A program made the position numbers and the translations under genes. A stretch of 62,707 nucleotides of DNA, filler included, from Pseudomonadota bacterium (lineage in GTDB: Bacteria > Bdellovibrionota_F > JAHFAK01 > JBDREC01): the NCBI GenBank assembly GCA_043820105.1. It is 4 parts of 4 records of this genome, joined end to end, with 100 filler letters (N's around TTAATTAATTAA, not from the genome) between each part and the next. Parts side by side here need not be neighbours in the genome. Positions count along the whole stretch, not along the records: positions 6,527 to 36,822 come from JBDREC010000080.1; 3 more parts are not named here. One strand, 5' to 3'. Numbering within the stretch: position 1 is the stretch's first letter; each line of letters opens with the position of its first letter. The notes beneath the pieces are model-generated. The model was not told the DNA's origin. It ran no database searches and worked only from the letters and a program-made list of their open reading frames with translations. Shown one piece after another: positions 1-62,707 of this stretch.

Positions 1-71
1 GTATACTGAATACCGAATACTAAATAGGCTAATAGCCCAATTATTAACAACTTTTTTCAAAGGAGAACACA

Positions 72-593
72 ATGAAAAAGAAAGGTTTTACACTGGTCGA
101 ACTAATGATCGTTGTTGCCATCATCGGCATTTTGGCAGCTATCGCGATCCCAAGCTTCATGGCTTACATCAAAAAGTCTAAAAAATCTGAAGTTGGAATG
201 CTTGTCAATGGCGTTTTTGCAGCTGAAGCTGATTACAACATTGACAATGCAAAATTCCATAAATTTACTGGAGCTAATGGAGCAGGAGCAGGAGCAACTC
301 CATGGAACACAGGTGCATTTAGTAAACTTACTGGCAATAAATCACCAGGCACTCAAAGTATCGTAGCTTCCAATGCTAACGCCAGAATAATTGGATTTAC
401 TCCAGATGGCGATTTATATGGCACAGTGGAAGTAGACTCTGCTAATCCGGTATTGGGATGCGCCATCCTTGTTTGGCAGGATCTGGATGATGATAATACG
501 ATAGGCAAATATCAACAAGCAGTAGCCAGAGATAACACTGGAACAGCTGATGCATACAAAGCTGGTAGCTTGATTACCATGATCGAAGATTAA
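72..593 (+). CDS. pilA: Type IVa major pilin (prepilin)
   Basis: [27 protein letters not shown] class III signal peptide with E5; SD AGGAG upstream. Confidence 0.93.
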
Positions 594-655
594 AAGACAA
601 TGTATTCCCCATAATTTTGTTACTTAATAATTCCGAGTGAGTAATAAAAAATCCC

Positions 656-799
656 TCAATAAATTAAATATTTCTTTCTTACCTTAATAAAACCATTTTT
701 TTCATCATCCCAGGCCTCTTCAATTTCTTTAAGATCACTACCCTTTTCAATCATGAATCGAAGCTTATCAGAACCCGCCAAAATATCAAATGGAAGCTT
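656..799 (-). pseudogene. 3' remnant of a DUF1343/NamZ-like (exo-beta-N-acetylmuramidase) gene
   Basis: Minus strand reads KLPFDILAGSDKLRFMIEKGSDLKEIEEAWDDEKNGFIKVRKKYLIY*, matching the typical DUF1343 C-terminus; no start; abuts a 41-bp repeat. Confidence 0.65.
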
Positions 800-805
800 T
801 TTGAA

Positions 806-846
806 AAATGTGGCGTCCAAGAACTAAGCAAAAATATGCCACCCAC
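806..846 (-). repeat. 41-bp dispersed REP-like repeat, copy A
   Basis: Reverse complement GTGGGTGGCATATTTTTGCTTAGTTCTTGGACGCCACATTT; near-identical to 27232-27272 and 27579-27619. Confidence 0.9.
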
Positions 847-888
847 ATTTTAATATAAAAAACATTATCTGCTTATTTTATTCAATCT

Positions 889-1185
889 TCATTTTTGCAA
901 AACAATATAATTTTCTAAAATAATATTCTGAAAAGATTCTGAAATACTGTGCCAGTCAATAACATCAACAATATAGGGTATATTTGATTCTGAAAAGACC
1001 TGTTTTATTTCATTTAACTTTGAAAAACTAATTTTATTCTTATCAATCAAAACTAGGTCAATATCAGAATTAGGCCTGGCTTTTTTATTAACTCTGGAAC
1101 CAAACATCCTTACCTCAATTCCCATTGCATGTTTTGATAATATTGCTTTAATTTCCTCAATGTATTCATTTTTCAAATCAATCAT
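889..1185 (-). CDS. Minimal nucleotidyltransferase (MNT) antitoxin
   Basis: FGSR...SDIDL motif, 98 aa, overlaps the HEPN gene. Confidence 0.9.
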   Translation of the reverse strand: MIDLKNEYIEEIKAILSKHAMGIEVRMFGSRVNKKARPNSDIDLVLIDKNKISFSKLNEIKQVFSESNIPYIVDVIDWHSISESFQNIILENYIVLQK

Positions 1186-1603
1186 TGTTGCTTGCCAACA
1201 TCTTTAATAATGTTTTTGCCTCTGGAAGAAATTTAATTGATTGTCTAAAGACATCCTCTGCTGTATCATTGTTATAAATATGTGAAGTTAGATTTCTAGC
1301 TTCAGCAAATTCAAACCATGGTAGAGCATCATTGATAAGGCCTGCTCTGTTTGCCATTCTAAACAATTCTTTTCTGGTTCTTGGAAGCTGGGATTCTTCT
1401 TTTGAATAGTTTTCCTTAAGCCATCTTTGAATAAACTTCCAGCACAATTCATATGTAAATTCAAAATTTTGAATAACTCCAGCTCGAATTGTTGTGATGA
1501 GATTTTCATCATTTGAATTTTTTATTGCATCTGATAAAGCCAAATTCATTGCTTTTTCAAATGATAAAATAGCTTTTTCCAGGTTTGATAAATCAAGTTT
1601 CAT
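1178..1603 (-). CDS. HEPN / nucleotidyltransferase substrate-binding protein (HI0074-like), putative RNase toxin
   Basis: IQNFEFTYELCWK and RNLTSHIY (Rx4H) motifs; paired with MNT. Confidence 0.9.
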   Translation of the reverse strand: MKLDLSNLEKAILSFEKAMNLALSDAIKNSNDENLITTIRAGVIQNFEFTYELCWKFIQRWLKENYSKEESQLPRTRKELFRMANRAGLINDALPWFEFAEARNLTSHIYNNDTAEDVFRQSIKFLPEAKTLLKMLASNND

Positions 1604-1752
1604 TGTGATTTTACCTTTTAAAAATAATAAAATATTATCACCCTAAAATAATCTAAAGATCAAGAAAAAGTATTCTGATTCTATAGTAGAACTATGACTT
1701 TAAAAAAGTTGATAAAGCGAGGTCAGGTTGAACTTGTTTCAGGATTCCCTTG

Positions 1753-1849
1753 GGCTAAAATTGTGAATTGAGAATTGATTGTTGTTTATTGAAAATTTCT
1801 GGATTCGATAGTAATTTAATAATCAATAATTAACAATCAATTTTCATTG
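1753..1849 (+). repeat. ~97-bp hairpin-forming pilin-leader repeat, copy 1
   Basis: Aligns without gaps to 3483-3579; internal inverted AATTGATTGTT/AACAATCAATT arms. Confidence 0.85.
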
Positions 1850-1869
1850 AAGGACAGACTCGGCACTTT

Positions 1870-1952
1870 GCTAATAGCCCAATTATTAACAACCTTTTTC
1901 AATGAAGAACAAAAGAAAGACATTACACTTGTCTAATCTCTGATAGTTTTTG
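1870..1952 (+). pseudogene. Decayed copy of pilA leader and first codons
   Basis: GCTAATAGCCCAATTATTAACAAC identical to 28-51, then degraded SD and AAAAGAAAGACATTACACTTGTCTAA resembling AAAAGAAAGGTTTTACACTGGTCGAA. Confidence 0.75.
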
Positions 1953-1973
1953 AAATAAAAAATTAAATATCTC

Positions 1974-2002
1974 TTGACAAACATACCCGTGTTTTATACA
2001 AT
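1974..2002 (+). promoter_or_regulatory. Sigma-70 promoter of the AAA+ ATPase gene
   Basis: TTGACA-N17-TACAAT. Confidence 0.7.
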
Positions 2003-2028
2003 ATACTAATAATATATGGGTATATAGC

Positions 2029-3399
2029 ATGATAAGATCCTTAGAAAGCAACCTTTTTGATTGGTTCAAAAAGGCAAAAAGAAAGCCAATGGTTATACGA
2101 GGCGCTCGTCAAGTTGGCAAATCTACACTTGTAAGAAATTTCGCTAAGTCACAAAATCTTGATCTTTTAGAAATCAATTTAGAAAGAAATATTGATTTAG
2201 ATTCAATGTTTGAAGGAAAAAAAACTGATCTAATCTTAAAAGAGCTAGAAGCAATATGCAAAAAAACAATTGGACCCAATAGCCTACTTTTTCTTGATGA
2301 AATCCAAGCAACTCCTTTTGCACTTCCATGCTTAAGATATTTTTATGAAGATTATCCCAACCTACCTATTATAACTGCAGGATCACTATTGGAATTTACA
2401 TTAGCAAACCATAATTATTCGATGCCAGTTGGAAGAATTGAATATTTACATTTAAATGTGATGAGCTTTAAAGAATTTCTCCAGGCCTTAGACGAAGACT
2501 ATCTTCTTTCTGTAATAGACAATTTCAGCTTCGATCAATCCGTACCAAGCAAGGCTCATAAACTGCTACTGAACAAGCAAAGAGAATATCTTTTTACAGG
2601 TGGAATGCCAGAGGCTGTACTTATTTATAAAGAAACAAAAAGTTTTGCAAAATGCAGGGAAGTCCATAGATCAATAATAGAAACCTATCAAGATGATTTT
2701 CCAAAATATTCTAAATATTCACAGGCTTCTTTAGTCCATAAAATATTCAATTCAATACCGCAGCTAATTGGAAAAAAAGTTAAGTATAGTCACATCACAA
2801 AAGATGAACCCTCTTATAAGTTAAAATTAATTATTGATTTATTTATAAAAGCAAGACTTTTACTACCTGCCTATCACAGTGATTGCTCGGGAATTCCATT
2901 GAAAACCCAAGCAAATGACAAAATTTATAAATTATATTTTTTAGATATTGGCTTATTGAATTATATGCTAGGATTAGACTGGAGAGCAATCTCCAATATT
3001 GATGAAAGAAAATTAGTGAATGAAGGAATGCTAGCAGAACAATTTATTGCGCAACACTTAGCGTATAATAAACTCGGTTTAGAACAACCAGAACTATATT
3101 ACTGGATAAGAGAGGGGAAATCTTTAAACGCAGAAGTTGATTTTGTTATCTCTTGCAATCAAAATACAATACCAATTGAAGTAAAAGCTGGAAAAAGTGG
3201 AACCTTAAAATCTTTGCAGCAATTTATTTTATCAAAAAAAGCAAGCAAGGCAATCCGCTTTGATCTTAATCCTCCAAGTTCTCAGGAGGTCTCACATCAA
3301 TTAAGACAAAAAGAAAAACTTGAAGCTGCAAAATTCAAACTTATTTCGCTTCCGTGTTATTTAATTGAAGAATTAGAAAAATGTAGCGTCCCATTATAA
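2029..3399 (+). CDS. AAA+ ATPase (AAA_14 / DUF4143 family) with C-terminal PD-(D/E)xK-like domain
   Basis: GARQVGKS Walker A, LFLDEIQ Walker B, GGMPE, EVDF...PIEVK. Confidence 0.9.
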   Translation: MIRSLESNLFDWFKKAKRKPMVIRGARQVGKSTLVRNFAKSQNLDLLEINLERNIDLDSMFEGKKTDLILKELEAICKKTIGPNSLLFLDEIQATPFALPCLRYFYEDYPNLPIITAGSLLEFTLANHNYSMPVGRIEYLHLNVMSFKEFLQALDEDYLLSVIDNFSFDQSVPSKAHKLLLNKQREYLFTGGMPEAVLIYKETKSFAKCREVHRSIIETYQDDFPKYSKYSQASLVHKIFNSIPQLIGKKVKYSHITKDEPSYKLKLIIDLFIKARLLLPAYHSDCSGIPLKTQANDKIYKLYFLDIGLLNYMLGLDWRAISNIDERKLVNEGMLAEQFIAQHLAYNKLGLEQPELYYWIREGKSLNAEVDFVISCNQNTIPIEVKAGKSGTLKSLQQFILSKKASKAIRFDLNPPSSQEVSHQLRQKEKLEAAKFKLISLPCYLIEELEKCSVPL

Positions 3400-3482
3400 G
3401 CCCAAAGTGCCAGGCGACATTCGGTGAGAGTCAAGGTACAGGCGCTTTTAAAGGGCACAAGAGCGCAAGGCAACAAGGAAAA

Positions 3483-3579
3483 GGCTAAAATCGAAAATTG
3501 AGAATTGATTGTTGGTTATTGATAATTTTGTAGTTCGATAGTAATTTATTAATCAACAATCAACAATTAATTTTCAATT
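3483..3579 (+). repeat. ~97-bp hairpin-forming pilin-leader repeat, copy 2
   Basis: Direct repeat of 1753-1849. Confidence 0.85.
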
Positions 3580-3705
3580 ATCGTATGGCAAGACCTAGAC
3601 AATGATGATACAATTGGAAAATATCGTCAACCTATTGCCAGAGATAAAACTGGAACATCTGATGCGTACAAAGATGGAGCAATGTTTACACTTTTAGAAG
3701 ATTAA
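3577..3705 (+). pseudogene. Start-less variant pilin C-terminal cassette
   Basis: IIVWQDLDNDDTIGKYRQPIARDKTGTSDAYKDGAMFTLLED* versus pil[43 protein letters not shown]; 93/126 nt identical by hand count (3580-3705 vs 468-593). Confidence 0.9.
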
Positions 3706-3773
3706 GATTTCGCTATCAATTTTCAATAGAGAAGAGACTCGGCATTTCCTTAAACCTAAATCCAATAAAAAAT

Positions 3774-5897
3774 TTACAACCCAAAATCAACTTCTGGCAA
3801 ATTGTCTCCCATTTCATTTTCATCATCACCCTTGTCATTGTCATCTTCCAATTCTAAACCAAGGGATCCAAGTTCATTTTGTCCCCAGCATTTAACCGAA
3901 TAATCGTTTAAAACAGCACAAGCAAAATGTGGTTCAGCCGATACCTCAAGTTCTAAAGCGGTTTTTCCTATACCCAAATCAATAGGCAAAAGATTATCTC
4001 CCATATCTTCAACTGAATCACCGATAAGATCCAGTATTGGTGTTCCATTGCTGTCAGCGGTTCCCAATACTCCTCCAACATTATATCCCCAGCATTTAAT
4101 TGTATCATCATTCAGGATTGCACAAATACCGCTTGCTCCAACAGACACCTTTTTTGCTGTTTTTCCAGTCCCTAATAAAACAGGTCTTAAATTGCTGCCC
4201 ATTTCCAAAGGTTCATCGCCAATACCCAGGGTCCAGTCTCCATAACCAAGTTGTCCATTGGAGTTATTTCCCCAGCATACTAAGCTGAAATCTTCTAAAA
4301 TGGCGCAGGAAACATCATTTGCTGTTGAAATATCTAATGCAACATAGCCATCCCCAAGATCCACATATGGCAAATTATCTCCCATTTCATTTTCATCATC
4401 ACCTCTTATTTCCAGGTTACCCAATCCAAGCACTCCAGTGTTATTTGCTCCCCAGCATTTAATTTTACCATTATCTAAAAGAGCACAGATGTTGCCGTTC
4501 CCGATTGATACTTTTGTGGCATATCTATCTGCGCCAAGATTTATCGGTAGAAGATTGTCCCCCATGTCACCTGTCATATTACCAACATTAGTTGTATTCC
4601 CTTGCCCAAGTTGCCCGTAATCATTTGCTCCCCAGCACTTCAGAGTATCTTCAATACCAGTATTTGAATTATAAAGTATTGCACAAGTATTTGAAGTTTG
4701 TCCTAAAAATACTTCTGTTACATAGTAACTTGCGCCAACATCAACTGCTTCCATTGTTGGATAATTTCCGTAAGTATGCTCTGTTCCCAGTGCGCCAACC
4801 TCCGAATATCCCGAGCAAATCAGCCTATGATCGTCGAGAATTATACATGAATGAACGCCTGCGGCGACGTCAATAATTCCCATTCCATCAAAGGCCGGCA
4901 AATCAGCCAAAACATATTCAAGGTTTTCTCCCATTTCTCCTTCATCATCACCTATATCTTCCCCTGTCAAATTTGGACTAAAAAGTTCCGCTTCTGAACT
5001 TTTTCCCCAGCATTTTGCTCTTCCATTTGAAAATAAAACACAACCATGATATCTCCCAACTGTTAATTTTGATATAATTATTTCATTTTCCTGTATGGGT
5101 TCTTCGTCCTCATCTTGATTTTCTTCTTGTTCTTCTTGTTCATTTTCTGCTTCTTCCTGACTTTCCTCTTCCTCTGCTTCCTCAGCTTCCTCTGAATTTT
5201 CAGAACCTGATAATATTACTGCATCAGGCAATTCTTCTTCTGAATTGGCCAAAAGTTGACCATTTAAAAGTTCAATATCTAATGATCCCAAGTCGACAGT
5301 TAGTGAGCTAGTCAAATCAAGGTCAGTGTCTGAGATATAAAAAATATCATTGGAATTACTTGCAACAGGAATTCCCAGAGCGATTGAGTAACTTTGAGTA
5401 GAACTATTTTTGGCAGTTGAAGCTTCCCCAGAAACGCTGAGTAAAAGTAAAAATATTTTAAAATCTGTATTATAATTTGCTATCAGTTCAAACGAACCAT
5501 CTTCATCAATTAGCGAAATATCAGAGAGTGAATCATCATACCAGATTGAAGCAAAAACTGCTATCTGGCTTTCATTTTCATCAATAAATTTTTGTGCTTT
5601 AAGAAATGTATCTGATTTGCTTATTGGAGAAGCAATATCTGATCTCGTAATAATTTCATCAGCAATAATATCCCGCGCGTCATTTCTGCTTATTATTTCA
5701 TCGGTGGATAAATTTAAATTTTCTAAATTATCATATATTTGCTGTAGGTCAATTTTGCCAGTTACTGTAGATGTTGAAATTTCATCTCCTGTGTTTCCAT
5801 TTTCCTTATTAATATCTCCTTGATTTTGCCTGCTGCATGAAAGGACAAACAAGATAAGCACTAGATATTTAAAAGATCTTTTAAACACTTGGGCCAT
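3774..5897 (-). CDS. RCC1/BLIP-II repeat lipoprotein
   Basis: Lipobox VLSC; repeated C-A-I-L...KCWG-N-GQLG and EMGDNL motifs; acidic linker. Confidence 0.88.
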   Translation of the reverse strand: MAQVFKRSFKYLVLILFVLSCSRQNQGDINKENGNTGDEISTSTVTGKIDLQQIYDNLENLNLSTDEIISRNDARDIIADEIITRSDIASPISKSDTFLKAQKFIDENESQIAVFASIWYDDSLSDISLIDEDGSFELIANYNTDFKIFLLLLSVSGEASTAKNSSTQSYSIALGIPVASNSNDIFYISDTDLDLTSSLTVDLGSLDIELLNGQLLANSEEELPDAVILSGSENSEEAEEAEEEESQEEAENEQEEQEENQDEDEEPIQENEIIISKLTVGRYHGCVLFSNGRAKCWGKSSEAELFSPNLTGEDIGDDEGEMGENLEYVLADLPAFDGMGIIDVAAGVHSCIILDDHRLICSGYSEVGALGTEHTYGNYPTMEAVDVGASYYVTEVFLGQTSNTCAILYNSNTGIEDTLKCWGANDYGQLGQGNTTNVGNMTGDMGDNLLPINLGADRYATKVSIGNGNICALLDNGKIKCWGANNTGVLGLGNLEIRGDDENEMGDNLPYVDLGDGYVALDISTANDVSCAILEDFSLVCWGNNSNGQLGYGDWTLGIGDEPLEMGSNLRPVLLGTGKTAKKVSVGASGICAILNDDTIKCWGYNVGGVLGTADSNGTPILDLIGDSVEDMGDNLLPIDLGIGKTALELEVSAEPHFACAVLNDYSVKCWGQNELGSLGLELEDDNDKGDDENEMGDNLPEVDFGL

Positions 5898-6091
5898 AAT
5901 TGCACATTCCCCCTCAATATCAAAGCGTTAATAAACTGATAATTAATAATAGAATAACATATTAGACAAATTAAAGCAATCAGGGGAAAAACACAAAAAG
6001 AGTCCCTGGCAGCCTTTAAAAAATTAAAATGGCAAAATTATCCCATACACACCCTCGTCGAAAACATGCGAAAACAAAAGACATGAGCCGA

Positions 6092-6194
6092 GTGACAATT
6101 TTCGTCACCTTGCCGCAGCGCATTTCCCCTATAATAACAAGCCCTTGACAATAGGGTGACAATTTTTGTCACGTCGGGTGACAATTTTTGTCAC
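6092..6194. promoter_or_regulatory. Three palindromic enhancer-like sites GTGACAATTTT(C/T)GTCAC, probable PilR-type activator sites
   Basis: Copies at 6092-6108, 6156-6172, 6178-6194; the last two are 22 bp apart; upstream of a sigma-54 promoter. Confidence 0.75.
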
Positions 6195-6265
6195 TTTTTG
6201 ACTTTTGCTGATTTTTTGCCTTTTGGGATTTCAATGAAATCGAGGACTTAGGAAATTGCTGGTTT

Positions 6266-6281
6266 TGGCATGGAAATTGCT
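6266..6281 (+). promoter_or_regulatory. Sigma-54 promoter for a pilin-type leader
   Basis: TGGCAT-GGAAA-TTGCT (GG-N10-GC); IHF-like AATCGAGGACTTA at 6238-6250. Confidence 0.8.
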
Positions 6282-6403
6282 TAGTAAAAGAGAACAAGAG
6301 CGCAGGGGAACAAGAGAACAAGGCGAGTTCAGGATCTCTTGGGCTGAAATTGGTATTCAGTATTCGGTATTTAGTATTCAGTTTCTTTTCCATACTGAAT
6401 ACT

Positions 6404-6426
6404 GTATACTGAATACCGAATACTAA
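6404..6426 (+). repeat. 23-bp exact match to window positions 1-23 (right arm of a heptamer hairpin in the pilin leader)
   Basis: GTATACTGAATACCGAATACTAA at both 1-23 and 6404-6426. Confidence 0.95.
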
Positions 6427-6526
6427 NNNNNNNNNNNNNNNNNNNNNNNNNNNNNNNNNNNNNNNNNNNNTTAATTAATTAANNNNNNNNNNNNNNNNNN
6501 NNNNNNNNNNNNNNNNNNNNNNNNNN
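6427..6526. other. Artificial contig linker
   Basis: N44-TTAATTAATTAA-N44. Confidence 0.99.
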
Positions 6527-7135
6527 TTTAAGCTTAATGGTAAAATTTATGAAGCACCGCTTATTGCAGGATCAGGTTCTGTAATAGATTTTTATGAGCA
6601 GATGGCTCTAGCTTTAAATGTTGATCATGTAAGCAGACGAAGACCAACTTTGTTAAAGGCTATCAGATCAACTATCGAAGATTTAATTTTGTCACAAAAA
6701 CAGAGAATAATTATAGTTATAGATGAAGCCAATCTATTGAAACCAGAAATCCTATTTGAACTACATACTCTCTTTCAGTATCAACTGGATTCCCAAATCC
6801 ATATATCGATGCTACTTGCTGGACAAGCAAGTCTTTTGGATCATCTCATGCTAAGGTCATGTGCTCCGATTGCTTCACGGGTGATAGCTAAAACCCACTT
6901 GTCTCCAATCAACAAAGAGCAGATGGAACAATATTTAAAACATCATTTGCAGGTAGCAGGCTGTTCATCAATGCTGTTTGCTAAAGATGCAATTACTGCA
7001 ATTTTTCAAGGATCAGGAGGACTATTAAGAAAAGCCGGATCACTAGCAAGAGGTGGATTAATCACTGCTGCAGCTGATAAACAAAATGAAGTTACGCCTG
7101 AGCATGTTCGAATAGCTGCTTCAGAATTAATGTGA
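6527..7135 (+). pseudogene. ExeA-like AAA transposition ATPase, 5'-truncated, no Walker A
   Basis: IVIDEAN Walker B, LLAGQ, GSGGLLR; frame is open to the contig start. Confidence 0.8.
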
Positions 7136-7228
7136 ATAATAATATTCGGTGAAACAGAAACAAGCTCTGCAGAGGTGCAACTTGTTGAGGGATAGCCGAT
7201 GAGGTGGCAATGTTATTCGTCATAATAA

Positions 7229-7264
7229 AAAGGGAGAGGTGCATAAAGCCTCTCCCTTTGTTTT
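7229..7264. terminator. Intrinsic terminator-like hairpin inside the IS end
   Basis: AAAGGGAGAGG...CCTCTCCCTTT followed by GTTTT. Confidence 0.7.
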
Positions 7265-7777
7265 AAATTAAAAATATCGCTTCCTCCAATGTCTTAAAAA
7301 ACCTTTACTACTGTCCACTTCCCTTATCGTTTAGTTTAAGTTGTAAATAATTTTATTGGTTCAATAAAATGTAAGATCTATTGTTCAGAATAATGTGTAA
7401 GGGGACAAAATATAAAAAAAGATATTATCTTGATAGCGTTATGGAGCTGGAACAGATAAGGTAAATTCAATTTTTCCAAATTTATGAATATTAAATTGAG
7501 TGAGAACAAAACGTGGTAGTGCCACCATAATTTCAATATACCCTTGACTATTTTTGCATTTTTTATATTATTTAACTTCAAAAATGCCAAATTTCTGAGG
7601 AGGGGAATTCGTGATAATAAGCTATTATTGCCATTTTTTTCAAAATTTCAAATCTTATTTTTTCTATATATATTTTCCTTTAATATTATAACTTAAGATA
7701 TTTGTTTCGGGCACGAGTTCGAGCATTATAGGTGTTACGTTCGGGGGAACGTTGTTTAATAATATTTAGGAGGGGAA

Positions 7778-8554
7778 ATGTTTAATTATAAGTTTATATT
7801 TTGTCTTATCGCAGGTCTTATTTTATTTTCAAGTTCATTAATTTTTGCACAGGGAAAAATTGGAGCAAGGGTTAAATATGTGCATGATGGGGATACCATA
7901 GGAGTGGTCTTAGATGATGAAGCTTCTTCTGATTTTGGATCAAGTAAATATCGAAAAATACGCTTCTTAGGAATTGATACACCAGAAACAAATTTCAGTG
8001 CAAATGGAAACAATTATGAGCCTCAAGAATATGGAATAGAAGCAACTGATTCGCTTAAGGCTTTGCTTCCTTTTAAAGCACATGTTACGCTTGAGCTATC
8101 TGGAAAGACTTTAGATGATTCTCAAGATAAATATGGAAGGATTCTTGCTTTTGTTATTCTAGATGATAAAGATCATCTTGAAACCTTAGGTTTTGATGAA
8201 CCTGTAAATACAAATTTATTTCTTGTATCATATGGACTTGCTGCTCCGTTTATGATTTATCCTGGTTTTCTGTATATTGAAGAATTTTATCAGGCATGTG
8301 AATATGCAATAAATAATGAGCTAAATATGTGGAATCCTGAAGCTCCAATTGAATGGCTTCCATTTGAATATCGTGCTATTAAAAGAGGGGGTAAAAAGAA
8401 CTGGCATTATTATGTTGGTGATATTAGGGACTTTAAGGCATACTCGCCTGAAGCTTATTGGGACTATGTTAGAGAAAATATTTCTCCAAAATATAGAGTA
8501 TATTTCTTTAATAGCAATGATGTTGAAGAATCAGATTTCGAAATAGCTTTCTAA
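7778..8554 (+). CDS. Secreted thermonuclease (SNase family)
   Basis: Signal peptide; DGDT, IRFLGIDTPE, DKYGRILA motifs. Confidence 0.92.
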   Translation: MFNYKFIFCLIAGLILFSSSLIFAQGKIGARVKYVHDGDTIGVVLDDEASSDFGSSKYRKIRFLGIDTPETNFSANGNNYEPQEYGIEATDSLKALLPFKAHVTLELSGKTLDDSQDKYGRILAFVILDDKDHLETLGFDEPVNTNLFLVSYGLAAPFMIYPGFLYIEEFYQACEYAINNELNMWNPEAPIEWLPFEYRAIKRGGKKNWHYYVGDIRDFKAYSPEAYWDYVRENISPKYRVYFFNSNDVEESDFEIAF

Positions 8555-8647
8555 GATCATACCTTTATTTTTCTTAATTTGACTTTAATTTCCATAGTAA
8601 ATAATATTAACAAAAAATTATTAATCTATAATTCAATAGAGGTTAAC

Positions 8648-9418
8648 ATGAGAATATTTGTTTGCATAAAACAAGTTCCAGATACAGAGGCCAAAATACT
8701 TCCAAAAGATGGCAATCAAATAGATGAAAATGGAATAAAGTGGGTATTAAATCCTTATGATGAATATGCTGCTGAAGAAGCTTTAAAATTAAAAGACAAA
8801 ATTAGTGGCTCTGAAGTTATTGTTATTTCAGTTGGCAAAGCAAAATCCCAAGAAGCAATAAGGCAAGTTTTAGCAATGGGCGCTGAAAGAGCAGTTCATG
8901 TTGAAACTGATAAGAGTCTGGATCATCAAACAATAGCTAAAGCTTTGTCACAAGTTGTTAGAGCTGAGGCTGAACCAGCAGTTATATTTATGGGGAAGCA
9001 AGCAGTTGACGATGATGCCTATCTTACTCATATTTTTCTAGCTAATGAACTTAACTATCCTGTTTCAACAAATGTAACAGAATTTTCATATGCAGATGGA
9101 AAAGTAAATGTTAAGCGTGAGATTGGTGGTGGAAATTTAGAGTCAATTGAAATGGCGACTCCTTGTATTGTTGCTGCATCAAAGGGATTGAACAACCCAA
9201 GATATCCTACCTTGCCTAATATCATGAAAGCAAAGAAAAAAGAGATAAAGAAATTAAGTCTAGCAGACCTTTCAATAAATGATGTGCAAGCTAGTTTTAT
9301 TATTGAATCACTGGTTATACCGCCTGAAAAACAGGAAGGAAAAATTATTCCAGGTGAACCAGCTGAAGCAGGAAAAGAACTTGTTAAGTTGCTTAGAGAA
9401 GAGGCAAAAGTAATATAG
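8648..9418 (+). CDS. etfB: Electron transfer flavoprotein beta subunit
   Basis: MRIFVCIKQVPD, NPYDEYAAEEA, GKQAVD, PRYP; start moved to ATG 8648 after SD GAGG. Confidence 0.96.
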   Translation: MRIFVCIKQVPDTEAKILPKDGNQIDENGIKWVLNPYDEYAAEEALKLKDKISGSEVIVISVGKAKSQEAIRQVLAMGAERAVHVETDKSLDHQTIAKALSQVVRAEAEPAVIFMGKQAVDDDAYLTHIFLANELNYPVSTNVTEFSYADGKVNVKREIGGGNLESIEMATPCIVAASKGLNNPRYPTLPNIMKAKKKEIKKLSLADLSINDVQASFIIESLVIPPEKQEGKIIPGEPAEAGKELVKLLREEAKVI

Positions 9419-9458
9419 CGTATAGCGTACGGCGTACAGTGTACGCCGTACGGAGTAA
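9413..9458. repeat. Degenerate heptamer array (GTACAGC-like)
   Basis: ATAGCGT ATAGCGT ACGGCGT ACAGTGT ACGCCGT ACGGAGT. Confidence 0.8.
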
Positions 9459-9491
9459 GATGAAGAAATTTGAATAACAGTGGAGGATAAA

Positions 9492-10448
9492 ATGACTACA
9501 GCAGTTTATATTGAGTTAGAAGATAATAAGATTAAGAAAGCTAATTTAGGGAGTCTCACTGCAGCTAATTCTGCAGGTGGAGATATTGTGGCCATAGTTT
9601 TTGCTGAAAATGTTGATTCATTTATGGAAGAATTAAAAAAATACTCAGTTAATAAGATAATAAAAGTATGGTCAGATGATGTTAAAACATATCAGCCCGA
9701 TGTTTATGCAGAACTTTTATCAAAAGTTATTACAGATAATAGGATTAATGATCTTTTGGGGCTTGCAACAGCACAAGGCAAAGATTTATTGCCGCGAGTT
9801 GCCGCTAAATTAAATGCTTCAGTTGTTATTGATTGTTTAGATATTGATTTTAAAAACGCTACAGTTACAAAACCAATGTTTGCATCAAAGGTTTTATCAA
9901 AGATAAAATTAAATAATCAGAAAAAGGTTTATGCTTTAAGACCTAATGTAGTAAATCCAGTTGAAAAAGAAGGGGCAGATTTACCTGAAGTTGTGGATTT
10001 TTATGCTGGGTCTGTTTCAATACTTGCTCAAGTTAAGGAAGTAATAAAAGCAGCATCTGAAAAGATTGATTTAACAGAAGCTGAAATAATCATATCTGGC
10101 GGAAGAGGCATGGGAAGTGCTGAGAATTTCAAGTTATTAGACGATACAGCGAAAATTTTAAATGCAGCTGTTGGCGCAAGCCGCGCAGCAGTTGATGCTG
10201 ATTACGCCACCATGGATATGCAAGTTGGCCAAACAGGAAAAGTTGTTAATCCTGTTCTTTATATAGCATGTGGAATTTCTGGAGCAATCCAACATTTAGC
10301 AGGCATGAAAACATCAAAGGTCATAGTTGCCATTAATAATGATGCAGAAGCTCCAATTTTTAAAGTTGCTGACTATGGAATAGTTGGCGATTTATTTGAT
10401 GTAGTTCCAGTTTTAGCAGAGGAGCTAAAAAAGGTTGTTTCTAATTAA
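9492..10448 (+). CDS. etfA: Electron transfer flavoprotein alpha subunit
   Basis: [31 protein letters not shown] at 9492 after GGAGG. Confidence 0.96.
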
Positions 10449-10519
10449 GTGGTAAGTGGTAAGTGGTAAGTGGTAAGTAAAATATTGATTTCTTACAGCT
10501 TACAGCTTACAGCTTACAC
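10449..10519. repeat. Heptamer hairpin (GTGGTAA)4 ... (CTTACAG)3
   Basis: Directly visible; arms partly complementary. Confidence 0.9.
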
Positions 10520-10538
10520 CTAGATCCATGAGGTACTC

Positions 10539-12467
10539 ATGACCCCAGACCATTTTAATCTATCCTATTTTATTTATATTGGAATTCTAATATTATCATT
10601 ACTGTTTTTTGCTTATTCAGTTGTGTCACGTATTAAAATCATGATGAGAACAAGCAGTATAAAGCGTTTTGATAAACCACTTGAAAGATTCATTGTTGTT
10701 TTGAAATATATGTTTGCGCAAACCAAACTTTTTTATGATCCAATTCCTGGGCTGGCTCATGCTTTAATTTTCTGGGGTTTTTGTGTTATTGCAATTGAAT
10801 CAATAAATTTCTTTTTATCAGCACTTGTTGTTGACCTTAGAATACCTTTTACCAGTGGTTACTATTTCATCTTTTTGGAAGCATTTACGGTTTTGGTTAT
10901 TTTAGCTGTGGCTTATTGCTATTTTCGTAGATTGTTTATTAAACCAGATAGATTAGAGCTCACTAAAGAAGCTCATGTGATTTTAGGATTAATCCTTGTT
11001 TTAATGCTTACTTATTTTACAATGACTATGGCTGAGGGCACTATTATTGGAAAAATGCACAGATTAAAATATGCAAGCCTTGCTCTTTATCCTATGTTTT
11101 CAGGCTTTTCATACGAATTTAATGTGCTGATTTATGGCATTTCCTGGTGGATTCATTTATTATCATTCCTCTTTTTTTTAAACTTATTGCCATACTCAAA
11201 ACACATGCATGTTTTAACTGTTTTATTTAATGTCTTTTTTAGTGATCTTGATAAAAAAGGTAAGATGAAAAAGCTTGATCTTGAAAACAGTGAAAGCTTT
11301 GGAATATCAAATCTAGCTGAACTTACTTGGAAAGATGTCCTTGATGGTTTTACTTGCACAGAGTGCGGAAGGTGCACAGAACTTTGTCCAGCTAATAAAA
11401 CAGAAAAAAGCCTTAATCCCAAAGAGATTATATTAAAAATTAGAGATTATGTTTATGCAAACTATAAAATAAAAGAAGATGAAAAGCTTGGTAATATTTT
11501 AGAAGAATTTATTCTAAAAAAAGACATTTGGTCTTGTACCACTTGCCATGCTTGTGTTACAGCATGCCCAGTTTTAAATGAACATTTACCAAAGATTTTT
11601 GGTTTAAGACAAAATCAAGTTTTAATGGAAGGCGATTTTCCAGAAGAAGCACAACTTGTTTGTAAAAACATAGAAAATAATTCCAATCCCTGGGGTATTG
11701 GAAGCTCAGAAAGAGATAAGGTTTTATTAGATTTGGATGTTCCTAGAATAAGTGAAAAACCAGATGCTGAATATTTACTTTATTTAGGCTGCGCAGCAAG
11801 TTTTGATGAAAGAAATAAAAAAGTCGCCAAGTCTTTAATCAAAATATTGAAAAAAGCTGGAGTTTCATTTGCTGTCCTTGGTAATGAAGAAAAATGTTGT
11901 GGTGAAACTGTTAGAAGAATAGGCAATGAATATTTATTTCAGATGATAGCAGAAGAAAATAAGGCGATTTTTGAAAACTATAAAATAAAAAAAGTAATTA
12001 CAAGTTGTCCACACTGTTTCAATACTTTCAAAAATGAATATCCTTGCTTTGGACTTGATTTAGAAGTTGTTCACCACACTCAGTTTATTGATATGTTAAT
12101 TAAAGAAGGAAAACTTGATATTTCAAGCAAGACAGAAGCAAAGATTACTTACCATGATTCATGTTACTTGGGTCGATACAATGATATTTACAATGAACCA
12201 AGAAGCATTCTTCAAAAAATATGTTCAAATGTTTTTGAAATGCCAAATTCTAAACGAAAAAGCTTTTGTTGTGGTGCAGGTGGCGGTAGAATGTGGATGG
12301 AAGAAACAGAAGGAAAAAGAATCAATATTGAACGAGCAAAACAAGCCCTTGCTACAGATGCTGACAAAATTGTAGTTTCTTGTCCTTATTGTTTAACAAT
12401 GTTTGAAGATGCAATGAAGGATTTGGGTGAAAATAAAGAAATTCTGGATATTTCAGAGATTGTTTGA
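10539..12467 (+). CDS. Membrane Fe-S oxidoreductase (FadF/HdrD-like; probable ETF:quinone oxidoreductase)
   Basis: NarI-like TM domain with His residues, two CxxCxxCxxxCP motifs, two CCG domains; follows etfBA. Confidence 0.9.
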   Translation: MTPDHFNLSYFIYIGILILSLLFFAYSVVSRIKIMMRTSSIKRFDKPLERFIVVLKYMFAQTKLFYDPIPGLAHALIFWGFCVIAIESINFFLSALVVDLRIPFTSGYYFIFLEAFTVLVILAVAYCYFRRLFIKPDRLELTKEAHVILGLILVLMLTYFTMTMAEGTIIGKMHRLKYASLALYPMFSGFSYEFNVLIYGISWWIHLLSFLFFLNLLPYSKHMHVLTVLFNVFFSDLDKKGKMKKLDLENSESFGISNLAELTWKDVLDGFTCTECGRCTELCPANKTEKSLNPKEIILKIRDYVYANYKIKEDEKLGNILEEFILKKDIWSCTTCHACVTACPVLNEHLPKIFGLRQNQVLMEGDFPEEAQLVCKNIENNSNPWGIGSSERDKVLLDLDVPRISEKPDAEYLLYLGCAASFDERNKKVAKSLIKILKKAGVSFAVLGNEEKCCGETVRRIGNEYLFQMIAEENKAIFENYKIKKVITSCPHCFNTFKNEYPCFGLDLEVVHHTQFIDMLIKEGKLDISSKTEAKITYHDSCYLGRYNDIYNEPRSILQKICSNVFEMPNSKRKSFCCGAGGGRMWMEETEGKRINIERAKQALATDADKIVVSCPYCLTMFEDAMKDLGENKEILDISEIV

Positions 12468-12483
12468 TTTTAATCCCTTCAAT

Positions 12484-12510
12484 AAGAAAATAAAGGCTCG
12501 TCTTGTTGTT
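12484..12510 (+). repeat. ~26-bp dispersed repeat (AAGGCTCGTCTTGTTGTT core)
   Basis: Also at 14737-14762 and 25855-25879. Confidence 0.75.
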
Positions 12511-12611
12511 GTAATTAAAATCATTTAAGTCAATTTGCCTCCTTTTAATATATAGTTTTTGTTTGATGATATAAGCTCTTGAAAGAATGAAACAAATAGT
12601 GCCCGCCGCTT

Positions 12612-12627
12612 TGGCATTAAACCTGCA
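12612..12627 (+). promoter_or_regulatory. Sigma-54 promoter
   Basis: TGGCAT-TAAAC-CTGCA; IHF-like TAAGCTCTTGAAA about 30 bp upstream. Confidence 0.65.
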
Positions 12628-12679
12628 ATAAAAATATCTATAAAGAAATAATTGTCAAAAATAATGGAGGATAGGAAAA

Positions 12680-14737
12680 ATGAAAAATTTAATTACAATT
12701 TTGATTATTTTAATTTCATTAGTTTTATTTGCATGTTCATCAGGTGATGAAGCTGATAGTTCTGACCAAGAAGTTATTGATTCAACAGAAAGTGGAGATG
12801 GTGTTGCAGTTGAAGATATAGATGGTGACGTTGATAGCGATGGTGATGGTGATGGTGACGGAGATGGAGATGGTGCCGGCGATGGCGATGGCGATGGTGA
12901 CGGCGATGGCGACGGCGATGGTGATGATGATACCCAAGATCAAGATGAAGATTCAGATGGCTATAAAGCAAGTGAAGATTGTGATGATAATGATGCATCT
13001 GTTAATCCTGGAGCCTCTGAAATCTGTGATGATATAGATAATGACTGTGATGGGTTAGTTGATGATGAAGATGACAGTGTTGAAGCCAATAAATACTTTT
13101 TAGATGAAGATGAAGATGATTATGGCACTTTAGATATAATTGTAAGACAATGTGACCAGCCAAGTGATGCAAAGTATGTGACAATTGCAGGAGATTGTGA
13201 TGATACAGATAATACTGTTTATCCAACGGTTTTTGTAGATCAAGTAGATACATCAGGCGAATCAAATATTTACTCAACAATCCAAGAAGCCATTGATAAT
13301 GCCTCTGCTAATGTTTGCATAATGGTTTCACCAGGAACTTATAATGAAAATATTGTTGTTACATCTAAACCTTTAATGCTTTATAGTTCTAATGGCCAAG
13401 AAGACACTTTAATTGTTGGTGATGGATCTGATTCTGTTATTAAGCATGATTATTCTGCTTATTCATCACTTATTTCACTAAATGGCATAATTGGTTTTAA
13501 AATTATGTCAGGAACTGCTAACAATGGTGGTGGGCTTTATATAAAGGGATCTTCTAAACCCATAAAAATTTGCCATAATAATATTACTGAAAATGAAGCT
13601 AGTAGTGGTGGAGGTATATATATTGTAAATGGAACTAATAGCACACTAAAATCAAATATTATAACTGAAAATACTACCTATAGTTCAGGAGCAGCTATAC
13701 TTTTGCTTAATAGTGAAGGTGTTGTAGTTGAAGATAATGTAATTAAATCTAATCATGATTCTGGTGCTTTGAGTTTAAGCAATTCAAGTTTTGTATCTAT
13801 AAAAAATAATAATATTTCTGGAAATGAATCGAGTGGGATAGCAGGTGGCATAAAAATTAGTTCTAGTAATAATGTTAAAATAATAAGTAATGAAATAATT
13901 GAAAATAGTGCACAATCATCTGGAGGTGCTATATATTCAAGCTCAAGCGAAAACATAGAAATTAGAAATAATACCTTTACAGCTAACCTTGCAAGTTCTT
14001 TGGGCGGTGCTTTATATTTTTATTCCTCTCCTTCCATGTTGATTAGAAATAATGTCTTTAATTTAAATAATTCTAGTTATGGTGCTGTTGCTTATTTTAG
14101 AGAAAGTGAAGGTTTAAATTTTGAAAACAATTTAGTATATGCAAATGGACAAGATACTTCATTTACAAATGTTAATAATATTTATCTAGGTTCAACTTCT
14201 AGTAGCAGTGAAAATACCTTCTTATTAAATAACACTTTTTTAAATAATATTAACTCTTCTGGAGTTATTTCAAGAGCTGGTGATTTTTATACTAACCTTT
14301 ATATTAGAAATAATATCTTTGGTCATAACTCTTGTGGAGTAAGTCTTGGAAGTTCTAGCACATATACAATAAATTTTGATTATAATATCACCTATGAAAA
14401 TGGAGATGATTTCTTTTGCGGATCAACAGAATATTCTGATTCAGATAATATCTTTGATGCTAGCCCTGAACTCCTAATTTTTGATGAAGATTTTAATGAA
14501 GATGGATTCAGTGATTATGAAACTGATGAAAATTCAAATGGTATTTATGATGTATTAGAAAATGATTTAGCAATTACATATTTTGACCTTAACGATAGTT
14601 CACCTGCTATAAATAGTGGAACTGAAGATTTCGATGCTGATGGGAGTTCAGATTTTGAAGATTTTGATACAAGCGAAGATAATCTAACTGATATGGGTGC
14701 CTTTGGGGGAAGATATGGAGAGCTCTTATACTGGTAA
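12680..14737 (+). CDS. Surface lipoprotein with (DG)n linker, MopE-like Cys/Asp metal-binding repeats and parallel beta-helix
   Basis: Lipobox LFAC; DCDDNDASVNPGASEICDDIDNDCDG; TIQEAID...VSPGTYNE and repeated N-I-x-x-N...GGAI. Confidence 0.85.
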   Translation: MKNLITILIILISLVLFACSSGDEADSSDQEVIDSTESGDGVAVEDIDGDVDSDGDGDGDGDGDGAGDGDGDGDGDGDGDGDDDTQDQDEDSDGYKASEDCDDNDASVNPGASEICDDIDNDCDGLVDDEDDSVEANKYFLDEDEDDYGTLDIIVRQCDQPSDAKYVTIAGDCDDTDNTVYPTVFVDQVDTSGESNIYSTIQEAIDNASANVCIMVSPGTYNENIVVTSKPLMLYSSNGQEDTLIVGDGSDSVIKHDYSAYSSLISLNGIIGFKIMSGTANNGGGLYIKGSSKPIKICHNNITENEASSGGGIYIVNGTNSTLKSNIITENTTYSSGAAILLLNSEGVVVEDNVIKSNHDSGALSLSNSSFVSIKNNNISGNESSGIAGGIKISSSNNVKIISNEIIENSAQSSGGAIYSSSSENIEIRNNTFTANLASSLGGALYFYSSPSMLIRNNVFNLNNSSYGAVAYFRESEGLNFENNLVYANGQDTSFTNVNNIYLGSTSSSSENTFLLNNTFLNNINSSGVISRAGDFYTNLYIRNNIFGHNSCGVSLGSSSTYTINFDYNITYENGDDFFCGSTEYSDSDNIFDASPELLIFDEDFNEDGFSDYETDENSNGIYDVLENDLAITYFDLNDSSPAINSGTEDFDADGSSDFEDFDTSEDNLTDMGAFGGRYGELLYW

Positions 14738-14783
14738 AGAAAACAAGGTTCGTCTTGTTGTTATTTTCTGGGTAGGCACTTTT

Positions 14784-17357
14784 CTATATCAATAATTCCT
14801 CAGCCGGCTTTCTCTGATTATAATTAGAACTCATCGAATATCCATAAGCTCCAGTATTTGCTATCAATAAAACATCATCTTCACATGTTTCTGGTAAACA
14901 CCTGTCAAAACCAAGTGTATCGCCTGATTCGCAAATAGGTCCGACAATATTAGCTAGCATCTTTAATGGCTTATCAAGTTTTGATAAGTTGACAATTTCA
15001 TGCCAGGAACCATAGAGCATTGGTCTAATAAAAGAATTCATACCTGCTGAGGTTCCAATGTATGTGATATCTCCTTTGGTTTTGATTTGGTTTACTTTGG
15101 ATATTAGGACGCCAGCTTCAGCCACCAAAAAGCGACCAGGTTCCATCCATATTTCAATGTCAGGATTATCTTTTTTGAAATCATTTAAAAGTTTATCAAG
15201 TTTTTTTAAATTAAGGTTTTCTTGATCAGGTCTTTCAGGGACTCCAAGACCTCCACCAACATTAATGATTTTAACATGGTCAAAGGATTTGGAGATTTCA
15301 TATAAAAATTCAAGCATATCTAACCAATGAGAGCTATCAAAAATGCCACTTCCTGCATGAGCGTGAAGTCCAATGATTTTACAATTAAGATTTTTGCATA
15401 GCTCGAGCACCTGGGGTAGCTCATTTGGACTTATTCCAAATTTTGACTCAAGACCAGCTGTTTTGACAAAGCTGTGATGGCCTTTGCCAAGGCCGGGATC
15501 TATTCTTAAAAAGATATCTTTGTTTTTAAAAATATTAGACCAGGATTTTAAAGGGTAGGTGCTATCTAAATTTATTAAAACATTTTCTTTTAAGGCATTT
15601 TCAAATTCATATTTTGATGCAAAATTTGGTGTAAATAAAATTCTTTTATTTTCAATTCCACTAAACAGATTTTTTATAAGCTTTACTTCATTTAAAGATA
15701 CACATTCAAAACCAAGACCAAGGCTTTCAAGTATTTTAAGGATTTCAGGATTACTATTTGCCTTTATTGAATAAAAGGTTTTTGAAATTGAAGTTAAAGA
15801 TTTAAGTTGAGTTGCTCTTTTTTCAATAAGCTCTTTATTATAAACATAGGCACAGGGAATTTCCTGTGCGACCTTTAGCAAGTCATCTTTTCTTTTTTGC
15901 CACCATTTAAAAGGCTTTTGATCTAAGGTAATTTCACTATCTGCAAAAAGCTCAGTCCAGGTTGGACCAAGTGAAAGCCTGGTTTTAGCGTGTTTAAATA
16001 AGAGCTCATGAAGACCAACAACAAGCTTATCTGCCTTTTCATCATCAAGCACAAAGGTTATATTAAGATCAGAAGCTGCCTGAGAAACAAGATAAATTTT
16101 TTGTTCTTCAAATACTTTAAGGGCAGATGATATCTTATGCAGAATTGATCTAATATTTCTGCCTACAAGACTTATAGCACTACAACTTGATATTATTTTT
16201 GTAGAGCAAATATTTGAAAGTCTTAAAATGAGCTCTTCAAGAATTTCAGGATTAATTGCATTTGCTGTGTGATCAAGTGAAACTGTTAAATTAGCCTCAG
16301 AAGTTGAAACAAGATCAATTGATAAATCAAGGTCTTTGAATATGGAAAAAATATTAGCCAAAAATCCAACTTGATGCCACATCCCTATTGTGTCCATTGA
16401 AACAAGGGTGATTCCTCTTTTTAGGGAAATAGATTTAACACTTGCTCCTTGATCAAGGGTATTTGAAGAAATTAAAGTGCCTTTAAAGTCAGGTCTATCA
16501 GTCCAACAGATTTGCAGGGGAATATCATTTTTCATAACAGGATAAAGGCATTTTGGGTGCAAAACTTTAGCTCCAGTTGAAGCAATTTCTTGAGCTTCCT
16601 TATATTCAAGGGACATTAAAAGACGAGCCTCTGGAACTGCATGAGGATTAGCTGTGAAAAGACCTGGAACATCAGTCCAGATCTCACATTTTTCGGCGTT
16701 TATCTTGGATGCAATAATGGTAGCGGAAGTATCTGATCCACCGCGACCTAATAAGACAGTGTTGCAATTTTCATCAGAGGCAATAAATCCTTGGGTGATT
16801 AAAATCTCAGCACTGATTGAAGAAAGGCTTTCTTTGAATTCCTTGTCATAACTAAAGTCAACTTCACAACTACAATATTTGCGCCATTGATTATCTGAAC
16901 TTGGCTTTGCTTTAAGATATTTTCTAATGTCCACAAAGCTTGCATTTAGTTTGTTTTGTTTTAGAAAGAGGCTTCCAAGTTGAGTAGACATTAATTCACC
17001 ACAGGCCATTACTTGGGCGCTTATTTTGGGACTTGCTTCACCAGTTAATTCAATTCCCTTTAAAAGGCGTTTTAAGATTTCGAATTCATTTGGCTTAAAA
17101 TCCTTGATTTCCATCTCTTTTGCTAAAGCAAGATGCCTTTTTATTATTGCTTCAATTTTATCATCAGAAATAGTATTAATATTTTTTAGCATGCCTTCTA
17201 GTTCATTTGAAATGCCTGATAAAGCAGAGCAAACTAAAATGACTTTATCATTTTCTTTTAATTTATTCTTAGCAATGTCTTTTATGTTTTGCCAATTTGT
17301 TCTAGTTGAAACTGATGTTCCACCAAATTTTAAAACAATCCATTTTTGATCGCTCAA
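14784..17357 (-). CDS. lysAC: Bifunctional aspartate kinase / diaminopimelate decarboxylase (LysC-LysA fusion)
   Basis: KFGGTS, LGRGGSD, ACT domains; then YSIKAN, HAHAGSG, EPGRF, GPICESGD, GAYG. Confidence 0.95.
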   Translation of the reverse strand: MSDQKWIVLKFGGTSVSTRTNWQNIKDIAKNKLKENDKVILVCSALSGISNELEGMLKNINTISDDKIEAIIKRHLALAKEMEIKDFKPNEFEILKRLLKGIELTGEASPKISAQVMACGELMSTQLGSLFLKQNKLNASFVDIRKYLKAKPSSDNQWRKYCSCEVDFSYDKEFKESLSSISAEILITQGFIASDENCNTVLLGRGGSDTSATIIASKINAEKCEIWTDVPGLFTANPHAVPEARLLMSLEYKEAQEIASTGAKVLHPKCLYPVMKNDIPLQICWTDRPDFKGTLISSNTLDQGASVKSISLKRGITLVSMDTIGMWHQVGFLANIFSIFKDLDLSIDLVSTSEANLTVSLDHTANAINPEILEELILRLSNICSTKIISSCSAISLVGRNIRSILHKISSALKVFEEQKIYLVSQAASDLNITFVLDDEKADKLVVGLHELLFKHAKTRLSLGPTWTELFADSEITLDQKPFKWWQKRKDDLLKVAQEIPCAYVYNKELIEKRATQLKSLTSISKTFYSIKANSNPEILKILESLGLGFECVSLNEVKLIKNLFSGIENKRILFTPNFASKYEFENALKENVLINLDSTYPLKSWSNIFKNKDIFLRIDPGLGKGHHSFVKTAGLESKFGISPNELPQVLELCKNLNCKIIGLHAHAGSGIFDSSHWLDMLEFLYEISKSFDHVKIINVGGGLGVPERPDQENLNLKKLDKLLNDFKKDNPDIEIWMEPGRFLVAEAGVLISKVNQIKTKGDITYIGTSAGMNSFIRPMLYGSWHEIVNLSKLDKPLKMLANIVGPICESGDTLGFDRCLPETCEDDVLLIANTGAYGYSMSSNYNQRKPAEELLI

Positions 17358-17520
17358 GTTAACTCCTGTTAATAAGTGGTAAGTGGTAAGCTGTAAGTGG
17401 TAAGTTAAGTGAAATTACAAAATAATCAATTATATTTTTCTACAGTTTCTAATATAACATATCATAAAAACATCTTGAGATATCGGCTTTTGTGCTTGCA
17501 TAAAGGTGCAAAGATTCTCC

Positions 17521-18096
17521 ATGAAAATAAAAAATAGAAGACGAACGTTCGATTGTAAAATTATTATTAAAGAAAGCAATATCTTTCATATTACGTGGCA
17601 GTTTCATAGCAAATAATTAAAGGCTTGTTTTTTAATAATTAATTAAATCCAAATTCATGAATATCTTAATCCAAAAAATTGGATTATTCATGATTTTGGA
17701 TATTTATTTCTAAAATAAAAATTAATCGAAATTCACTAATTGCTTGAATTTATAGAAAATCCCAAAAGGCCACTTAAAGGGCATGAAACTTGCAAATTGA
17801 GTTTTTGTTTGACTAAACGAGATCTTTTCGCTATATGTCAATTTCCCAAAACGGTTGGCGAGGCAGTTATGAAACGAATAAATTCTATTTTTTATCAAAA
17901 TTCCCACATATATAGTATATTTCCTTCAAATCTTAACGATCAAGAGTTGCAAAATGAAATTGGAAATTTGGAAGAATATACAAATAAAAAGTTAATGGAG
18001 ATTTCAGGTTATATTAAAGAAAATTGCTATAATAATGGAGTTTATTCAATGAATGAAGAAGTGGATATTGTTTTTGTGGAAAAGAAGTTGAGTTAA
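17521..18096 (+). pseudogene. Degraded reading frame with four in-frame TAA stops; 5' part resembles a Y1 (RAYT-like) transposase start
   Basis: MKIKNRRRTFDCKIIIKESNIFHITWQFHSK* is in frame with ORF 17740-18096; FHITWQ resembles the RAYT N-terminal H-x-T motif. Confidence 0.35.
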
Positions 18097-18187
18097 GTCT
18101 ATGTTGATTTAGAAAAAGTTTATATGAAAGTAGATGATGGAGACTATTAAGATATTTTATTCCAATTTGGGGAGGTGATTTAGAGCT

Positions 18188-19021
18188 GTGTTAAAAAAAG
18201 GAGAATTTAACTTGAATTCAAATGATTGGAAAGAAAAAATAAGTATTCTGATGGAAGGGAATCTAACTAATCTATTCCAAGATTATTCACAGGTTGATGG
18301 CTTCACTTTTGAATCAAACGAAAATTACGGGATACTAATTTCTCCTTATAACTCTTATTTGTTAAATACAGTTTTATATTTTAATATTGTTGATGAGAGC
18401 AAACTTGAATTTTATATTTCTAATATAATTAATACTTTTAGCGATAAGCATCTATCCTTTACATGGAGAATTGGTGGATTATCTCGAAATAAAGATGTTA
18501 TAAAATTATTATTAGAAAAGAATGGATTAAAGTATCTGGAAGATCAACCTTTAATGTGGTTAGATTTTTTGGACTATTTTAAATCCATGAGTTTAAGTAA
18601 TCCAAGTAAATTAAATATTAAACAGATCGTAGATGGTGAGGATTATTGTGATTATTTAGAAGTGTTATCCAATGGTTTTCAACTTGATCCTATTATAACT
18701 TCTTTTTTTATGAAATTTCAAAACTTTTTCGGCTTTAAGAAAAGCAGTAAAATTAGAAACTTCGTAGGATATTATTACGATAAACCAGTTTGTTGTTCTT
18801 CTATATATACAGATAATAAAAGTTGCTCAATTTGTAATGTTACTACAAAAAAAGAATATAGAAAAAGAGGATTTGGCAGGGAAATAACTTTACATAGTAT
18901 TCGGGAAGTTCACGAATTAGGTTTTCCTGGTGTAGGTTTATTTTCATCATTTGATGGATATGAGTTGTATAGAAAACTGGGATTTTTAAAAATCTCAAGT
19001 AACATAATTTATAGGATGTAA
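18188..19021 (+). CDS. GNAT-family acetyltransferase
   Basis: VTTKKEYRKRGFG acetyl-CoA motif A and LYRKLGF. Confidence 0.88.
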   Translation: MLKKGEFNLNSNDWKEKISILMEGNLTNLFQDYSQVDGFTFESNENYGILISPYNSYLLNTVLYFNIVDESKLEFYISNIINTFSDKHLSFTWRIGGLSRNKDVIKLLLEKNGLKYLEDQPLMWLDFLDYFKSMSLSNPSKLNIKQIVDGEDYCDYLEVLSNGFQLDPIITSFFMKFQNFFGFKKSSKIRNFVGYYYDKPVCCSSIYTDNKSCSICNVTTKKEYRKRGFGREITLHSIREVHELGFPGVGLFSSFDGYELYRKLGFLKISSNIIYRM

Positions 19022-19057
19022 TAAAATATAATAAACTAGTTCTAAAGGAGTTTTGTT

Positions 19058-19168
19058 ATGAGTAGGAAAATAAATAAACGAAAAACACAAAAGAATTCTA
19101 ATTCTGTGATTAAATTTAATTTAATTGCTACAAGTAAAATGATTGGTTGCGCGAATAAAATAAGTTAA
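19058..19168 (+). CDS. Putative RiPP precursor peptide, 36 aa: MSRKINKRKTQKNSNSVIKFNLIATSKMIGCANKIS
   Basis: SD AAGGAG 7 nt before ATG; directly upstream of the ThiF gene; below the ORF-track cutoff. Confidence 0.75.
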   Translation: MSRKINKRKTQKNSNSVIKFNLIATSKMIGCANKIS

Positions 19169-19251
19169 AATATATTTATTAAAATTGATATTATATATTA
19201 ATTATTAGGGTTTTCTTAATAATAATTATATTTAACTATTTCAAGATTGAT

Positions 19252-20388
19252 ATGAGGATTATATTTGTGAGTAATGAATGCTTAATTAGTGATAAATTGT
19301 CGCTTTCAAAAAATGTAGAGATAGTTTACGAGGGGAATAATCTCATTAGTGTAATGCAGTCTGACTTATCAATAATTGAAACTTATAAATGTAATGTTTT
19401 AGTAAAAGAAATATTTAAACTATTACATGATAATGATGAAACTTTAGATAATTTATTTGTTAAGCTCGAGGTTAAAAATGATAGTCTTAAAAAAGAAATT
19501 ATTAAATTCTTATTTGAATTAGAAAAGAAAAATATAATTGAAAATAAAACAAAATTAGAAAGAACAAGACCCGCTGAGATAAACAGAAGTATATTGGAAA
19601 GATATTCATCTCAGTTTTCATTCTTTTCTTCATTTGAAAAGAATAAAAAGTCTCGTTTTGATTTTCAAAAAGATCTTATTCAATCAAAAATACTTATCTT
19701 AGGTATAGGGGGAATAGGTTCAATAGTGTTTGAAGGTCTTCTGAGGAGCGGAGTAAATAATTTTATTTTATATGATTATGATAAAGTTGAAGTTAGTAAT
19801 CTTAATCGACAGATTGTTTATACTTATGACGATATAGGAAAATATAAGGTTGATGTAGCCATAGAGCGAGCAAAAAAAATAAATTCTGATTGTAGAATTA
19901 AAGCTAATAAAATAAAAATCGATAGGACTATTTCTATAGAAACCGTTATTAAAGATTCTAGTCTAGTAATTGTTTGCTGCGATGAACCTAATATTGAAGA
20001 CATCGTGGACATTGTAAATCCAGCCTGTGTTAAATACCAAAAATCATTTATTGTTGGGGGAGGGTATTCTGCACATATAGGGTCACTTCCGATAACGATA
20101 ATACCTAAAAGATCGATATGTTGGAATTGCTATAAAAACTTTATATATAGGAACAATACAATAAAGTCAAAATATTATAAATTCAAGAACACTACATTGG
20201 GAAGCAGTATTATGCCCACAGCTGGTATAATAGCAAATTATACGATTATTGAAGCAATAAAGGTGATAACAGGATATTCTAAACCTAACTTTACTAATGT
20301 GGTTAGTGAATTAAGTTTTACTGATATGAAGGTAGAGAAAATATCAATATCACCTGATAAAAAATGCCAAAGTTGTAGGAATTTTTAA
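19252..20388 (+). CDS. ThiF/E1-like adenylyltransferase with N-terminal RRE-like extension (MccB/PaaA-like architecture)
   Basis: GIGGIG, DYDKVEVSNLNRQ, CWNC and CQSC Zn ligands; ~110-aa N-terminal extension ending RYSSQ. Confidence 0.9.
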   Translation: MRIIFVSNECLISDKLSLSKNVEIVYEGNNLISVMQSDLSIIETYKCNVLVKEIFKLLHDNDETLDNLFVKLEVKNDSLKKEIIKFLFELEKKNIIENKTKLERTRPAEINRSILERYSSQFSFFSSFEKNKKSRFDFQKDLIQSKILILGIGGIGSIVFEGLLRSGVNNFILYDYDKVEVSNLNRQIVYTYDDIGKYKVDVAIERAKKINSDCRIKANKIKIDRTISIETVIKDSSLVIVCCDEPNIEDIVDIVNPACVKYQKSFIVGGGYSAHIGSLPITIIPKRSICWNCYKNFIYRNNTIKSKYYKFKNTTLGSSIMPTAGIIANYTIIEAIKVITGYSKPNFTNVVSELSFTDMKVEKISISPDKKCQSCRNF

Positions 20389-21809
20389 TGTTAAGAATAT
20401 TGAGTGTCATATTTTTAATCTGTTTTAGTTTATGTACTTGTACTAATAAAAATAAAGATATTAAAAAAGAAATAATATCTATTGAGCTGTTGTCACTTGC
20501 ATATAATTATGATGTGAGTGGATTGCTAACTTATTCCGCATTATCTGTTATTAATGATACTAGTGCACACTTATTTAGCTTAGAAAAAGACTTAACAATT
20601 CGAGGTAATTTAGCAAAACATTATTTAGTTAATGACACTTATACTAAGTATAAAATATTATTAGATAAAAAATATCTTTCTCTTAGAGGAGATTCTTTAA
20701 CTAGTGAAGATGTTGTATTCTCTTTTACATACTTGTGCAAATATTCATCATATATAAGAGGATTATTATCTTCAGTTAAGGGTGTAAGTTCATGTAAAAA
20801 AGAAAAATGTGAAATTGGAATTAGGGAAGTGGATCAATATCAAGTAGAATTTGAACTTGATAGTCCGGATCCTAATTTTATAAAAAAATTATCCTCCCCA
20901 TTTTTTATTATTTTTAAAAAGGGGAAGTCTTATTATGAAAAAATAGGGAAATGTAAGATACCATATCAAACGGGTCTAGGGAATTTAGCTGACTGCAAGG
21001 ATGGTTTTTTACAGGTTGTTTTCAAGGAAAAAGTGGTTAATATCTATGATTCACAGGCGAAGTTCGATCTTAGGACAAAATTTGATGGCAAATTATTAGA
21101 TGAAAATCCAGGAAAGACTTTCTCACCTTCTCTCATAGTGCTTTCTTTAGCTGCAAATCCAAAATCAAACCTTTCAAGAGAAGTTAGGTTAGCTGTTCTG
21201 GATAGTGCAACTAGATCTAGGGCCATTTTGTCAGAAATGATTAAATTAAAAGTATCCTATACATTTGTTTCCGAATGGTTTATGGCCAAAAAATATAAAA
21301 TTAAAAAACATAATCAGAAATTACCTTATATCGATAAAAAACTTTGTCCATCTCGACCAATGAAGTTTATCATAGATAAATCATTGCCCGAAAGAAATAA
21401 TCTAAGAAAATGGTTAAAACAACTATCGCCTTGTGAAATAGAAATAATTGAGTATCAAACAGAAAGGGTAGTTTATGAATATGCAGATTCTGATTTTGGT
21501 TTTTTATGGGTAACTCCAGATTATTTAGATTATTACAATATTTATTCAATTTTTGATTGTGAAGAAAATATTTGTTTTTTTAATTGGCAAGATAATCAAT
21601 TGCAAACACTATTGAATAAAATAAAATCCGCTGATTTATCGGAGGAGAAAAAAGCCTTAATATCACAGAACATTGAAGAGCATTTAATTAATAATGGATA
21701 TGTAGCTCCTCTCCTACAGTTAAATACATGGATGAAAATTAATAATGCAATCTTACCTGTTCATCCTGCTGGATTAGCACAACTTAAAATAAGTGATTTC
21801 ATTTTATGA
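20388..21809 (+). CDS. Family-5 (peptide/nickel-type) solute-binding protein, probable lipoprotein
   Basis: Signal peptide with Cys; GNLAK, LTSEDVVFSF, VEFELDSPDPNF motifs; no permease adjacent. Confidence 0.7.
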   Translation: MLRILSVIFLICFSLCTCTNKNKDIKKEIISIELLSLAYNYDVSGLLTYSALSVINDTSAHLFSLEKDLTIRGNLAKHYLVNDTYTKYKILLDKKYLSLRGDSLTSEDVVFSFTYLCKYSSYIRGLLSSVKGVSSCKKEKCEIGIREVDQYQVEFELDSPDPNFIKKLSSPFFIIFKKGKSYYEKIGKCKIPYQTGLGNLADCKDGFLQVVFKEKVVNIYDSQAKFDLRTKFDGKLLDENPGKTFSPSLIVLSLAANPKSNLSREVRLAVLDSATRSRAILSEMIKLKVSYTFVSEWFMAKKYKIKKHNQKLPYIDKKLCPSRPMKFIIDKSLPERNNLRKWLKQLSPCEIEIIEYQTERVVYEYADSDFGFLWVTPDYLDYYNIYSIFDCEENICFFNWQDNQLQTLLNKIKSADLSEEKKALISQNIEEHLINNGYVAPLLQLNTWMKINNAILPVHPAGLAQLKISDFIL

Positions 21810-24364
21810 AGAAGTCAATAGTAAGGATGCTGGGAAGAAATTTATTTAAATCACTATTTGTTTTATTTATATTGGCATGTATTTCTTTATGTGGCGTGAT
21901 TTTTATTATAAATATTATTGAGCAAAATAAGGCGGAAAATGCAATTTCAAATTCTGTATTTTATGCATTGCAAGAACCGGTTAGAAACTCAGATCTAATT
22001 TCAATCATAAGGATTATTAAAAGTTATCAGAAAGCAAATTATTTTGCAAGATTTTGTATTAATTTAAATGGGGGAACCGAATTAATTCAAGAAAAAGAAT
22101 GTAGTATATTAAAAAAAAGAATCTATAAAGTACCCTTATCAGATAAAAATATTTTAATTGCTATAAAAGCAAAATCAACATGGCAGTTATGGTATGTTGT
22201 TATTTTTGTTTCTTTAATGTCTTTCATCCTATTATTGATTATTTTGAAAATTTATAAAACTGGTAATGAAATTGCATCTGAAATAAAAATATTAGGAACT
22301 GATATTGAATTTAATAATTTTCAATATTATGAAACATTTATTACTCAAAGAAAAATAATTAAAATTAAAGAAGAACTAAAACAAAAATCCCGTCTAGCCT
22401 CCGTCGGCCAAACCGCGGCCATGATCGCGCATGATGTTCGAAAGCCTTTTACTAGTCTTGAAGTTTTATTGGGTTTGATTCCGGCGCGAAAAAATGATGA
22501 TGAATTTATGAAAAAGGCGATGAATGATATTCGAGGGCAGCGAAAGCAGGTTTCTGATATGCTTAATGATATTTTGGAATTTACGGGTAAGAAAGAAGCT
22601 AACATTGAAAAATGCAATCCAGCGACGATTATTTCTTCTGCGATTTTTGAAACTAGGGCAAGCTTTAATGATACTTTTGTTGAATTTATTTATGATTTGA
22701 AGCATACGGGGTATTATAATATTGATATTTATAAGGTCACTCGTGTTTTTACGAATATAATTGGCAATGCTGTTGAAGCAATGAAAGGCGTACAGTGTAA
22801 AGCATACAGCGTACGGCGTGAAGATGAAGATATTAATGAGATTTGGTTTAAGACTTGTGATGGTGAGATAGAAGGCAAAAAGTTTATTCAAACTACTATT
22901 GGAAATTCAGGTAGTTTTATTAGCAATGAAGATAAAAAAAGACTTTTTGAAGCTTATTTTACCAAAAATAAAAAGGGTGGAACAGGGCTTGGCCTGGCGA
23001 TTTGTAAAAAGGTTATAATGGATCATGGTGGTAGCATTCAAATCAATTCGGACAAGGAATCAGGAACTGAGTTTGTTTTTACTCTTCCTTATCTTGATGG
23101 GGATGAATCGCTTGTTAATTTAAACTTAATAAAAAATTCAACACAGATTTTAGATCAAAATGAAACTCATGATTCAATAGATACTCAAGACATGCTTTCA
23201 AGTATCAATGATATTAACAAAAAACTTGGAAGAAAGCTTCGGCTTCTTGTATTAGATGATGAACCCTTGTTCAGACTTTCTTTGAGAAATCTTATAATAA
23301 AAAGTGAAGAACTGTCTCCTGTTCTTGATATCAGTGAGCATGAATCCCCTGAAAGTGTATTGGAATATCTTAAAGAAACAGAAGTTGATTATGCTATACT
23401 TGATATTGATCTCGGAGTCAAAAAAATGAATGGCTTAGAGCTTTGTAAGATTATTAGCGATAAATATCCATCAATTAAAATGATTATCCATTCAAATAAA
23501 AATAAAACTGAGAATGAGAAACAGGCGAAAAAAGCAGGAGCACTTGAATTTGTTCCAAAACCAATGACAGTGGTAAGCTTATTGAGCTTTTTGAGTTTGT
23601 CGATTTTAGATAATAGATCTTTGGAATTTGGAACTCAGAGCACAGAACTCAGAAATCAGCATAAAGATAAAAGAAAAGGTGATTTGAAAATTCTTGTTGT
23701 TGATGATGAATTTATCATAAGTATGGGACATAAGATATTAATTAATGATTATTTTAAAAAACGTAATTTTGTAAAATCAGAAGCTGAAATAATTAAATAT
23801 GAAATATTAACTGCTACAGATCCTGAGATGGCTTTGGAAATATTGAAAAGTGAAAAAATTGATATTATTCTTAGTGATTTTTATTTTGATGGAAAATCAA
23901 TGAATGGAACCGGCCTTGTGAGTGAAGCTAGTAAGCTTGATCCTAAAATAAGATGTTTTGTTATTTCTAATTCTTTAGGTGATGCATGTAAACAGGAAGT
24001 TTTCAAAGCAGGTGCAAAAGAATATTTTCAGGCTCCCTTGACTTGTGAGATGCTTGATAAAATGTTTTGTTTTTTAAATGGCCAAACTTCATCTTTTGAT
24101 AATAATTTTCAAAGATTTAATTATAGCAAAAGTAAAATAGATTCAGATGAATTAATTAGCCAAACAGATGATAAATTTAAAAAGCTTTCTCAATTATCGG
24201 ATAAATTACACCATGATATTAATAAACCGTATTCAATGGCCGTTTTAACAGTAAATGAAATCAAGAAATTAACGGATGATGAAAAAATCATAAAACTAAT
24301 TGAAGATAATATTATTAAGTCGCTTGATGACTTGAGAGAGTTTAATGATAATTTAAAATGCTGA
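21806..24364 (+). CDS. Membrane hybrid histidine kinase (2 TM, HisKA, HATPase, two receiver domains)
   Basis: AHDVRKP H-box, NAVEA, GGTGLGL; LVLDDE and LVVDDE receivers. Confidence 0.93.
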   Translation: MKKSIVRMLGRNLFKSLFVLFILACISLCGVIFIINIIEQNKAENAISNSVFYALQEPVRNSDLISIIRIIKSYQKANYFARFCINLNGGTELIQEKECSILKKRIYKVPLSDKNILIAIKAKSTWQLWYVVIFVSLMSFILLLIILKIYKTGNEIASEIKILGTDIEFNNFQYYETFITQRKIIKIKEELKQKSRLASVGQTAAMIAHDVRKPFTSLEVLLGLIPARKNDDEFMKKAMNDIRGQRKQVSDMLNDILEFTGKKEANIEKCNPATIISSAIFETRASFNDTFVEFIYDLKHTGYYNIDIYKVTRVFTNIIGNAVEAMKGVQCKAYSVRREDEDINEIWFKTCDGEIEGKKFIQTTIGNSGSFISNEDKKRLFEAYFTKNKKGGTGLGLAICKKVIMDHGGSIQINSDKESGTEFVFTLPYLDGDESLVNLNLIKNSTQILDQNETHDSIDTQDMLSSINDINKKLGRKLRLLVLDDEPLFRLSLRNLIIKSEELSPVLDISEHESPESVLEYLKETEVDYAILDIDLGVKKMNGLELCKIISDKYPSIKMIIHSNKNKTENEKQAKKAGALEFVPKPMTVVSLLSFLSLSILDNRSLEFGTQSTELRNQHKDKRKGDLKILVVDDEFIISMGHKILINDYFKKRNFVKSEAEIIKYEILTATDPEMALEILKSEKIDIILSDFYFDGKSMNGTGLVSEASKLDPKIRCFVISNSLGDACKQEVFKAGAKEYFQAPLTCEMLDKMFCFLNGQTSSFDNNFQRFNYSKSKIDSDELISQTDDKFKKLSQLSDKLHHDINKPYSMAVLTVNEIKKLTDDEKIIKLIEDNIIKSLDDLREFNDNLKC

Positions 24365-24422
24365 ATTCAGAAATTTGAATTAACATAAAATTATGCCTGC
24401 GATTTTGTTAAGGGAGGCCAAA

Positions 24423-25874
24423 ATGAAGAAATATAAGCTTATTATTATTGAAGATGATTCTTTGCAAAGGACCTATGCACAGGAAATATTGGAAAATGAA
24501 TTTGAGCTATATTTTTCTCAAGAAATAAATGAGATTGTAAGAAATATTGATGAAAATAATATAGATCTTGCACTTATTGATATTGATCTTGGAGCTGATT
24601 ATACAGGCATTGATATTTTGAACTTAATAAAATCAAAATGCCCTAATTGTGTATGTATTATGGTTACTTCAAGTTCATTATTGTCTGTTGTTAGAGAGTC
24701 AATTAAGCAAGGAGCCGCTTGTTATCTAAAAAAACCATACACACAAGATGAACTAAATATTCAAATTCAAATAGGCATTATAATTCGAGAAAAAAATAAA
24801 GAATCTTTAATTAAAGATGAAATTATCAAAGTAAATCGTAATGCCCACCTAAATAAAATAATTGGGGAAAGCAAAGCAATAAAACAAATAAAAGAACAAA
24901 TAAATGAAGTATCCCAATATCATAATGCCACTATTTTGATAACAGGTGAGTCAGGAACCGGAAAAGAGCTTGTAGCCAGGGCCATACATGAAACTTTAAA
25001 ATCAAGCTCTCGACCATTTGTTCCAGTTAATTGTGCTGCAATTCCAGCAGAGCTTTTAGAAAGTGAATTATTTGGCCACGAAAAGGGTTCATTTACTGGA
25101 GCCTGTGATCGAAAAATTGGTTGTGTAGAACTGGCATCTGGAGGTGATCTTTTCCTTGATGAGATAGGAGAGTTGTCTTTAAGTGCACAGGCAAAACTAT
25201 TAAGAGTTATTCAGGAAAGAGAGTTTACAAGAGTAGGGGGATTAAAACCGATAAAGTCTAATTTTAGACTCATTTCCGCAACAAATAGAGATCTCAAAAA
25301 ATTAAAAGAAGAGGGAAAATTTCGAAATGATCTTTATTTCAGAATATTTGGTTATCCAATCCACATTCCACCCCTTAGGGAAAGACTTGAAGATATTCCA
25401 TTCCTTCTTGAGCACTTTATTGCAAAACAATCGTCAAGGCTTGGAAAAAAACTATGCGGATTTGATAATGATCTAATTAATCTATTTTCTTCTATGAATT
25501 GGGAAGGAAATGTAAGAGCTTTAAAAAACCTTATTGAAATAATGGCGATTAAGGCTAAATCTGAAAGGCTTAGTACAGTAGATTTGGATATGTTACAGTA
25601 TTGTGGAAATGAAAAATCCGAAAAACATAATTTCTCTAATTGTTCTATCGACAGAAATTTCTATGATAATCTGAAAGAAAACGGCTTGTTTGATACACTA
25701 AAAATTATTGAAAAAAATATAATTAAAGATATGTTAATGAAGTCACGAAATCAATCAAACGCAGCTGAAGCTCTGAAAATCCGAGCAACAACCTTATCAG
25801 AAAAGATCAAAAAATATAAAATTGATGTTAGGGAATTAAAGCCAAAGAAACCTGGAAATAAAGGCTCGTCTTGA
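24423..25874 (+). CDS. NtrC-family sigma-54-dependent response regulator
   Basis: REC domain, GESGTGKE, ESELFGHEKGSFTGA, FLDEIGE, C-terminal HTH; ATG 24423 follows GGGAGG. Confidence 0.95.
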   Translation: MKKYKLIIIEDDSLQRTYAQEILENEFELYFSQEINEIVRNIDENNIDLALIDIDLGADYTGIDILNLIKSKCPNCVCIMVTSSSLLSVVRESIKQGAACYLKKPYTQDELNIQIQIGIIIREKNKESLIKDEIIKVNRNAHLNKIIGESKAIKQIKEQINEVSQYHNATILITGESGTGKELVARAIHETLKSSSRPFVPVNCAAIPAELLESELFGHEKGSFTGACDRKIGCVELASGGDLFLDEIGELSLSAQAKLLRVIQEREFTRVGGLKPIKSNFRLISATNRDLKKLKEEGKFRNDLYFRIFGYPIHIPPLRERLEDIPFLLEHFIAKQSSRLGKKLCGFDNDLINLFSSMNWEGNVRALKNLIEIMAIKAKSERLSTVDLDMLQYCGNEKSEKHNFSNCSIDRNFYDNLKENGLFDTLKIIEKNIIKDMLMKSRNQSNAAEALKIRATTLSEKIKKYKIDVRELKPKKPGNKGSS

Positions 25875-25883
25875 TTATTTTTA

Positions 25884-25899
25884 TGGCACCAATATTGCA
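25884..25899 (+). promoter_or_regulatory. Consensus sigma-54 promoter
   Basis: TGGCAC-CAATA-TTGCA. Confidence 0.85.
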
Positions 25900-25965
25900 G
25901 ATAATCATGCTTAATTGGTATAAACAAGGATTTTCATTCAAATCCTATATTTGGGGGCATTTTAA

Positions 25966-27228
25966 GTGAAACGTATAAAATCAAAAAAATATCTTATCAA
26001 TAATCTATTTCTTCTTTATCTTTTATCAAATCTTATTAGTGCAAATGCATACAGCAATTGTCTAAATCTTTTTGATAATGTAAGTGAATCAAATGAATTA
26101 ATAGACTTAGTAAGGAACTTAAGTTCAAATGCTGTAAATGAAAAAGGTGAAAGGGCTTTTGAAGTAGAATATCTTGATGATCTAATGCTTGAAAGACAAA
26201 TATCATCTCTCCCTCGTTTTATTCAAAGTGATCCAACTTTTGATAAAAAAACAAGTCCAATTGTTATTGATGTTGCAAATTTAGAAAGTGATAGGGCTCA
26301 AAGAATTTATCAAATGTCAAAAGATGTTGCTATAGCTTTAAATGAAATTTTTACGGAAAATAAAAATCCATTAATTATTTGGATGCTTGATAAGCCAAGT
26401 TGGTCTGATTTATTTGATATGCCCTATGCAATTAGTTCAGGTTTTGGAAGTGTTACGTATTATATTAAAGATATGAGCAGCATATTTTTAGGAAGAAGTG
26501 GAGATCCACATGCTTATCAGGCACATTATTCCTATATCAAATATTTTTTACGAGATACTGGAAACAAGCATCTTGAAAAAATTAAAAAAGCTTTTGGTCT
26601 TAAGAGTGTTGACGAGCTTGATCAATTTTTAATGGGTATAGAGTCAGATATTTTATTTAAATTTAGACATATTCAAGCCTTGCCTCATGAAATAGGTCAC
26701 CACTATTTATGGGGAAGTGGAATTAGAGACAGAATAAGTGATACTGTGACTGAGATCTTAGCTGAACTTATATCAAAATCTGTTGATTTTAATGGTTTCA
26801 ATAAAGATAGAAAAGCTTCGGATCCTGATTACGAAAAAGGCTTTGATTTATTAGATGAAGTTGTTTTTCAGATATTTGATGGAAAAATTCATTTAGAAGC
26901 TAAAAAATATCTTTTAAAACATCCTGAATCGGATCTTTCTGATTTAATAAATGGTGCCAAGTTTTGGTATAATCAAATAGTAAGTAAAGAATTTGCTCAA
27001 AAATATTCACAGATTCCTGGTTTTACTCAAAAGCTTTTTGAAAAGCTACTTGCCTTTGAAGGCCAAATCACTGATCAAATCTTTGTATTTTTTGTAGCTG
27101 AAACATTAAGCCAGACAAGTGGCGAGAAATGGACAGTTCAAAAACTAATCGAATCAAATATTATTATGGAAGCTCTGTTTCTCGATATTGATATAGAATT
27201 ATTAAAACAAATCCTAAGAAAATCCTAA
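25966..27228 (+). CDS. Exported protein with HExxH motif, putative zinc metallopeptidase
   Basis: Signal peptide ending ANA; LPHEIGHH followed by TEILAE (gluzincin-like third ligand). Confidence 0.55.
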   Translation: MKRIKSKKYLINNLFLLYLLSNLISANAYSNCLNLFDNVSESNELIDLVRNLSSNAVNEKGERAFEVEYLDDLMLERQISSLPRFIQSDPTFDKKTSPIVIDVANLESDRAQRIYQMSKDVAIALNEIFTENKNPLIIWMLDKPSWSDLFDMPYAISSGFGSVTYYIKDMSSIFLGRSGDPHAYQAHYSYIKYFLRDTGNKHLEKIKKAFGLKSVDELDQFLMGIESDILFKFRHIQALPHEIGHHYLWGSGIRDRISDTVTEILAELISKSVDFNGFNKDRKASDPDYEKGFDLLDEVVFQIFDGKIHLEAKKYLLKHPESDLSDLINGAKFWYNQIVSKEFAQKYSQIPGFTQKLFEKLLAFEGQITDQIFVFFVAETLSQTSGEKWTVQKLIESNIIMEALFLDIDIELLKQILRKS

Positions 27229-27231
27229 AAA

Positions 27232-27272
27232 GTGGGTGGCACATTTTTGATCGTTTCTTGGACGCCACATTT
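27232..27272 (+). repeat. 41-bp REP-like repeat, copy B
   Basis: GTGGGTGGCACATTTTTGATCGTTTCTTGGACGCCACATTT. Confidence 0.9.
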
Positions 27273-27413
27273 TATTTTACTATTTTTTATTGCGACCAAA
27301 TGTTCTCAAAAAAACCCATAAATAATGGCAAAATTGCGACTTTAAGTACAAGGCTTATGAGCTTGGTTTCGTGTAAGTTGCTGAAATGAAATATGAAAGG
27401 TGCAAGTCCGTCT

Positions 27414-27429
27414 TGGCACACCTTGTGCA
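27414..27429 (+). promoter_or_regulatory. Sigma-54 promoter with no downstream + strand CDS
   Basis: TGGCAC-ACCTT-GTGCA; IHF-like TAAGTTGCTGAAA at 27374-27386. Confidence 0.75.
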
Positions 27430-27439
27430 ATAGCATATT

Positions 27440-27512
27440 AATAGCTTTTTCATATTCCTCCTCCTTGAAAAAGATATATTTTAAGCCAGTTGAGAAATCA
27501 ACTGGCTTTTTT
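27440..27512 (+). ncRNA. Putative ~73-nt sigma-54-dependent sRNA with anti-SD loop
   Basis: Promoter, then stem CTTTTTCA/TGAAAAAG with loop TATTCCTCCTCCT, then terminator. Confidence 0.6.
27483..27512 (+). terminator. Intrinsic terminator
   Basis: AAGCCAGTTGA-GAAA-TCAACTGGCTT followed by T-tract. Confidence 0.88.
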
Positions 27513-27578
27513 GTTTTATATTCAATGTAAAATCTGACAATAGGACACTGTTTATTAAAATCATTTTTTTGTTATAAA

Positions 27579-27619
27579 GTGGGTGGCAGATTTTTGCTAG
27601 TTTCTTGGACGCCACATTT
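27579..27619 (+). repeat. 41-bp REP-like repeat, copy C
   Basis: GTGGGTGGCAGATTTTTGCTAGTTTCTTGGACGCCACATTT. Confidence 0.9.
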
Positions 27620-27637
27620 CATTATTTCAACTAATTA

Positions 27638-30600
27638 CTATTCACTACTTAATTGTTGTCTGATTTCTTGTATTTTTTCTCTTAGTTTTTTATGTAAACT
27701 AATTGAATCTGGTCCTAGTTTTGTTACCATTTCATCAGGAACTGTTCCATAGACTGTTTCAAGAACAAATAAGTATCTTGACATAACATCGGCTTGACCT
27801 GAATTATTTATTGTTTCAACAAGCCAAGGTGTTGATTTAGGTATTTCGGCTACTTTTTCTCCTGTTCTTTTTGCCTCTTTCCATGCTTCTGAATCTAGAT
27901 ATCTTGTCATCCACATATTATAAATTTTATGTAAGAAGTCTATTGGTTCAATAAAATGGGTTTCAATAGGTGTTAAACCAGCTTTGGTTTTTTTAATATT
28001 GTCAGTTGCTGTTTGAAAGGTGCCATGAGCATCGAGAAAATCAATAAGAGCCATAGCATACATAAATTCATCATAAGATCTTGCTGCAACTGTAATAATA
28101 TTTAGAGTAAAAACTAAAACTGGATCATTAGAATCAGCATGATTAAATCTATACTCAACTCTATAACGGCTTCTAGATCCACCTTTTTTTCGCCAATTTG
28201 TTTCTGAAGTTCTATCCTCAATTTCTAGATCAGGATCAAAACCTTCAATTACATCTCTTGCTTTCTGGACATCAAAATTCATGCTAAGACCAAAAACGAC
28301 CCTAGCCGGAAGTTTGTCCTCAACAAGTACATATCTGCTGGCAAGATCAGGTTTTTCGAGCTCTTCTTTTAATTTATAAGTTAATCCACGTGGAGAAGTC
28401 AGTCTTTGTCCTTGCTTTCTAAGTTGAGCTAATAACTTTGCTGATTTTCCACTAAGAACAAATGGTCCATCGTTTGCTTTGAGTTCAGGTAAGTGCTGCC
28501 ATATAAACTCGCCGAGTTCACGAAAGGCAGTTCTTTGTGTAATTCCAAATAAAGCATCAAAAACAGGTCTAAAACTTGACATATCAACATGTTTAAACTC
28601 AGTTGAAAGTAATTTATCCTGCTGAACAGCTTCCAGTAGCCGTGTTCCAAAGTTTATAGCTCTTATCATTTGGTTTGGATTACTTGCAAAGCTAGCATAA
28701 GGTATTAGTATTTGATAAGGACTTATTATAGTGAAAACTTGTCCATTAAGAACCACTGTTAAGCTAGAATCCTGTAAAGTGCTGCCTTGTTTTACTAATT
28801 GAAAGCCTCTTTCTTGAGTTATTAATAATCTTTCAATTGCCTCTAAATCCATTGGGGTATCAACTATAATATGAATTGCTGCTTTTGTAGCAATTAGACT
28901 TTTCAGATAATAAAAATCAGCATTTACATCAGCGTCAGCAGCTGAAATATATTCACCAGGTTTCCCTTTTTTATATCTAGCATATCCTCTTTGCCAAGTT
29001 CCTGGATTATTAGCTAGAAAAATTGCAGTGGCAGTAGCATCTCTTAGTTCTGTTAGATTTAACTCATGTACCCGTCTTGTTAATGAAAGGGTCATGCCAG
29101 GTCCTGCTGACCTATCTAGTTCAATGGAATCTGAGAGGATATCTCTTTCATCATAATCTGTCTCTGTATAGATGTCTTTTGCATTGGCTCTGGCTTCAGC
29201 TAGTCTAGTAATGGCGGTTATCATAGCTATGTTAGGATCATAAGGTTCAGGATCACTTCTTCTGGTTTGTCTTCTTGGAGGACGGGCAGCAAGAATAGCT
29301 TGTGTTTGGCTTCCATCTTTATTTGTAACTGTTACATGGCTTCCACTTTTTCTGCCATTTAATTTATTTTGTAGATCTGTCCAATTAGTTTGCTTTGTAT
29401 CAAATAAGTGGCCTTGTTCTCTTAATAACTTTCTAACTCTTAAATGAGCCATTGGATTTTCTGTTAATATTTGATTTAATTTATCAACTGTTGCAACAGT
29501 AATATTAGGAACCACAGTGCTTGTGCCTTCAGGGAATTCTTCTGGCAATAAACTAATAAACTCATGCCATGAAATTATTTTGCCACTAGTTGGTCCTGCT
29601 AACATCATGCCTTTTTTAGAATAAACTCTGCTGATAGCACTTGCTAGTCTTTCATATAAAAGATTTAAAAGATGCTCTTCAAATAATGAATTTCCACTTT
29701 CCTTTAGTTTTTGAATTTCTCTTATTAAAGTTAAAACATATGGATCTTTCCAGACTTCTTCCATTATATCAGCTTGAGTGACTTCAGGATTATCACCAAT
29801 TGTTTCATCTTCATTTTCACCTATTGATGGTTCTTGGACATCTTCTCCTTCTTGACCTGGAAGATCAATGTTTTCACCTTCAATGCTTGGTAATATTGCA
29901 AAGCCTTCTTCTTCACCTGGAAGTTTGTGATCTTCTTCTTGACCAGGTACAAGTGGAGGAGGTGCTATGGCTGGCATTGCTGGAGCTCCTTCAAGCAATG
30001 ATGGGTTTTCTACAGCTTCAAATTCCACCTGATTTCTTAGACTTTCTAAAAAGGAAGTGTCAAGAATAGGTCGCTCAGGACTAAATGGTAATGAATTGAA
30101 ATCAAAGGTTTGATTAGTAGTTGGAATAAATGTTTTTCTTTTACCATTTCCAGTTGCAGGTGAACTGCTTTCTTGTATAGCCAATGATTCATTTGATGAA
30201 GAAGCTAAAATTGTATTTTGACCTGGATTTTCATTTGGATTCGTTTGGTCTCTTACAGATTCAAGTTCAAAACCCGGTGTGCTTTGCGCTTTTACCGCTT
30301 GACTTGAATCAACATCAATAGCTTCACCGAGGCCTCTTCCTTCGTATTGTGCTTGATTGGCAAGGTCCCTTGAAACTTGGATCCTGTTTCCATGTTCAAG
30401 AGGGTTTGGTCTGTTTTGTGATAACAACCTTGTTTCAAGTTCATATGGTAAAAATGTTTCTCCTGTGGCTTGGCTAATATAGGCTCTCATGCTGTCAACT
30501 TCAGCTACTAAAGCCTCATATTGTCCTCGATGTAATTGCCCTCTAATATAGGAGTCATTTAAATTTGCTTCTAAGCTGCTTAACTTGCTTTCAACAACTG

Positions 30601-32227
30601 CTGTGTTAACAAGATTATTTGTCACGGCGTTTCCGGCAGCTACTGCCACTTTTAATTGAATTAAGAAAAGGCCAGCGCAAAATATTTCAGATCTTAAATT
30701 TAAATGCTGAGGTGGAATTAATCGAAGTGCCTCATTGACTCTTCCTAAAATAACAAATCCTGAAAGTTCTGTTAAAAACTGCCCTGACTTATTTAGAAGC
30801 CCTAAGGCCAAGGCTTGGCTTTGAGGTAGTGTTCCAGCTGCTTTTAATAAATGCTGTCCTGCTAAGACATGCCAGGTTCTGGATAAGACCTTTAGCCCAC
30901 CTAAAAAGATAGCGCATCTTAAGAAACCTTGTGCTGTAAAATATTCACCATTTCCAATTAAAACAGCATGAAACATATCATGAGCAGCCCAAAATACGCT
31001 GATTTCAGACATAGTACCAATACCCTTAGCTACCCAAGCAGCTTTTCCAATATTTGAACCAGACCAAATAACTCTAGAACCAAAGGCAATTCGGGAAGAA
31101 GCAAGATATCCTTCAACTGAAGCTCCAATTGGAGCGGCAATCATCATTGCTAATGTTAATGGAACGATTTCTGTGAAGCCTTTATCTATTACTTGGTATA
31201 AGGCTTGATCATGGAGGCCTGTTATGCCAGTTTCTCCTGTTACCGTGCGATAAAAAGAGCCAGCCTCAGCTGAAATTGCAGTATCTTTTGAGTTTTTTAA
31301 TGCTTCCAGATTTAACATTATAGTATTGGCCGGATACATTGATTTTAAAAAATAATTTGATCTTAGCTTTTTTGTGTAAGAAAGTATAAAAACTTGTCTT
31401 TTAGTTTCATCTTCAATTTTTGATAATTCAATAAAATTTTCAAGCTTAATGCCACTTAAAGTTAAGCTTTTTCCCAAGTCGTGGAGTTCGTTTTTTGCTT
31501 GGCCAAGATTTTGGATTTCACCATTAATTAATTTTGCCTGTATAGCCAGAATGCTTGCTTGAAAAGTTGCACTTTTTTCGTCTATTACTGATTTAGCTTC
31601 TATATATAAAGCCTCTACAAAACCTTTGTTTATTATATTTGAGGCTTCTCTGATTTTTTCGGCTTCTAAAGTTTCATAATTTATATGGTCTATAAATCTT
31701 AATTGCAACTGGTATAGAGCCACTAAAGAAGGTAAAACTTTTAAGAATTGTTCTTGTGCATTTAATACAGATTCAATTAATATTTTTAACTCAGAAATTT
31801 CAGTGTCAATTTTGGATGCAGGACTTATTCGTTCTAATGTTTCAAGAGCAAGGTTTAGTTCACTTCTAAAAAAATAAAGACGTGCTAATGAGAAAAGTTC
31901 GCCATTTGAATCATCCAATTCTGAATAAAGCATTGCCATATGTTTTAGCAATAAAATTGTATTTTCATTGTCCTCTGATTGTATTAATAGCTCCAGAGTT
32001 TCCTCACAAAGCACAGATAATAGATTTCTTTGAACTTCATTTTGAGCTGTTTGAATTTCATGAATTAATGAGTTTGTTGTGTTAATTGCCAGCTCATATA
32101 AAGAGTTTTCTTCATCATAAAGAAGATCTGAATCTAAGACTTGTGAAAATATGTTGCTTGAAAACATGATTGAAAATAATATGAAAATTATAGAAATCTT
32201 TTGTTTTAGCTTGCCATGTTTTACCAT
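27638..32227 (-). CDS. Large exported hypothetical protein (1529 aa)
   Basis: Signal peptide, helical N-terminus, Gly/Ala-rich hydrophobic segment, Pro/Glu linker, unknown C-terminus. Confidence 0.8.
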   Translation of the reverse strand: MVKHGKLKQKISIIFILFSIMFSSNIFSQVLDSDLLYDEENSLYELAINTTNSLIHEIQTAQNEVQRNLLSVLCEETLELLIQSEDNENTILLLKHMAMLYSELDDSNGELFSLARLYFFRSELNLALETLERISPASKIDTEISELKILIESVLNAQEQFLKVLPSLVALYQLQLRFIDHINYETLEAEKIREASNIINKGFVEALYIEAKSVIDEKSATFQASILAIQAKLINGEIQNLGQAKNELHDLGKSLTLSGIKLENFIELSKIEDETKRQVFILSYTKKLRSNYFLKSMYPANTIMLNLEALKNSKDTAISAEAGSFYRTVTGETGITGLHDQALYQVIDKGFTEIVPLTLAMMIAAPIGASVEGYLASSRIAFGSRVIWSGSNIGKAAWVAKGIGTMSEISVFWAAHDMFHAVLIGNGEYFTAQGFLRCAIFLGGLKVLSRTWHVLAGQHLLKAAGTLPQSQALALGLLNKSGQFLTELSGFVILGRVNEALRLIPPQHLNLRSEIFCAGLFLIQLKVAVAAGNAVTNNLVNTAVVESKLSSLEANLNDSYIRGQLHRGQYEALVAEVDSMRAYISQATGETFLPYELETRLLSQNRPNPLEHGNRIQVSRDLANQAQYEGRGLGEAIDVDSSQAVKAQSTPGFELESVRDQTNPNENPGQNTILASSSNESLAIQESSSPATGNGKRKTFIPTTNQTFDFNSLPFSPERPILDTSFLESLRNQVEFEAVENPSLLEGAPAMPAIAPPPLVPGQEEDHKLPGEEEGFAILPSIEGENIDLPGQEGEDVQEPSIGENEDETIGDNPEVTQADIMEEVWKDPYVLTLIREIQKLKESGNSLFEEHLLNLLYERLASAISRVYSKKGMMLAGPTSGKIISWHEFISLLPEEFPEGTSTVVPNITVATVDKLNQILTENPMAHLRVRKLLREQGHLFDTKQTNWTDLQNKLNGRKSGSHVTVTNKDGSQTQAILAARPPRRQTRRSDPEPYDPNIAMITAITRLAEARANAKDIYTETDYDERDILSDSIELDRSAGPGMTLSLTRRVHELNLTELRDATATAIFLANNPGTWQRGYARYKKGKPGEYISAADADVNADFYYLKSLIATKAAIHIIVDTPMDLEAIERLLITQERGFQLVKQGSTLQDSSLTVVLNGQVFTIISPYQILIPYASFASNPNQMIRAINFGTRLLEAVQQDKLLSTEFKHVDMSSFRPVFDALFGITQRTAFRELGEFIWQHLPELKANDGPFVLSGKSAKLLAQLRKQGQRLTSPRGLTYKLKEELEKPDLASRYVLVEDKLPARVVFGLSMNFDVQKARDVIEGFDPDLEIEDRTSETNWRKKGGSRSRYRVEYRFNHADSNDPVLVFTLNIITVAARSYDEFMYAMALIDFLDAHGTFQTATDNIKKTKAGLTPIETHFIEPIDFLHKIYNMWMTRYLDSEAWKEAKRTGEKVAEIPKSTPWLVETINNSGQADVMSRYLFVLETVYGTVPDEMVTKLGPDSISLHKKLREKIQEIRQQLSSE

Positions 32228-32282
32228 TTAGATATCCCTGTTTTAATTAATTACATAAATTATTTTTAGCTTTTATAATTAA

Positions 32283-32298
32283 AGCATTAATTATACCA
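32283..32298 (-). promoter_or_regulatory. Possible sigma-54 promoter of the 1529-aa gene
   Basis: Minus strand TGGTAT-AATTA-ATGCT (GG-N10-GC). Confidence 0.45.
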
Positions 32299-32526
32299 AA
32301 GCCATTAAGGCAAAAAGTCTAATTATATTTGTCTGTTAGCCTGATAAAGGTGCTAGTTTTATGTTAAATGAATGAAAATAATACTATTTCTATTTGTAAA
32401 TGAGACTTTAATTGGGCATTTTTCAAAAATGAAACAAAATTCTCAAATTGTGTATTTTACCCATTTATAATTTATTTTAGATTATGTATCTAGTTGAAAA
32501 TCATGGCTTTCTTGATGGCTATTTTT

Positions 32527-32542
32527 TGGCATACTTATTGTA
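32527..32542 (+). promoter_or_regulatory. Possible sigma-54 promoter (non-canonical -12)
   Basis: TGGCAT-ACTTA-TTGTA with IHF-like TATCTAGTTGAAA upstream. Confidence 0.45.
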
Positions 32543-32686
32543 AAGAAAGATGCTTGCTTGTTTTTAATAAGTTTTTTAAATAGTCAATAAATTCATTAGG
32601 CTTTTTGGCCTTCAGCCCTTAGCTTTCAGCTTTTTTTGCTGATAGCTGGTAGCTGACAGCTGATAGCTAAACACACGAGGTCTCTT

Positions 32687-33832
32687 ATGAAGTCTAAATT
32701 ATTTATTTGTGCTGTGCTTACATGCATTTTTCTTTTTCATGTCATTTCTTTAAACGCTTCAGTTGTTGATGCAATTGAAGGCAAAGCTATAGCAAAGAAG
32801 AAATATGAAAAATCAGAAAACGTTGATTCAAAAATTAAAACTTTGTATTTTAGCGGAGCTCATTCAGATGTTAAATTTGAAGGATGGGATAAAGAGGAAG
32901 TAAAAATAAAAGCAAGAATTCTAATTTTTGAATACAAAAGTAAAACTCCAATTGAAGAGTTTTTAGAAAGCTATGAATACTTTTTTAAAAAAGACTCAGA
33001 CTCAATTACTCTTTACAGAAATCCGATTAATTTCGATGGTAATAGAAGCTCTAACATTCAGTTTACCATAAATCTTCCCAAAAGACTTTTACTAAAAGTT
33101 AGTAATCACAGTCATGGTAATTTGGACCTTATTAATTGTAATGGAGGAATAGATTTGGATCATAGTCATGGTACAGTATCAATTGATAATGAATCTATTA
33201 CAAATAAACTCAAAACAAATATTTCTCATTCTACTACAAAAATTACGGTTAAAAAACTTTCGGAAGATACTCTAGAATTTGATTTAGACCAATCTCATGG
33301 CAGATTAAATTTGGATCTTCCAGGTTTGGGAAAGAGGTTTAAATTAAGAGCAAGACATGCAGATACTGATGTGAAAACTACAGTAAAATCTGATCAAATG
33401 GGTGATTATAAATTTGATGTGCAACATGATGATTTAGATTTGGATTTTCATGGCTTGGCAGGGAAATTAGTAATTGATTCAGCCCATGCTGAAGTTAGTC
33501 TAAAGATTAAGGAAAAAACTGCTGGCAAACTGGATATGAACATAGAAATTCAACATGATGATTTAGAAGCTAAGTTGCCTGATATTTTGGGAGATTTAAA
33601 AGTAAAATCTCAGCATGCTGATATTGAATTTGATTTTGATGAATATAGTTATGACAAAGTAAAAACACATAAAATAGATGTTGATTATGGTGATGTTGAG
33701 TCTAATATATTAAAACAATATGATAGCAGTCTGGATTTTTCAGAAGGTGAGATTCTTATTACTACAAATAAGGATTCTGGTTATAGAGTTGATATTGAAA
33801 ATTCTCATGGGGACTTGAAGTATGAGAAATGA
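32687..33832 (+). CDS. Exported beta-strand-repeat protein (DUF4097/adhesin-like)
   Basis: Signal peptide; periodic SHG/QHD/AHA turns. Confidence 0.65.
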   Translation: MKSKLFICAVLTCIFLFHVISLNASVVDAIEGKAIAKKKYEKSENVDSKIKTLYFSGAHSDVKFEGWDKEEVKIKARILIFEYKSKTPIEEFLESYEYFFKKDSDSITLYRNPINFDGNRSSNIQFTINLPKRLLLKVSNHSHGNLDLINCNGGIDLDHSHGTVSIDNESITNKLKTNISHSTTKITVKKLSEDTLEFDLDQSHGRLNLDLPGLGKRFKLRARHADTDVKTTVKSDQMGDYKFDVQHDDLDLDFHGLAGKLVIDSAHAEVSLKIKEKTAGKLDMNIEIQHDDLEAKLPDILGDLKVKSQHADIEFDFDEYSYDKVKTHKIDVDYGDVESNILKQYDSSLDFSEGEILITTNKDSGYRVDIENSHGDLKYEK

Positions 33833-33909
33833 GTGGTAAGTGGTAAGTGGTAAGTGGTAAGTGGTAAGTGGTAAGTGGTAAGTGGTAAGTGGTAAGTGGT
33901 AAGTGGTAA
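33833..33909. repeat. Perfect heptamer tandem repeat (GTGGTAA)11
   Basis: Directly visible; same unit at 10449 and 17376. Confidence 0.97.
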
Positions 33910-34009
33910 GATTCTTGTTTAATTAAAAATATTCATGAAAAGATAAAAAACAATTTATAAAAAATTCATGATCTTTTCTTGTACTTCTATCCTTATTACT
34001 GAAGCTTTA

Positions 34010-34450
34010 TTAAAATTCTATCTTTTGACTTCTGCCATCATGATAATACCAATAAAAATTATTAAATCCAAGATTAGCTTCTTTTAGATAATTTGTAATT
34101 CCATAAACATGATTGCTTCCAACAATAACATACAGATCTTTTTTTGCTTGGATTGCCTGACAATAAATTTGCGAAATCTTTTTTGCTGAATTTAAATCCC
34201 TGACAGGTCTAATAGTATCATAAAAATTACTAATAACTTGTTCTGTTCTTTCTTTGCTTGTATTATCATTTAAATCAAAGACTGGAAAATAAAAATCATC
34301 TAGATCCAATCCTAGTTCTTTAAGATGATACTCTTCTTCATTATCCTGGAAATATCTTCCTGTGGCCAGGCCAAGTTCTTTTGCAATAATTAAGACGTGA
34401 TCAATAGAAAACTTATTATAATATTCTCTGATAAGTTCGTCTTTTCCTTT
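34010..34450 (-). pseudogene. 5'-truncated gene fragment
   Basis: Frame of ORF 34010-34309 stays open to about 34450 with no credible start; YVIVGSNHV motif near the C-terminus. Confidence 0.45.
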
Positions 34451-34581
34451 TTATTGTCCCTGAGGTGGTTGGGGCGTGAAACGGGATATGTGGTTTTATA
34501 AGAGTGTTAACATTTTCCAGAATTAAAAATAAAATCTAAAAATTCATTTGCTAACTAGTTGAAATATCTTTAGTGTTATTT

Positions 34582-34597
34582 TGGCATTTATATTGCA
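34582..34597 (+). promoter_or_regulatory. Sigma-54-like promoter before recQ
   Basis: TGGCAT-TTATA-TTGCA; IHF-like TAACTAGTTGAAA upstream. Confidence 0.55.
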
Positions 34598-34612
34598 ACT
34601 AGAAAAATAATT

Positions 34613-36472
34613 ATGATTGATAAAGCAAAAAATACTTTAAAAAACGTTTTTGGTTATGATGAATTCAGGCCGCTTCAGGAAAAAATAATTCGAAATGTCC
34701 TTGAAAGAAAAGATGCTTTGGCAATTATGCCAACTGGAAGTGGTAAGTCATTGTGCTATCAGATTCCAGCAATAATTTTTGATGGATTAACAATTGTTAT
34801 TTCTCCTCTTATTTCGCTAATGAAGGATCAGGTTGAGGCTCTTAATCAAGTGGGTGTAGAGGCTGTTGTTTTAAATAGTTCTTTGTCTTATGATGAATAT
34901 TGTCATAATGTTTTTCGAATTAAAAATAATCAAATAAAGCTATTATATTTAGCTCCTGAAACTTTGTTAAAGCCACAGATCTTAGAAATGATTTCAGGCT
35001 GTAAGGTTGATTTTTTGGCTATTGATGAGGCTCATTGTATTTCAGAATGGGGTCATGATTTCAGACCTGAATATCGTCAGCTAAGTGAAGTTAGAAAAAA
35101 ATTAAAAGATACTACCTGTATTGCCTTAACTGCAACAGCGACTTTGCCAGTAAGGGAAGATATTAAAGTAAGTTTAAACTTTAGTGAAAATAATGAATTT
35201 ATATCTAGTTTTAATCGGGAAAATCTATTTTTGCAGATACTTCCTAAATATGATCCCTTAGAACAAATTCTAGAGTTTTTGGAAAAATATAAGAATCAAT
35301 CTGGAATCATTTATTGTTTTTCAAGAAAGCAGGTTGATTCGCTTTATGAAAGTTTACTTGAGCATGGTTTTTCTGTTAAGCCATATCATGCGGGCCTTGA
35401 TGATAATGTGAGAAGAAAAAACCAAGAGCTATTTATTAAAGATGATGTGCAAATTATTGTTGCGACCATTGCTTTTGGAATGGGGATAAATAAACCAAAT
35501 GTAAGGTTTGTTATTCACCACGATTTGCCAAAAAATATAGAAACATATTATCAGGAAATAGGTAGAGCAGGGCGGGATGGAATAAATTCTCATTGTCTCT
35601 TGCTGTTTTCTTATAGCGATACTCAAAAAATAAAATATTTCATTAATCAAAAAGAGGACCTTGAAAAAAGAAGGATAGCAAATATTCATTTGAATTCATT
35701 GCTTGGCTTCGCTGAAACTAGTGTGTGTCGAAGAATTCCAATGCTTAGTTATTTTGGTGAAACATTTGATGCAGAAAACTGTGAGATGTGTGATAATTGT
35801 GTTAGCGAGCCCAAGCCTTTAGTTGATATATCTTTGCCTGCTAAAAAGTTTTTATCCTGTGTAAAAAGAACAGGTGAATTGTTTGGAACTCATCATATCA
35901 TTGATGTGCTTAGAGGGTCTCAATCTCAGAAGATTAGTAAGTTTCAACATAACCTGCTTTCTACGTATGCAATTGGAAAAGAATATTCCAAAAAACAGTG
36001 GTTTCACTTATCAAGGCAGTTTATTCAGCAAGATTTTGTTTGTCAGGATCTTAATCATGGAAGCTTAATACTTACAAAAAAGGCTTATGAACTTTTTAAG
36101 GGTAAAATTAGCGTTTTAGGTATATTGCTTGAGGATAAGCAAAAGCATGAAGTTAAAAAAGAACCACCAATTAAAAAGAGGAAAAAAACAAAGATGGAGG
36201 TCTTAGACTATGATAAAGATCTGTTTGAAATCTTACGTAAAATTAGAAAAGAAAAAGCAGATCAGACAAATGTTCCTCCATATGTGATTTTCCCAGACAC
36301 AACTTTAATTGAGTTTTCAAGCTATTTCCCAAAATCAAAAGAATCCATGATAAATATGAATGGAGTAGGGCAGATTAAATTAGAAAAATATTCTCAACTA
36401 TTTTTAGATCCTATTATAGAGTATTGTGAGAAAAATAATATTGATGAAAATGAAAAAGGATCGACTTATTAA
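34613..36472 (+). CDS. recQ: DNA helicase RecQ
   Basis: MPTGSGKS, DEAHCISEWGHDFRP, QEIGRAGRDG, Zn-binding Cys, RQC and HRDC domains. Confidence 0.97.
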   Translation: MIDKAKNTLKNVFGYDEFRPLQEKIIRNVLERKDALAIMPTGSGKSLCYQIPAIIFDGLTIVISPLISLMKDQVEALNQVGVEAVVLNSSLSYDEYCHNVFRIKNNQIKLLYLAPETLLKPQILEMISGCKVDFLAIDEAHCISEWGHDFRPEYRQLSEVRKKLKDTTCIALTATATLPVREDIKVSLNFSENNEFISSFNRENLFLQILPKYDPLEQILEFLEKYKNQSGIIYCFSRKQVDSLYESLLEHGFSVKPYHAGLDDNVRRKNQELFIKDDVQIIVATIAFGMGINKPNVRFVIHHDLPKNIETYYQEIGRAGRDGINSHCLLLFSYSDTQKIKYFINQKEDLEKRRIANIHLNSLLGFAETSVCRRIPMLSYFGETFDAENCEMCDNCVSEPKPLVDISLPAKKFLSCVKRTGELFGTHHIIDVLRGSQSQKISKFQHNLLSTYAIGKEYSKKQWFHLSRQFIQQDFVCQDLNHGSLILTKKAYELFKGKISVLGILLEDKQKHEVKKEPPIKKRKKTKMEVLDYDKDLFEILRKIRKEKADQTNVPPYVIFPDTTLIEFSSYFPKSKESMINMNGVGQIKLEKYSQLFLDPIIEYCEKNNIDENEKGSTY

Positions 36473-36822
36473 TTAGACAAGAAATTATAACTTTCAATTT
36501 TATTTAATGTATAATTTAGCATTCTTTCTAAGATTAATTTTCCTTTTATCTTTGTTGCAAAGCTTGGATAACCATGATTGCCTGGACAATCTGGAATGGG
36601 ATCAGTATTGATTCTTAATTGATATTTTTTCAATTCCTCCCTAGGCATTACAAAGTTCTTTGCTTTTTCCAATTTTACACGGTCAGGATAAAGAAGTTAA
36701 TGCCAGAGCACATTATGTGAGATTGATGCTTATTTAATCAATATTTCAATTTTGATAGCAGCTTCTCCGATTAAATCTAAATCAGTTTTTATTTTATAAC
36801 TGTTTTTATTTGAAATTAGGTA
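36469..36822 (-). pseudogene. Degraded creatininase-family 3' fragment at contig end
   Basis: LLYPDRVKLEKA...GNHGYPSFATKIKGKLILE resembles the creatininase C-terminus; stops upstream. Confidence 0.5.
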
Positions 36823-36922
36823 NNNNNNNNNNNNNNNNNNNNNNNNNNNNNNNNNNNNNNNNNNNNTTAATTAATTAANNNNNNNNNNNNNNNNNNNNNN
36901 NNNNNNNNNNNNNNNNNNNNNN
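36823..36922. other. Artificial contig linker
   Basis: N44-TTAATTAATTAA-N44. Confidence 0.99.
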
Positions 36923-39900
36923 TTCAAAGTCACTGTCCCAGATACAAGTGGTTGCTGGGGAATAACTTTCTGTTTCGTCCATTTCAATCCAATAACCTCT
37001 TCCTGCATACATTCTCATGAATGGTTGGTCAATTGGATCAATAATACATGCGTTAATTCCAACCCATGCATCATTATGGTTTCCGCAGTTAATATAACTC
37101 CATAAACCACTCCATTTAGGGAATCCTTGTTCTGTATTAACTAATGAATTCAATGCACAATACGCCTTGTCTCCATAAACATAGTTTTCTGGGAAATCCC
37201 ATCCACCGCATTGTGATTCATAGTCATACATATAGTTGTATAATTCCCAACTTGCACCATAATAACCTATTAAGTTCCATCCTGCTGCCATTGGTTTGCT
37301 TGGTGGGCCTTGTGGTCCTGTTGGCATCAAGCTTCCTCCTAAAGTTATTATTAAATTGTCCTGGTTAGAATATACCCAATAACCCCAACCTGGCTCAATG
37401 TGCTCTAAGTCATTTGTTCCAGGCACTCCGTTTGGCCTGTAAACATACCAATGATCTGCTACTCCATCATAAGTCCAAACTGAATCAATGTGTTCATTTA
37501 CATCAGCAAAGACTACTGCAGGATCATCATTGAATAATCTAAATGGAACTGAAATTAAATTCCATTTGCTGTTCAAAAGCAAATCAAAGTTTGCTCCTTC
37601 AACTTTAATTAATTCAATGTCTGTTTCGCCTCTGTTTCCCAATGCATCTTCACAATAATACTCTAATTGGTGCATTGAATCTTCACCAAAGTATATTGTA
37701 GTTCCTGCATCAATACAAGTCCAATCCTGAACTAAGTATTCTGGTGTATCTCCATCCAAAAAATACCTATAACATGCCTGAGAATGATTTACCGGATGTG
37801 GCTGACCGTCTTCACAACTTAAAGTGATTGGAGTCAACTGTGTTATTTTCCATTCCCATTCTGCTTGAATGATTCCATCTTCTGTTGTAAAAGGCTGGAA
37901 ACAATCAATTCCTTCAGTGCATTCAGTTTTTGGATCTCCGATTGTTTTAATTCCTGTTGGAGGTGTATGATCCACAAACACACATTGCTTATGCAAAATA
38001 TCTTTTTGGACATTGTCAACTGAATAGACTTCTATCAAATGACAGGATTCTTCTGTAATACTGATTTCACTTTCATCTGTTAATTCAGTCCAATTTCCTG
38101 TCCCTTCTGTTGTTTCACAAACAGTTGTGTCCCAACAAGCTCCATCATCAACTAAAGAAATTCTGTATTCAGTATAGTCAACTCCTGAAGGATGTGGTTG
38201 CGGGTCTTCAGCTTCAATACTTATTTCAGTACCAAAACTAATCCATTCTACTCCATTTTCTTCATAAAATGGCTTACTATATTCTTTTGTTATTACTGGT
38301 GCTTTTTTGTCTACAAAAACACATTCATATTGCATATCTTCTGTATTGCCTAATGCATCCACTGAATAATACTGTATTACATGACATGATTCTTCTGGAA
38401 TACCAAATGCACCGTCATATACTTCCATTCCAATATCAACCGAATGGCATGCTTCTGTATCCCAACAGGCATCGTCATCTAATAATGCATATCCATAATA
38501 AGTTGTTATTCCACCAACTGCACAAATTGGTCCGCCATCTGTTGCGGTTAAACCAATTGTTGAAGCAGTGTCAATCCAACGGACATCCTCTTCTTCATAA
38601 ATTGGACCAAGATATTCATGTGTTGTAGTTGGTGCAACTGAATCTACTTTAAAGATTTCATAGTCTGTTGTTGTTTCAGTGTTTCCTAAACCATCTTTAC
38701 AATAGAATTCAAAGTCATGCACTGAGTCTTCCTGGAAAGTTAAAGTATAAGATCCATCTCCAACACCCACACAACAATAATCTCCTTCCATTGTTCCTCC
38801 AAATTCACTACAATATTGGTCTGTTAACCATGGAGTGTCTGGATCATCAAATGAAACTTTGTAACATGCTGTTTCCTGTTGTACTGGATGAGGTGTCTGG
38901 TCTTCACAATCAATTGTTACTTCTGTTACATGATCTCTAACCCACCAGCAATCCGGCGCTCCTGGTTCAGTTTCAATCAAACATTGCGCTGAACAACCAT
39001 CTCCGTCTTCTTGGTTTCCATCATCGCATTCTTCTCCTGGTTCAATTATTCCATTACCACATAAAATTGGTTCTGGGCCTTCTACGAAACAGGATAAAGG
39101 AACTGCAATCAAAATTGTGTCTAATGCTGAATCTCCTGAATCTGCAACTCTTAATTCAACATTTTGTCCTTGGGCTAAAGTTGCTAAAGTAACTGTTCCT
39201 GTTCCTTCAGTTGTTGGGCCATAAGGAATCATCACTACATTATCATAAGGAGCTTCATTATCTGATTCCCAATCCAAAATTGAAACATCAATTATTCCAC
39301 CAATTCTCATCCAGTCAGTATAAATGGAATAATAATAGTGTGGGAATTCAGCTGAAGCTGCCAAAACAACACTGTTTCCTAATGGGGTAAATGGCAAGTC
39401 AACACAGTCATTTGTTGAATAACCATCTGGATTATTTCCACACCCCATATTTCCCATAGATGAATCCAAATCAGTGTCTGCATCCAATGGATTCCCTGAA
39501 GACAAAATTAAAATGTCTCCACAACCTTCTTCCATTAATGTCGGGTCAACTCCTTGTGCCAATAAAATATCTTCTGCAAACAATGGCAATGTATTTGAAG
39601 GCACATAAGCACATTGTTCTGGTTGTGTTGCTGAATCACAAACATTTACTACTGTCATTAATTTTGGGGTTTCTGTTTCAACAAACACATCAGGAATTCT
39701 TTCTTCTCCTGAAAAATCAAGAAGTTTTACTCCTGATCCGCCTGTAAGGAATAATGGTGAGTCAACTGAACAAGTTAATTTTGGTTCTCCGATTGTTTTG
39801 ATTCCAACTGGAGCCAAATTATCTACAAAAACACATTGTGAATTTGTTTGTTCAATAGTTCCAAACAAGTCCTCTGCATAGAATTCAATATAATGACAAG

Positions 39901-42745
39901 AGTCTTCTGCAATAGTAAATTGTGTTGTGTCACTCATTACTTCAGTGAAATCTCCTCCACCTATTGCTTTACATGTTTCCACACAGTCCTGATCAGCCAT
40001 GTCTTCAAGCAAAGTTACTCTATACTTAATCTGTTTTACTCCGACTTTTTCATCTTTAGCAGTCAAAGTAATTGGTGTTGCTGAAGTAATCCATCTGTAG
40101 TCTCCTGAAACTTCTGTTGGTTCGCCGTAAGTTTTTGTTGTTTCAGGAGGAGTTAAATCCACTAAGAAATCCTCGCTTTCCACTACCATATTTCCAAGTG
40201 CATCTACACAATTCAAAGCTATCTTGTGTTTTGAATCTTCCTCAAAGAATACTTGCATACCCTCTTCACCGAAATCTCCATCGTCAACCAAACACCAAGT
40301 GCTTCCTCCATAAACTCCATAATAGTCATAACCTAAATCATTGCATTCCTGTTGGGTAAATCCTTCCCCCCAAAAAATTTTATAGCTACAAGTTACTTGG
40401 TCAACATTGCATCCCATGTCTGTTGGGTCAGGGTCATAAACTGCAATATCTACCCCGCCATTAGCTGCAACATAACATTTTTCATCACTTGAAGCTTTTG
40501 GAGGACATTTCCCCATCCAATCAATATCTTCATCTCCAATCATTGTTTTTTCAATAACCGGGGCTGTTCCGTCTACTCTGAAATATTCTAAATCTATTTC
40601 ACTTTCGCTTCCTAAAGCATCTCTGCAATAATATTCTAAATCATGCATTGATTCTTCAGTGAAAACAAAGCTATAATTATTTTTTGAAACATCTGCACAA
40701 CAATAATCGCCTTCCATTGTGCCGCTGTTTGCATTACAATATTGTTCTGTTAACCAAGGAGTTGCCGGGTCATCAAAAGAAATTTTATAACAAACTTCTT
40801 CTTGACCTACTGGGTGAGGTAATTGGTCTTCACAACTTAAAGTAATAGGGGTTACATTCTCTTTTACCCAGACTGGCTGTGTTTTATCTATTGTCCAGTC
40901 TAATCCAGTTGTTTCCATTAAAACTGGAGGATAATTGCTTCCTCCTGGGACATCAGCTGCTTCTTTTACTATAAAGCCAGCTCCAAAATCATGTGCTGGG
41001 CCTATTCCATAATGTCCGTTTGGCATAAGCAAGAAATAAGTTTTTATATAGTCACCGGAAGCATCTGTTGTTGCTTTCATGTCAAAATTCCAGAATCCTT
41101 CATTTCCTGTTCCGCCGTTCCAATAACCGCATTCCCAGGCATATTCATAACCTGATTTTGGTCCATTTGGATTTGCACAATTATTACCTAATTCATCATT
41201 TCCGTCATTTCCTTCTCTTCCATTAAGAGTTAACTGATAATCTGTATTTGATTTTAATCCTGTCATTTTAACTGAAATCTTTAAAAAAGGACCAAAATTT
41301 TCGTAAGCTAATTTTCCTTCAGGAAGTGAATTATAACCAATGTCAGCTAAAGCTGCTGGCAAAGTATCATAACAAGTCCACTTACTATCAGCATCTTTAT
41401 AACAAAGATTATCTGTTTCTTCACTTGAGTTTTCATAATATGAAGGGTCTCCAACTTCTTTTGTTCCAATTGGAGGTTTATCTTCAACAAAGAAACATTG
41501 TGTTTGCATGTTTTCAATATTACCTAATGCATCAACACTATAATATTGTAAGATATGGCATGATTCTTCGTTTTTAGTAAAAGGATCTAAATAAGTTTGC
41601 CAATTACAAACTGGAGGACACCCATCCCCACATTTATCTGGCAAATGTTTGCAGATTGGCTGACAATAATCTACTGGGTTTTCACAATAACTGTCATCAA
41701 CAACTTCATCATAATAATAAGTTGTTGTTCCATCAACATGACAAATGTCTCCGCCATCTTTAACATCTAAATTAATTAAAGTGTCATTTGTTTTAATCCA
41801 ATGCTGTGGTCCTGAATCAAAATCATCTGGGAACTGAGGACCATCAAAAGTTTTAGTTGTTGTTGGAGGGGTATCGTCAACTTTGTCTGTTTCAGTTATA
41901 ACTGTTTTATTTCCTACAACATCATAACATTCAATTTCAATATAATGTTCTGAATCTTCGTCAAAAGAAAAATCAAATGAAACACTTCCGTCTGCATAAT
42001 AAGGCATCCATTCACTTGGAGTTCCGTCATCTAAAGTATATCTCCATTGACAATAATCTAATCCTAAATTACATTCATCCTGATTTTCATAAGCTAAAAC
42101 ATCAATTACTGTGTCTTGAGTAATCCAATAATTGCATGCTTGATTGTCTGTTCCTTGGAAAGGACCTAAATCACAAGCTGGATCGCTCATAAGTATTTGG
42201 GGGGTTCCCACAATTTTTTCTACAACAGGGTCAACACAATCAATACTTACATTCAATGGGGAAGTGTCTCTGTCTCCTTCTGGTTGAGCATCATCAACTG
42301 TTGCAACAGTAAAAAAACTTCCACAAGCTTCTGTTGAAGTTATAGTTGCACTAAAAGTAAAATTAAGTGAATCTCCATAGTCAATCTTATATGCACTATC
42401 CAATTGTGTAACATAAATACATCTGTCTCCTAATGGCCACGGAAGGTATGTCCATCCATCTGGCTCAGCACCACAAGTAAAAGAACCTAAATCAATTCCA
42501 GTACTTGGTCTAGGAATTTCAACCTGCATTATACTATCGCCTTCTACTGGTCCGTTGTTCAAAACATTTATTGTAAAAACAGTAGAATCACCGGCAATGT
42601 CACAACTTGCCATATCAGGATCGATTGTAACTACTGCTTCATGCGCAGCAAAAGCCATTGTTGCAAATAGAATTGTGAAGATGAAAAGAAGTGAAAGTTT
42701 TCCTCCTAAAGTTGATAAAAAAGTTTGATTATTTATTCCGATCAT
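36923..42745 (-). CDS. Giant Cys/Asp-rich surface protein with Ig-like repeats, 3'-truncated
   Basis: Signal peptide; repeated (E/D)SxH..EYY..D.LGN.E and D..PP...K units; CGNG..EPGEECDDGN..DGDGCS repeat; WNLISVP/GWNLIG motifs. Confidence 0.85.
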
Positions 42746-42950
42746 TAAATCCCCCCTTAAATGATTAAAATTTTTTTTTATTTTATTAAAAAAATGTTTG
42801 CTGTTAATAATTGAGCAGTATTTATTTAAATACTTTAAGTTTTAGTCAAAAAAGTTATGTTGAAGTTATTGGGTTTGTTTTCACTGAAGAGTTTAAAAAC
42901 ATTTTTCAGATTGGATATATTATATATTAGAGTTAAAGGTTGGTTTTTGA

Positions 42951-43226
42951 GTGGAAAAAGGTTTTGCTGAAGCAGAAATCCTGACTAAACTGTCTCCTTT
43001 ACAGCAAAAAATCGTTATTGAATTAAAGTCAGGGCCATTAACCTTGAATGAAATAAGCGAAAGGACTAATTCAAGTATTTATACAATAGGAAAACAGCTT
43101 TCTTTGCTTCAGGGAAGAACTAAATGCAATCACCTGAAAAAAAAAGGGATTGAATGCCCTTTAATAAAAAAAGTCAAAGAAGAAAAAATAAAAACAACTT
43201 ATTTGCTGGCATTAAATAAATTCTGA
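42951..43226 (+). CDS. Small winged-helix transcription regulator
   Basis: LSPLQQKIVIELKSGPLTLNEISERTNSSIYTIGKQLSLL HTH pattern. Confidence 0.7.
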   Translation: MEKGFAEAEILTKLSPLQQKIVIELKSGPLTLNEISERTNSSIYTIGKQLSLLQGRTKCNHLKKKGIECPLIKKVKEEKIKTTYLLALNKF

Positions 43227-44413
43227 TTTTTTTCAAGCAGCCATTTCTTTATGTTAATTAAGCATATTTCAATATTTTTTTGTGTTATTTTCTTTGTTTT
43301 GCCTGTGTATAATATTGTTGCCTTTTCTGTTTTGGTTTTTTTGCAGAATTCTATTATGCTTTCCTGTTCCCTTACAGGAAGCTTAACAGAATAGCATACA
43401 TTAATAGGATTTATTTTTGTTTTTTTCTTTGCTATAAAATCCACTTCCTGGACGCTTTTCCAGTAATACAATTCATTTTGCCTGTGCTTTAATTCTATTG
43501 CAACTGCGGATTCTGCCAATCTGCCTTTATCTTCTGTAAATGATTTCGAAGCATATTGCTGCATACCCAAATCAAAAGCATAAATTTTTCTCGGTTTTGC
43601 CAGCGACTCTTTCATAGAATAAGAAAAAAAAGGAACCTGAAACACCAAAAAAGCAGTTTCCAGATACTCTAAAAACTGCCTTATTGAATCATAAGACAAA
43701 CCAAGCGCAACCCGTATTTTTTTTAAGCTTATTTGCTTGCCTGAATTAGTCAATAAATAAAAAGCAAAATTTCTTAATGCAGCAGAATCCCTTACATTAT
43801 ATCTGGTTATTATATCCTTTATCAATGCAAGCTCAAAATAAGATTCCAGCAGTTTTTCTTTTTTTTTCGGATTAAGCACTACTTCAGGATAACCTCCTGT
43901 TAATAAATAATCATCAAGCCCTTTTTTTGTTATTCTGTGAAATTCACTAAACGAAAACGGCAGTATCTGAAAACCAATGCCTCTGCCCCCAAGCGAAGAA
44001 GCAAACTCACTGCTTAATAATTTTGCAGAAGACCCAGTTACTATTACCTGGCATTGCCTTGTATCAACTGCCTTTCTAACCCATTTTTCCCATCCTGAAA
44101 TAAGCTGGACTTCATCAAATACAATTGTGTCATTCACTGAAAGGCCTTCAGCAAAAGAATCCATAAGCGAAGTATTCAGCAAATTTACAAGTTTCGGGTC
44201 CTCCAAATTAACATATCTTTTTTTAGTGTTTTTTGGCAGTCTTTCCAGCAGCCGCCTTGCAACAACAGACTTGCCTGCCCTTCTTGGCCCAAACAAAAAA
44301 ACAACATTTTTACTGCCAACATAAGGCAAAATTTCATCCTCAACATTTCTTTTGAATGTTTTTTCCCTTAAAGCCCACTTATCCAAAAGCTCTTTAAAAT
44401 CCCCTGAAAGCAT
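43199..44413 (-). CDS. AAA+ ATPase (AAA_14 / DUF4143 family)
   Basis: GPRRAGKS, VFDEVQ, TGSS, GGYPE, EVDF. Confidence 0.92.
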   Translation of the reverse strand: MLSGDFKELLDKWALREKTFKRNVEDEILPYVGSKNVVFLFGPRRAGKSVVARRLLERLPKNTKKRYVNLEDPKLVNLLNTSLMDSFAEGLSVNDTIVFDEVQLISGWEKWVRKAVDTRQCQVIVTGSSAKLLSSEFASSLGGRGIGFQILPFSFSEFHRITKKGLDDYLLTGGYPEVVLNPKKKEKLLESYFELALIKDIITRYNVRDSAALRNFAFYLLTNSGKQISLKKIRVALGLSYDSIRQFLEYLETAFLVFQVPFFSYSMKESLAKPRKIYAFDLGMQQYASKSFTEDKGRLAESAVAIELKHRQNELYYWKSVQEVDFIAKKKTKINPINVCYSVKLPVREQESIIEFCKKTKTEKATILYTGKTKKITQKNIEICLINIKKWLLEKNQNLFNASK

Positions 44414-44443
44414 GAAAAAATAAGGAACAAAAACATATATAAG

Positions 44444-44465
44444 GGGTTACGTTATAACGTAACCC
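44444..44465. promoter_or_regulatory. Perfect 22-bp palindrome, probable operator
   Basis: GGGTTACGTTATAACGTAACCC next to a TATA-like TTATATA of the ATPase gene. Confidence 0.7.
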
Positions 44466-44624
44466 TATTTAAATGGCGGATTTATAAAATTTGGTTTAAA
44501 GAACGAATTGGTTTTTTGTCAGATTGCTTCTTTAATTTGCTAAAAGCCGGTTACACATACAGGGAAATTATTTGAAAAAGTTTCCCTCTATAAAATTCTT
44601 GTTGCTTTTGGATAAAAACGACTT

Positions 44625-44724
44625 NNNNNNNNNNNNNNNNNNNNNNNNNNNNNNNNNNNNNNNNNNNNTTAATTAATTAANNNNNNNNNNNNNNNNNNNN
44701 NNNNNNNNNNNNNNNNNNNNNNNN
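44625..44724. other. Artificial contig linker
   Basis: N-run with TTAATTAATTAA. Confidence 0.99.
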
Positions 44725-44898
44725 GAGAGGTGCATAAAGCCTCTCCCTTTGTTTTAAATTAAAAATATCGCTTCCTCCAATGCCTTAAAAAACCTTTACT
44801 ACTGTCCACTTCCCTTATCGTTTAGTTTAAGTTGTAAATAATTTTATTGGTTCAATAAAATGTAAGATCTATTGTTCAAGATAATGTGTAAGGGGACA
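44725..44898 (+). mobile_element. Second copy of the IS right end
   Basis: Near-identical to 7234-7407. Confidence 0.88.
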
Positions 44899-45293
44899 GG
44901 CAATCTTCGTCATCGGACTCAGAATATAGGCAGGGTGGAGAAATTGGCTTTGATTGGTTTTTTAAAAGGAAAAATAGTATGACAGCTTCGTATTCCTTAA
45001 CGTATGATAAAAGTGGGAATGCAGATGATATTGGACAAATAGGTGATTTTGGAGGTGATTATGAATCACAGAAGATTGAATCAGAATTTAACTTTTTAAG
45101 AAACAAACTGACAATATTATATTCACATAGATTTAATAATAGTTTTTCTCTTTATTCAATTTATATAAAATATAGTGTAATATATGCTTTGAATTTAAAT
45201 CTAAAATATATATTTAGAATGAACCGGTCAAATATTGACACAGATGATTACTATGATCATATCTTTCTTTTGGGAATGGAATATGACTTTTAA
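44899..45293 (+). pseudogene. 3' part of an IS-interrupted probable outer-membrane beta-barrel gene
   Basis: Frame is open from the IS end (QSSSSDSEYRQGGEIGFDWFF...) to C-terminal LGMEYDF beta-signal. Confidence 0.6.
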
Positions 45294-45336
45294 AAAAAAA
45301 CAAGCTTCTGTATATGTTTTTGTTTATATAGAAAAA

Positions 45337-46299
45337 TCAGGGTTTAATTTCATCTTCTATAATACTAACAATTAAGTGAGATATTTCCCACAGGCTTTTA
45401 ACGCTGATTTTGTCAATGGTATCTGCCATTGTATGCCAGTATTCATAATCAAAATCTATTAAATCAATACAGGGGAAGCCCTTTTTAAGCATTGGAACAT
45501 GGTCATCAATCACAGAGTGTTTTGTATAATTAAAAAAAGCTTTAAGCTTTAAAGCCCTGGCTTTGTTAAAAACATAATCATTGTATTTTTTTGCATACAT
45601 TTCAGAAAACTGTTCTCTATAAATATTTAGATTTTCTTCTCCTACCATATCAATTAAAATTCCGAATTCATAATCTTTAAAATCAAAAGTTTCTGCAAAA
45701 TAAGTGCTTCCTAAAACCCAGTTTTCGCCATCTTTTCCCATGTCTTCGCCATCAAAAAAAACAAAGGCAATTTTTCTGTTAAATTTAATTTTATCAATGT
45801 TTTTTATAAGTGACATTAATAAAGCTGTTCCAGACAAGCCATCATTAGCTCCAATTATGGGTTTCTTATGGTTTTTTGGGTCAGGATCATTGTCAGCCCA
45901 GGGTCTTGAATCCCAGTGTGTGCAAAATATCAAACCTTTTTTGTTTGTTTTTATTTTAGGTTCAAAAACTGATATTAAATTGAAAAATGAAAAAGCTTTA
46001 TTATAAACAGTTTGATCAAATTTTTGGATATAACTTTTTTTATTATATTTTTGCAGTTCTTTTAATAAGTAGTTTTTAAATTCAATTTGTCCTTTTGATC
46101 CCGGATATCGGACACCAATTTTTGCCATTTCTTTTATGTATTTGTAGGCATCTCCCGCGCAGTTGGTTTTAGCTTGAAGCTTGAAGCTTGTAGCTTGTAG
46201 CTGGTAGCTGGTAGCTTGTAGGAATATTAAAACACATACAAGCATTAACTTTTCAAGACATATCTTTGTGCTTATATTCCCTTGTTCCCTTGTTCTCAT
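45337..46299 (-). CDS. M28 peptidase / glutaminyl cyclase-like protein (true start uncertain)
   Basis: HWDSRP, GANDG, FDGED, DDH, WHT. Confidence 0.9.
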   Translation of the reverse strand: MRTREQGNISTKICLEKLMLVCVLIFLQATSYQLQATSFKLQAKTNCAGDAYKYIKEMAKIGVRYPGSKGQIEFKNYLLKELQKYNKKSYIQKFDQTVYNKAFSFFNLISVFEPKIKTNKKGLIFCTHWDSRPWADNDPDPKNHKKPIIGANDGLSGTALLMSLIKNIDKIKFNRKIAFVFFDGEDMGKDGENWVLGSTYFAETFDFKDYEFGILIDMVGEENLNIYREQFSEMYAKKYNDYVFNKARALKLKAFFNYTKHSVIDDHVPMLKKGFPCIDLIDFDYEYWHTMADTIDKISVKSLWEISHLIVSIIEDEIKP

Positions 46300-46423
46300 G
46301 CTCTCTTGTTCCTGCCATTATGCTGAATTTAACTCTAAATTAAACTATTGTTTTATACCTTTTTTGTCAATTAGACATTGTTTTTTTATGCTCTCTTCGT
46401 TATAAGCATCTTTTATATATAGT

Positions 46424-48616
46424 TTGAGTTTTTATTCTATGAAAAAATATTTTATGCTTTTAATAATATTTTGTTTATGCTTTTTATTTTCTTGTTCTTC
46501 AAAAAGAAAGCTGTCTTCAGATGATATTTTTAAAACCTATTGGGAAGACAGGGGATATTTTGATGTAAATCCACCTATTGAAAGCACTGAGGAAATTATA
46601 AAGCACAATGAACTTAGAAAACTTGTTGAAATTATCAAGCCTCTTTCAGAATCTTTAGATCCAAATGAACAATTTATCTATGCTCTTATTCTTAAAAAAA
46701 TTGGTGCTAAAGATGTTGAATATATTGATATATTCAAAAAGATTAAAGCTGAAGATGTGTTATTTCTTGATTTGATTTATCATTATTTGGGTGTATATCA
46801 TTTAGAGAAAAAAGAATATAATCTCGCTTATAGCTTTTTTTCCTTATTATTAGAAAAATGCAAAAATTCTTCTTTATTCTACGAAACAAGTTTTACAATA
46901 GCTGATATATTCTTAAAACTTGAACAAATAGATGCAGCAATAAAAATTTTAGAAGATTTGTTAATTCTTGAAGATGGAATGAGTGAAACAAAAAGTCGTG
47001 AAATTCAGATAAAAGTTTTTTCAAAATTATTACATATTTATAAGAAAAATCCAAAGGAAAATTCAGACTTAATTATTGCTATTTATACAAATATTTTCAG
47101 ACAAGATCCTGCCTGTTTTGTATCTAAAATTAAACTGGAAAACTATGACAATTTACCCAAGGATATAATTGAGTTTTTAAAAGAGGATGAAAAAATCGCA
47201 GATATTTATTTTGAAAACAGGGAATATCAAAATGCCATTTCATATTACGAAAGGGCTGAGAAAAAAATATCTAAAAAAGACTGTGCTATTAAAAGAGAGC
47301 TTATAAAGAAAATTGTAAAGTCTTATAAAATGTTATTTGATATTAATAAGCAGCTTGAATGGATTGGCAAAATAAATAAAACCTGTCCTGATATACAGTC
47401 ATATGAATGGGAAGCTCTTATTTACTTAAAACAAAAAGCTGACCTTAAGGCAATTGAGGTTTTAAAAAAGGCATATAATGAATTTCCAGAAATGCCTTTA
47501 ACAAGTGAGTTATTATACTTAATTGGCAGAACTTATTTAATTATGGGAAAATGGGAAGACGCAGCTTTTTATTTTAATAAAGTCATAAGTGAATTTGGAA
47601 TGAGTAGCTTCTATGAAATATCACGATATAGGTTGGGGCTAATTGAGCTAATTAAAAGACGATTTGATTATGCGCTATACCACTTTAAGATGCTTTTTGA
47701 CTCTAAAGATATTTACACTAATTTTGGTTCAAAATATTGGGCGAGCATTTCATTATTACACTTAAGCAGAGGCTATGAAGCGTATTTTTTAATTGATGAA
47801 ATTATTAAGAAAGATCCTTTTAATTACTACTCACTTCTATGTAATAAGTATGGCTTGGCAAGCTATGATTTGAATCTGAAAGACGGCTTTAAAACAAATA
47901 AGTTTATCAGAGATTTTTCTAAATTAAAACCAGAAGATAGGTTTTATTTAAAAAGAGGCAAATATTTTCTAAATTCAGGTTTTTTTACAGAAGCACAAAA
48001 AGAATTTCGAGAATTGTCCTTTAGATATACAAGAAATTTATCCTTTACTGAATATTTCGCGCTTTTAGCATATAATGCCAGGGATTATAATTATGCTTTT
48101 AGGATAATTGATCCATGGAATTGGTCGGAATTTTGGACTTATTTACAGTTTCCAAGGGCTTATTGGCAAGATGTTTATTTATCTTCTAGGAAATATAATA
48201 TTGATTCATTTCTTGTGCTTTCAATAATGAGACAAGAAAGTACGTTTAAAAAGGAGTCATACTCACAGGCAGCTGCAATTGGTTTGATGCAGTTGACTTC
48301 TCCAACAGCTCTGAAGATGGCTGACAAGAAACTATCTCTTGATGAACTTCAAGATACTGAGAATAATATAAAATTTGCTTCAAAGTATTTATCCAAATTA
48401 TCAAATGATTTTAAATCGAACTTGAATTATATCATTCCAGCATATAATGCTGGTGAAGATCTTGTTTTTCATTGGAAAAAGGGTTTATCTTTTGTTGATA
48501 ATGACCTGTTTGTCGAGCTAATTCCCTATGGTGAAACAAGACAATACACAAGAAAAGTTTTATCAAATTATTATACTTATAAAAACTTATATAAAGATTT
48601 TTATACAAATAAATAA
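46424..48616 (+). CDS. TPR-containing soluble lytic transglycosylase lipoprotein (Slt-like)
   Basis: Lipobox; RQES, AIGLMQL, AYNAG, ETRQY. Confidence 0.92.
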   Translation: MSFYSMKKYFMLLIIFCLCFLFSCSSKRKLSSDDIFKTYWEDRGYFDVNPPIESTEEIIKHNELRKLVEIIKPLSESLDPNEQFIYALILKKIGAKDVEYIDIFKKIKAEDVLFLDLIYHYLGVYHLEKKEYNLAYSFFSLLLEKCKNSSLFYETSFTIADIFLKLEQIDAAIKILEDLLILEDGMSETKSREIQIKVFSKLLHIYKKNPKENSDLIIAIYTNIFRQDPACFVSKIKLENYDNLPKDIIEFLKEDEKIADIYFENREYQNAISYYERAEKKISKKDCAIKRELIKKIVKSYKMLFDINKQLEWIGKINKTCPDIQSYEWEALIYLKQKADLKAIEVLKKAYNEFPEMPLTSELLYLIGRTYLIMGKWEDAAFYFNKVISEFGMSSFYEISRYRLGLIELIKRRFDYALYHFKMLFDSKDIYTNFGSKYWASISLLHLSRGYEAYFLIDEIIKKDPFNYYSLLCNKYGLASYDLNLKDGFKTNKFIRDFSKLKPEDRFYLKRGKYFLNSGFFTEAQKEFRELSFRYTRNLSFTEYFALLAYNARDYNYAFRIIDPWNWSEFWTYLQFPRAYWQDVYLSSRKYNIDSFLVLSIMRQESTFKKESYSQAAAIGLMQLTSPTALKMADKKLSLDELQDTENNIKFASKYLSKLSNDFKSNLNYIIPAYNAGEDLVFHWKKGLSFVDNDLFVELIPYGETRQYTRKVLSNYYTYKNLYKDFYTNK

Positions 48617-48718
48617 GATTTGTAGTTTTTTGTTTTAGCTTGACGATATTAATTTGTTAACATAAAATTTTCAGTTATATTTTTAACTCTTTCTTCTAAT
48701 ATTTAGGACAGGTTATAT

Positions 48719-49087
48719 ATGAAAAGAAAAATATTAATTGTGGAGGATGACAAAGATACTGCTAGGCTTTTAGACGTTATTGTAAAGTCTGCTGGATTTG
48801 AGTCTAAGATCGTGAATGACGGAGAAGAAGCCCTGGACATAATTGAGGAATATCACCCTGATTTGGTTTTACTTGATTTGATGATGCCAAAGGTTCATGG
48901 TTTTGCAGTATGCAAACAAATTAGAGACAATAGAAATTATGATGATATAAAAATTTTAATTGTGTCAGCCAAAAGCTTTACCGCTGATATGAAAAAAGCA
49001 GAAGAACTAGGGGCAAATGGCTATTTGACAAAGCCATTTAGAAAAGCGGAATTGATTGATGAAATGAATAAACTTCTTGGAGCTTAA
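48719..49087 (+). CDS. Single-domain response regulator
   Basis: IVEDD, DLMMP, KPF. Confidence 0.93.
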   Translation: MKRKILIVEDDKDTARLLDVIVKSAGFESKIVNDGEEALDIIEEYHPDLVLLDLMMPKVHGFAVCKQIRDNRNYDDIKILIVSAKSFTADMKKAEELGANGYLTKPFRKAELIDEMNKLLGA

Positions 49088-49092
49088 ATCTA

Positions 49093-49980
49093 ATGTTTAC
49101 AAAAGTATGGGGAAGCAGGGGATCTATACCAACCCCTGGTGAAAGAACCAAAAAATACGGTGGTAATACTTCATGTGTTGAATGCAGGATTGGAGATAAA
49201 ATTTTTGTTTTTGATGCAGGCAGTGGGCTTCGTGAGCTTGGGCTCTCTTTAATGGAAGAGTTTAAAGGCAAACCTATTACCCTGCATTTGTTTATTAGTC
49301 ACACACACTGGGATCATATTCAGGGGTTTCCTTTTTTTATTCCCTTTTATGTTCCTAATAATAATATTACTATTTATGGTGGCGCTGGGTTTGATAAAAA
49401 TCTTGAGCATTTGCTAACAAACCAAATGGACTCAAATTATTTTCCAGTTGGTCTTGGAGAGCTTTCTTCTAATATTAAATTTGTAAATCTAGTTGGTTTG
49501 CCAGTGTATATTGATGATGCAAAGCTTACAACTCATTATCTTAATCACCCTGGTTTAACCCTTGGATTTAGGATTGATTACCAAGGTAAAACAGTTGTTT
49601 ATGCATTAGATAATGAACCTTATTCAGATATGTTCAAGCTTAAAAATTCTGACTATACTCAAGAAGATCTCGAGTTTTCAGACTCCTTAGAAGAAAAATA
49701 TATAGAATTTATTCATGGCGCTGATATTTTATACGCTGATGCTCAATATACCAAGGAAGAATATAAAAAATTCATTGGATATGGACACTCCTTTTTAGAT
49801 TATACCGTTGGAACAGCTATAAAAGCTAATGTAAAAAAGCTTATTTTCTTTCATCACGATCCAATGCATACTGATGAGATTATTGATAAATACTTTGATG
49901 AATGGCAAAATAAATTAAAGGAAGAAGGATCTAATTTAATATTAGAATGCGCCAGGGAGGGGCAAATAATAGAAATTTAA
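49093..49980 (+). CDS. MBL-fold metallo-hydrolase (phosphodiesterase/RNase Z-like)
   Basis: WGSRGSIP, YGGNTSC, SHTHWDHIQG, FHHDP. Confidence 0.9.
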   Translation: MFTKVWGSRGSIPTPGERTKKYGGNTSCVECRIGDKIFVFDAGSGLRELGLSLMEEFKGKPITLHLFISHTHWDHIQGFPFFIPFYVPNNNITIYGGAGFDKNLEHLLTNQMDSNYFPVGLGELSSNIKFVNLVGLPVYIDDAKLTTHYLNHPGLTLGFRIDYQGKTVVYALDNEPYSDMFKLKNSDYTQEDLEFSDSLEEKYIEFIHGADILYADAQYTKEEYKKFIGYGHSFLDYTVGTAIKANVKKLIFFHHDPMHTDEIIDKYFDEWQNKLKEEGSNLILECAREGQIIEI

Positions 49981-49985
49981 TTATT

Positions 49986-50810
49986 ATGTTTCCAAATTTA
50001 TTTTTTAAACCTACAATATCCATCTTCACCCTAAAATTATCCTCCTATTTTTTATTCATGTTTACTGGCATATTTTTAGCAGCTGTTTTGCTGCTTTACT
50101 TAACTAGAAAAGAAAAAGAAATAGATAGAGCAAGGCTATTTGATTTTATGCTTACTGTGATTTTTTGCGGACTTTTAGGAGCTAAGCTTTTTCATGTTTT
50201 AATTGAAAAGCCTGCTTTTTTCTTCAAAAATCCAATGAATATTTTTCGGTATTGGAACTTGGGATTCGTTTATTACGGTGGACTTATAGGCGGATTAGTT
50301 GGTGGAGTTTTATACAGCAAATTTGCAAAGATTTCTTTTTTTAAATTTGCTGATATTGTTTCGCCATTTCTATCTTTTGGTTTAGCAATTGGGAGAATGG
50401 GTTGTTTGTCTGCAGGATGCTGCTATGGAAAACCCACTGATTTTTTTTGGGGAATAACTTTTTCTAAGACAAAAATAGTTGATAATGTTATTCCACAGGT
50501 GCTGGCCAGACATCCTGAATACATAGGAGTAATGGTTCATCCAACACAGATTATTTCTGTGTTATGCAATTTTATGATTTTTATTATTTTAATTTTTATT
50601 GCAAAGAATAAAAGATTTGACGGTCAAATAGTTTTTCTTCTCTGTATTTTATATTCTGCTTTTAGATTCTTTTTAGAGTTTTTAAGAGGTGATGAAGGAA
50701 GAGGAATGTATTTTAATAATTTTATTTCCACTTCTCAGATTATCGCAGTATTAATTTTTATTTTTTCTATTGTTTTGTATTTAAAAAGAAGGAATAAAGA
50801 AAATAAATAA
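49986..50810 (+). CDS. lgt: Prolipoprotein diacylglyceryl transferase
   Basis: YYGGLIG, IGRMGC, HPTQ, RFFLEFLRGD. Confidence 0.93.
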   Translation: MFPNLFFKPTISIFTLKLSSYFLFMFTGIFLAAVLLLYLTRKEKEIDRARLFDFMLTVIFCGLLGAKLFHVLIEKPAFFFKNPMNIFRYWNLGFVYYGGLIGGLVGGVLYSKFAKISFFKFADIVSPFLSFGLAIGRMGCLSAGCCYGKPTDFFWGITFSKTKIVDNVIPQVLARHPEYIGVMVHPTQIISVLCNFMIFIILIFIAKNKRFDGQIVFLLCILYSAFRFFLEFLRGDEGRGMYFNNFISTSQIIAVLIFIFSIVLYLKRRNKENK

Positions 50811-50860
50811 TGAGATAAAAATAACAACTAAAGTATATATTTTGAATTTGGGGGTTTGGT

Positions 50861-53800
50861 TTGAAAAAGAAAATTTTCATATTTGTTTTGTTTGCAAGTC
50901 TAATTTTTGCAAAAGAAGATTTTAATATTAGGCTTTTAGCCACAAGAAACTTGGCCCCCAGCTGGGGAGGTGATTTTGAATATGATCTTTTACGATTCTG
51001 TTCGAAACAAGGATTTGAGGTTTTAGAAATAAATCGACAAATAATCTATTTTAATAAAAATTACTACCTATTCAATTATCCTAGTGATTTAGACATTAAG
51101 CAATCACCTGGAATTTCACAATTAATGAATTTAAAACCATATGAAACCATAAATGGCTTGGATTCCAATTCGTCTTATTTGTTTACAGATCCACAGCTTA
51201 ATTATCCTCTGATAGATAACTTTAAAAAAGAATTTGAAGATTCGTTTTCTGAGACTGGAAGATATTTAAATAAAATTGATATTGATTTGCTTAAATCAAA
51301 AAGTCCTTCTGGAGAAGACATCTTAATTGCCCATTTTAATGATGAAAAAAATTATCCGAATAATTTCTGGCTATATTCCTATTTGGAAAAATATAAAATA
51401 AAAATAAAAGACAGAATTGTTAATGTCTATCAATTGGGTAAAATTCGAAATGGTATTGACGCCATGGCAGTAAAGCTTAAAGAAATAAAAAAAGAAATTA
51501 AACTTAATCCTATTTTATTATCTCCTGGGAATATAATTGAATCTGGTGTTTTCCAGGCAGCGGACAATTACAGTAAATTGTATTTGGATATACTAAAGGA
51601 AATCAATTTTGAAGCTTTAAATGTTGATTATTATGAAATTGAGTTATTTATAAAACTTTTATCCAGGTCTGAACAAGGTTTTTTTGATTTCAAGAAACTT
51701 GATCTTCCCTTTATTTCCAGCAACTTCTTTTATAATGAAGATTTCGAAAAGCAGCTCATTGAAAATGGTTACCTTGAAGATATATCGCAGAAAACACAAG
51801 AAAATGAGTCAGGAGAATTAAAAAGCGCCAAAAAGAATGAAAACGATGATCCTGTTGTTAAAACCAGGAGACATGTTTTTAAACCATATATTATAAAGGA
51901 AATTAATGGATTGAAAATTGGTTTTATTGGAATAACTGATACAGACGCAGTAAAAGATATACCTGGATTGAGAAAATATTTTCATGTTTCTTCAAATATT
52001 AGAAGACAGGAAGAAGCTATAAAGGAGCTTAGGGAAAAAGTTGACCTGCTTGTTTTGCTCGCTCAATTCGACAGTCACGGAACAGCTGATCTTGAAGACT
52101 TTTTTACAGAAATTGATATTTATATTGGTAAAGCCTATGTAGGGACCAATATAGATGAAGAATCGATTAATTTAACAGATCTAAAGAACAGATCTATCTT
52201 TAAAAATTCTGTTATTTCCAAGGTTATAAACAGAAGGATTACACAAATAGATTTATCAGTTAAACACGATAAAAATGAAAAGCCCTACTTAAATGGACTG
52301 CATTCTGAATATATTAAACTCTACGAAAATCTTGCTAAAAGAGATATAAATATTTCACAGGAACTTTGGAAGTATGTTGTTAATCAGGCTTTTTCTCAAG
52401 AAAGCCAAAAACTTCTGCCTGACCCACGAAAAGTATGGAGGGATTATAAATTCCAATGTGGAAACGATGAATGTGAAAAAATATATTTAAAGACAAATGA
52501 ATTTTCCAGATTGGTTGCTTCTTTAATGAGGCAGGGTTCTGACAGTGAAATTGCTTTTGTTCCTTATTTCAGTACAAAGGGTAATTCAACAGGGGAAATA
52601 TCACAAGCACAAATCGAAAATTGGCTGCGTGGTTCAGGCGACATTGTCACTTGCGAACTTTCTGGTTCCCAAATTTTAAGCTTTATAGATAAAATTAAGG
52701 CAATGACATTTAGTAATGATTATAGATATACTATAGTTGGTTTAGATACGGCAGTTGAATCAAACGTGGCTTCTCTTTACAGAAAAAATCCATATGTTAA
52801 AGATTCTATTACTTTACATTGGAAACAAATCGATCCAACTGAATATTATAAGGTTGTAACAACTGATAAGATGTTTATGAACACTGAGATGCTCCCTGAA
52901 TTTAAAACCGCTAAAAATGTAAAAAAGAATTTCATTTATAAAAATAAAAAAATAAAATCCACATTTTCAAGTGAAGCGAAATTATCAATTAAAAATTTTG
53001 CTATTCTTAATCTCCGTGATATAAATAAAGAAATCGAAAATGATATTAATAATAAACTTTTGAAATCTCTGCCTTCAAACATAGTTAATCTAATGAATAC
53101 TGAGAATAAAATAATAAAGGCAAAACTTGATAAGCTCGTTGAAAATTCAAAAAATGAAATAAAAGAAAAGGAATACAATTTATATTATGAAAAACTAAAG
53201 GAGATTTACTGGGGCTTAGAAAGAAAAAAAGGCCCATTTTATTTGATAAATTTGAAGAAAATAAGCTTTGATTTTGCAAAGTCTGATTTAATGAATAATG
53301 AAGATTTTGGAGAGGTGCAGAATTCAAGAATTACTAGTTATGATACATTTTTTTTGGGTGGAACTAGTGATTTATATTTTGAAATGTATGATAAAAAGTA
53401 TAGCTTAACAATTGGTAATGAACTAGCCTTTTCTAAATCAACATTTTATACACCAGAAGAAACACTTGTAAACATTACAAACAATGAAATTTATACATAT
53501 GCTGAAATATTTTATAAATTATTTGAGGCTGAAAATTCAAAGCTTTTAAGTTCTGCTGGCCCATTTTTTGAGTTAGCATGGGATACACAATTTGTAGCAC
53601 CAGTAAATACTACTAAAAGAAATTCAGCAATTGTTATTGGTGGCGCGAAAATTTACGAAGGAAGTGAAATTAGCGAATGTAAAATTGGTGGAATTGCAGA
53701 CCTTGATTATTCTTCTGGAAATGGTAATGAGGAATTTGGTCTTTACGGAGCAATTGATATTCAAAAATATCTTTTTAGTAATAGTATAATCTGGGAAACA

Positions 53801-54040
53801 CAATCAGACCTTGTTTATTTTTTTGATTCAGTAAATGATGATGCAACTGATCTTGGTTTAGAATGGACAACCAGATCAGAGTTAATGGTTCCTTTTCTTG
53901 GACAATTGTATCTATCGCCATTTGTTGATTTCATTCTCTTTACTGGAAAGACAAATCATGAGCTAGGCTATGGCCTTGATTTCGGGGTTTCATTAGAATA
54001 TACGAAGTTCTGGAAACCACAGTTTCAAAGTTTGTTTTAG
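50861..54040 (+). CDS. Exported protein: divergent 5'-nucleotidase-like domains plus C-terminal beta-barrel-like region
   Basis: KPYIIKEINGLKIGFIGIT, VDLLVLLA, ELSGSQI, YYKVVTTD; amphipathic beta strands at the C-terminus. Confidence 0.6.
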   Translation: MKKKIFIFVLFASLIFAKEDFNIRLLATRNLAPSWGGDFEYDLLRFCSKQGFEVLEINRQIIYFNKNYYLFNYPSDLDIKQSPGISQLMNLKPYETINGLDSNSSYLFTDPQLNYPLIDNFKKEFEDSFSETGRYLNKIDIDLLKSKSPSGEDILIAHFNDEKNYPNNFWLYSYLEKYKIKIKDRIVNVYQLGKIRNGIDAMAVKLKEIKKEIKLNPILLSPGNIIESGVFQAADNYSKLYLDILKEINFEALNVDYYEIELFIKLLSRSEQGFFDFKKLDLPFISSNFFYNEDFEKQLIENGYLEDISQKTQENESGELKSAKKNENDDPVVKTRRHVFKPYIIKEINGLKIGFIGITDTDAVKDIPGLRKYFHVSSNIRRQEEAIKELREKVDLLVLLAQFDSHGTADLEDFFTEIDIYIGKAYVGTNIDEESINLTDLKNRSIFKNSVISKVINRRITQIDLSVKHDKNEKPYLNGLHSEYIKLYENLAKRDINISQELWKYVVNQAFSQESQKLLPDPRKVWRDYKFQCGNDECEKIYLKTNEFSRLVASLMRQGSDSEIAFVPYFSTKGNSTGEISQAQIENWLRGSGDIVTCELSGSQILSFIDKIKAMTFSNDYRYTIVGLDTAVESNVASLYRKNPYVKDSITLHWKQIDPTEYYKVVTTDKMFMNTEMLPEFKTAKNVKKNFIYKNKKIKSTFSSEAKLSIKNFAILNLRDINKEIENDINNKLLKSLPSNIVNLMNTENKIIKAKLDKLVENSKNEIKEKEYNLYYEKLKEIYWGLERKKGPFYLINLKKISFDFAKSDLMNNEDFGEVQNSRITSYDTFFLGGTSDLYFEMYDKKYSLTIGNELAFSKSTFYTPEETLVNITNNEIYTYAEIFYKLFEAENSKLLSSAGPFFELAWDTQFVAPVNTTKRNSAIVIGGAKIYEGSEISECKIGGIADLDYSSGNGNEEFGLYGAIDIQKYLFSNSIIWETQSDLVYFFDSVNDDATDLGLEWTTRSELMVPFLGQLYLSPFVDFILFTGKTNHELGYGLDFGVSLEYTKFWKPQFQSLF

Positions 54041-54117
54041 AAAAGGGAACAAGAGCGCAGGAGCGCAAGGGAACAAGGGAAAATCGTTAATTTGGAAAAG
54101 TAATAGAGGAGAATTAA

Positions 54118-55326
54118 ATGAAAAAGGAATTATTTGATACTTTGATTGATAAAAATGATAAGAAGATTGTTTTATTTATTTTGGATGGACTAGGTGACTT
54201 GCCTTATCCTCCTGCCAATCAGACTGCACTAGAAACAGCGAATTGTCCAAACTTAGATAGCCTTGCTTCAAAATCAGAGCTTGGTCTGTTTAATCCTATA
54301 GAGCCTGGAATTACACCAGGCAGTGGCCCTGGGCATTTGGGAATATTTGGCTATGACCCAATCGAGTATAATATAGGTAGAGGGGTATTGGGAGCACTGG
54401 GAACAGATTTTGATATCAAGGTCGGTGATCTGGCAGCTCGCGTGAATTTCTGTACTATTAATGAATCAGGTGAGGTTACAGATAGAAGAGCGGGGAGGAT
54501 AGCTACAGAAATTAACGAAAGACTTTGTAAAAAGATTAATGATAATATTAAAGTTGATTCAAAAGTTCAGTTTTTCTTTCAACCAGAAAAAGAACATAGG
54601 GCTTTGATGGTTCTAAGAGGCGAGAGTTTATCTGATAAGGTCTTAGAAACAGATCCATTAAAAATGGGTTTAAAAACAATTGATCCTGATGAAACCTGCG
54701 AAAAGGCAAAATATACTTCGAAGTTATATAAGGATATACTTAGTCAAATAAAGGAAATATTAAAAGATGAAGAAAAAGCGAATATGATTCTTTTGCGCGG
54801 ATTTGCAATTTATGAAAAGATACCATCAATGAATCAAAGATTCGCTCTTAATCCTATCGCCATATGTGAATATCCTATGTACAGAGGACTAGCTAAGCTC
54901 GTTGGAATGAAATTATCTCGTTCGTATTCAGATGTTTCAGAGATTCCATTAATTCTAAAAGAAAACTGGAAGGAAAATGATTTCTTTTTTGTACATTTTA
55001 AAAAAACAGATTCAGCAGGAGAAGATGGGGATTTTGAAGCAAAAGTGAAGGCAATTGAAATCGCAGATAAAGTAATTCCTGAAATTGAAAGCTTAAGTCC
55101 AGATGTGTTTATTGTAACAGGCGATCATTCGACACCAGCTTTTTATAAAAACCATAGCTGGCATACAGTGCCATTTCTTTTGAAAAGCAAATTTGTCAGG
55201 CAATCAAGAGCAAGTAAATTCGATGAGTATACCTGTCAAACCGGTGCCTGGCCACAGCTTGCAGCGAAAATGTTAATTAACTTGATGCTAGCAAACGCTG
55301 ATAAGCTCAAGAAATATGGAGCTTAA
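54118..55326 (+). CDS. apgM: 2,3-bisphosphoglycerate-independent phosphoglycerate mutase (archaeal-type)
   Basis: LDGLGD, PGSGPGHL, DRRAGRI, KKTDSAGEDG, TGDHSTP. Confidence 0.92.
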   Translation: MKKELFDTLIDKNDKKIVLFILDGLGDLPYPPANQTALETANCPNLDSLASKSELGLFNPIEPGITPGSGPGHLGIFGYDPIEYNIGRGVLGALGTDFDIKVGDLAARVNFCTINESGEVTDRRAGRIATEINERLCKKINDNIKVDSKVQFFFQPEKEHRALMVLRGESLSDKVLETDPLKMGLKTIDPDETCEKAKYTSKLYKDILSQIKEILKDEEKANMILLRGFAIYEKIPSMNQRFALNPIAICEYPMYRGLAKLVGMKLSRSYSDVSEIPLILKENWKENDFFFVHFKKTDSAGEDGDFEAKVKAIEIADKVIPEIESLSPDVFIVTGDHSTPAFYKNHSWHTVPFLLKSKFVRQSRASKFDEYTCQTGAWPQLAAKMLINLMLANADKLKKYGA

Positions 55327-55334
55327 ATTAATTT

Positions 55335-56009
55335 ATGATTCCTTTTAAGGATGATAATCCATCAGCAACGTTTCCAATTGTAACGGTTTCTTTAATAATA
55401 ATAAATGTGGCTGTTTTTATTTTTCAATTATACCTGGGAAAAAACAATGGATATTTCATATATAATTATGGGGTTATTCCAGCTGAGATATGGGGATTTA
55501 AAAATATTGCACACTCAACAGAAATAAATCCCTTTTTATCGATAATAACATCAATGTTTTTACATGGTGGGTATTTGCATCTTATTGGAAACATGTTATA
55601 TCTATGGATATTTGGAGATAACATTGAAGATACCTTCGGGCATTTTTCCTTTTTAATATTTTATATTATTTGTGGGATTGTTGGTGCAAGTTTTAATATT
55701 ATTTTTTCACCAGGATCTCAAATCCCAATGATTGGGGCTTCTGGAGCAATTGCGGGAGTACTCGGTGCTTATATTTTAAGATATCCTTTTGCTAAAATAC
55801 ACACATTATTTATTATAATTATATTTTTTAAAATCTTTAAACTGCCAGCTTTGTTTGTCTTGGGCTTTTGGTTTTTTATCCAAGCCATGAATTCATTGCC
55901 TTCAATTGGCTACACTGGCGGGCAAGTGGCTTGGTTCGCTCATGTAGGAGGGTTTGTTGCTGGATTTTTAATTATGTTATTTTACCCAAAGACTAAAAAG
56001 ATTTTTTAG
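55335..56009 (+). CDS. Rhomboid intramembrane serine protease
   Basis: HLIGNM, GASG, AHVGG. Confidence 0.95.
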   Translation: MIPFKDDNPSATFPIVTVSLIIINVAVFIFQLYLGKNNGYFIYNYGVIPAEIWGFKNIAHSTEINPFLSIITSMFLHGGYLHLIGNMLYLWIFGDNIEDTFGHFSFLIFYIICGIVGASFNIIFSPGSQIPMIGASGAIAGVLGAYILRYPFAKIHTLFIIIIFFKIFKLPALFVLGFWFFIQAMNSLPSIGYTGGQVAWFAHVGGFVAGFLIMLFYPKTKKIF

Positions 56010-56024
56010 ATCAGTAAAATGGCT

Positions 56025-58862
56025 TCATTTCAAGGCGATTCCGAGGATTCTTCTTAAAGAAAAAAACTCTTCTGACATGTTGAAACGAAGGAGCTGAGCA
56101 ACACGGTCTGATTTAGATAAATAAACTAACCTATTAGCATTAAATTCAATTGGATCAAAATTTGGATCTGATTGAACTATATATTCAACAGATTCTAGCA
56201 AGTCATTACTGGCCAACAATCCAGATCGATTTGAGGTGTGTATAAATGATGAAACGATTTGTTCAATAGGGTAATCATTTTTTATTGAAGCATATTCAAT
56301 GAAATAATTTCTTAAAGTTTCACGTTGTGCTTTTGATAAAATTCGATCGACTTTTGATTGAATTTCACTTGATAAGACATCACCTGAAACAAACTCCTGG
56401 TATTCTGGTAAAACAGTATAACCAATAGTATCAATTATTTTTTCGATTTTTTTTGCATCTAAGTAAAGATAAACAGCATTATAGTTGACAATATGTTCAA
56501 CTGCTTTAGCTAGAGCAAAACGTAAGCACGCAGGAGACATTTTATTAATTTTATTTTTATCAATAATAAGGGTCGGATTTTTATATCCCTCTATTTCAAA
56601 GGTCCTGGCTAGTTTTCCACTAACAATATAAAGTCTTATTTTCGGGCTTTCTAAGAAAGAACAAATCTTTGTAAATATTTTTTCATATTTTTTTGTAACA
56701 GAAGAATCTTCTTTTTTTATTCCTCCAAAAGATTTCGTAATTTCTGTTCTGTGAATTCTATACACTATTGGATATATTGTCTGAAGTATTATTAATATGG
56801 ATGCTGGAAATTGTTTGTGAGTTAAGTGCGTAATTCTTAAATCTTGAGTAATGTTTTTAGGCAATATTTTGTGATATTTTGCCCTATATTCAGTAATATA
56901 TTTCCATGCTTCTTGGTGTTCAGGATCAAGCGCCATTAGGGCACTATAGGAACAATAAGCGTGGTCAATAAAATTTAAATCCAAATAAAGTGTTGCCAGG
57001 TTCTCATATACTTTTTCCTTAAATGGGTTTAAGCTCAGCACTTCTTCAAATCCTTTTATTGCCTTTAGCTTTTGTTCTGATTTTATATAGTTTTCAGCAA
57101 TCTTTTGTTTTACAACACTATTGTCATAATCAATTTCAGTAATACCTGTTTGCGTTGGATCCTGATTGTTTTTTATCGTTTCGAAAAAATAATTCGACTC
57201 TTCTTGAAGTAAGCTTGCTTGTTCAGGAGTCTTTATAAAGTCCTTTTCTTTATTAAAAAGTTCTTTTACAAGATCAAAATTGTTGTTTTTTATAGCACAT
57301 AACCTTATGTTTCTATATAAAATATAGTTAGATGGATCACATTTTAAGGCATTTGTCATAAGGCTTAAAGCCTTTTTGTTTTCATTCTTGGTAATTTCTG
57401 CTTTCGCCAGTTCAAAATATATATAAGATTTAACAGAAGCTCTATTGCAAAGACTTTCAAGGCCCATGTCACTAAGATATTGCACAAACTCAATGGCTTT
57501 GCCGTTTACGGCTGTTTTAATGGGATCTAATTTTATGGTGTTTTCAGTGTTTTCATTATCTTTAGTCAGTTCCCTTTCCAGTGTTTTGTCATAATGAGCA
57601 GCGATTTCTTTGTAAATTTCGATTTGTTCTTTTTCATTTGTGTGTTTTGTAAGACCTTTATAAAAATCTATAATAGCCATGCGGTTTTCATTATCTTCAA
57701 AAAGAGTGTTTAAGATGTTAAAAAGACGCTTGTTGATTTTAAGCTTTGAAATTATTTTTGTCAGATTTTTTGCGTTTATAGTTTTGTTTTTATCATAATT
57801 TAATATTTGAGAAAATAAGTTTAAAAAATAAAAAGTATCTTTAGCTAAAATAGGTTCGTAATCAGAAATGAGGCGGTCAAGTTTGGAAAAATTATTTTCT
57901 TTTATGAGTTTGTTAAGCTTGCAAACTAGTGTAAACCTGGTTTTTTCATTTTCATTAGATGTTTCCTTTAAAAGGGTTTCTATGGATTCGTCATCTTTCA
58001 AGTAGCTAAATAAATCCGCTAAAATCTTGATTATGAACTCATCTTCTTTGTGTTTTTTTCTGGCTTCTGCAAAATAATCAATGGCTTTTTTTAACTCAGA
58101 ATCTCTTATTAAATTCTCACCCTTTATATAAGGGGAAATTAAAAAAAGATCAGTTTGTCCTGTTTCAGTAATTTCTTTTTCTTCTTTAGATTCTTGTTTT
58201 GAAAATATATTTATTAAATTACCATCACAAGTTGTTTCAAGCAAAAGAGTATCCGGAATATTAATATCATGAAAATCGAATTCTTTTTTTATTTCATTTG
58301 CAAAAATCCTGTTAATGTTCAAACAGATTTTTTTAACACCTTCAAAAGCAACGTTTTCATTGCCAAAGGACTTGAATATATTAGCAAGAATATCATAAAC
58401 AAAATGATCACTTTGTCCTAATATATAATTATCATCAATTAACAAAATAAGATGATCTTTTGATTTTGGTTTAATATAGCCTTTAAACATAAGGGCAAAA
58501 GGATCTTTGTTCTTGTCATTAAAATCAATGGCATTAAAAAATAATCTTCTTAGATCAAAATCAAGATTTGCAAATGAAAAGTTATATAGAGTTTTGAAAT
58601 GCTCATTAACAAATTGGCTTAATTTGTTTTTATTTAATTCTATGTTTAATTTTGAAAGCTCTAAGGTTCTATTTTTTATGTTTAGAGCAAAATTTGTTTT
58701 ATCTAAAACCAACCCGTCCTTTTTTTGTTTTTCAACTTTTAGTTCAATGCTTTTAACAATGGCATATTTTGAAAGAATAATATCTTTTGTATTTACAATA
58801 CATGGTTTTTTTGCTATTTTTTTAAAACTGAAGAAGGAGAGAATTAATTTATCTTTAATCAT
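56025..58862 (-). CDS. Large TPR-repeat protein
   Basis: TPR-like helices; C-terminal NRSGLL motif like myxobacterial TPR proteins. Confidence 0.7.
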   Translation of the reverse strand: MIKDKLILSFFSFKKIAKKPCIVNTKDIILSKYAIVKSIELKVEKQKKDGLVLDKTNFALNIKNRTLELSKLNIELNKNKLSQFVNEHFKTLYNFSFANLDFDLRRLFFNAIDFNDKNKDPFALMFKGYIKPKSKDHLILLIDDNYILGQSDHFVYDILANIFKSFGNENVAFEGVKKICLNINRIFANEIKKEFDFHDINIPDTLLLETTCDGNLINIFSKQESKEEKEITETGQTDLFLISPYIKGENLIRDSELKKAIDYFAEARKKHKEDEFIIKILADLFSYLKDDESIETLLKETSNENEKTRFTLVCKLNKLIKENNFSKLDRLISDYEPILAKDTFYFLNLFSQILNYDKNKTINAKNLTKIISKLKINKRLFNILNTLFEDNENRMAIIDFYKGLTKHTNEKEQIEIYKEIAAHYDKTLERELTKDNENTENTIKLDPIKTAVNGKAIEFVQYLSDMGLESLCNRASVKSYIYFELAKAEITKNENKKALSLMTNALKCDPSNYILYRNIRLCAIKNNNFDLVKELFNKEKDFIKTPEQASLLQEESNYFFETIKNNQDPTQTGITEIDYDNSVVKQKIAENYIKSEQKLKAIKGFEEVLSLNPFKEKVYENLATLYLDLNFIDHAYCSYSALMALDPEHQEAWKYITEYRAKYHKILPKNITQDLRITHLTHKQFPASILIILQTIYPIVYRIHRTEITKSFGGIKKEDSSVTKKYEKIFTKICSFLESPKIRLYIVSGKLARTFEIEGYKNPTLIIDKNKINKMSPACLRFALAKAVEHIVNYNAVYLYLDAKKIEKIIDTIGYTVLPEYQEFVSGDVLSSEIQSKVDRILSKAQRETLRNYFIEYASIKNDYPIEQIVSSFIHTSNRSGLLASNDLLESVEYIVQSDPNFDPIEFNANRLVYLSKSDRVAQLLRFNMSEEFFSLRRILGIALK

Positions 58863-58895
58863 GATTTGTTTGAAATTAAATAATAATAGTTAAGA

Positions 58896-59534
58896 TTACT
58901 GGAAAACAAAGTAGAAACCAAGTTGAAAATTTATTTCGAAAATAAACAACCAAGATGATTTTAGGGTTGTAAAGGTGCCAGTTTCGGTTCCAATTTCCAT
59001 TCCAAAATTTTTAGTAAATGGGAAATCAACGCCAGCTGCGAAACCAAAGCCAAGTAAGTTTCTTTGGAAATATTGAGTTCTGTCATCTGCTGTAATAGCT
59101 GAAATATCAAATAAGGAAAGAGTTCTAATTCCAGCAGTAACATAGGGATTCATTATGCGTCTTTTGTTTTCAATTAATATTGTTTCTTCTGTGCCCTTTA
59201 CATATTTAACCTTTGAGGCTGCATAAGGATAAAACTTAAACAATAAACCAGAAGCAAGTGCTATGTAATTATCTGTAAACTCTTCAGAGTCGCTGCCTGT
59301 AACGTTAAAATTAATATATTGAACAGGAATGGCTAAATTAAATTTATTTGATAAATCATATTCAAATAAGACGGAGGCAGTTGGAGCATAAATAAAAACC
59401 CTTGAGTCTGATGTGCTTTCATCTGCAAGTATAGGCGCAAAACCACCACTTACTGAAATTTTATTAGATGTAGCAAAAATTGAAGCACTTGAAATAAACA
59501 TTAATAATAAAGCTGGTAGGAAATATTTTTTCAT
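58896..59534 (-). CDS. Small outer-membrane beta-barrel protein
   Basis: Signal peptide, NPYVTAG, GFGFAAGVDF, C-terminal QLGFYFVF. Confidence 0.75.
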   Translation of the reverse strand: MKKYFLPALLLMFISSASIFATSNKISVSGGFAPILADESTSDSRVFIYAPTASVLFEYDLSNKFNLAIPVQYINFNVTGSDSEEFTDNYIALASGLLFKFYPYAASKVKYVKGTEETILIENKRRIMNPYVTAGIRTLSLFDISAITADDRTQYFQRNLLGFGFAAGVDFPFTKNFGMEIGTETGTFTTLKSSWLFIFEINFQLGFYFVFQ

Positions 59535-59535
59535 A

Positions 59536-61710
59536 TTATGAACCGTCTGCTTTATGGGTTACTTTAGTTGTTGCTGTGCTCGTAGAAGCTTGCTCACCAG
59601 GACCTTGCTTCGGCCTTGGGATCGTTGTTGTCCTTGCATTTGGTGTAGGTGAAACATTTGGGGCTTGTTTTTGTATAATGCCTGTTTGCCCTGGCCTTGG
59701 ACTCACTCCGGTCTGATTTGGAGCAAAAGCAGATTTTTCTTTTACTGAAGTTGTTTCTGTGCTTTCCTTGGCTTCTGGATTCATGCTATCCATTTTAACC
59801 TCAGCAACTTTTAATGCTTTTTCTAAATCAAGCTCACCATTTTTTATCATCAGCCTAACAACTTTTACAAATTCTTTTCTTGCTTTAAATATTTCACCTT
59901 GTGCAATATTTCTTTGTTTTTCTATATCAAAGGTAAGCATTTCGGCTTTTCTTTCAGGCAGTATTCCTAATATAGCTTTTACTATTTTTTCATCAGCTGA
60001 AACCATGCTTGAAGAAAGAACCGTTCTAGGCACTTCTCTTAATATGTTTTTCAATGCATCTCTCTTTAGGTGAATTATATCATCATAAACAAAGTATGAT
60101 TTTCTAATTCTGTCAGTTAGCTCTGGGTCAGATTGTTTAATAGAATCAAGAATGTTCTTTTCAAGGCTTTGGTCAAGGTTATCAAGAACTGAAATCAAGC
60201 TATTAACGCCCATTCCAGGAGTGAATTCAAATTTAGGAATATGTAATGATTTTTCCGCTAATCTTCTTTGAATTGCATTTAATATTTTAATATCAACAAA
60301 ATTAATATTTCCAAGTTCTACAGCAAGTTTACTTCTCTTGTCATCCTCAAACTGAGCCAGAAGCTTTGATGCTCTGTCAGGTGGTAGATGAGCAAGCAAT
60401 AGTGCAATTACAGGAGGTTCTTCGTTTTTAATTAAATAGAAGATTTGATAATCACTCATTTTCTTTAAGAATACAAAATGCTCTTTGCTTGCACCTTCTG
60501 AGTCTGCAAGAGTTGCTACTTTTTGAGCCATTAAACCATTGTTAAATCTGTCTAAAGCTTCCATTTGTTCTTGAGGCTTCCAGTCTGTAACAGAACCATA
60601 ATATGTGAAAATTTTATTTTTCACCAGAGAAGAAACTGATCCAAGTAATGACATTGAAGTTTCAAGGCCAAAGGATTTAATAATTGCTGCTGCTTGTCTA
60701 AGACCATTTTCTTCTGTTATCCAGTTCTCTAAAACATTAGCTACATATTCAGGTCTGCCATATGCTAAATTAATTATTTCCTGTTTAACAAGTTCTTTAT
60801 TAATATTCATTATAGATTCATCAACAGGTTTTTGCTCAACACTAACCGCTGGAGTTGGTGCTTGTGTTACACTTGTTTGTCCAGAAGGCAGTTGCATATT
60901 TTTTGTATACTCAGAACCTTGTTGTTCGGGTCCCTGTGGAAACATTATTTGAGCATCTCTCATTTTTGGAGATTTGTTTTTTAATATTAACACTAGTAAA
61001 AGTAGGAAAAGCAGTAATAATCCTAGGATTACAAAAGTTACCACAAGCCACTTATACTCTTCCATGAAGGCTGGTTTTTTTGTTTCTTCTGGAGTTTTGG
61101 GTTTTTCCATGCCTTCAGGTTTTTGGTTTTGCTCATTTTGCATATCTTGTTTTGGAGGAGCTTTAACTACTTCTTCTTTGGCTTCTGGTTTTAAAGAATA
61201 ATCTACAAGCTTTATGCTGAGATTGTCACCTCTTCTTGCATTTAGTTGAGCAATTTTTGTAATAATTCCTCTAATAAGCGAGATTTTTTCTGAATCAATT
61301 TCCTTGTTTAATATCAAGGTAACCTGTCTTATGAACTTTTCAGAAACTCCATCTTGAGAAAAAGAAGCGAAAGTATCAGGCAAAATTTGCTCTGGAGTCA
61401 TCATAGCACCGGGAGGTCCCAAGAGGCCTGGTAGATTTCTTTCTAAATCTTTCAAATCATAGTTAGGTTCATAAGGGGCCTGATAAGATGAATCAAAATC
61501 AAATTGTTTTTGGGTTGGCATTAAGTCTACATAAACGTAATAGTCATCTTCATTCATTAATGTAGATAAAGATTTTTTGATTCTTGATTCAATGAGTTTT
61601 TCTAGTTCCCATTCCTTGTCAAAAACATCAGATGTTAAAGTCAAAGGAAGCAGCATAACTAATGCTACGGCACTAGTTAATAATAATTTAATAAATGTTA
61701 AATTTTTCAA
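59536..61710 (-). CDS. FliF(C-terminal ring motif)-FliG fusion protein
   Basis: Signal peptide, RRGDNLSI, one TM, PEYVANVLENWI, GLRQAAAII, NEEPPVIALLLAHL, YFVYDDI, LPERKAEML. Confidence 0.82.
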   Translation of the reverse strand: MKNLTFIKLLLTSAVALVMLLPLTLTSDVFDKEWELEKLIESRIKKSLSTLMNEDDYYVYVDLMPTQKQFDFDSSYQAPYEPNYDLKDLERNLPGLLGPPGAMMTPEQILPDTFASFSQDGVSEKFIRQVTLILNKEIDSEKISLIRGIITKIAQLNARRGDNLSIKLVDYSLKPEAKEEVVKAPPKQDMQNEQNQKPEGMEKPKTPEETKKPAFMEEYKWLVVTFVILGLLLLFLLLLVLILKNKSPKMRDAQIMFPQGPEQQGSEYTKNMQLPSGQTSVTQAPTPAVSVEQKPVDESIMNINKELVKQEIINLAYGRPEYVANVLENWITEENGLRQAAAIIKSFGLETSMSLLGSVSSLVKNKIFTYYGSVTDWKPQEQMEALDRFNNGLMAQKVATLADSEGASKEHFVFLKKMSDYQIFYLIKNEEPPVIALLLAHLPPDRASKLLAQFEDDKRSKLAVELGNINFVDIKILNAIQRRLAEKSLHIPKFEFTPGMGVNSLISVLDNLDQSLEKNILDSIKQSDPELTDRIRKSYFVYDDIIHLKRDALKNILREVPRTVLSSSMVSADEKIVKAILGILPERKAEMLTFDIEKQRNIAQGEIFKARKEFVKVVRLMIKNGELDLEKALKVAEVKMDSMNPEAKESTETTSVKEKSAFAPNQTGVSPRPGQTGIIQKQAPNVSPTPNARTTTIPRPKQGPGEQASTSTATTKVTHKADGS

Positions 61711-62681
61711 TAACTTTTTCCTAATCTTTGTTTAACCTTATTATATATAGTCAAAACTTCCATGTTAGAAGGATCAATTTCTAGCGACTTTTTCCAGGAA
61801 CCAAGAGCGGAAACATAGTCTTTTTTTAGAAAATAGATAGATCCTTGTAAAGCATGAGCAAAAGCCATTTTACTGTCAATTGAAATAGCTTTATAAGTTT
61901 CAAGTAAAGCCTCATTTAATTTATTCATTTGAACATATCTTTGGGCATTAAAAATGTGATTCAATGCGTCTGCATTTGCGTTGCCAGCAAAATTAGCAGA
62001 GCCTCCACCTTCTTTAAGTTCAGCAAGCTTTTTTTCCATTTCTTCAAGCTTTTTCATTAAATCAGAAAATTCTGAATTTGTCGAAGCAGCTGGCTCTCTT
62101 TCAGAAAAGAGTTCTTTTAATAATTCTTCATCACTTGGAAGAGGAGGCGTTGCAACAGGAGGGCTTGTAAGTTTTGCATCTCCAAAAATATTTTCTTCTA
62201 AAGATTCTGCTGGCAGCTTGAGATCAGAATTTTCTTGTTTTGGATTGTCTTCAGGAAATTCTAAATCATCTTTATAATCTGAAGGTTTGCCATCTATAGA
62301 TGGTGATTCAATGCTTTGGGGTTCTGTATTAGTTAAAACATCCCCCCTATTTTCAGTAACACTGTCATCGTTTAAAAGGCTAATAAATAAAGAAATTTCT
62401 GTGCCATCAAAACCCCCAACATTCACAACGTTAGTTGCATAGCCTTCTTTTTCTATATAGACCTTGGTTGAAGGAGAGATGTTTTCAATATCATCTTCAA
62501 TTGTAATGGGAGTGTATCCTTTAAATACTTTGTCTTTTCTCGTTTGATAATAGACTTTTGCATTCGTAGGATCAGAACTAATATTAAAAGCGCGGGAAGC
62601 ACACCCAATAAAAGCGAAAATAAAAGAAAAATTTATAAATACTACTAATAATCTTAAAGTTTGCTTTTTCATAACCGCCAC
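61707..62681 (-). CDS. PEGA-domain / TPR lipoprotein
   Basis: Lipobox FIGC; ISSDPTNAKV...GYTP...IEKEGY; C-terminal TPRs. Confidence 0.8.
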   Translation of the reverse strand: MAVMKKQTLRLLVVFINFSFIFAFIGCASRAFNISSDPTNAKVYYQTRKDKVFKGYTPITIEDDIENISPSTKVYIEKEGYATNVVNVGGFDGTEISLFISLLNDDSVTENRGDVLTNTEPQSIESPSIDGKPSDYKDDLEFPEDNPKQENSDLKLPAESLEENIFGDAKLTSPPVATPPLPSDEELLKELFSEREPAASTNSEFSDLMKKLEEMEKKLAELKEGGGSANFAGNANADALNHIFNAQRYVQMNKLNEALLETYKAISIDSKMAFAHALQGSIYFLKKDYVSALGSWKKSLEIDPSNMEVLTIYNKVKQRLGKSY

Positions 62682-62707
62682 AAATAATTGATGTTTTAAT
62701 AATTTCC

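Follow-up and report, generated by a model that had tools for sequence, protein, structure and literature searches.

Positions 18188 to 27619 of a 62.7-kb stretch of DNA (the window, that is, the whole stretch analysed) carry one operon that encodes a ThiF peptide-modifying enzyme together with a binding protein, sensor kinase and sigma-54 activator. Does such an operon make a modified peptide and also sense it? Its host is an uncultured groundwater bacterium, a diderm of low GC content (~30%) known from groundwater metagenomes. A preliminary description read the locus as a peptide-based quorum-sensing circuit, and every part that it listed is present where it had been placed, with all parts co-oriented. 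Judged by its sequence, the cluster is real and rare, a novel form of ThiF-RiPP cluster whose function is predicted only; the operon may represent a new kind of peptide-sensing circuit.

A ThiF-like enzyme coupled to a binding protein and a hybrid kinase

The ThiF-like adenylyltransferase gene (19267..20388, plus strand; PF00899, E 2.6e-47) is readable from an ATG at 19252, and its likely start is the GTG at 19267, which has a GAGGA site. In the 373-aa form, an N-terminal peptide-binding domain (about residues 9-103) precedes an E1 domain that retains its catalytic and zinc residues (GxGxxG, NLNRQ, Asp and two CxxC pairs). Among solved structures, sequence comparison ranks MccB first (E 1.9e-21) and PaaA second (E 1.9e-19). 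The AlphaFold2 model (pLDDT 92.9) aligns with MccB over residues 9-372 (Z 31.0, rmsd 3.2, 328 residues) and with PaaA over residues 14-364 (Z 28.2), whereas solved ThiF and MoeB align with residues 104-371 only. By sequence match and predicted fold, the enzyme is an MccB/PaaA-type E1 with a complete N-terminal peptide-binding domain, as had been proposed.

The gene that follows (20388..21809, plus strand) encodes a solute-binding protein, a divergent member of family 5 (Opp/Dpp-like) that is probably a lipoprotein and has eight invariant Cys. It scores 28.9 bits against PF00496, below the cutoff of 32.4; all five members of its family match PF00496, and the family profile matches peptide-binding proteins in the PDB at both ends and colinearly. 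Its structural model (pLDDT 51) is too poor for inspection of a pocket. The third gene (21806..24364, plus strand) encodes a hybrid histidine kinase that consists of a transmembrane segment, a periplasmic domain of ~90 aa with two Cys, a second transmembrane segment, HisKA, HATPase_c, two receivers and a helical tail of ~90 aa that matched no family. The stop/start overlaps reported earlier are read directly in the sequence: TAATG (20386-20390) between ThiF and the binding protein, and ATGA (21806-21809) between the binding protein and the kinase. The latter two proteins are translationally coupled to ThiF.

Recurrence of this gene order elsewhere had been posed as a test of the quorum-sensing reading. 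In the one related locus examined, an independent metagenome contig of 3392 bp (L007), the trio is kept in identical order, with overlaps of 14 nt (ThiF/binding protein) and 1 nt (binding protein/kinase). Protein identities to the present locus are 41% for ThiF, 43% for the binding protein and 31% over 438 aa for the kinase, whose periplasmic domain is well conserved and keeps both Cys. Relatives of ThiF (P0056) and of the binding protein (P0055), each on a single 6626-bp contig with a common source, probably represent a third locus. What is novel is that this gene order recurs on an independent contig, complete with overlapping stop and start codons and with conservation of the periplasmic sensor domain.

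These data also bear on a different explanation, namely that a RiPP cluster, whose product may be an antibiotic or something else, has a dedicated regulator, in which the binding protein, kinase and activator sense an unrelated external cue and turn on the operon and the peptidase gene described below. Such cues could be environmental peptides, oligosaccharides or a metal, and the product would be made by ThiF and the GNAT protein. The characterised ThiF-RiPP classes include the antibiotics microcin C and pantocin A, according to the available portion of PMC12250964, and family-5 proteins are generalist nutrient binders that can report on the availability of sugars, CBP-ChiS being an example; their ligands also include sugars, nickel and AI-2 in the available text of PMC8050422. 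Nothing ties the ligand of the binding protein to the ThiF product. However, the overlaps persist at 41-43% protein identity, which points beyond loose regulation. The binding-protein family is also tiny, with no more than four relatives in a set of 5.8 billion proteins, and at least two of these four sit with this ThiF clade. Moreover, exporter and immunity genes of the kinds known for antibiotics (MFS, ABC or MccF-type) are absent. Transporter domains, whether ABC, MFS or of another kind, were found in none of the 32 ORFs of at least 150 aa and nine shorter non-overlapping ORFs examined in the 62.7-kb window, and no HPt domain for a hybrid-kinase relay was found in the window; the absence of permease, ATPase, exporter and HPt noted earlier thus extends to its full length. 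In the nearest plasmid-borne relative, an MFS transporter gene adjoins ThiF. We regard regulation by an unrelated cue as rather unlikely, and give a slight preference to a circuit in which the modified peptide is itself the signal.

The candidate precursor peptide and its surroundings

The precursor proposed for this circuit is a 36-aa peptide (MSRKINKRKTQKNSNSVIKFNLIATSKMIGCANKIS; 19058..19168, plus strand), encoded 98 nt upstream of ThiF and preceded, 8 nt 5' of its start, by a strong ribosome-binding site (AAAGGAG). It contains no acidic residue, and its C-terminus is therefore its sole carboxylate. Because it ends in Ser rather than Asn and has no Glu and no Trp, it lies outside every known class of ThiF-RiPP precursor. 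The ORF is known from a single locus, as the related contig L007 ends before the corresponding position.

Predicted complexes of ThiF with this peptide scored 0.46, 0.46 and 0.45 (0.00 in three of three controls), with at least 75% of contacts shared between runs and a pLDDT of 53-54 for the partner. In calibration, the mark was reached by 58 of 80 solved complexes and by 2 of 110 mismatched pairs; among those that reached it, only 7 of the 80 complexes, but both of the mismatches, scored 0.60 or below. At 0.46, the predicted complex lends weak support to the peptide as a ThiF partner, and likeness may contribute to the score because the MccB-MccA complex has already been solved. Of the claims in the preliminary description, four are hypothetical: this ORF as the substrate, a thiolactone as the product, capture of that product by the binding protein and a response to cell density.

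It is accordingly worth considering that the ORF is not the substrate, or not a gene, and that ThiF acts on a peptide, protein C-terminus or metabolite encoded elsewhere, with the trio as a signalling unit. The ORF has no comparative support, the part conserved elsewhere begins at ThiF, and neither the composition of the peptide nor the confidence of its predicted pose speaks for it. Yet its ribosome-binding site is strong, its position and orientation resemble those of mccA and paaP, the three controls give no signal at all, and ThiF retains its entire peptide-binding domain. This alternative seems improbable to us, and we retain the 36-aa peptide as the candidate precursor.

Upstream of this ORF lies a gene for a 277-aa GNAT-family N-acetyltransferase (18188..19021, plus strand) with an RKRGFG acetyl-CoA motif. 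Its Pfam GNAT matches all fall under their cutoffs (E 2e-4 to 1e-3); in the ESM Atlas, its feature score is 0.98 (222/256 features), with a TM of 0.89 to GNAT clusters. A word-based search recovered no relatives (itself alone among 434 candidates), so the protein possibly lies outside the conserved system. Further upstream, the operon may begin with a 75-aa ORF (17869..18096, plus strand) that has a GAGG ribosome-binding site and no match in Pfam. A sigma-54-like site 75 nt before this ORF (GGGCATGAAACTTGCA; 17779..17794, plus strand; 9/11 consensus positions) could be the promoter of the operon, in which case there would be feedback. About 80-130 nt 5' of this site, a nested palindrome (ATCCAAATTCATGAATA / TAATCCAAAAAATTGGATTA / TATTCATGATTTTGGAT; 17646..17701, no strand assigned) may be a regulator-binding region.

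Sigma-54 promoters and their putative outputs

The NtrC-family sigma-54 activator (24423..25874, plus strand; open from 24393) probably starts at the ATG at 24423, after AAGGGAGG, and comprises REC, an AAA+ domain with an intact GSFTGA loop, and HTH_8. At 305 bits, where the cutoff is 800, it does not qualify as a LuxO equivalog. Ten nucleotides after its stop codon is a sigma-54 promoter (TGGCACCAATATTGCA; 25884..25899, plus strand) that matches all 11 consensus positions, so that the promoter assigned here in the preliminary description proves to be a perfect one. It lies 67 nt before a gene for an exported 420-aa HExxH protein (25966..27228, plus strand) with a HEIGH motif and a signal-peptide-like N-terminus. 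This protein is a probable MA-clan zinc metallopeptidase, its family assignment (peptidase-MA) being a lead only (Atlas score 0.92 with 160 features; TM 0.45-0.53).

Chance occurrence of such sites was estimated from 200 Markov simulations of the window. One site matches 11/11 positions (0.05 expected), three match at least 10/11 (0.53 expected) and 11 match at least 9/11 (4.7 expected); about 4 in 10 of the sites in the last group are therefore attributable to chance. The best site upstream of the biosynthetic genes reaches 9/11 only, and no upstream activator site common to the promoters was found.

A second promoter-like site (TGGCACACCTTGTGCA; 27414..27429, plus strand) matches 10/11 positions and precedes a candidate RNA of ~77 nt (27440..27516, plus strand), whose 5' end is placed from the promoter. 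The predicted RNA has a stem-loop exposing UUCCUCCUCCUU, followed by an intrinsic terminator (27483-27508) with a U-tract. It matches no Rfam family, Qrr included. The site also falls within a 32-aa ORF on the minus strand (MKKLLICYCTRCAKTDLHLSYFISATYTKPSS; 27355..27453), and this ORF offers a competing account: that the region holds a gene for a Cys-rich peptide rather than a sigma-54-driven small RNA, and that the terminator, 255 nt 3' of the peptidase stop, ends transcription of the peptidase gene. Consistent with this, AAGGAGGAGG, a strong ribosome-binding site, stands 4 nt before the ATG that opens the 32-codon frame, the codons for CTRCAK give the sigma-54-like motif when reverse-complemented, and the RNA lacks an Rfam match. 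In contrast, sites as good as this one are rare in the simulations, the U-tract lies on the plus strand, shuffled sequences fold far less well than the RNA (z -4.49; 0/200 shuffles fold as well), and no sigma-70-like promoter is listed for the ORF. We consider the peptide gene a serious contender, although somewhat short of an even chance. Both could be real, with the RNA antisense to the start of the ORF; the C-rich loop of the RNA is the complement of the ribosome-binding site of the ORF. Thus, the promoter-like site and terminator of the small RNA proposed earlier are present, but an ORF on the opposite strand competes with it.

A 46-nt dispersed repeat occurs twice in this region on the plus strand. 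The first copy (AAGTGGGTGGCA.ATTTTTG..GTTTCTTGGACGCCACATTT; 27230..27275) follows the peptidase stop by 2 nt and precedes the site at 27414 by 140-185 nt; the second (27577..27622) lies between the terminator and the end of a convergent 1529-aa gene.

Proposed circuit and comparison with known systems

We propose that the N-terminal domain of the ThiF-like enzyme would bind the adjacent 36-aa peptide and that the enzyme would activate its C-terminal carboxylate, leading to C-terminal modification or to ring closure, for which Cys31, Lys34 or Asn33 are nearby candidate nucleophiles. The GNAT protein may contribute an acyl group. Through an exporter encoded elsewhere, the product or part of it would reach the periplasm, where the family-5 lipoprotein would bind it and control how active the hybrid kinase is by way of the small periplasmic domain of the kinase. 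The kinase would in turn control the NtrC-type activator, which would fire the sigma-54 promoter of the secreted metallopeptidase, probably the second promoter for the small RNA, and possibly the promoter of the operon itself. We give this mechanism as a whole a probability of roughly 0.4. Against it stand the lack of an exporter and of an HPt domain in the window, the occurrence of the 36-aa ORF in a single locus and its misfit with the known precursor classes, the weak complex score, the GNAT protein without relatives, the wide range of ligands of family-5 proteins, the 9/11 site before the biosynthetic genes, the lack of a shared activator site and the competing reading of the small RNA. 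The type of E1 enzyme, translational coupling, conserved trio and promoter placement all favour the interpretation put forward in the preliminary description; self-sensing, or quorum sensing dependent on cell density, is a comparably tentative part of it.

The enzyme most similar in predicted fold is MccB of the microcin C system in E. coli, a two-domain protein matching end to end. That system also has a small ORF directly upstream and a GNAT within the cluster (MccE carries a GNAT domain). It differs in that the peptide here has 36 aa and its Ser end, ThiF identity is only 22-24%, and a binding protein, kinase and activator replace export and immunity genes, there being no MccC-type exporter, MccD or MccF. 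PaaA of pantocin A likewise combines a peptide-binding and an E1 domain and acts on a precursor of about 30 aa, but the peptide here lacks the Glu-Glu core.

In Firmicutes, RiPPs made by ThiF enzymes and encoded next to quorum-sensing regulators have been put forward as signals (available portions of PMC12250964 and PMC11256085). As described there, in the GRC (GrcB, thiolactone), enterofaecin (EnfB, imide) and Ind (IndF) clusters, a short precursor is closed into a ring once a ThiF-like enzyme has activated one of its carboxylates; the clusters adjoin signalling genes, and the authors propose signal roles. Those clusters use Rgg/SHP or an AgrC-like kinase with LytTR regulators, plus transporters, whereas the present diderm locus lacks a transporter and combines a hybrid kinase with a periplasmic binding protein and a sigma-54 activator, and its precursor has no C-terminal Cys/Glu pair, WWxxx motif or Trp. 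The agr system of Staphylococcus is alike in idea, with a ribosomal peptide cyclised C-terminally and a membrane kinase as sensor; no AgrB, AgrC-type or LytTR domains occur in the present locus.

For sensing, CBP-ChiS of Vibrio cholerae is comparable at the family level: an SBP_bac_5 protein is encoded next to, and controls, a hybrid sensor kinase, and another SBP_bac_5 protein, AibA, binds the signal AI-2 (both from the available text of PMC8050422). CBP differs in binding chitin oligosaccharide and in its link to an ABC transporter; the present locus lacks a transporter and has a ThiF enzyme coupled upstream. The Lux analogy drawn in the preliminary description holds for architecture: as in LuxP-LuxQ-LuxU-LuxO-Qrr of Vibrio, a binding protein adjoins a hybrid kinase, with a receiver-bearing sigma-54 activator and a possible small-RNA output. 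It does not extend to a LuxO equivalog, to LuxU or another HPt protein, or to Qrr. The binding protein here belongs to family 5 rather than the LuxP type, and the proposed signal is a peptide instead of AI-2.

Gene layout and a conserved enzyme-sensor unit

All genes between 17.8 and 27.6 kb lie on the + strand. They encode, in order, a 75-aa ORF (17869-18096), a GNAT protein of 277 aa (18188-19021), a 36-aa ORF (19058-19168), a ThiF-family enzyme with two possible starts (19252/19267-20388), a binding protein (SBP) of 473 aa (20388-21809), a hybrid histidine kinase of 852 aa (21806-24364), an NtrC-type activator (24393/24423-25874) and an HExxH protein of 420 aa (25966-27228). A 410-nt spacer then precedes a convergent gene for a 1529-aa protein. 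The ThiF and SBP genes overlap at TAATG, and the SBP and kinase genes at ATGA. No transporter or HPt domain was found in the 32 ORFs of at least 150 aa and 9 shorter non-overlapping ORFs scanned in the window. Domain calls, layout and this absence therefore confirm what the preliminary description had observed, namely co-oriented parts with stop/start overlaps and no visible exporter or HPt protein. The components are genuine, as is their linkage, and both are rare.

The main new evidence is that part of this arrangement occurs elsewhere. A related metagenome locus (L007, a 3392-bp contig) encodes the last 209 residues of a ThiF enzyme, an SBP and a kinase, and thus recovers the gene order whose conservation had been proposed as a test; the contig stops short of the peptide position and of the activator. 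Over these 209 residues, its ThiF is 41% identical to that of the window and 50% identical to P0056, a ThiF relative. The L007 SBP gene overlaps the ThiF end by 14 nt, and the kinase starts at TAATG. Over 438 residues, the L007 kinase shares 31% identity with that of the window, and its periplasmic domain of about 90 residues is particularly well preserved, including both Cys residues. P0056 and P0055 (an SBP relative) each lie on one 6626-bp contig from the same source, which probably represents a third locus. Given the order and overlaps in L007, together with P0055 and P0056, the ThiF, SBP and kinase genes thus form a conserved unit with translational coupling, in which an enzyme stays joined to a receptor-like pair across about 60% protein divergence.

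In the reading that we consider most likely, with a probability of roughly 40%, ThiF would modify the 36-aa peptide, the product or a derivative would be sensed through the SBP and kinase, and output would pass through sigma-54.

The SBP scores 28.9 bits on PF00496 (SBP_bac_5), under the cutoff of 32.4, and all five members of its family match this model (best E 4.9e-8). The family profile also matches DppE in its C-terminal third (E 8.8e-9) and Opp-like proteins in its N-terminal third (E 1.7e-8), in colinear fashion. A search of 5.8 billion clustered proteins found only four relatives, with 43-46% identity and lengths of 470-475 aa; each has an N-terminus of lipoprotein type and retains the eight invariant Cys residues. 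A scan of viral contigs with the SBP alignment gave 40 pattern matches, none of them related. The structure model, built from the five-sequence alignment, reached a pLDDT of only 51 and so was left out of fold searches.

The kinase comprises a periplasmic domain (residues ~38-125), HisKA, HATPase_c and two receiver domains. Its C-terminal 102 aa were considered as an HPt or DHp domain, but neither Pfam nor the PDB gave a match with E below 0.01. The second receiver is followed by a helical tail of about 90 aa (residues ~761-852, window 24086-24361) containing LHHDINKPYS, which we take to resemble a kinase H-box. The tail could be an unrecognized phosphotransfer module replacing the missing HPt protein. 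A stand-alone receiver protein of 122 aa (48719-49087, +) lies 21 kb from the cluster.

The GNAT protein scores under every Pfam cutoff. In the ESM Atlas, it is placed with clusters of GNAT proteins of about 260 aa (0.98, 222/256 features; TM 0.89), and a word-based search returned only the protein itself among 434 candidates. GC content falls to 25.6% at 18001-20000 (GNAT, peptide ORF and ThiF start), compared with 29-33% on both sides, and the biosynthetic and sensor ends of the cluster may differ in their history.

Several features of the surrounding sequence were also recorded. Direct TAAGTGGTAAGT repeats with 21-nt spacing (17373-17405) abut the start of a divergent lysC-lysA fusion gene (14784-17357, -), whose 857-aa product joins an aspartate kinase with ACT domains to a PLP-dependent decarboxylase of the Orn/DAP/Arg family (lysA-like). 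The 1529-aa protein that converges on the cluster end (27638-32227, -) has several hydrophobic segments and no family. A 1956-aa protein (36875-42745, -) has only a sub-threshold DUF4215 match, and a 724-aa FliG (59536-61710, -) carries an N-terminal extension of about 400 aa. The source organism is uncultured, low in GC and found only in groundwater metagenome runs; three such runs from two studies, among 8 runs listed, contain 0.21, 0.15 and 0.08 of the sequence words, and none of the 8 is an RNA run.

The ThiF-family enzyme and its candidate peptide

The enzyme matches PF00899 (E 2.6e-47) and belongs to the MccB/PaaA-type ThiF-like adenylyltransferases (TLAT). Among solved structures, its top sequence match is MccB (E 1.9e-21, query 107-377), with PaaA next (E 1.9e-19). 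For a structure model built from 63 relatives (pLDDT 92.9), Foldseek ranked MccB chains first (E 1.5e-25, TM 0.71-0.73). With a second aligner, model residues 9-372 align with MccB 1-348 (Z 31.0, rmsd 3.2, 328 residues) and residues 14-364 with PaaA (Z 28.2), whereas ThiF and MoeB structures span only residues 104-371. The extra N-terminal ~100 residues therefore correspond to the peptide-binding fold of MccB and PaaA. In the model, the E1 domain thus carries an N-terminal peptide-binding (RRE-like) domain, and a weak PqqD-family match at residues 33-96 (E 0.0019) agrees with this. In the 63-sequence alignment, the nucleotide-binding GxGxxG (G146/G148/G151), the Arg/Lys positions (R181, K194) and the Mg-binding Asp (D239) are invariant or nearly so. 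Two CxxC pairs (C285, C288, C367, C370) are also near-invariant and match the Cys pairs of MccB, forming a predicted structural zinc site.

An exhaustive search found 73 relatives at E <= 1e-30, mostly of 340-390 aa, the closest being 38-39% identical. A scan of genome contigs with ThiF produced 149 pattern matches that resolved to 6 loci with no close relative; the best was a single-domain ThiF of 226 aa whose gene adjoins housekeeping genes. The nearest plasmid-borne relative (Lactiplantibacillus plantarum, 32.5% identical) adjoins an MFS transporter, without a binding protein or kinase.

The only sizeable ORF from GNAT to ThiF encodes the 36-aa peptide MSRKINKRKTQKNSNSVIKFNLIATSKMIGCANKIS and has AAAGGAG 8 nt upstream. 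The peptide lacks Asp and Glu, so its C-terminus is its only carboxylate; Cys31, Lys34 and Asn33 are possible nucleophiles. When the peptide was folded together with two copies of ThiF, the predicted complexes reached 0.46, 0.46 and 0.45, compared with 0.00 in 3/3 controls. The runs share at least 75% of contacts, the partner pLDDT is 53-54, and the result was graded "weak support." In calibration, 58 of 80 complexes with solved structures reach the mark, as do 2 of 110 mismatches; scores of 0.60 or lower comprise just 7 of the 80 solved complexes, plus both mismatches that passed. The MccB-MccA complex is already solved, so likeness to it may contribute to the score. We rate the 36-aa peptide, whose ORF is known from one locus, as the probable ThiF substrate, at odds a little better than even. 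That the enzyme instead acts on something other than this ORF is quite unlikely; the single locus leaves room for it, and the ORF's position and the control scores speak for the peptide. An attenuator in the stretch from the peptide ORF to ThiF was rejected (z +0.24). Groundwater reads yield exact contigs of 161-408 nt and cross-organism joints, without variant information on the peptide ORF.

As far as its sequence can tell, the peptide fits no known class of ThiF-RiPP precursor. In the text consulted, precursors of the microcin C class have a C-terminal Asn (PMC12250964); the peptide here ends in ...ANKIS, no ORF of at least 5 aa in 18990-19300 ends in Asn, and neither the cluster nor any scanned ORF of the window encodes an MccC-type MFS exporter. 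Pantocin A is described there as having a Glu-Glu core, unlike this peptide without Glu or Asp, and GRC thiolactones as having an internal Glu, a C-terminal Cys and radical SAM partners (PMC12250964), whereas the present peptide is Glu-less and ends in Ser, and the cluster has no radical SAM domain. The hydrophobic C-terminus WWxxx, SWxxx or RWxxx given for enterofaecins (PMC12250964, PMC11256085) and the indolylamide macrocyclization given for the Ind class (PMC12150305) both differ from the case here, in which the peptide has no Trp. The cluster stands outside every described product class.

Sigma-54 sites, a candidate RNA and a minus-strand frame

The activator has a receiver domain, Sigma54_activat (E 8.3e-67), a lid and HTH_8, and a GSFTGA loop is read in its translation. 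The sigma-54 site TGGCACCAATATTGCA at 25884 matches 11/11 consensus positions (-24 GG / -12 GC, correct spacing) and lies 10 nt past the activator stop and 67 nt ahead of the HExxH gene start. With such a promoter and a nearby GAFTGA-type activator, the HExxH gene is a predicted member of a sigma-54 regulon. In 200 Markov-simulated versions of the window, 0.05 sites were expected at 11/11 (1 observed), 0.53 at 10/11 or better (3 observed) and 4.7 at 9/11 or better (11 observed), such that chance accounts for about four in ten 9/11-grade sites. The N-terminus of the HExxH protein resembles a signal peptide, and sequence searches of Pfam, NCBIfam and the PDB gave no match for the protein. Its Atlas leads are peptidase-MA clusters (0.92 with 160 features; TM 0.45-0.53), and it is probably a zinc peptidase that is secreted.

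A 9/11 site, GGGCATGAAACTTGCA, lies at 17779, 75 nt upstream of the 75-aa ORF, with a nested palindrome 80-130 nt further upstream; if this site is real, then the operon would be autoregulated. No activator site common to the regions ahead of the three sigma-54-type sites was found; these regions share only two 9-mers, at chance level, and no dyad. For a self-made signal that is sensed and feeds back on its own synthesis, the conserved linkage of synthesis and sensor genes and the 9/11 site and palindromes upstream of the operon are indirect evidence. The cluster might alternatively make a RiPP while its sensor responds to an unrelated input, a reading that we consider somewhat unlikely. The missing exporter and HPt protein count against a self-contained circuit.

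Other sigma-54-type sequences on the + strand are TGGCATTAAACCTGCA at 12612, 68 nt before a gene for a 685-aa beta-helix/MopE-motif protein; TGGCATTTATATTGCA at 34582 (10/11), with RecQ beginning 31 nt later; and TGGCATGGAAATTGCT at 6266, 336 nt before a gene for an AAA_22 protein.

Downstream of the HExxH gene, a 10/11 site at 27414 is followed on the + strand by a stem-loop exposing UUCCUCCUCCUU and by an 11-bp terminator with a U-tract. The candidate RNA has a fold z of -4.49. In Rfam, this RNA stays below the gathering score of every family, and Qrr is absent even among the weak matches. The complement of the loop, AAGGAGGAGG, is located 4 nt before the ATG of a 32-codon minus-strand frame, MKKLLICYCTRCAKTDLHLSYFISATYTKPSS, within which the 27414 motif falls. 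This frame (27355-27453, -) is a Cys-rich 32-aa ORF (MKKLLICYCTRCAK...) that runs antisense to where the candidate RNA begins. Its ribosome-binding site is very strong, and it may represent a small protein or second peptide gene. A promoter-like site, a fold and a terminator are present for the putative sRNA, but an sRNA is not the sole reading of the region, as the minus-strand frame rivals it. The RNA and the 32-aa ORF could both be real, as an antisense pair, or the terminator could merely end peptidase transcription; we judge the odds of a real sigma-54-driven RNA to be even. In a target search against 34 start regions, the best duplex energies (-28.2 to -21.3 kcal/mol) were inside the random background (mean -16.4, 1st percentile -27.8 kcal/mol), so no target is named.

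Two copies of a 46-nt dispersed repeat, AAGTGGGTGGCA.ATTTTTG..GTTTCTTGGACGCCACATTT, flank the candidate RNA and 32-aa ORF (27230-27275, + and 27577-27622, +). The third, in the 829-~874 region (-), lies just downstream of a pair of genes (889-1603, -) for a nucleotidyltransferase (Polbeta/NTP_transf_2, 98 aa) and an NTase_sub_bind/HepT-like protein (141 aa), likely an MNT-HepT toxin-antitoxin module. Three copies compare with 0.06 expected, and each lies just 3' of a transcription unit and is oriented as that unit is. The repeat contains TGGCA(C/G), without a proper -12 element. That it forms a stable hairpin is ruled out (z -0.99, +0.21 and -0.06).

Relation to known signaling systems

The preliminary description proposed RiPP-based quorum sensing, with agr-like signal chemistry on Lux-like wiring. 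The likeness to LuxPQ-LuxO-Qrr holds for the wiring in outline only. The binding protein belongs to another family, no Qrr-family sRNA is matched, and no LuxU-type HPt occurs in the kinase, its last 102 aa included, or in the scanned ORFs of the window, although such a gene could lie outside it. The activator scores 305.5 bits on the LuxO model, compared with a cutoff of 800; its best model is generic NtrC (339.6 bits; cutoff 558.6). We infer that true quorum sensing is possible, but rather unlikely.

A precedent for a family-5 binding protein partnering a hybrid kinase is CBP-ChiS, as described in the text consulted (PMC8050422). ThiF-like RiPP enzymes are a growing class and occur beside quorum-sensing regulators in Firmicutes; in the text consulted, signal roles for their products are proposed, not shown, and solely in that phylum (PMC12250964, PMC11256085). 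The ThiF-cluster spreadsheet of one of these reports is confined to Lactobacillales, according to its legend (PMC11256085). No description of a ThiF-SBP-kinase-sigma-54 cluster appears in the full-text literature searched or, supplements aside, in the consulted text of ThiF-RiPP reviews, which never mentions "histidine kinase."

Even if the SBP ligand is unrelated to the peptide, the operon represents a RiPP cluster whose regulatory architecture is new. For Gram-positive bacteria, ribosomal peptide signals that have dedicated receptors are textbook knowledge, and to our knowledge few cases are documented in diderm bacteria. A diderm peptide autoinducer, which we regard as rather doubtful, would be a ThiF-modified, probably C-terminally cyclized peptide that is released and then sensed by its own producer through a dedicated SBP and the hybrid kinase, with the sigma-54 activator directing the secreted peptidase, the small RNA and the operon itself. 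If true, this would widen both bacterial signal chemistry and the partner range of family-5 binding proteins, and would add, outside Firmicutes, a fourth peptide-signaling wiring beside the agr, RRNPP and ComD/NisK types.
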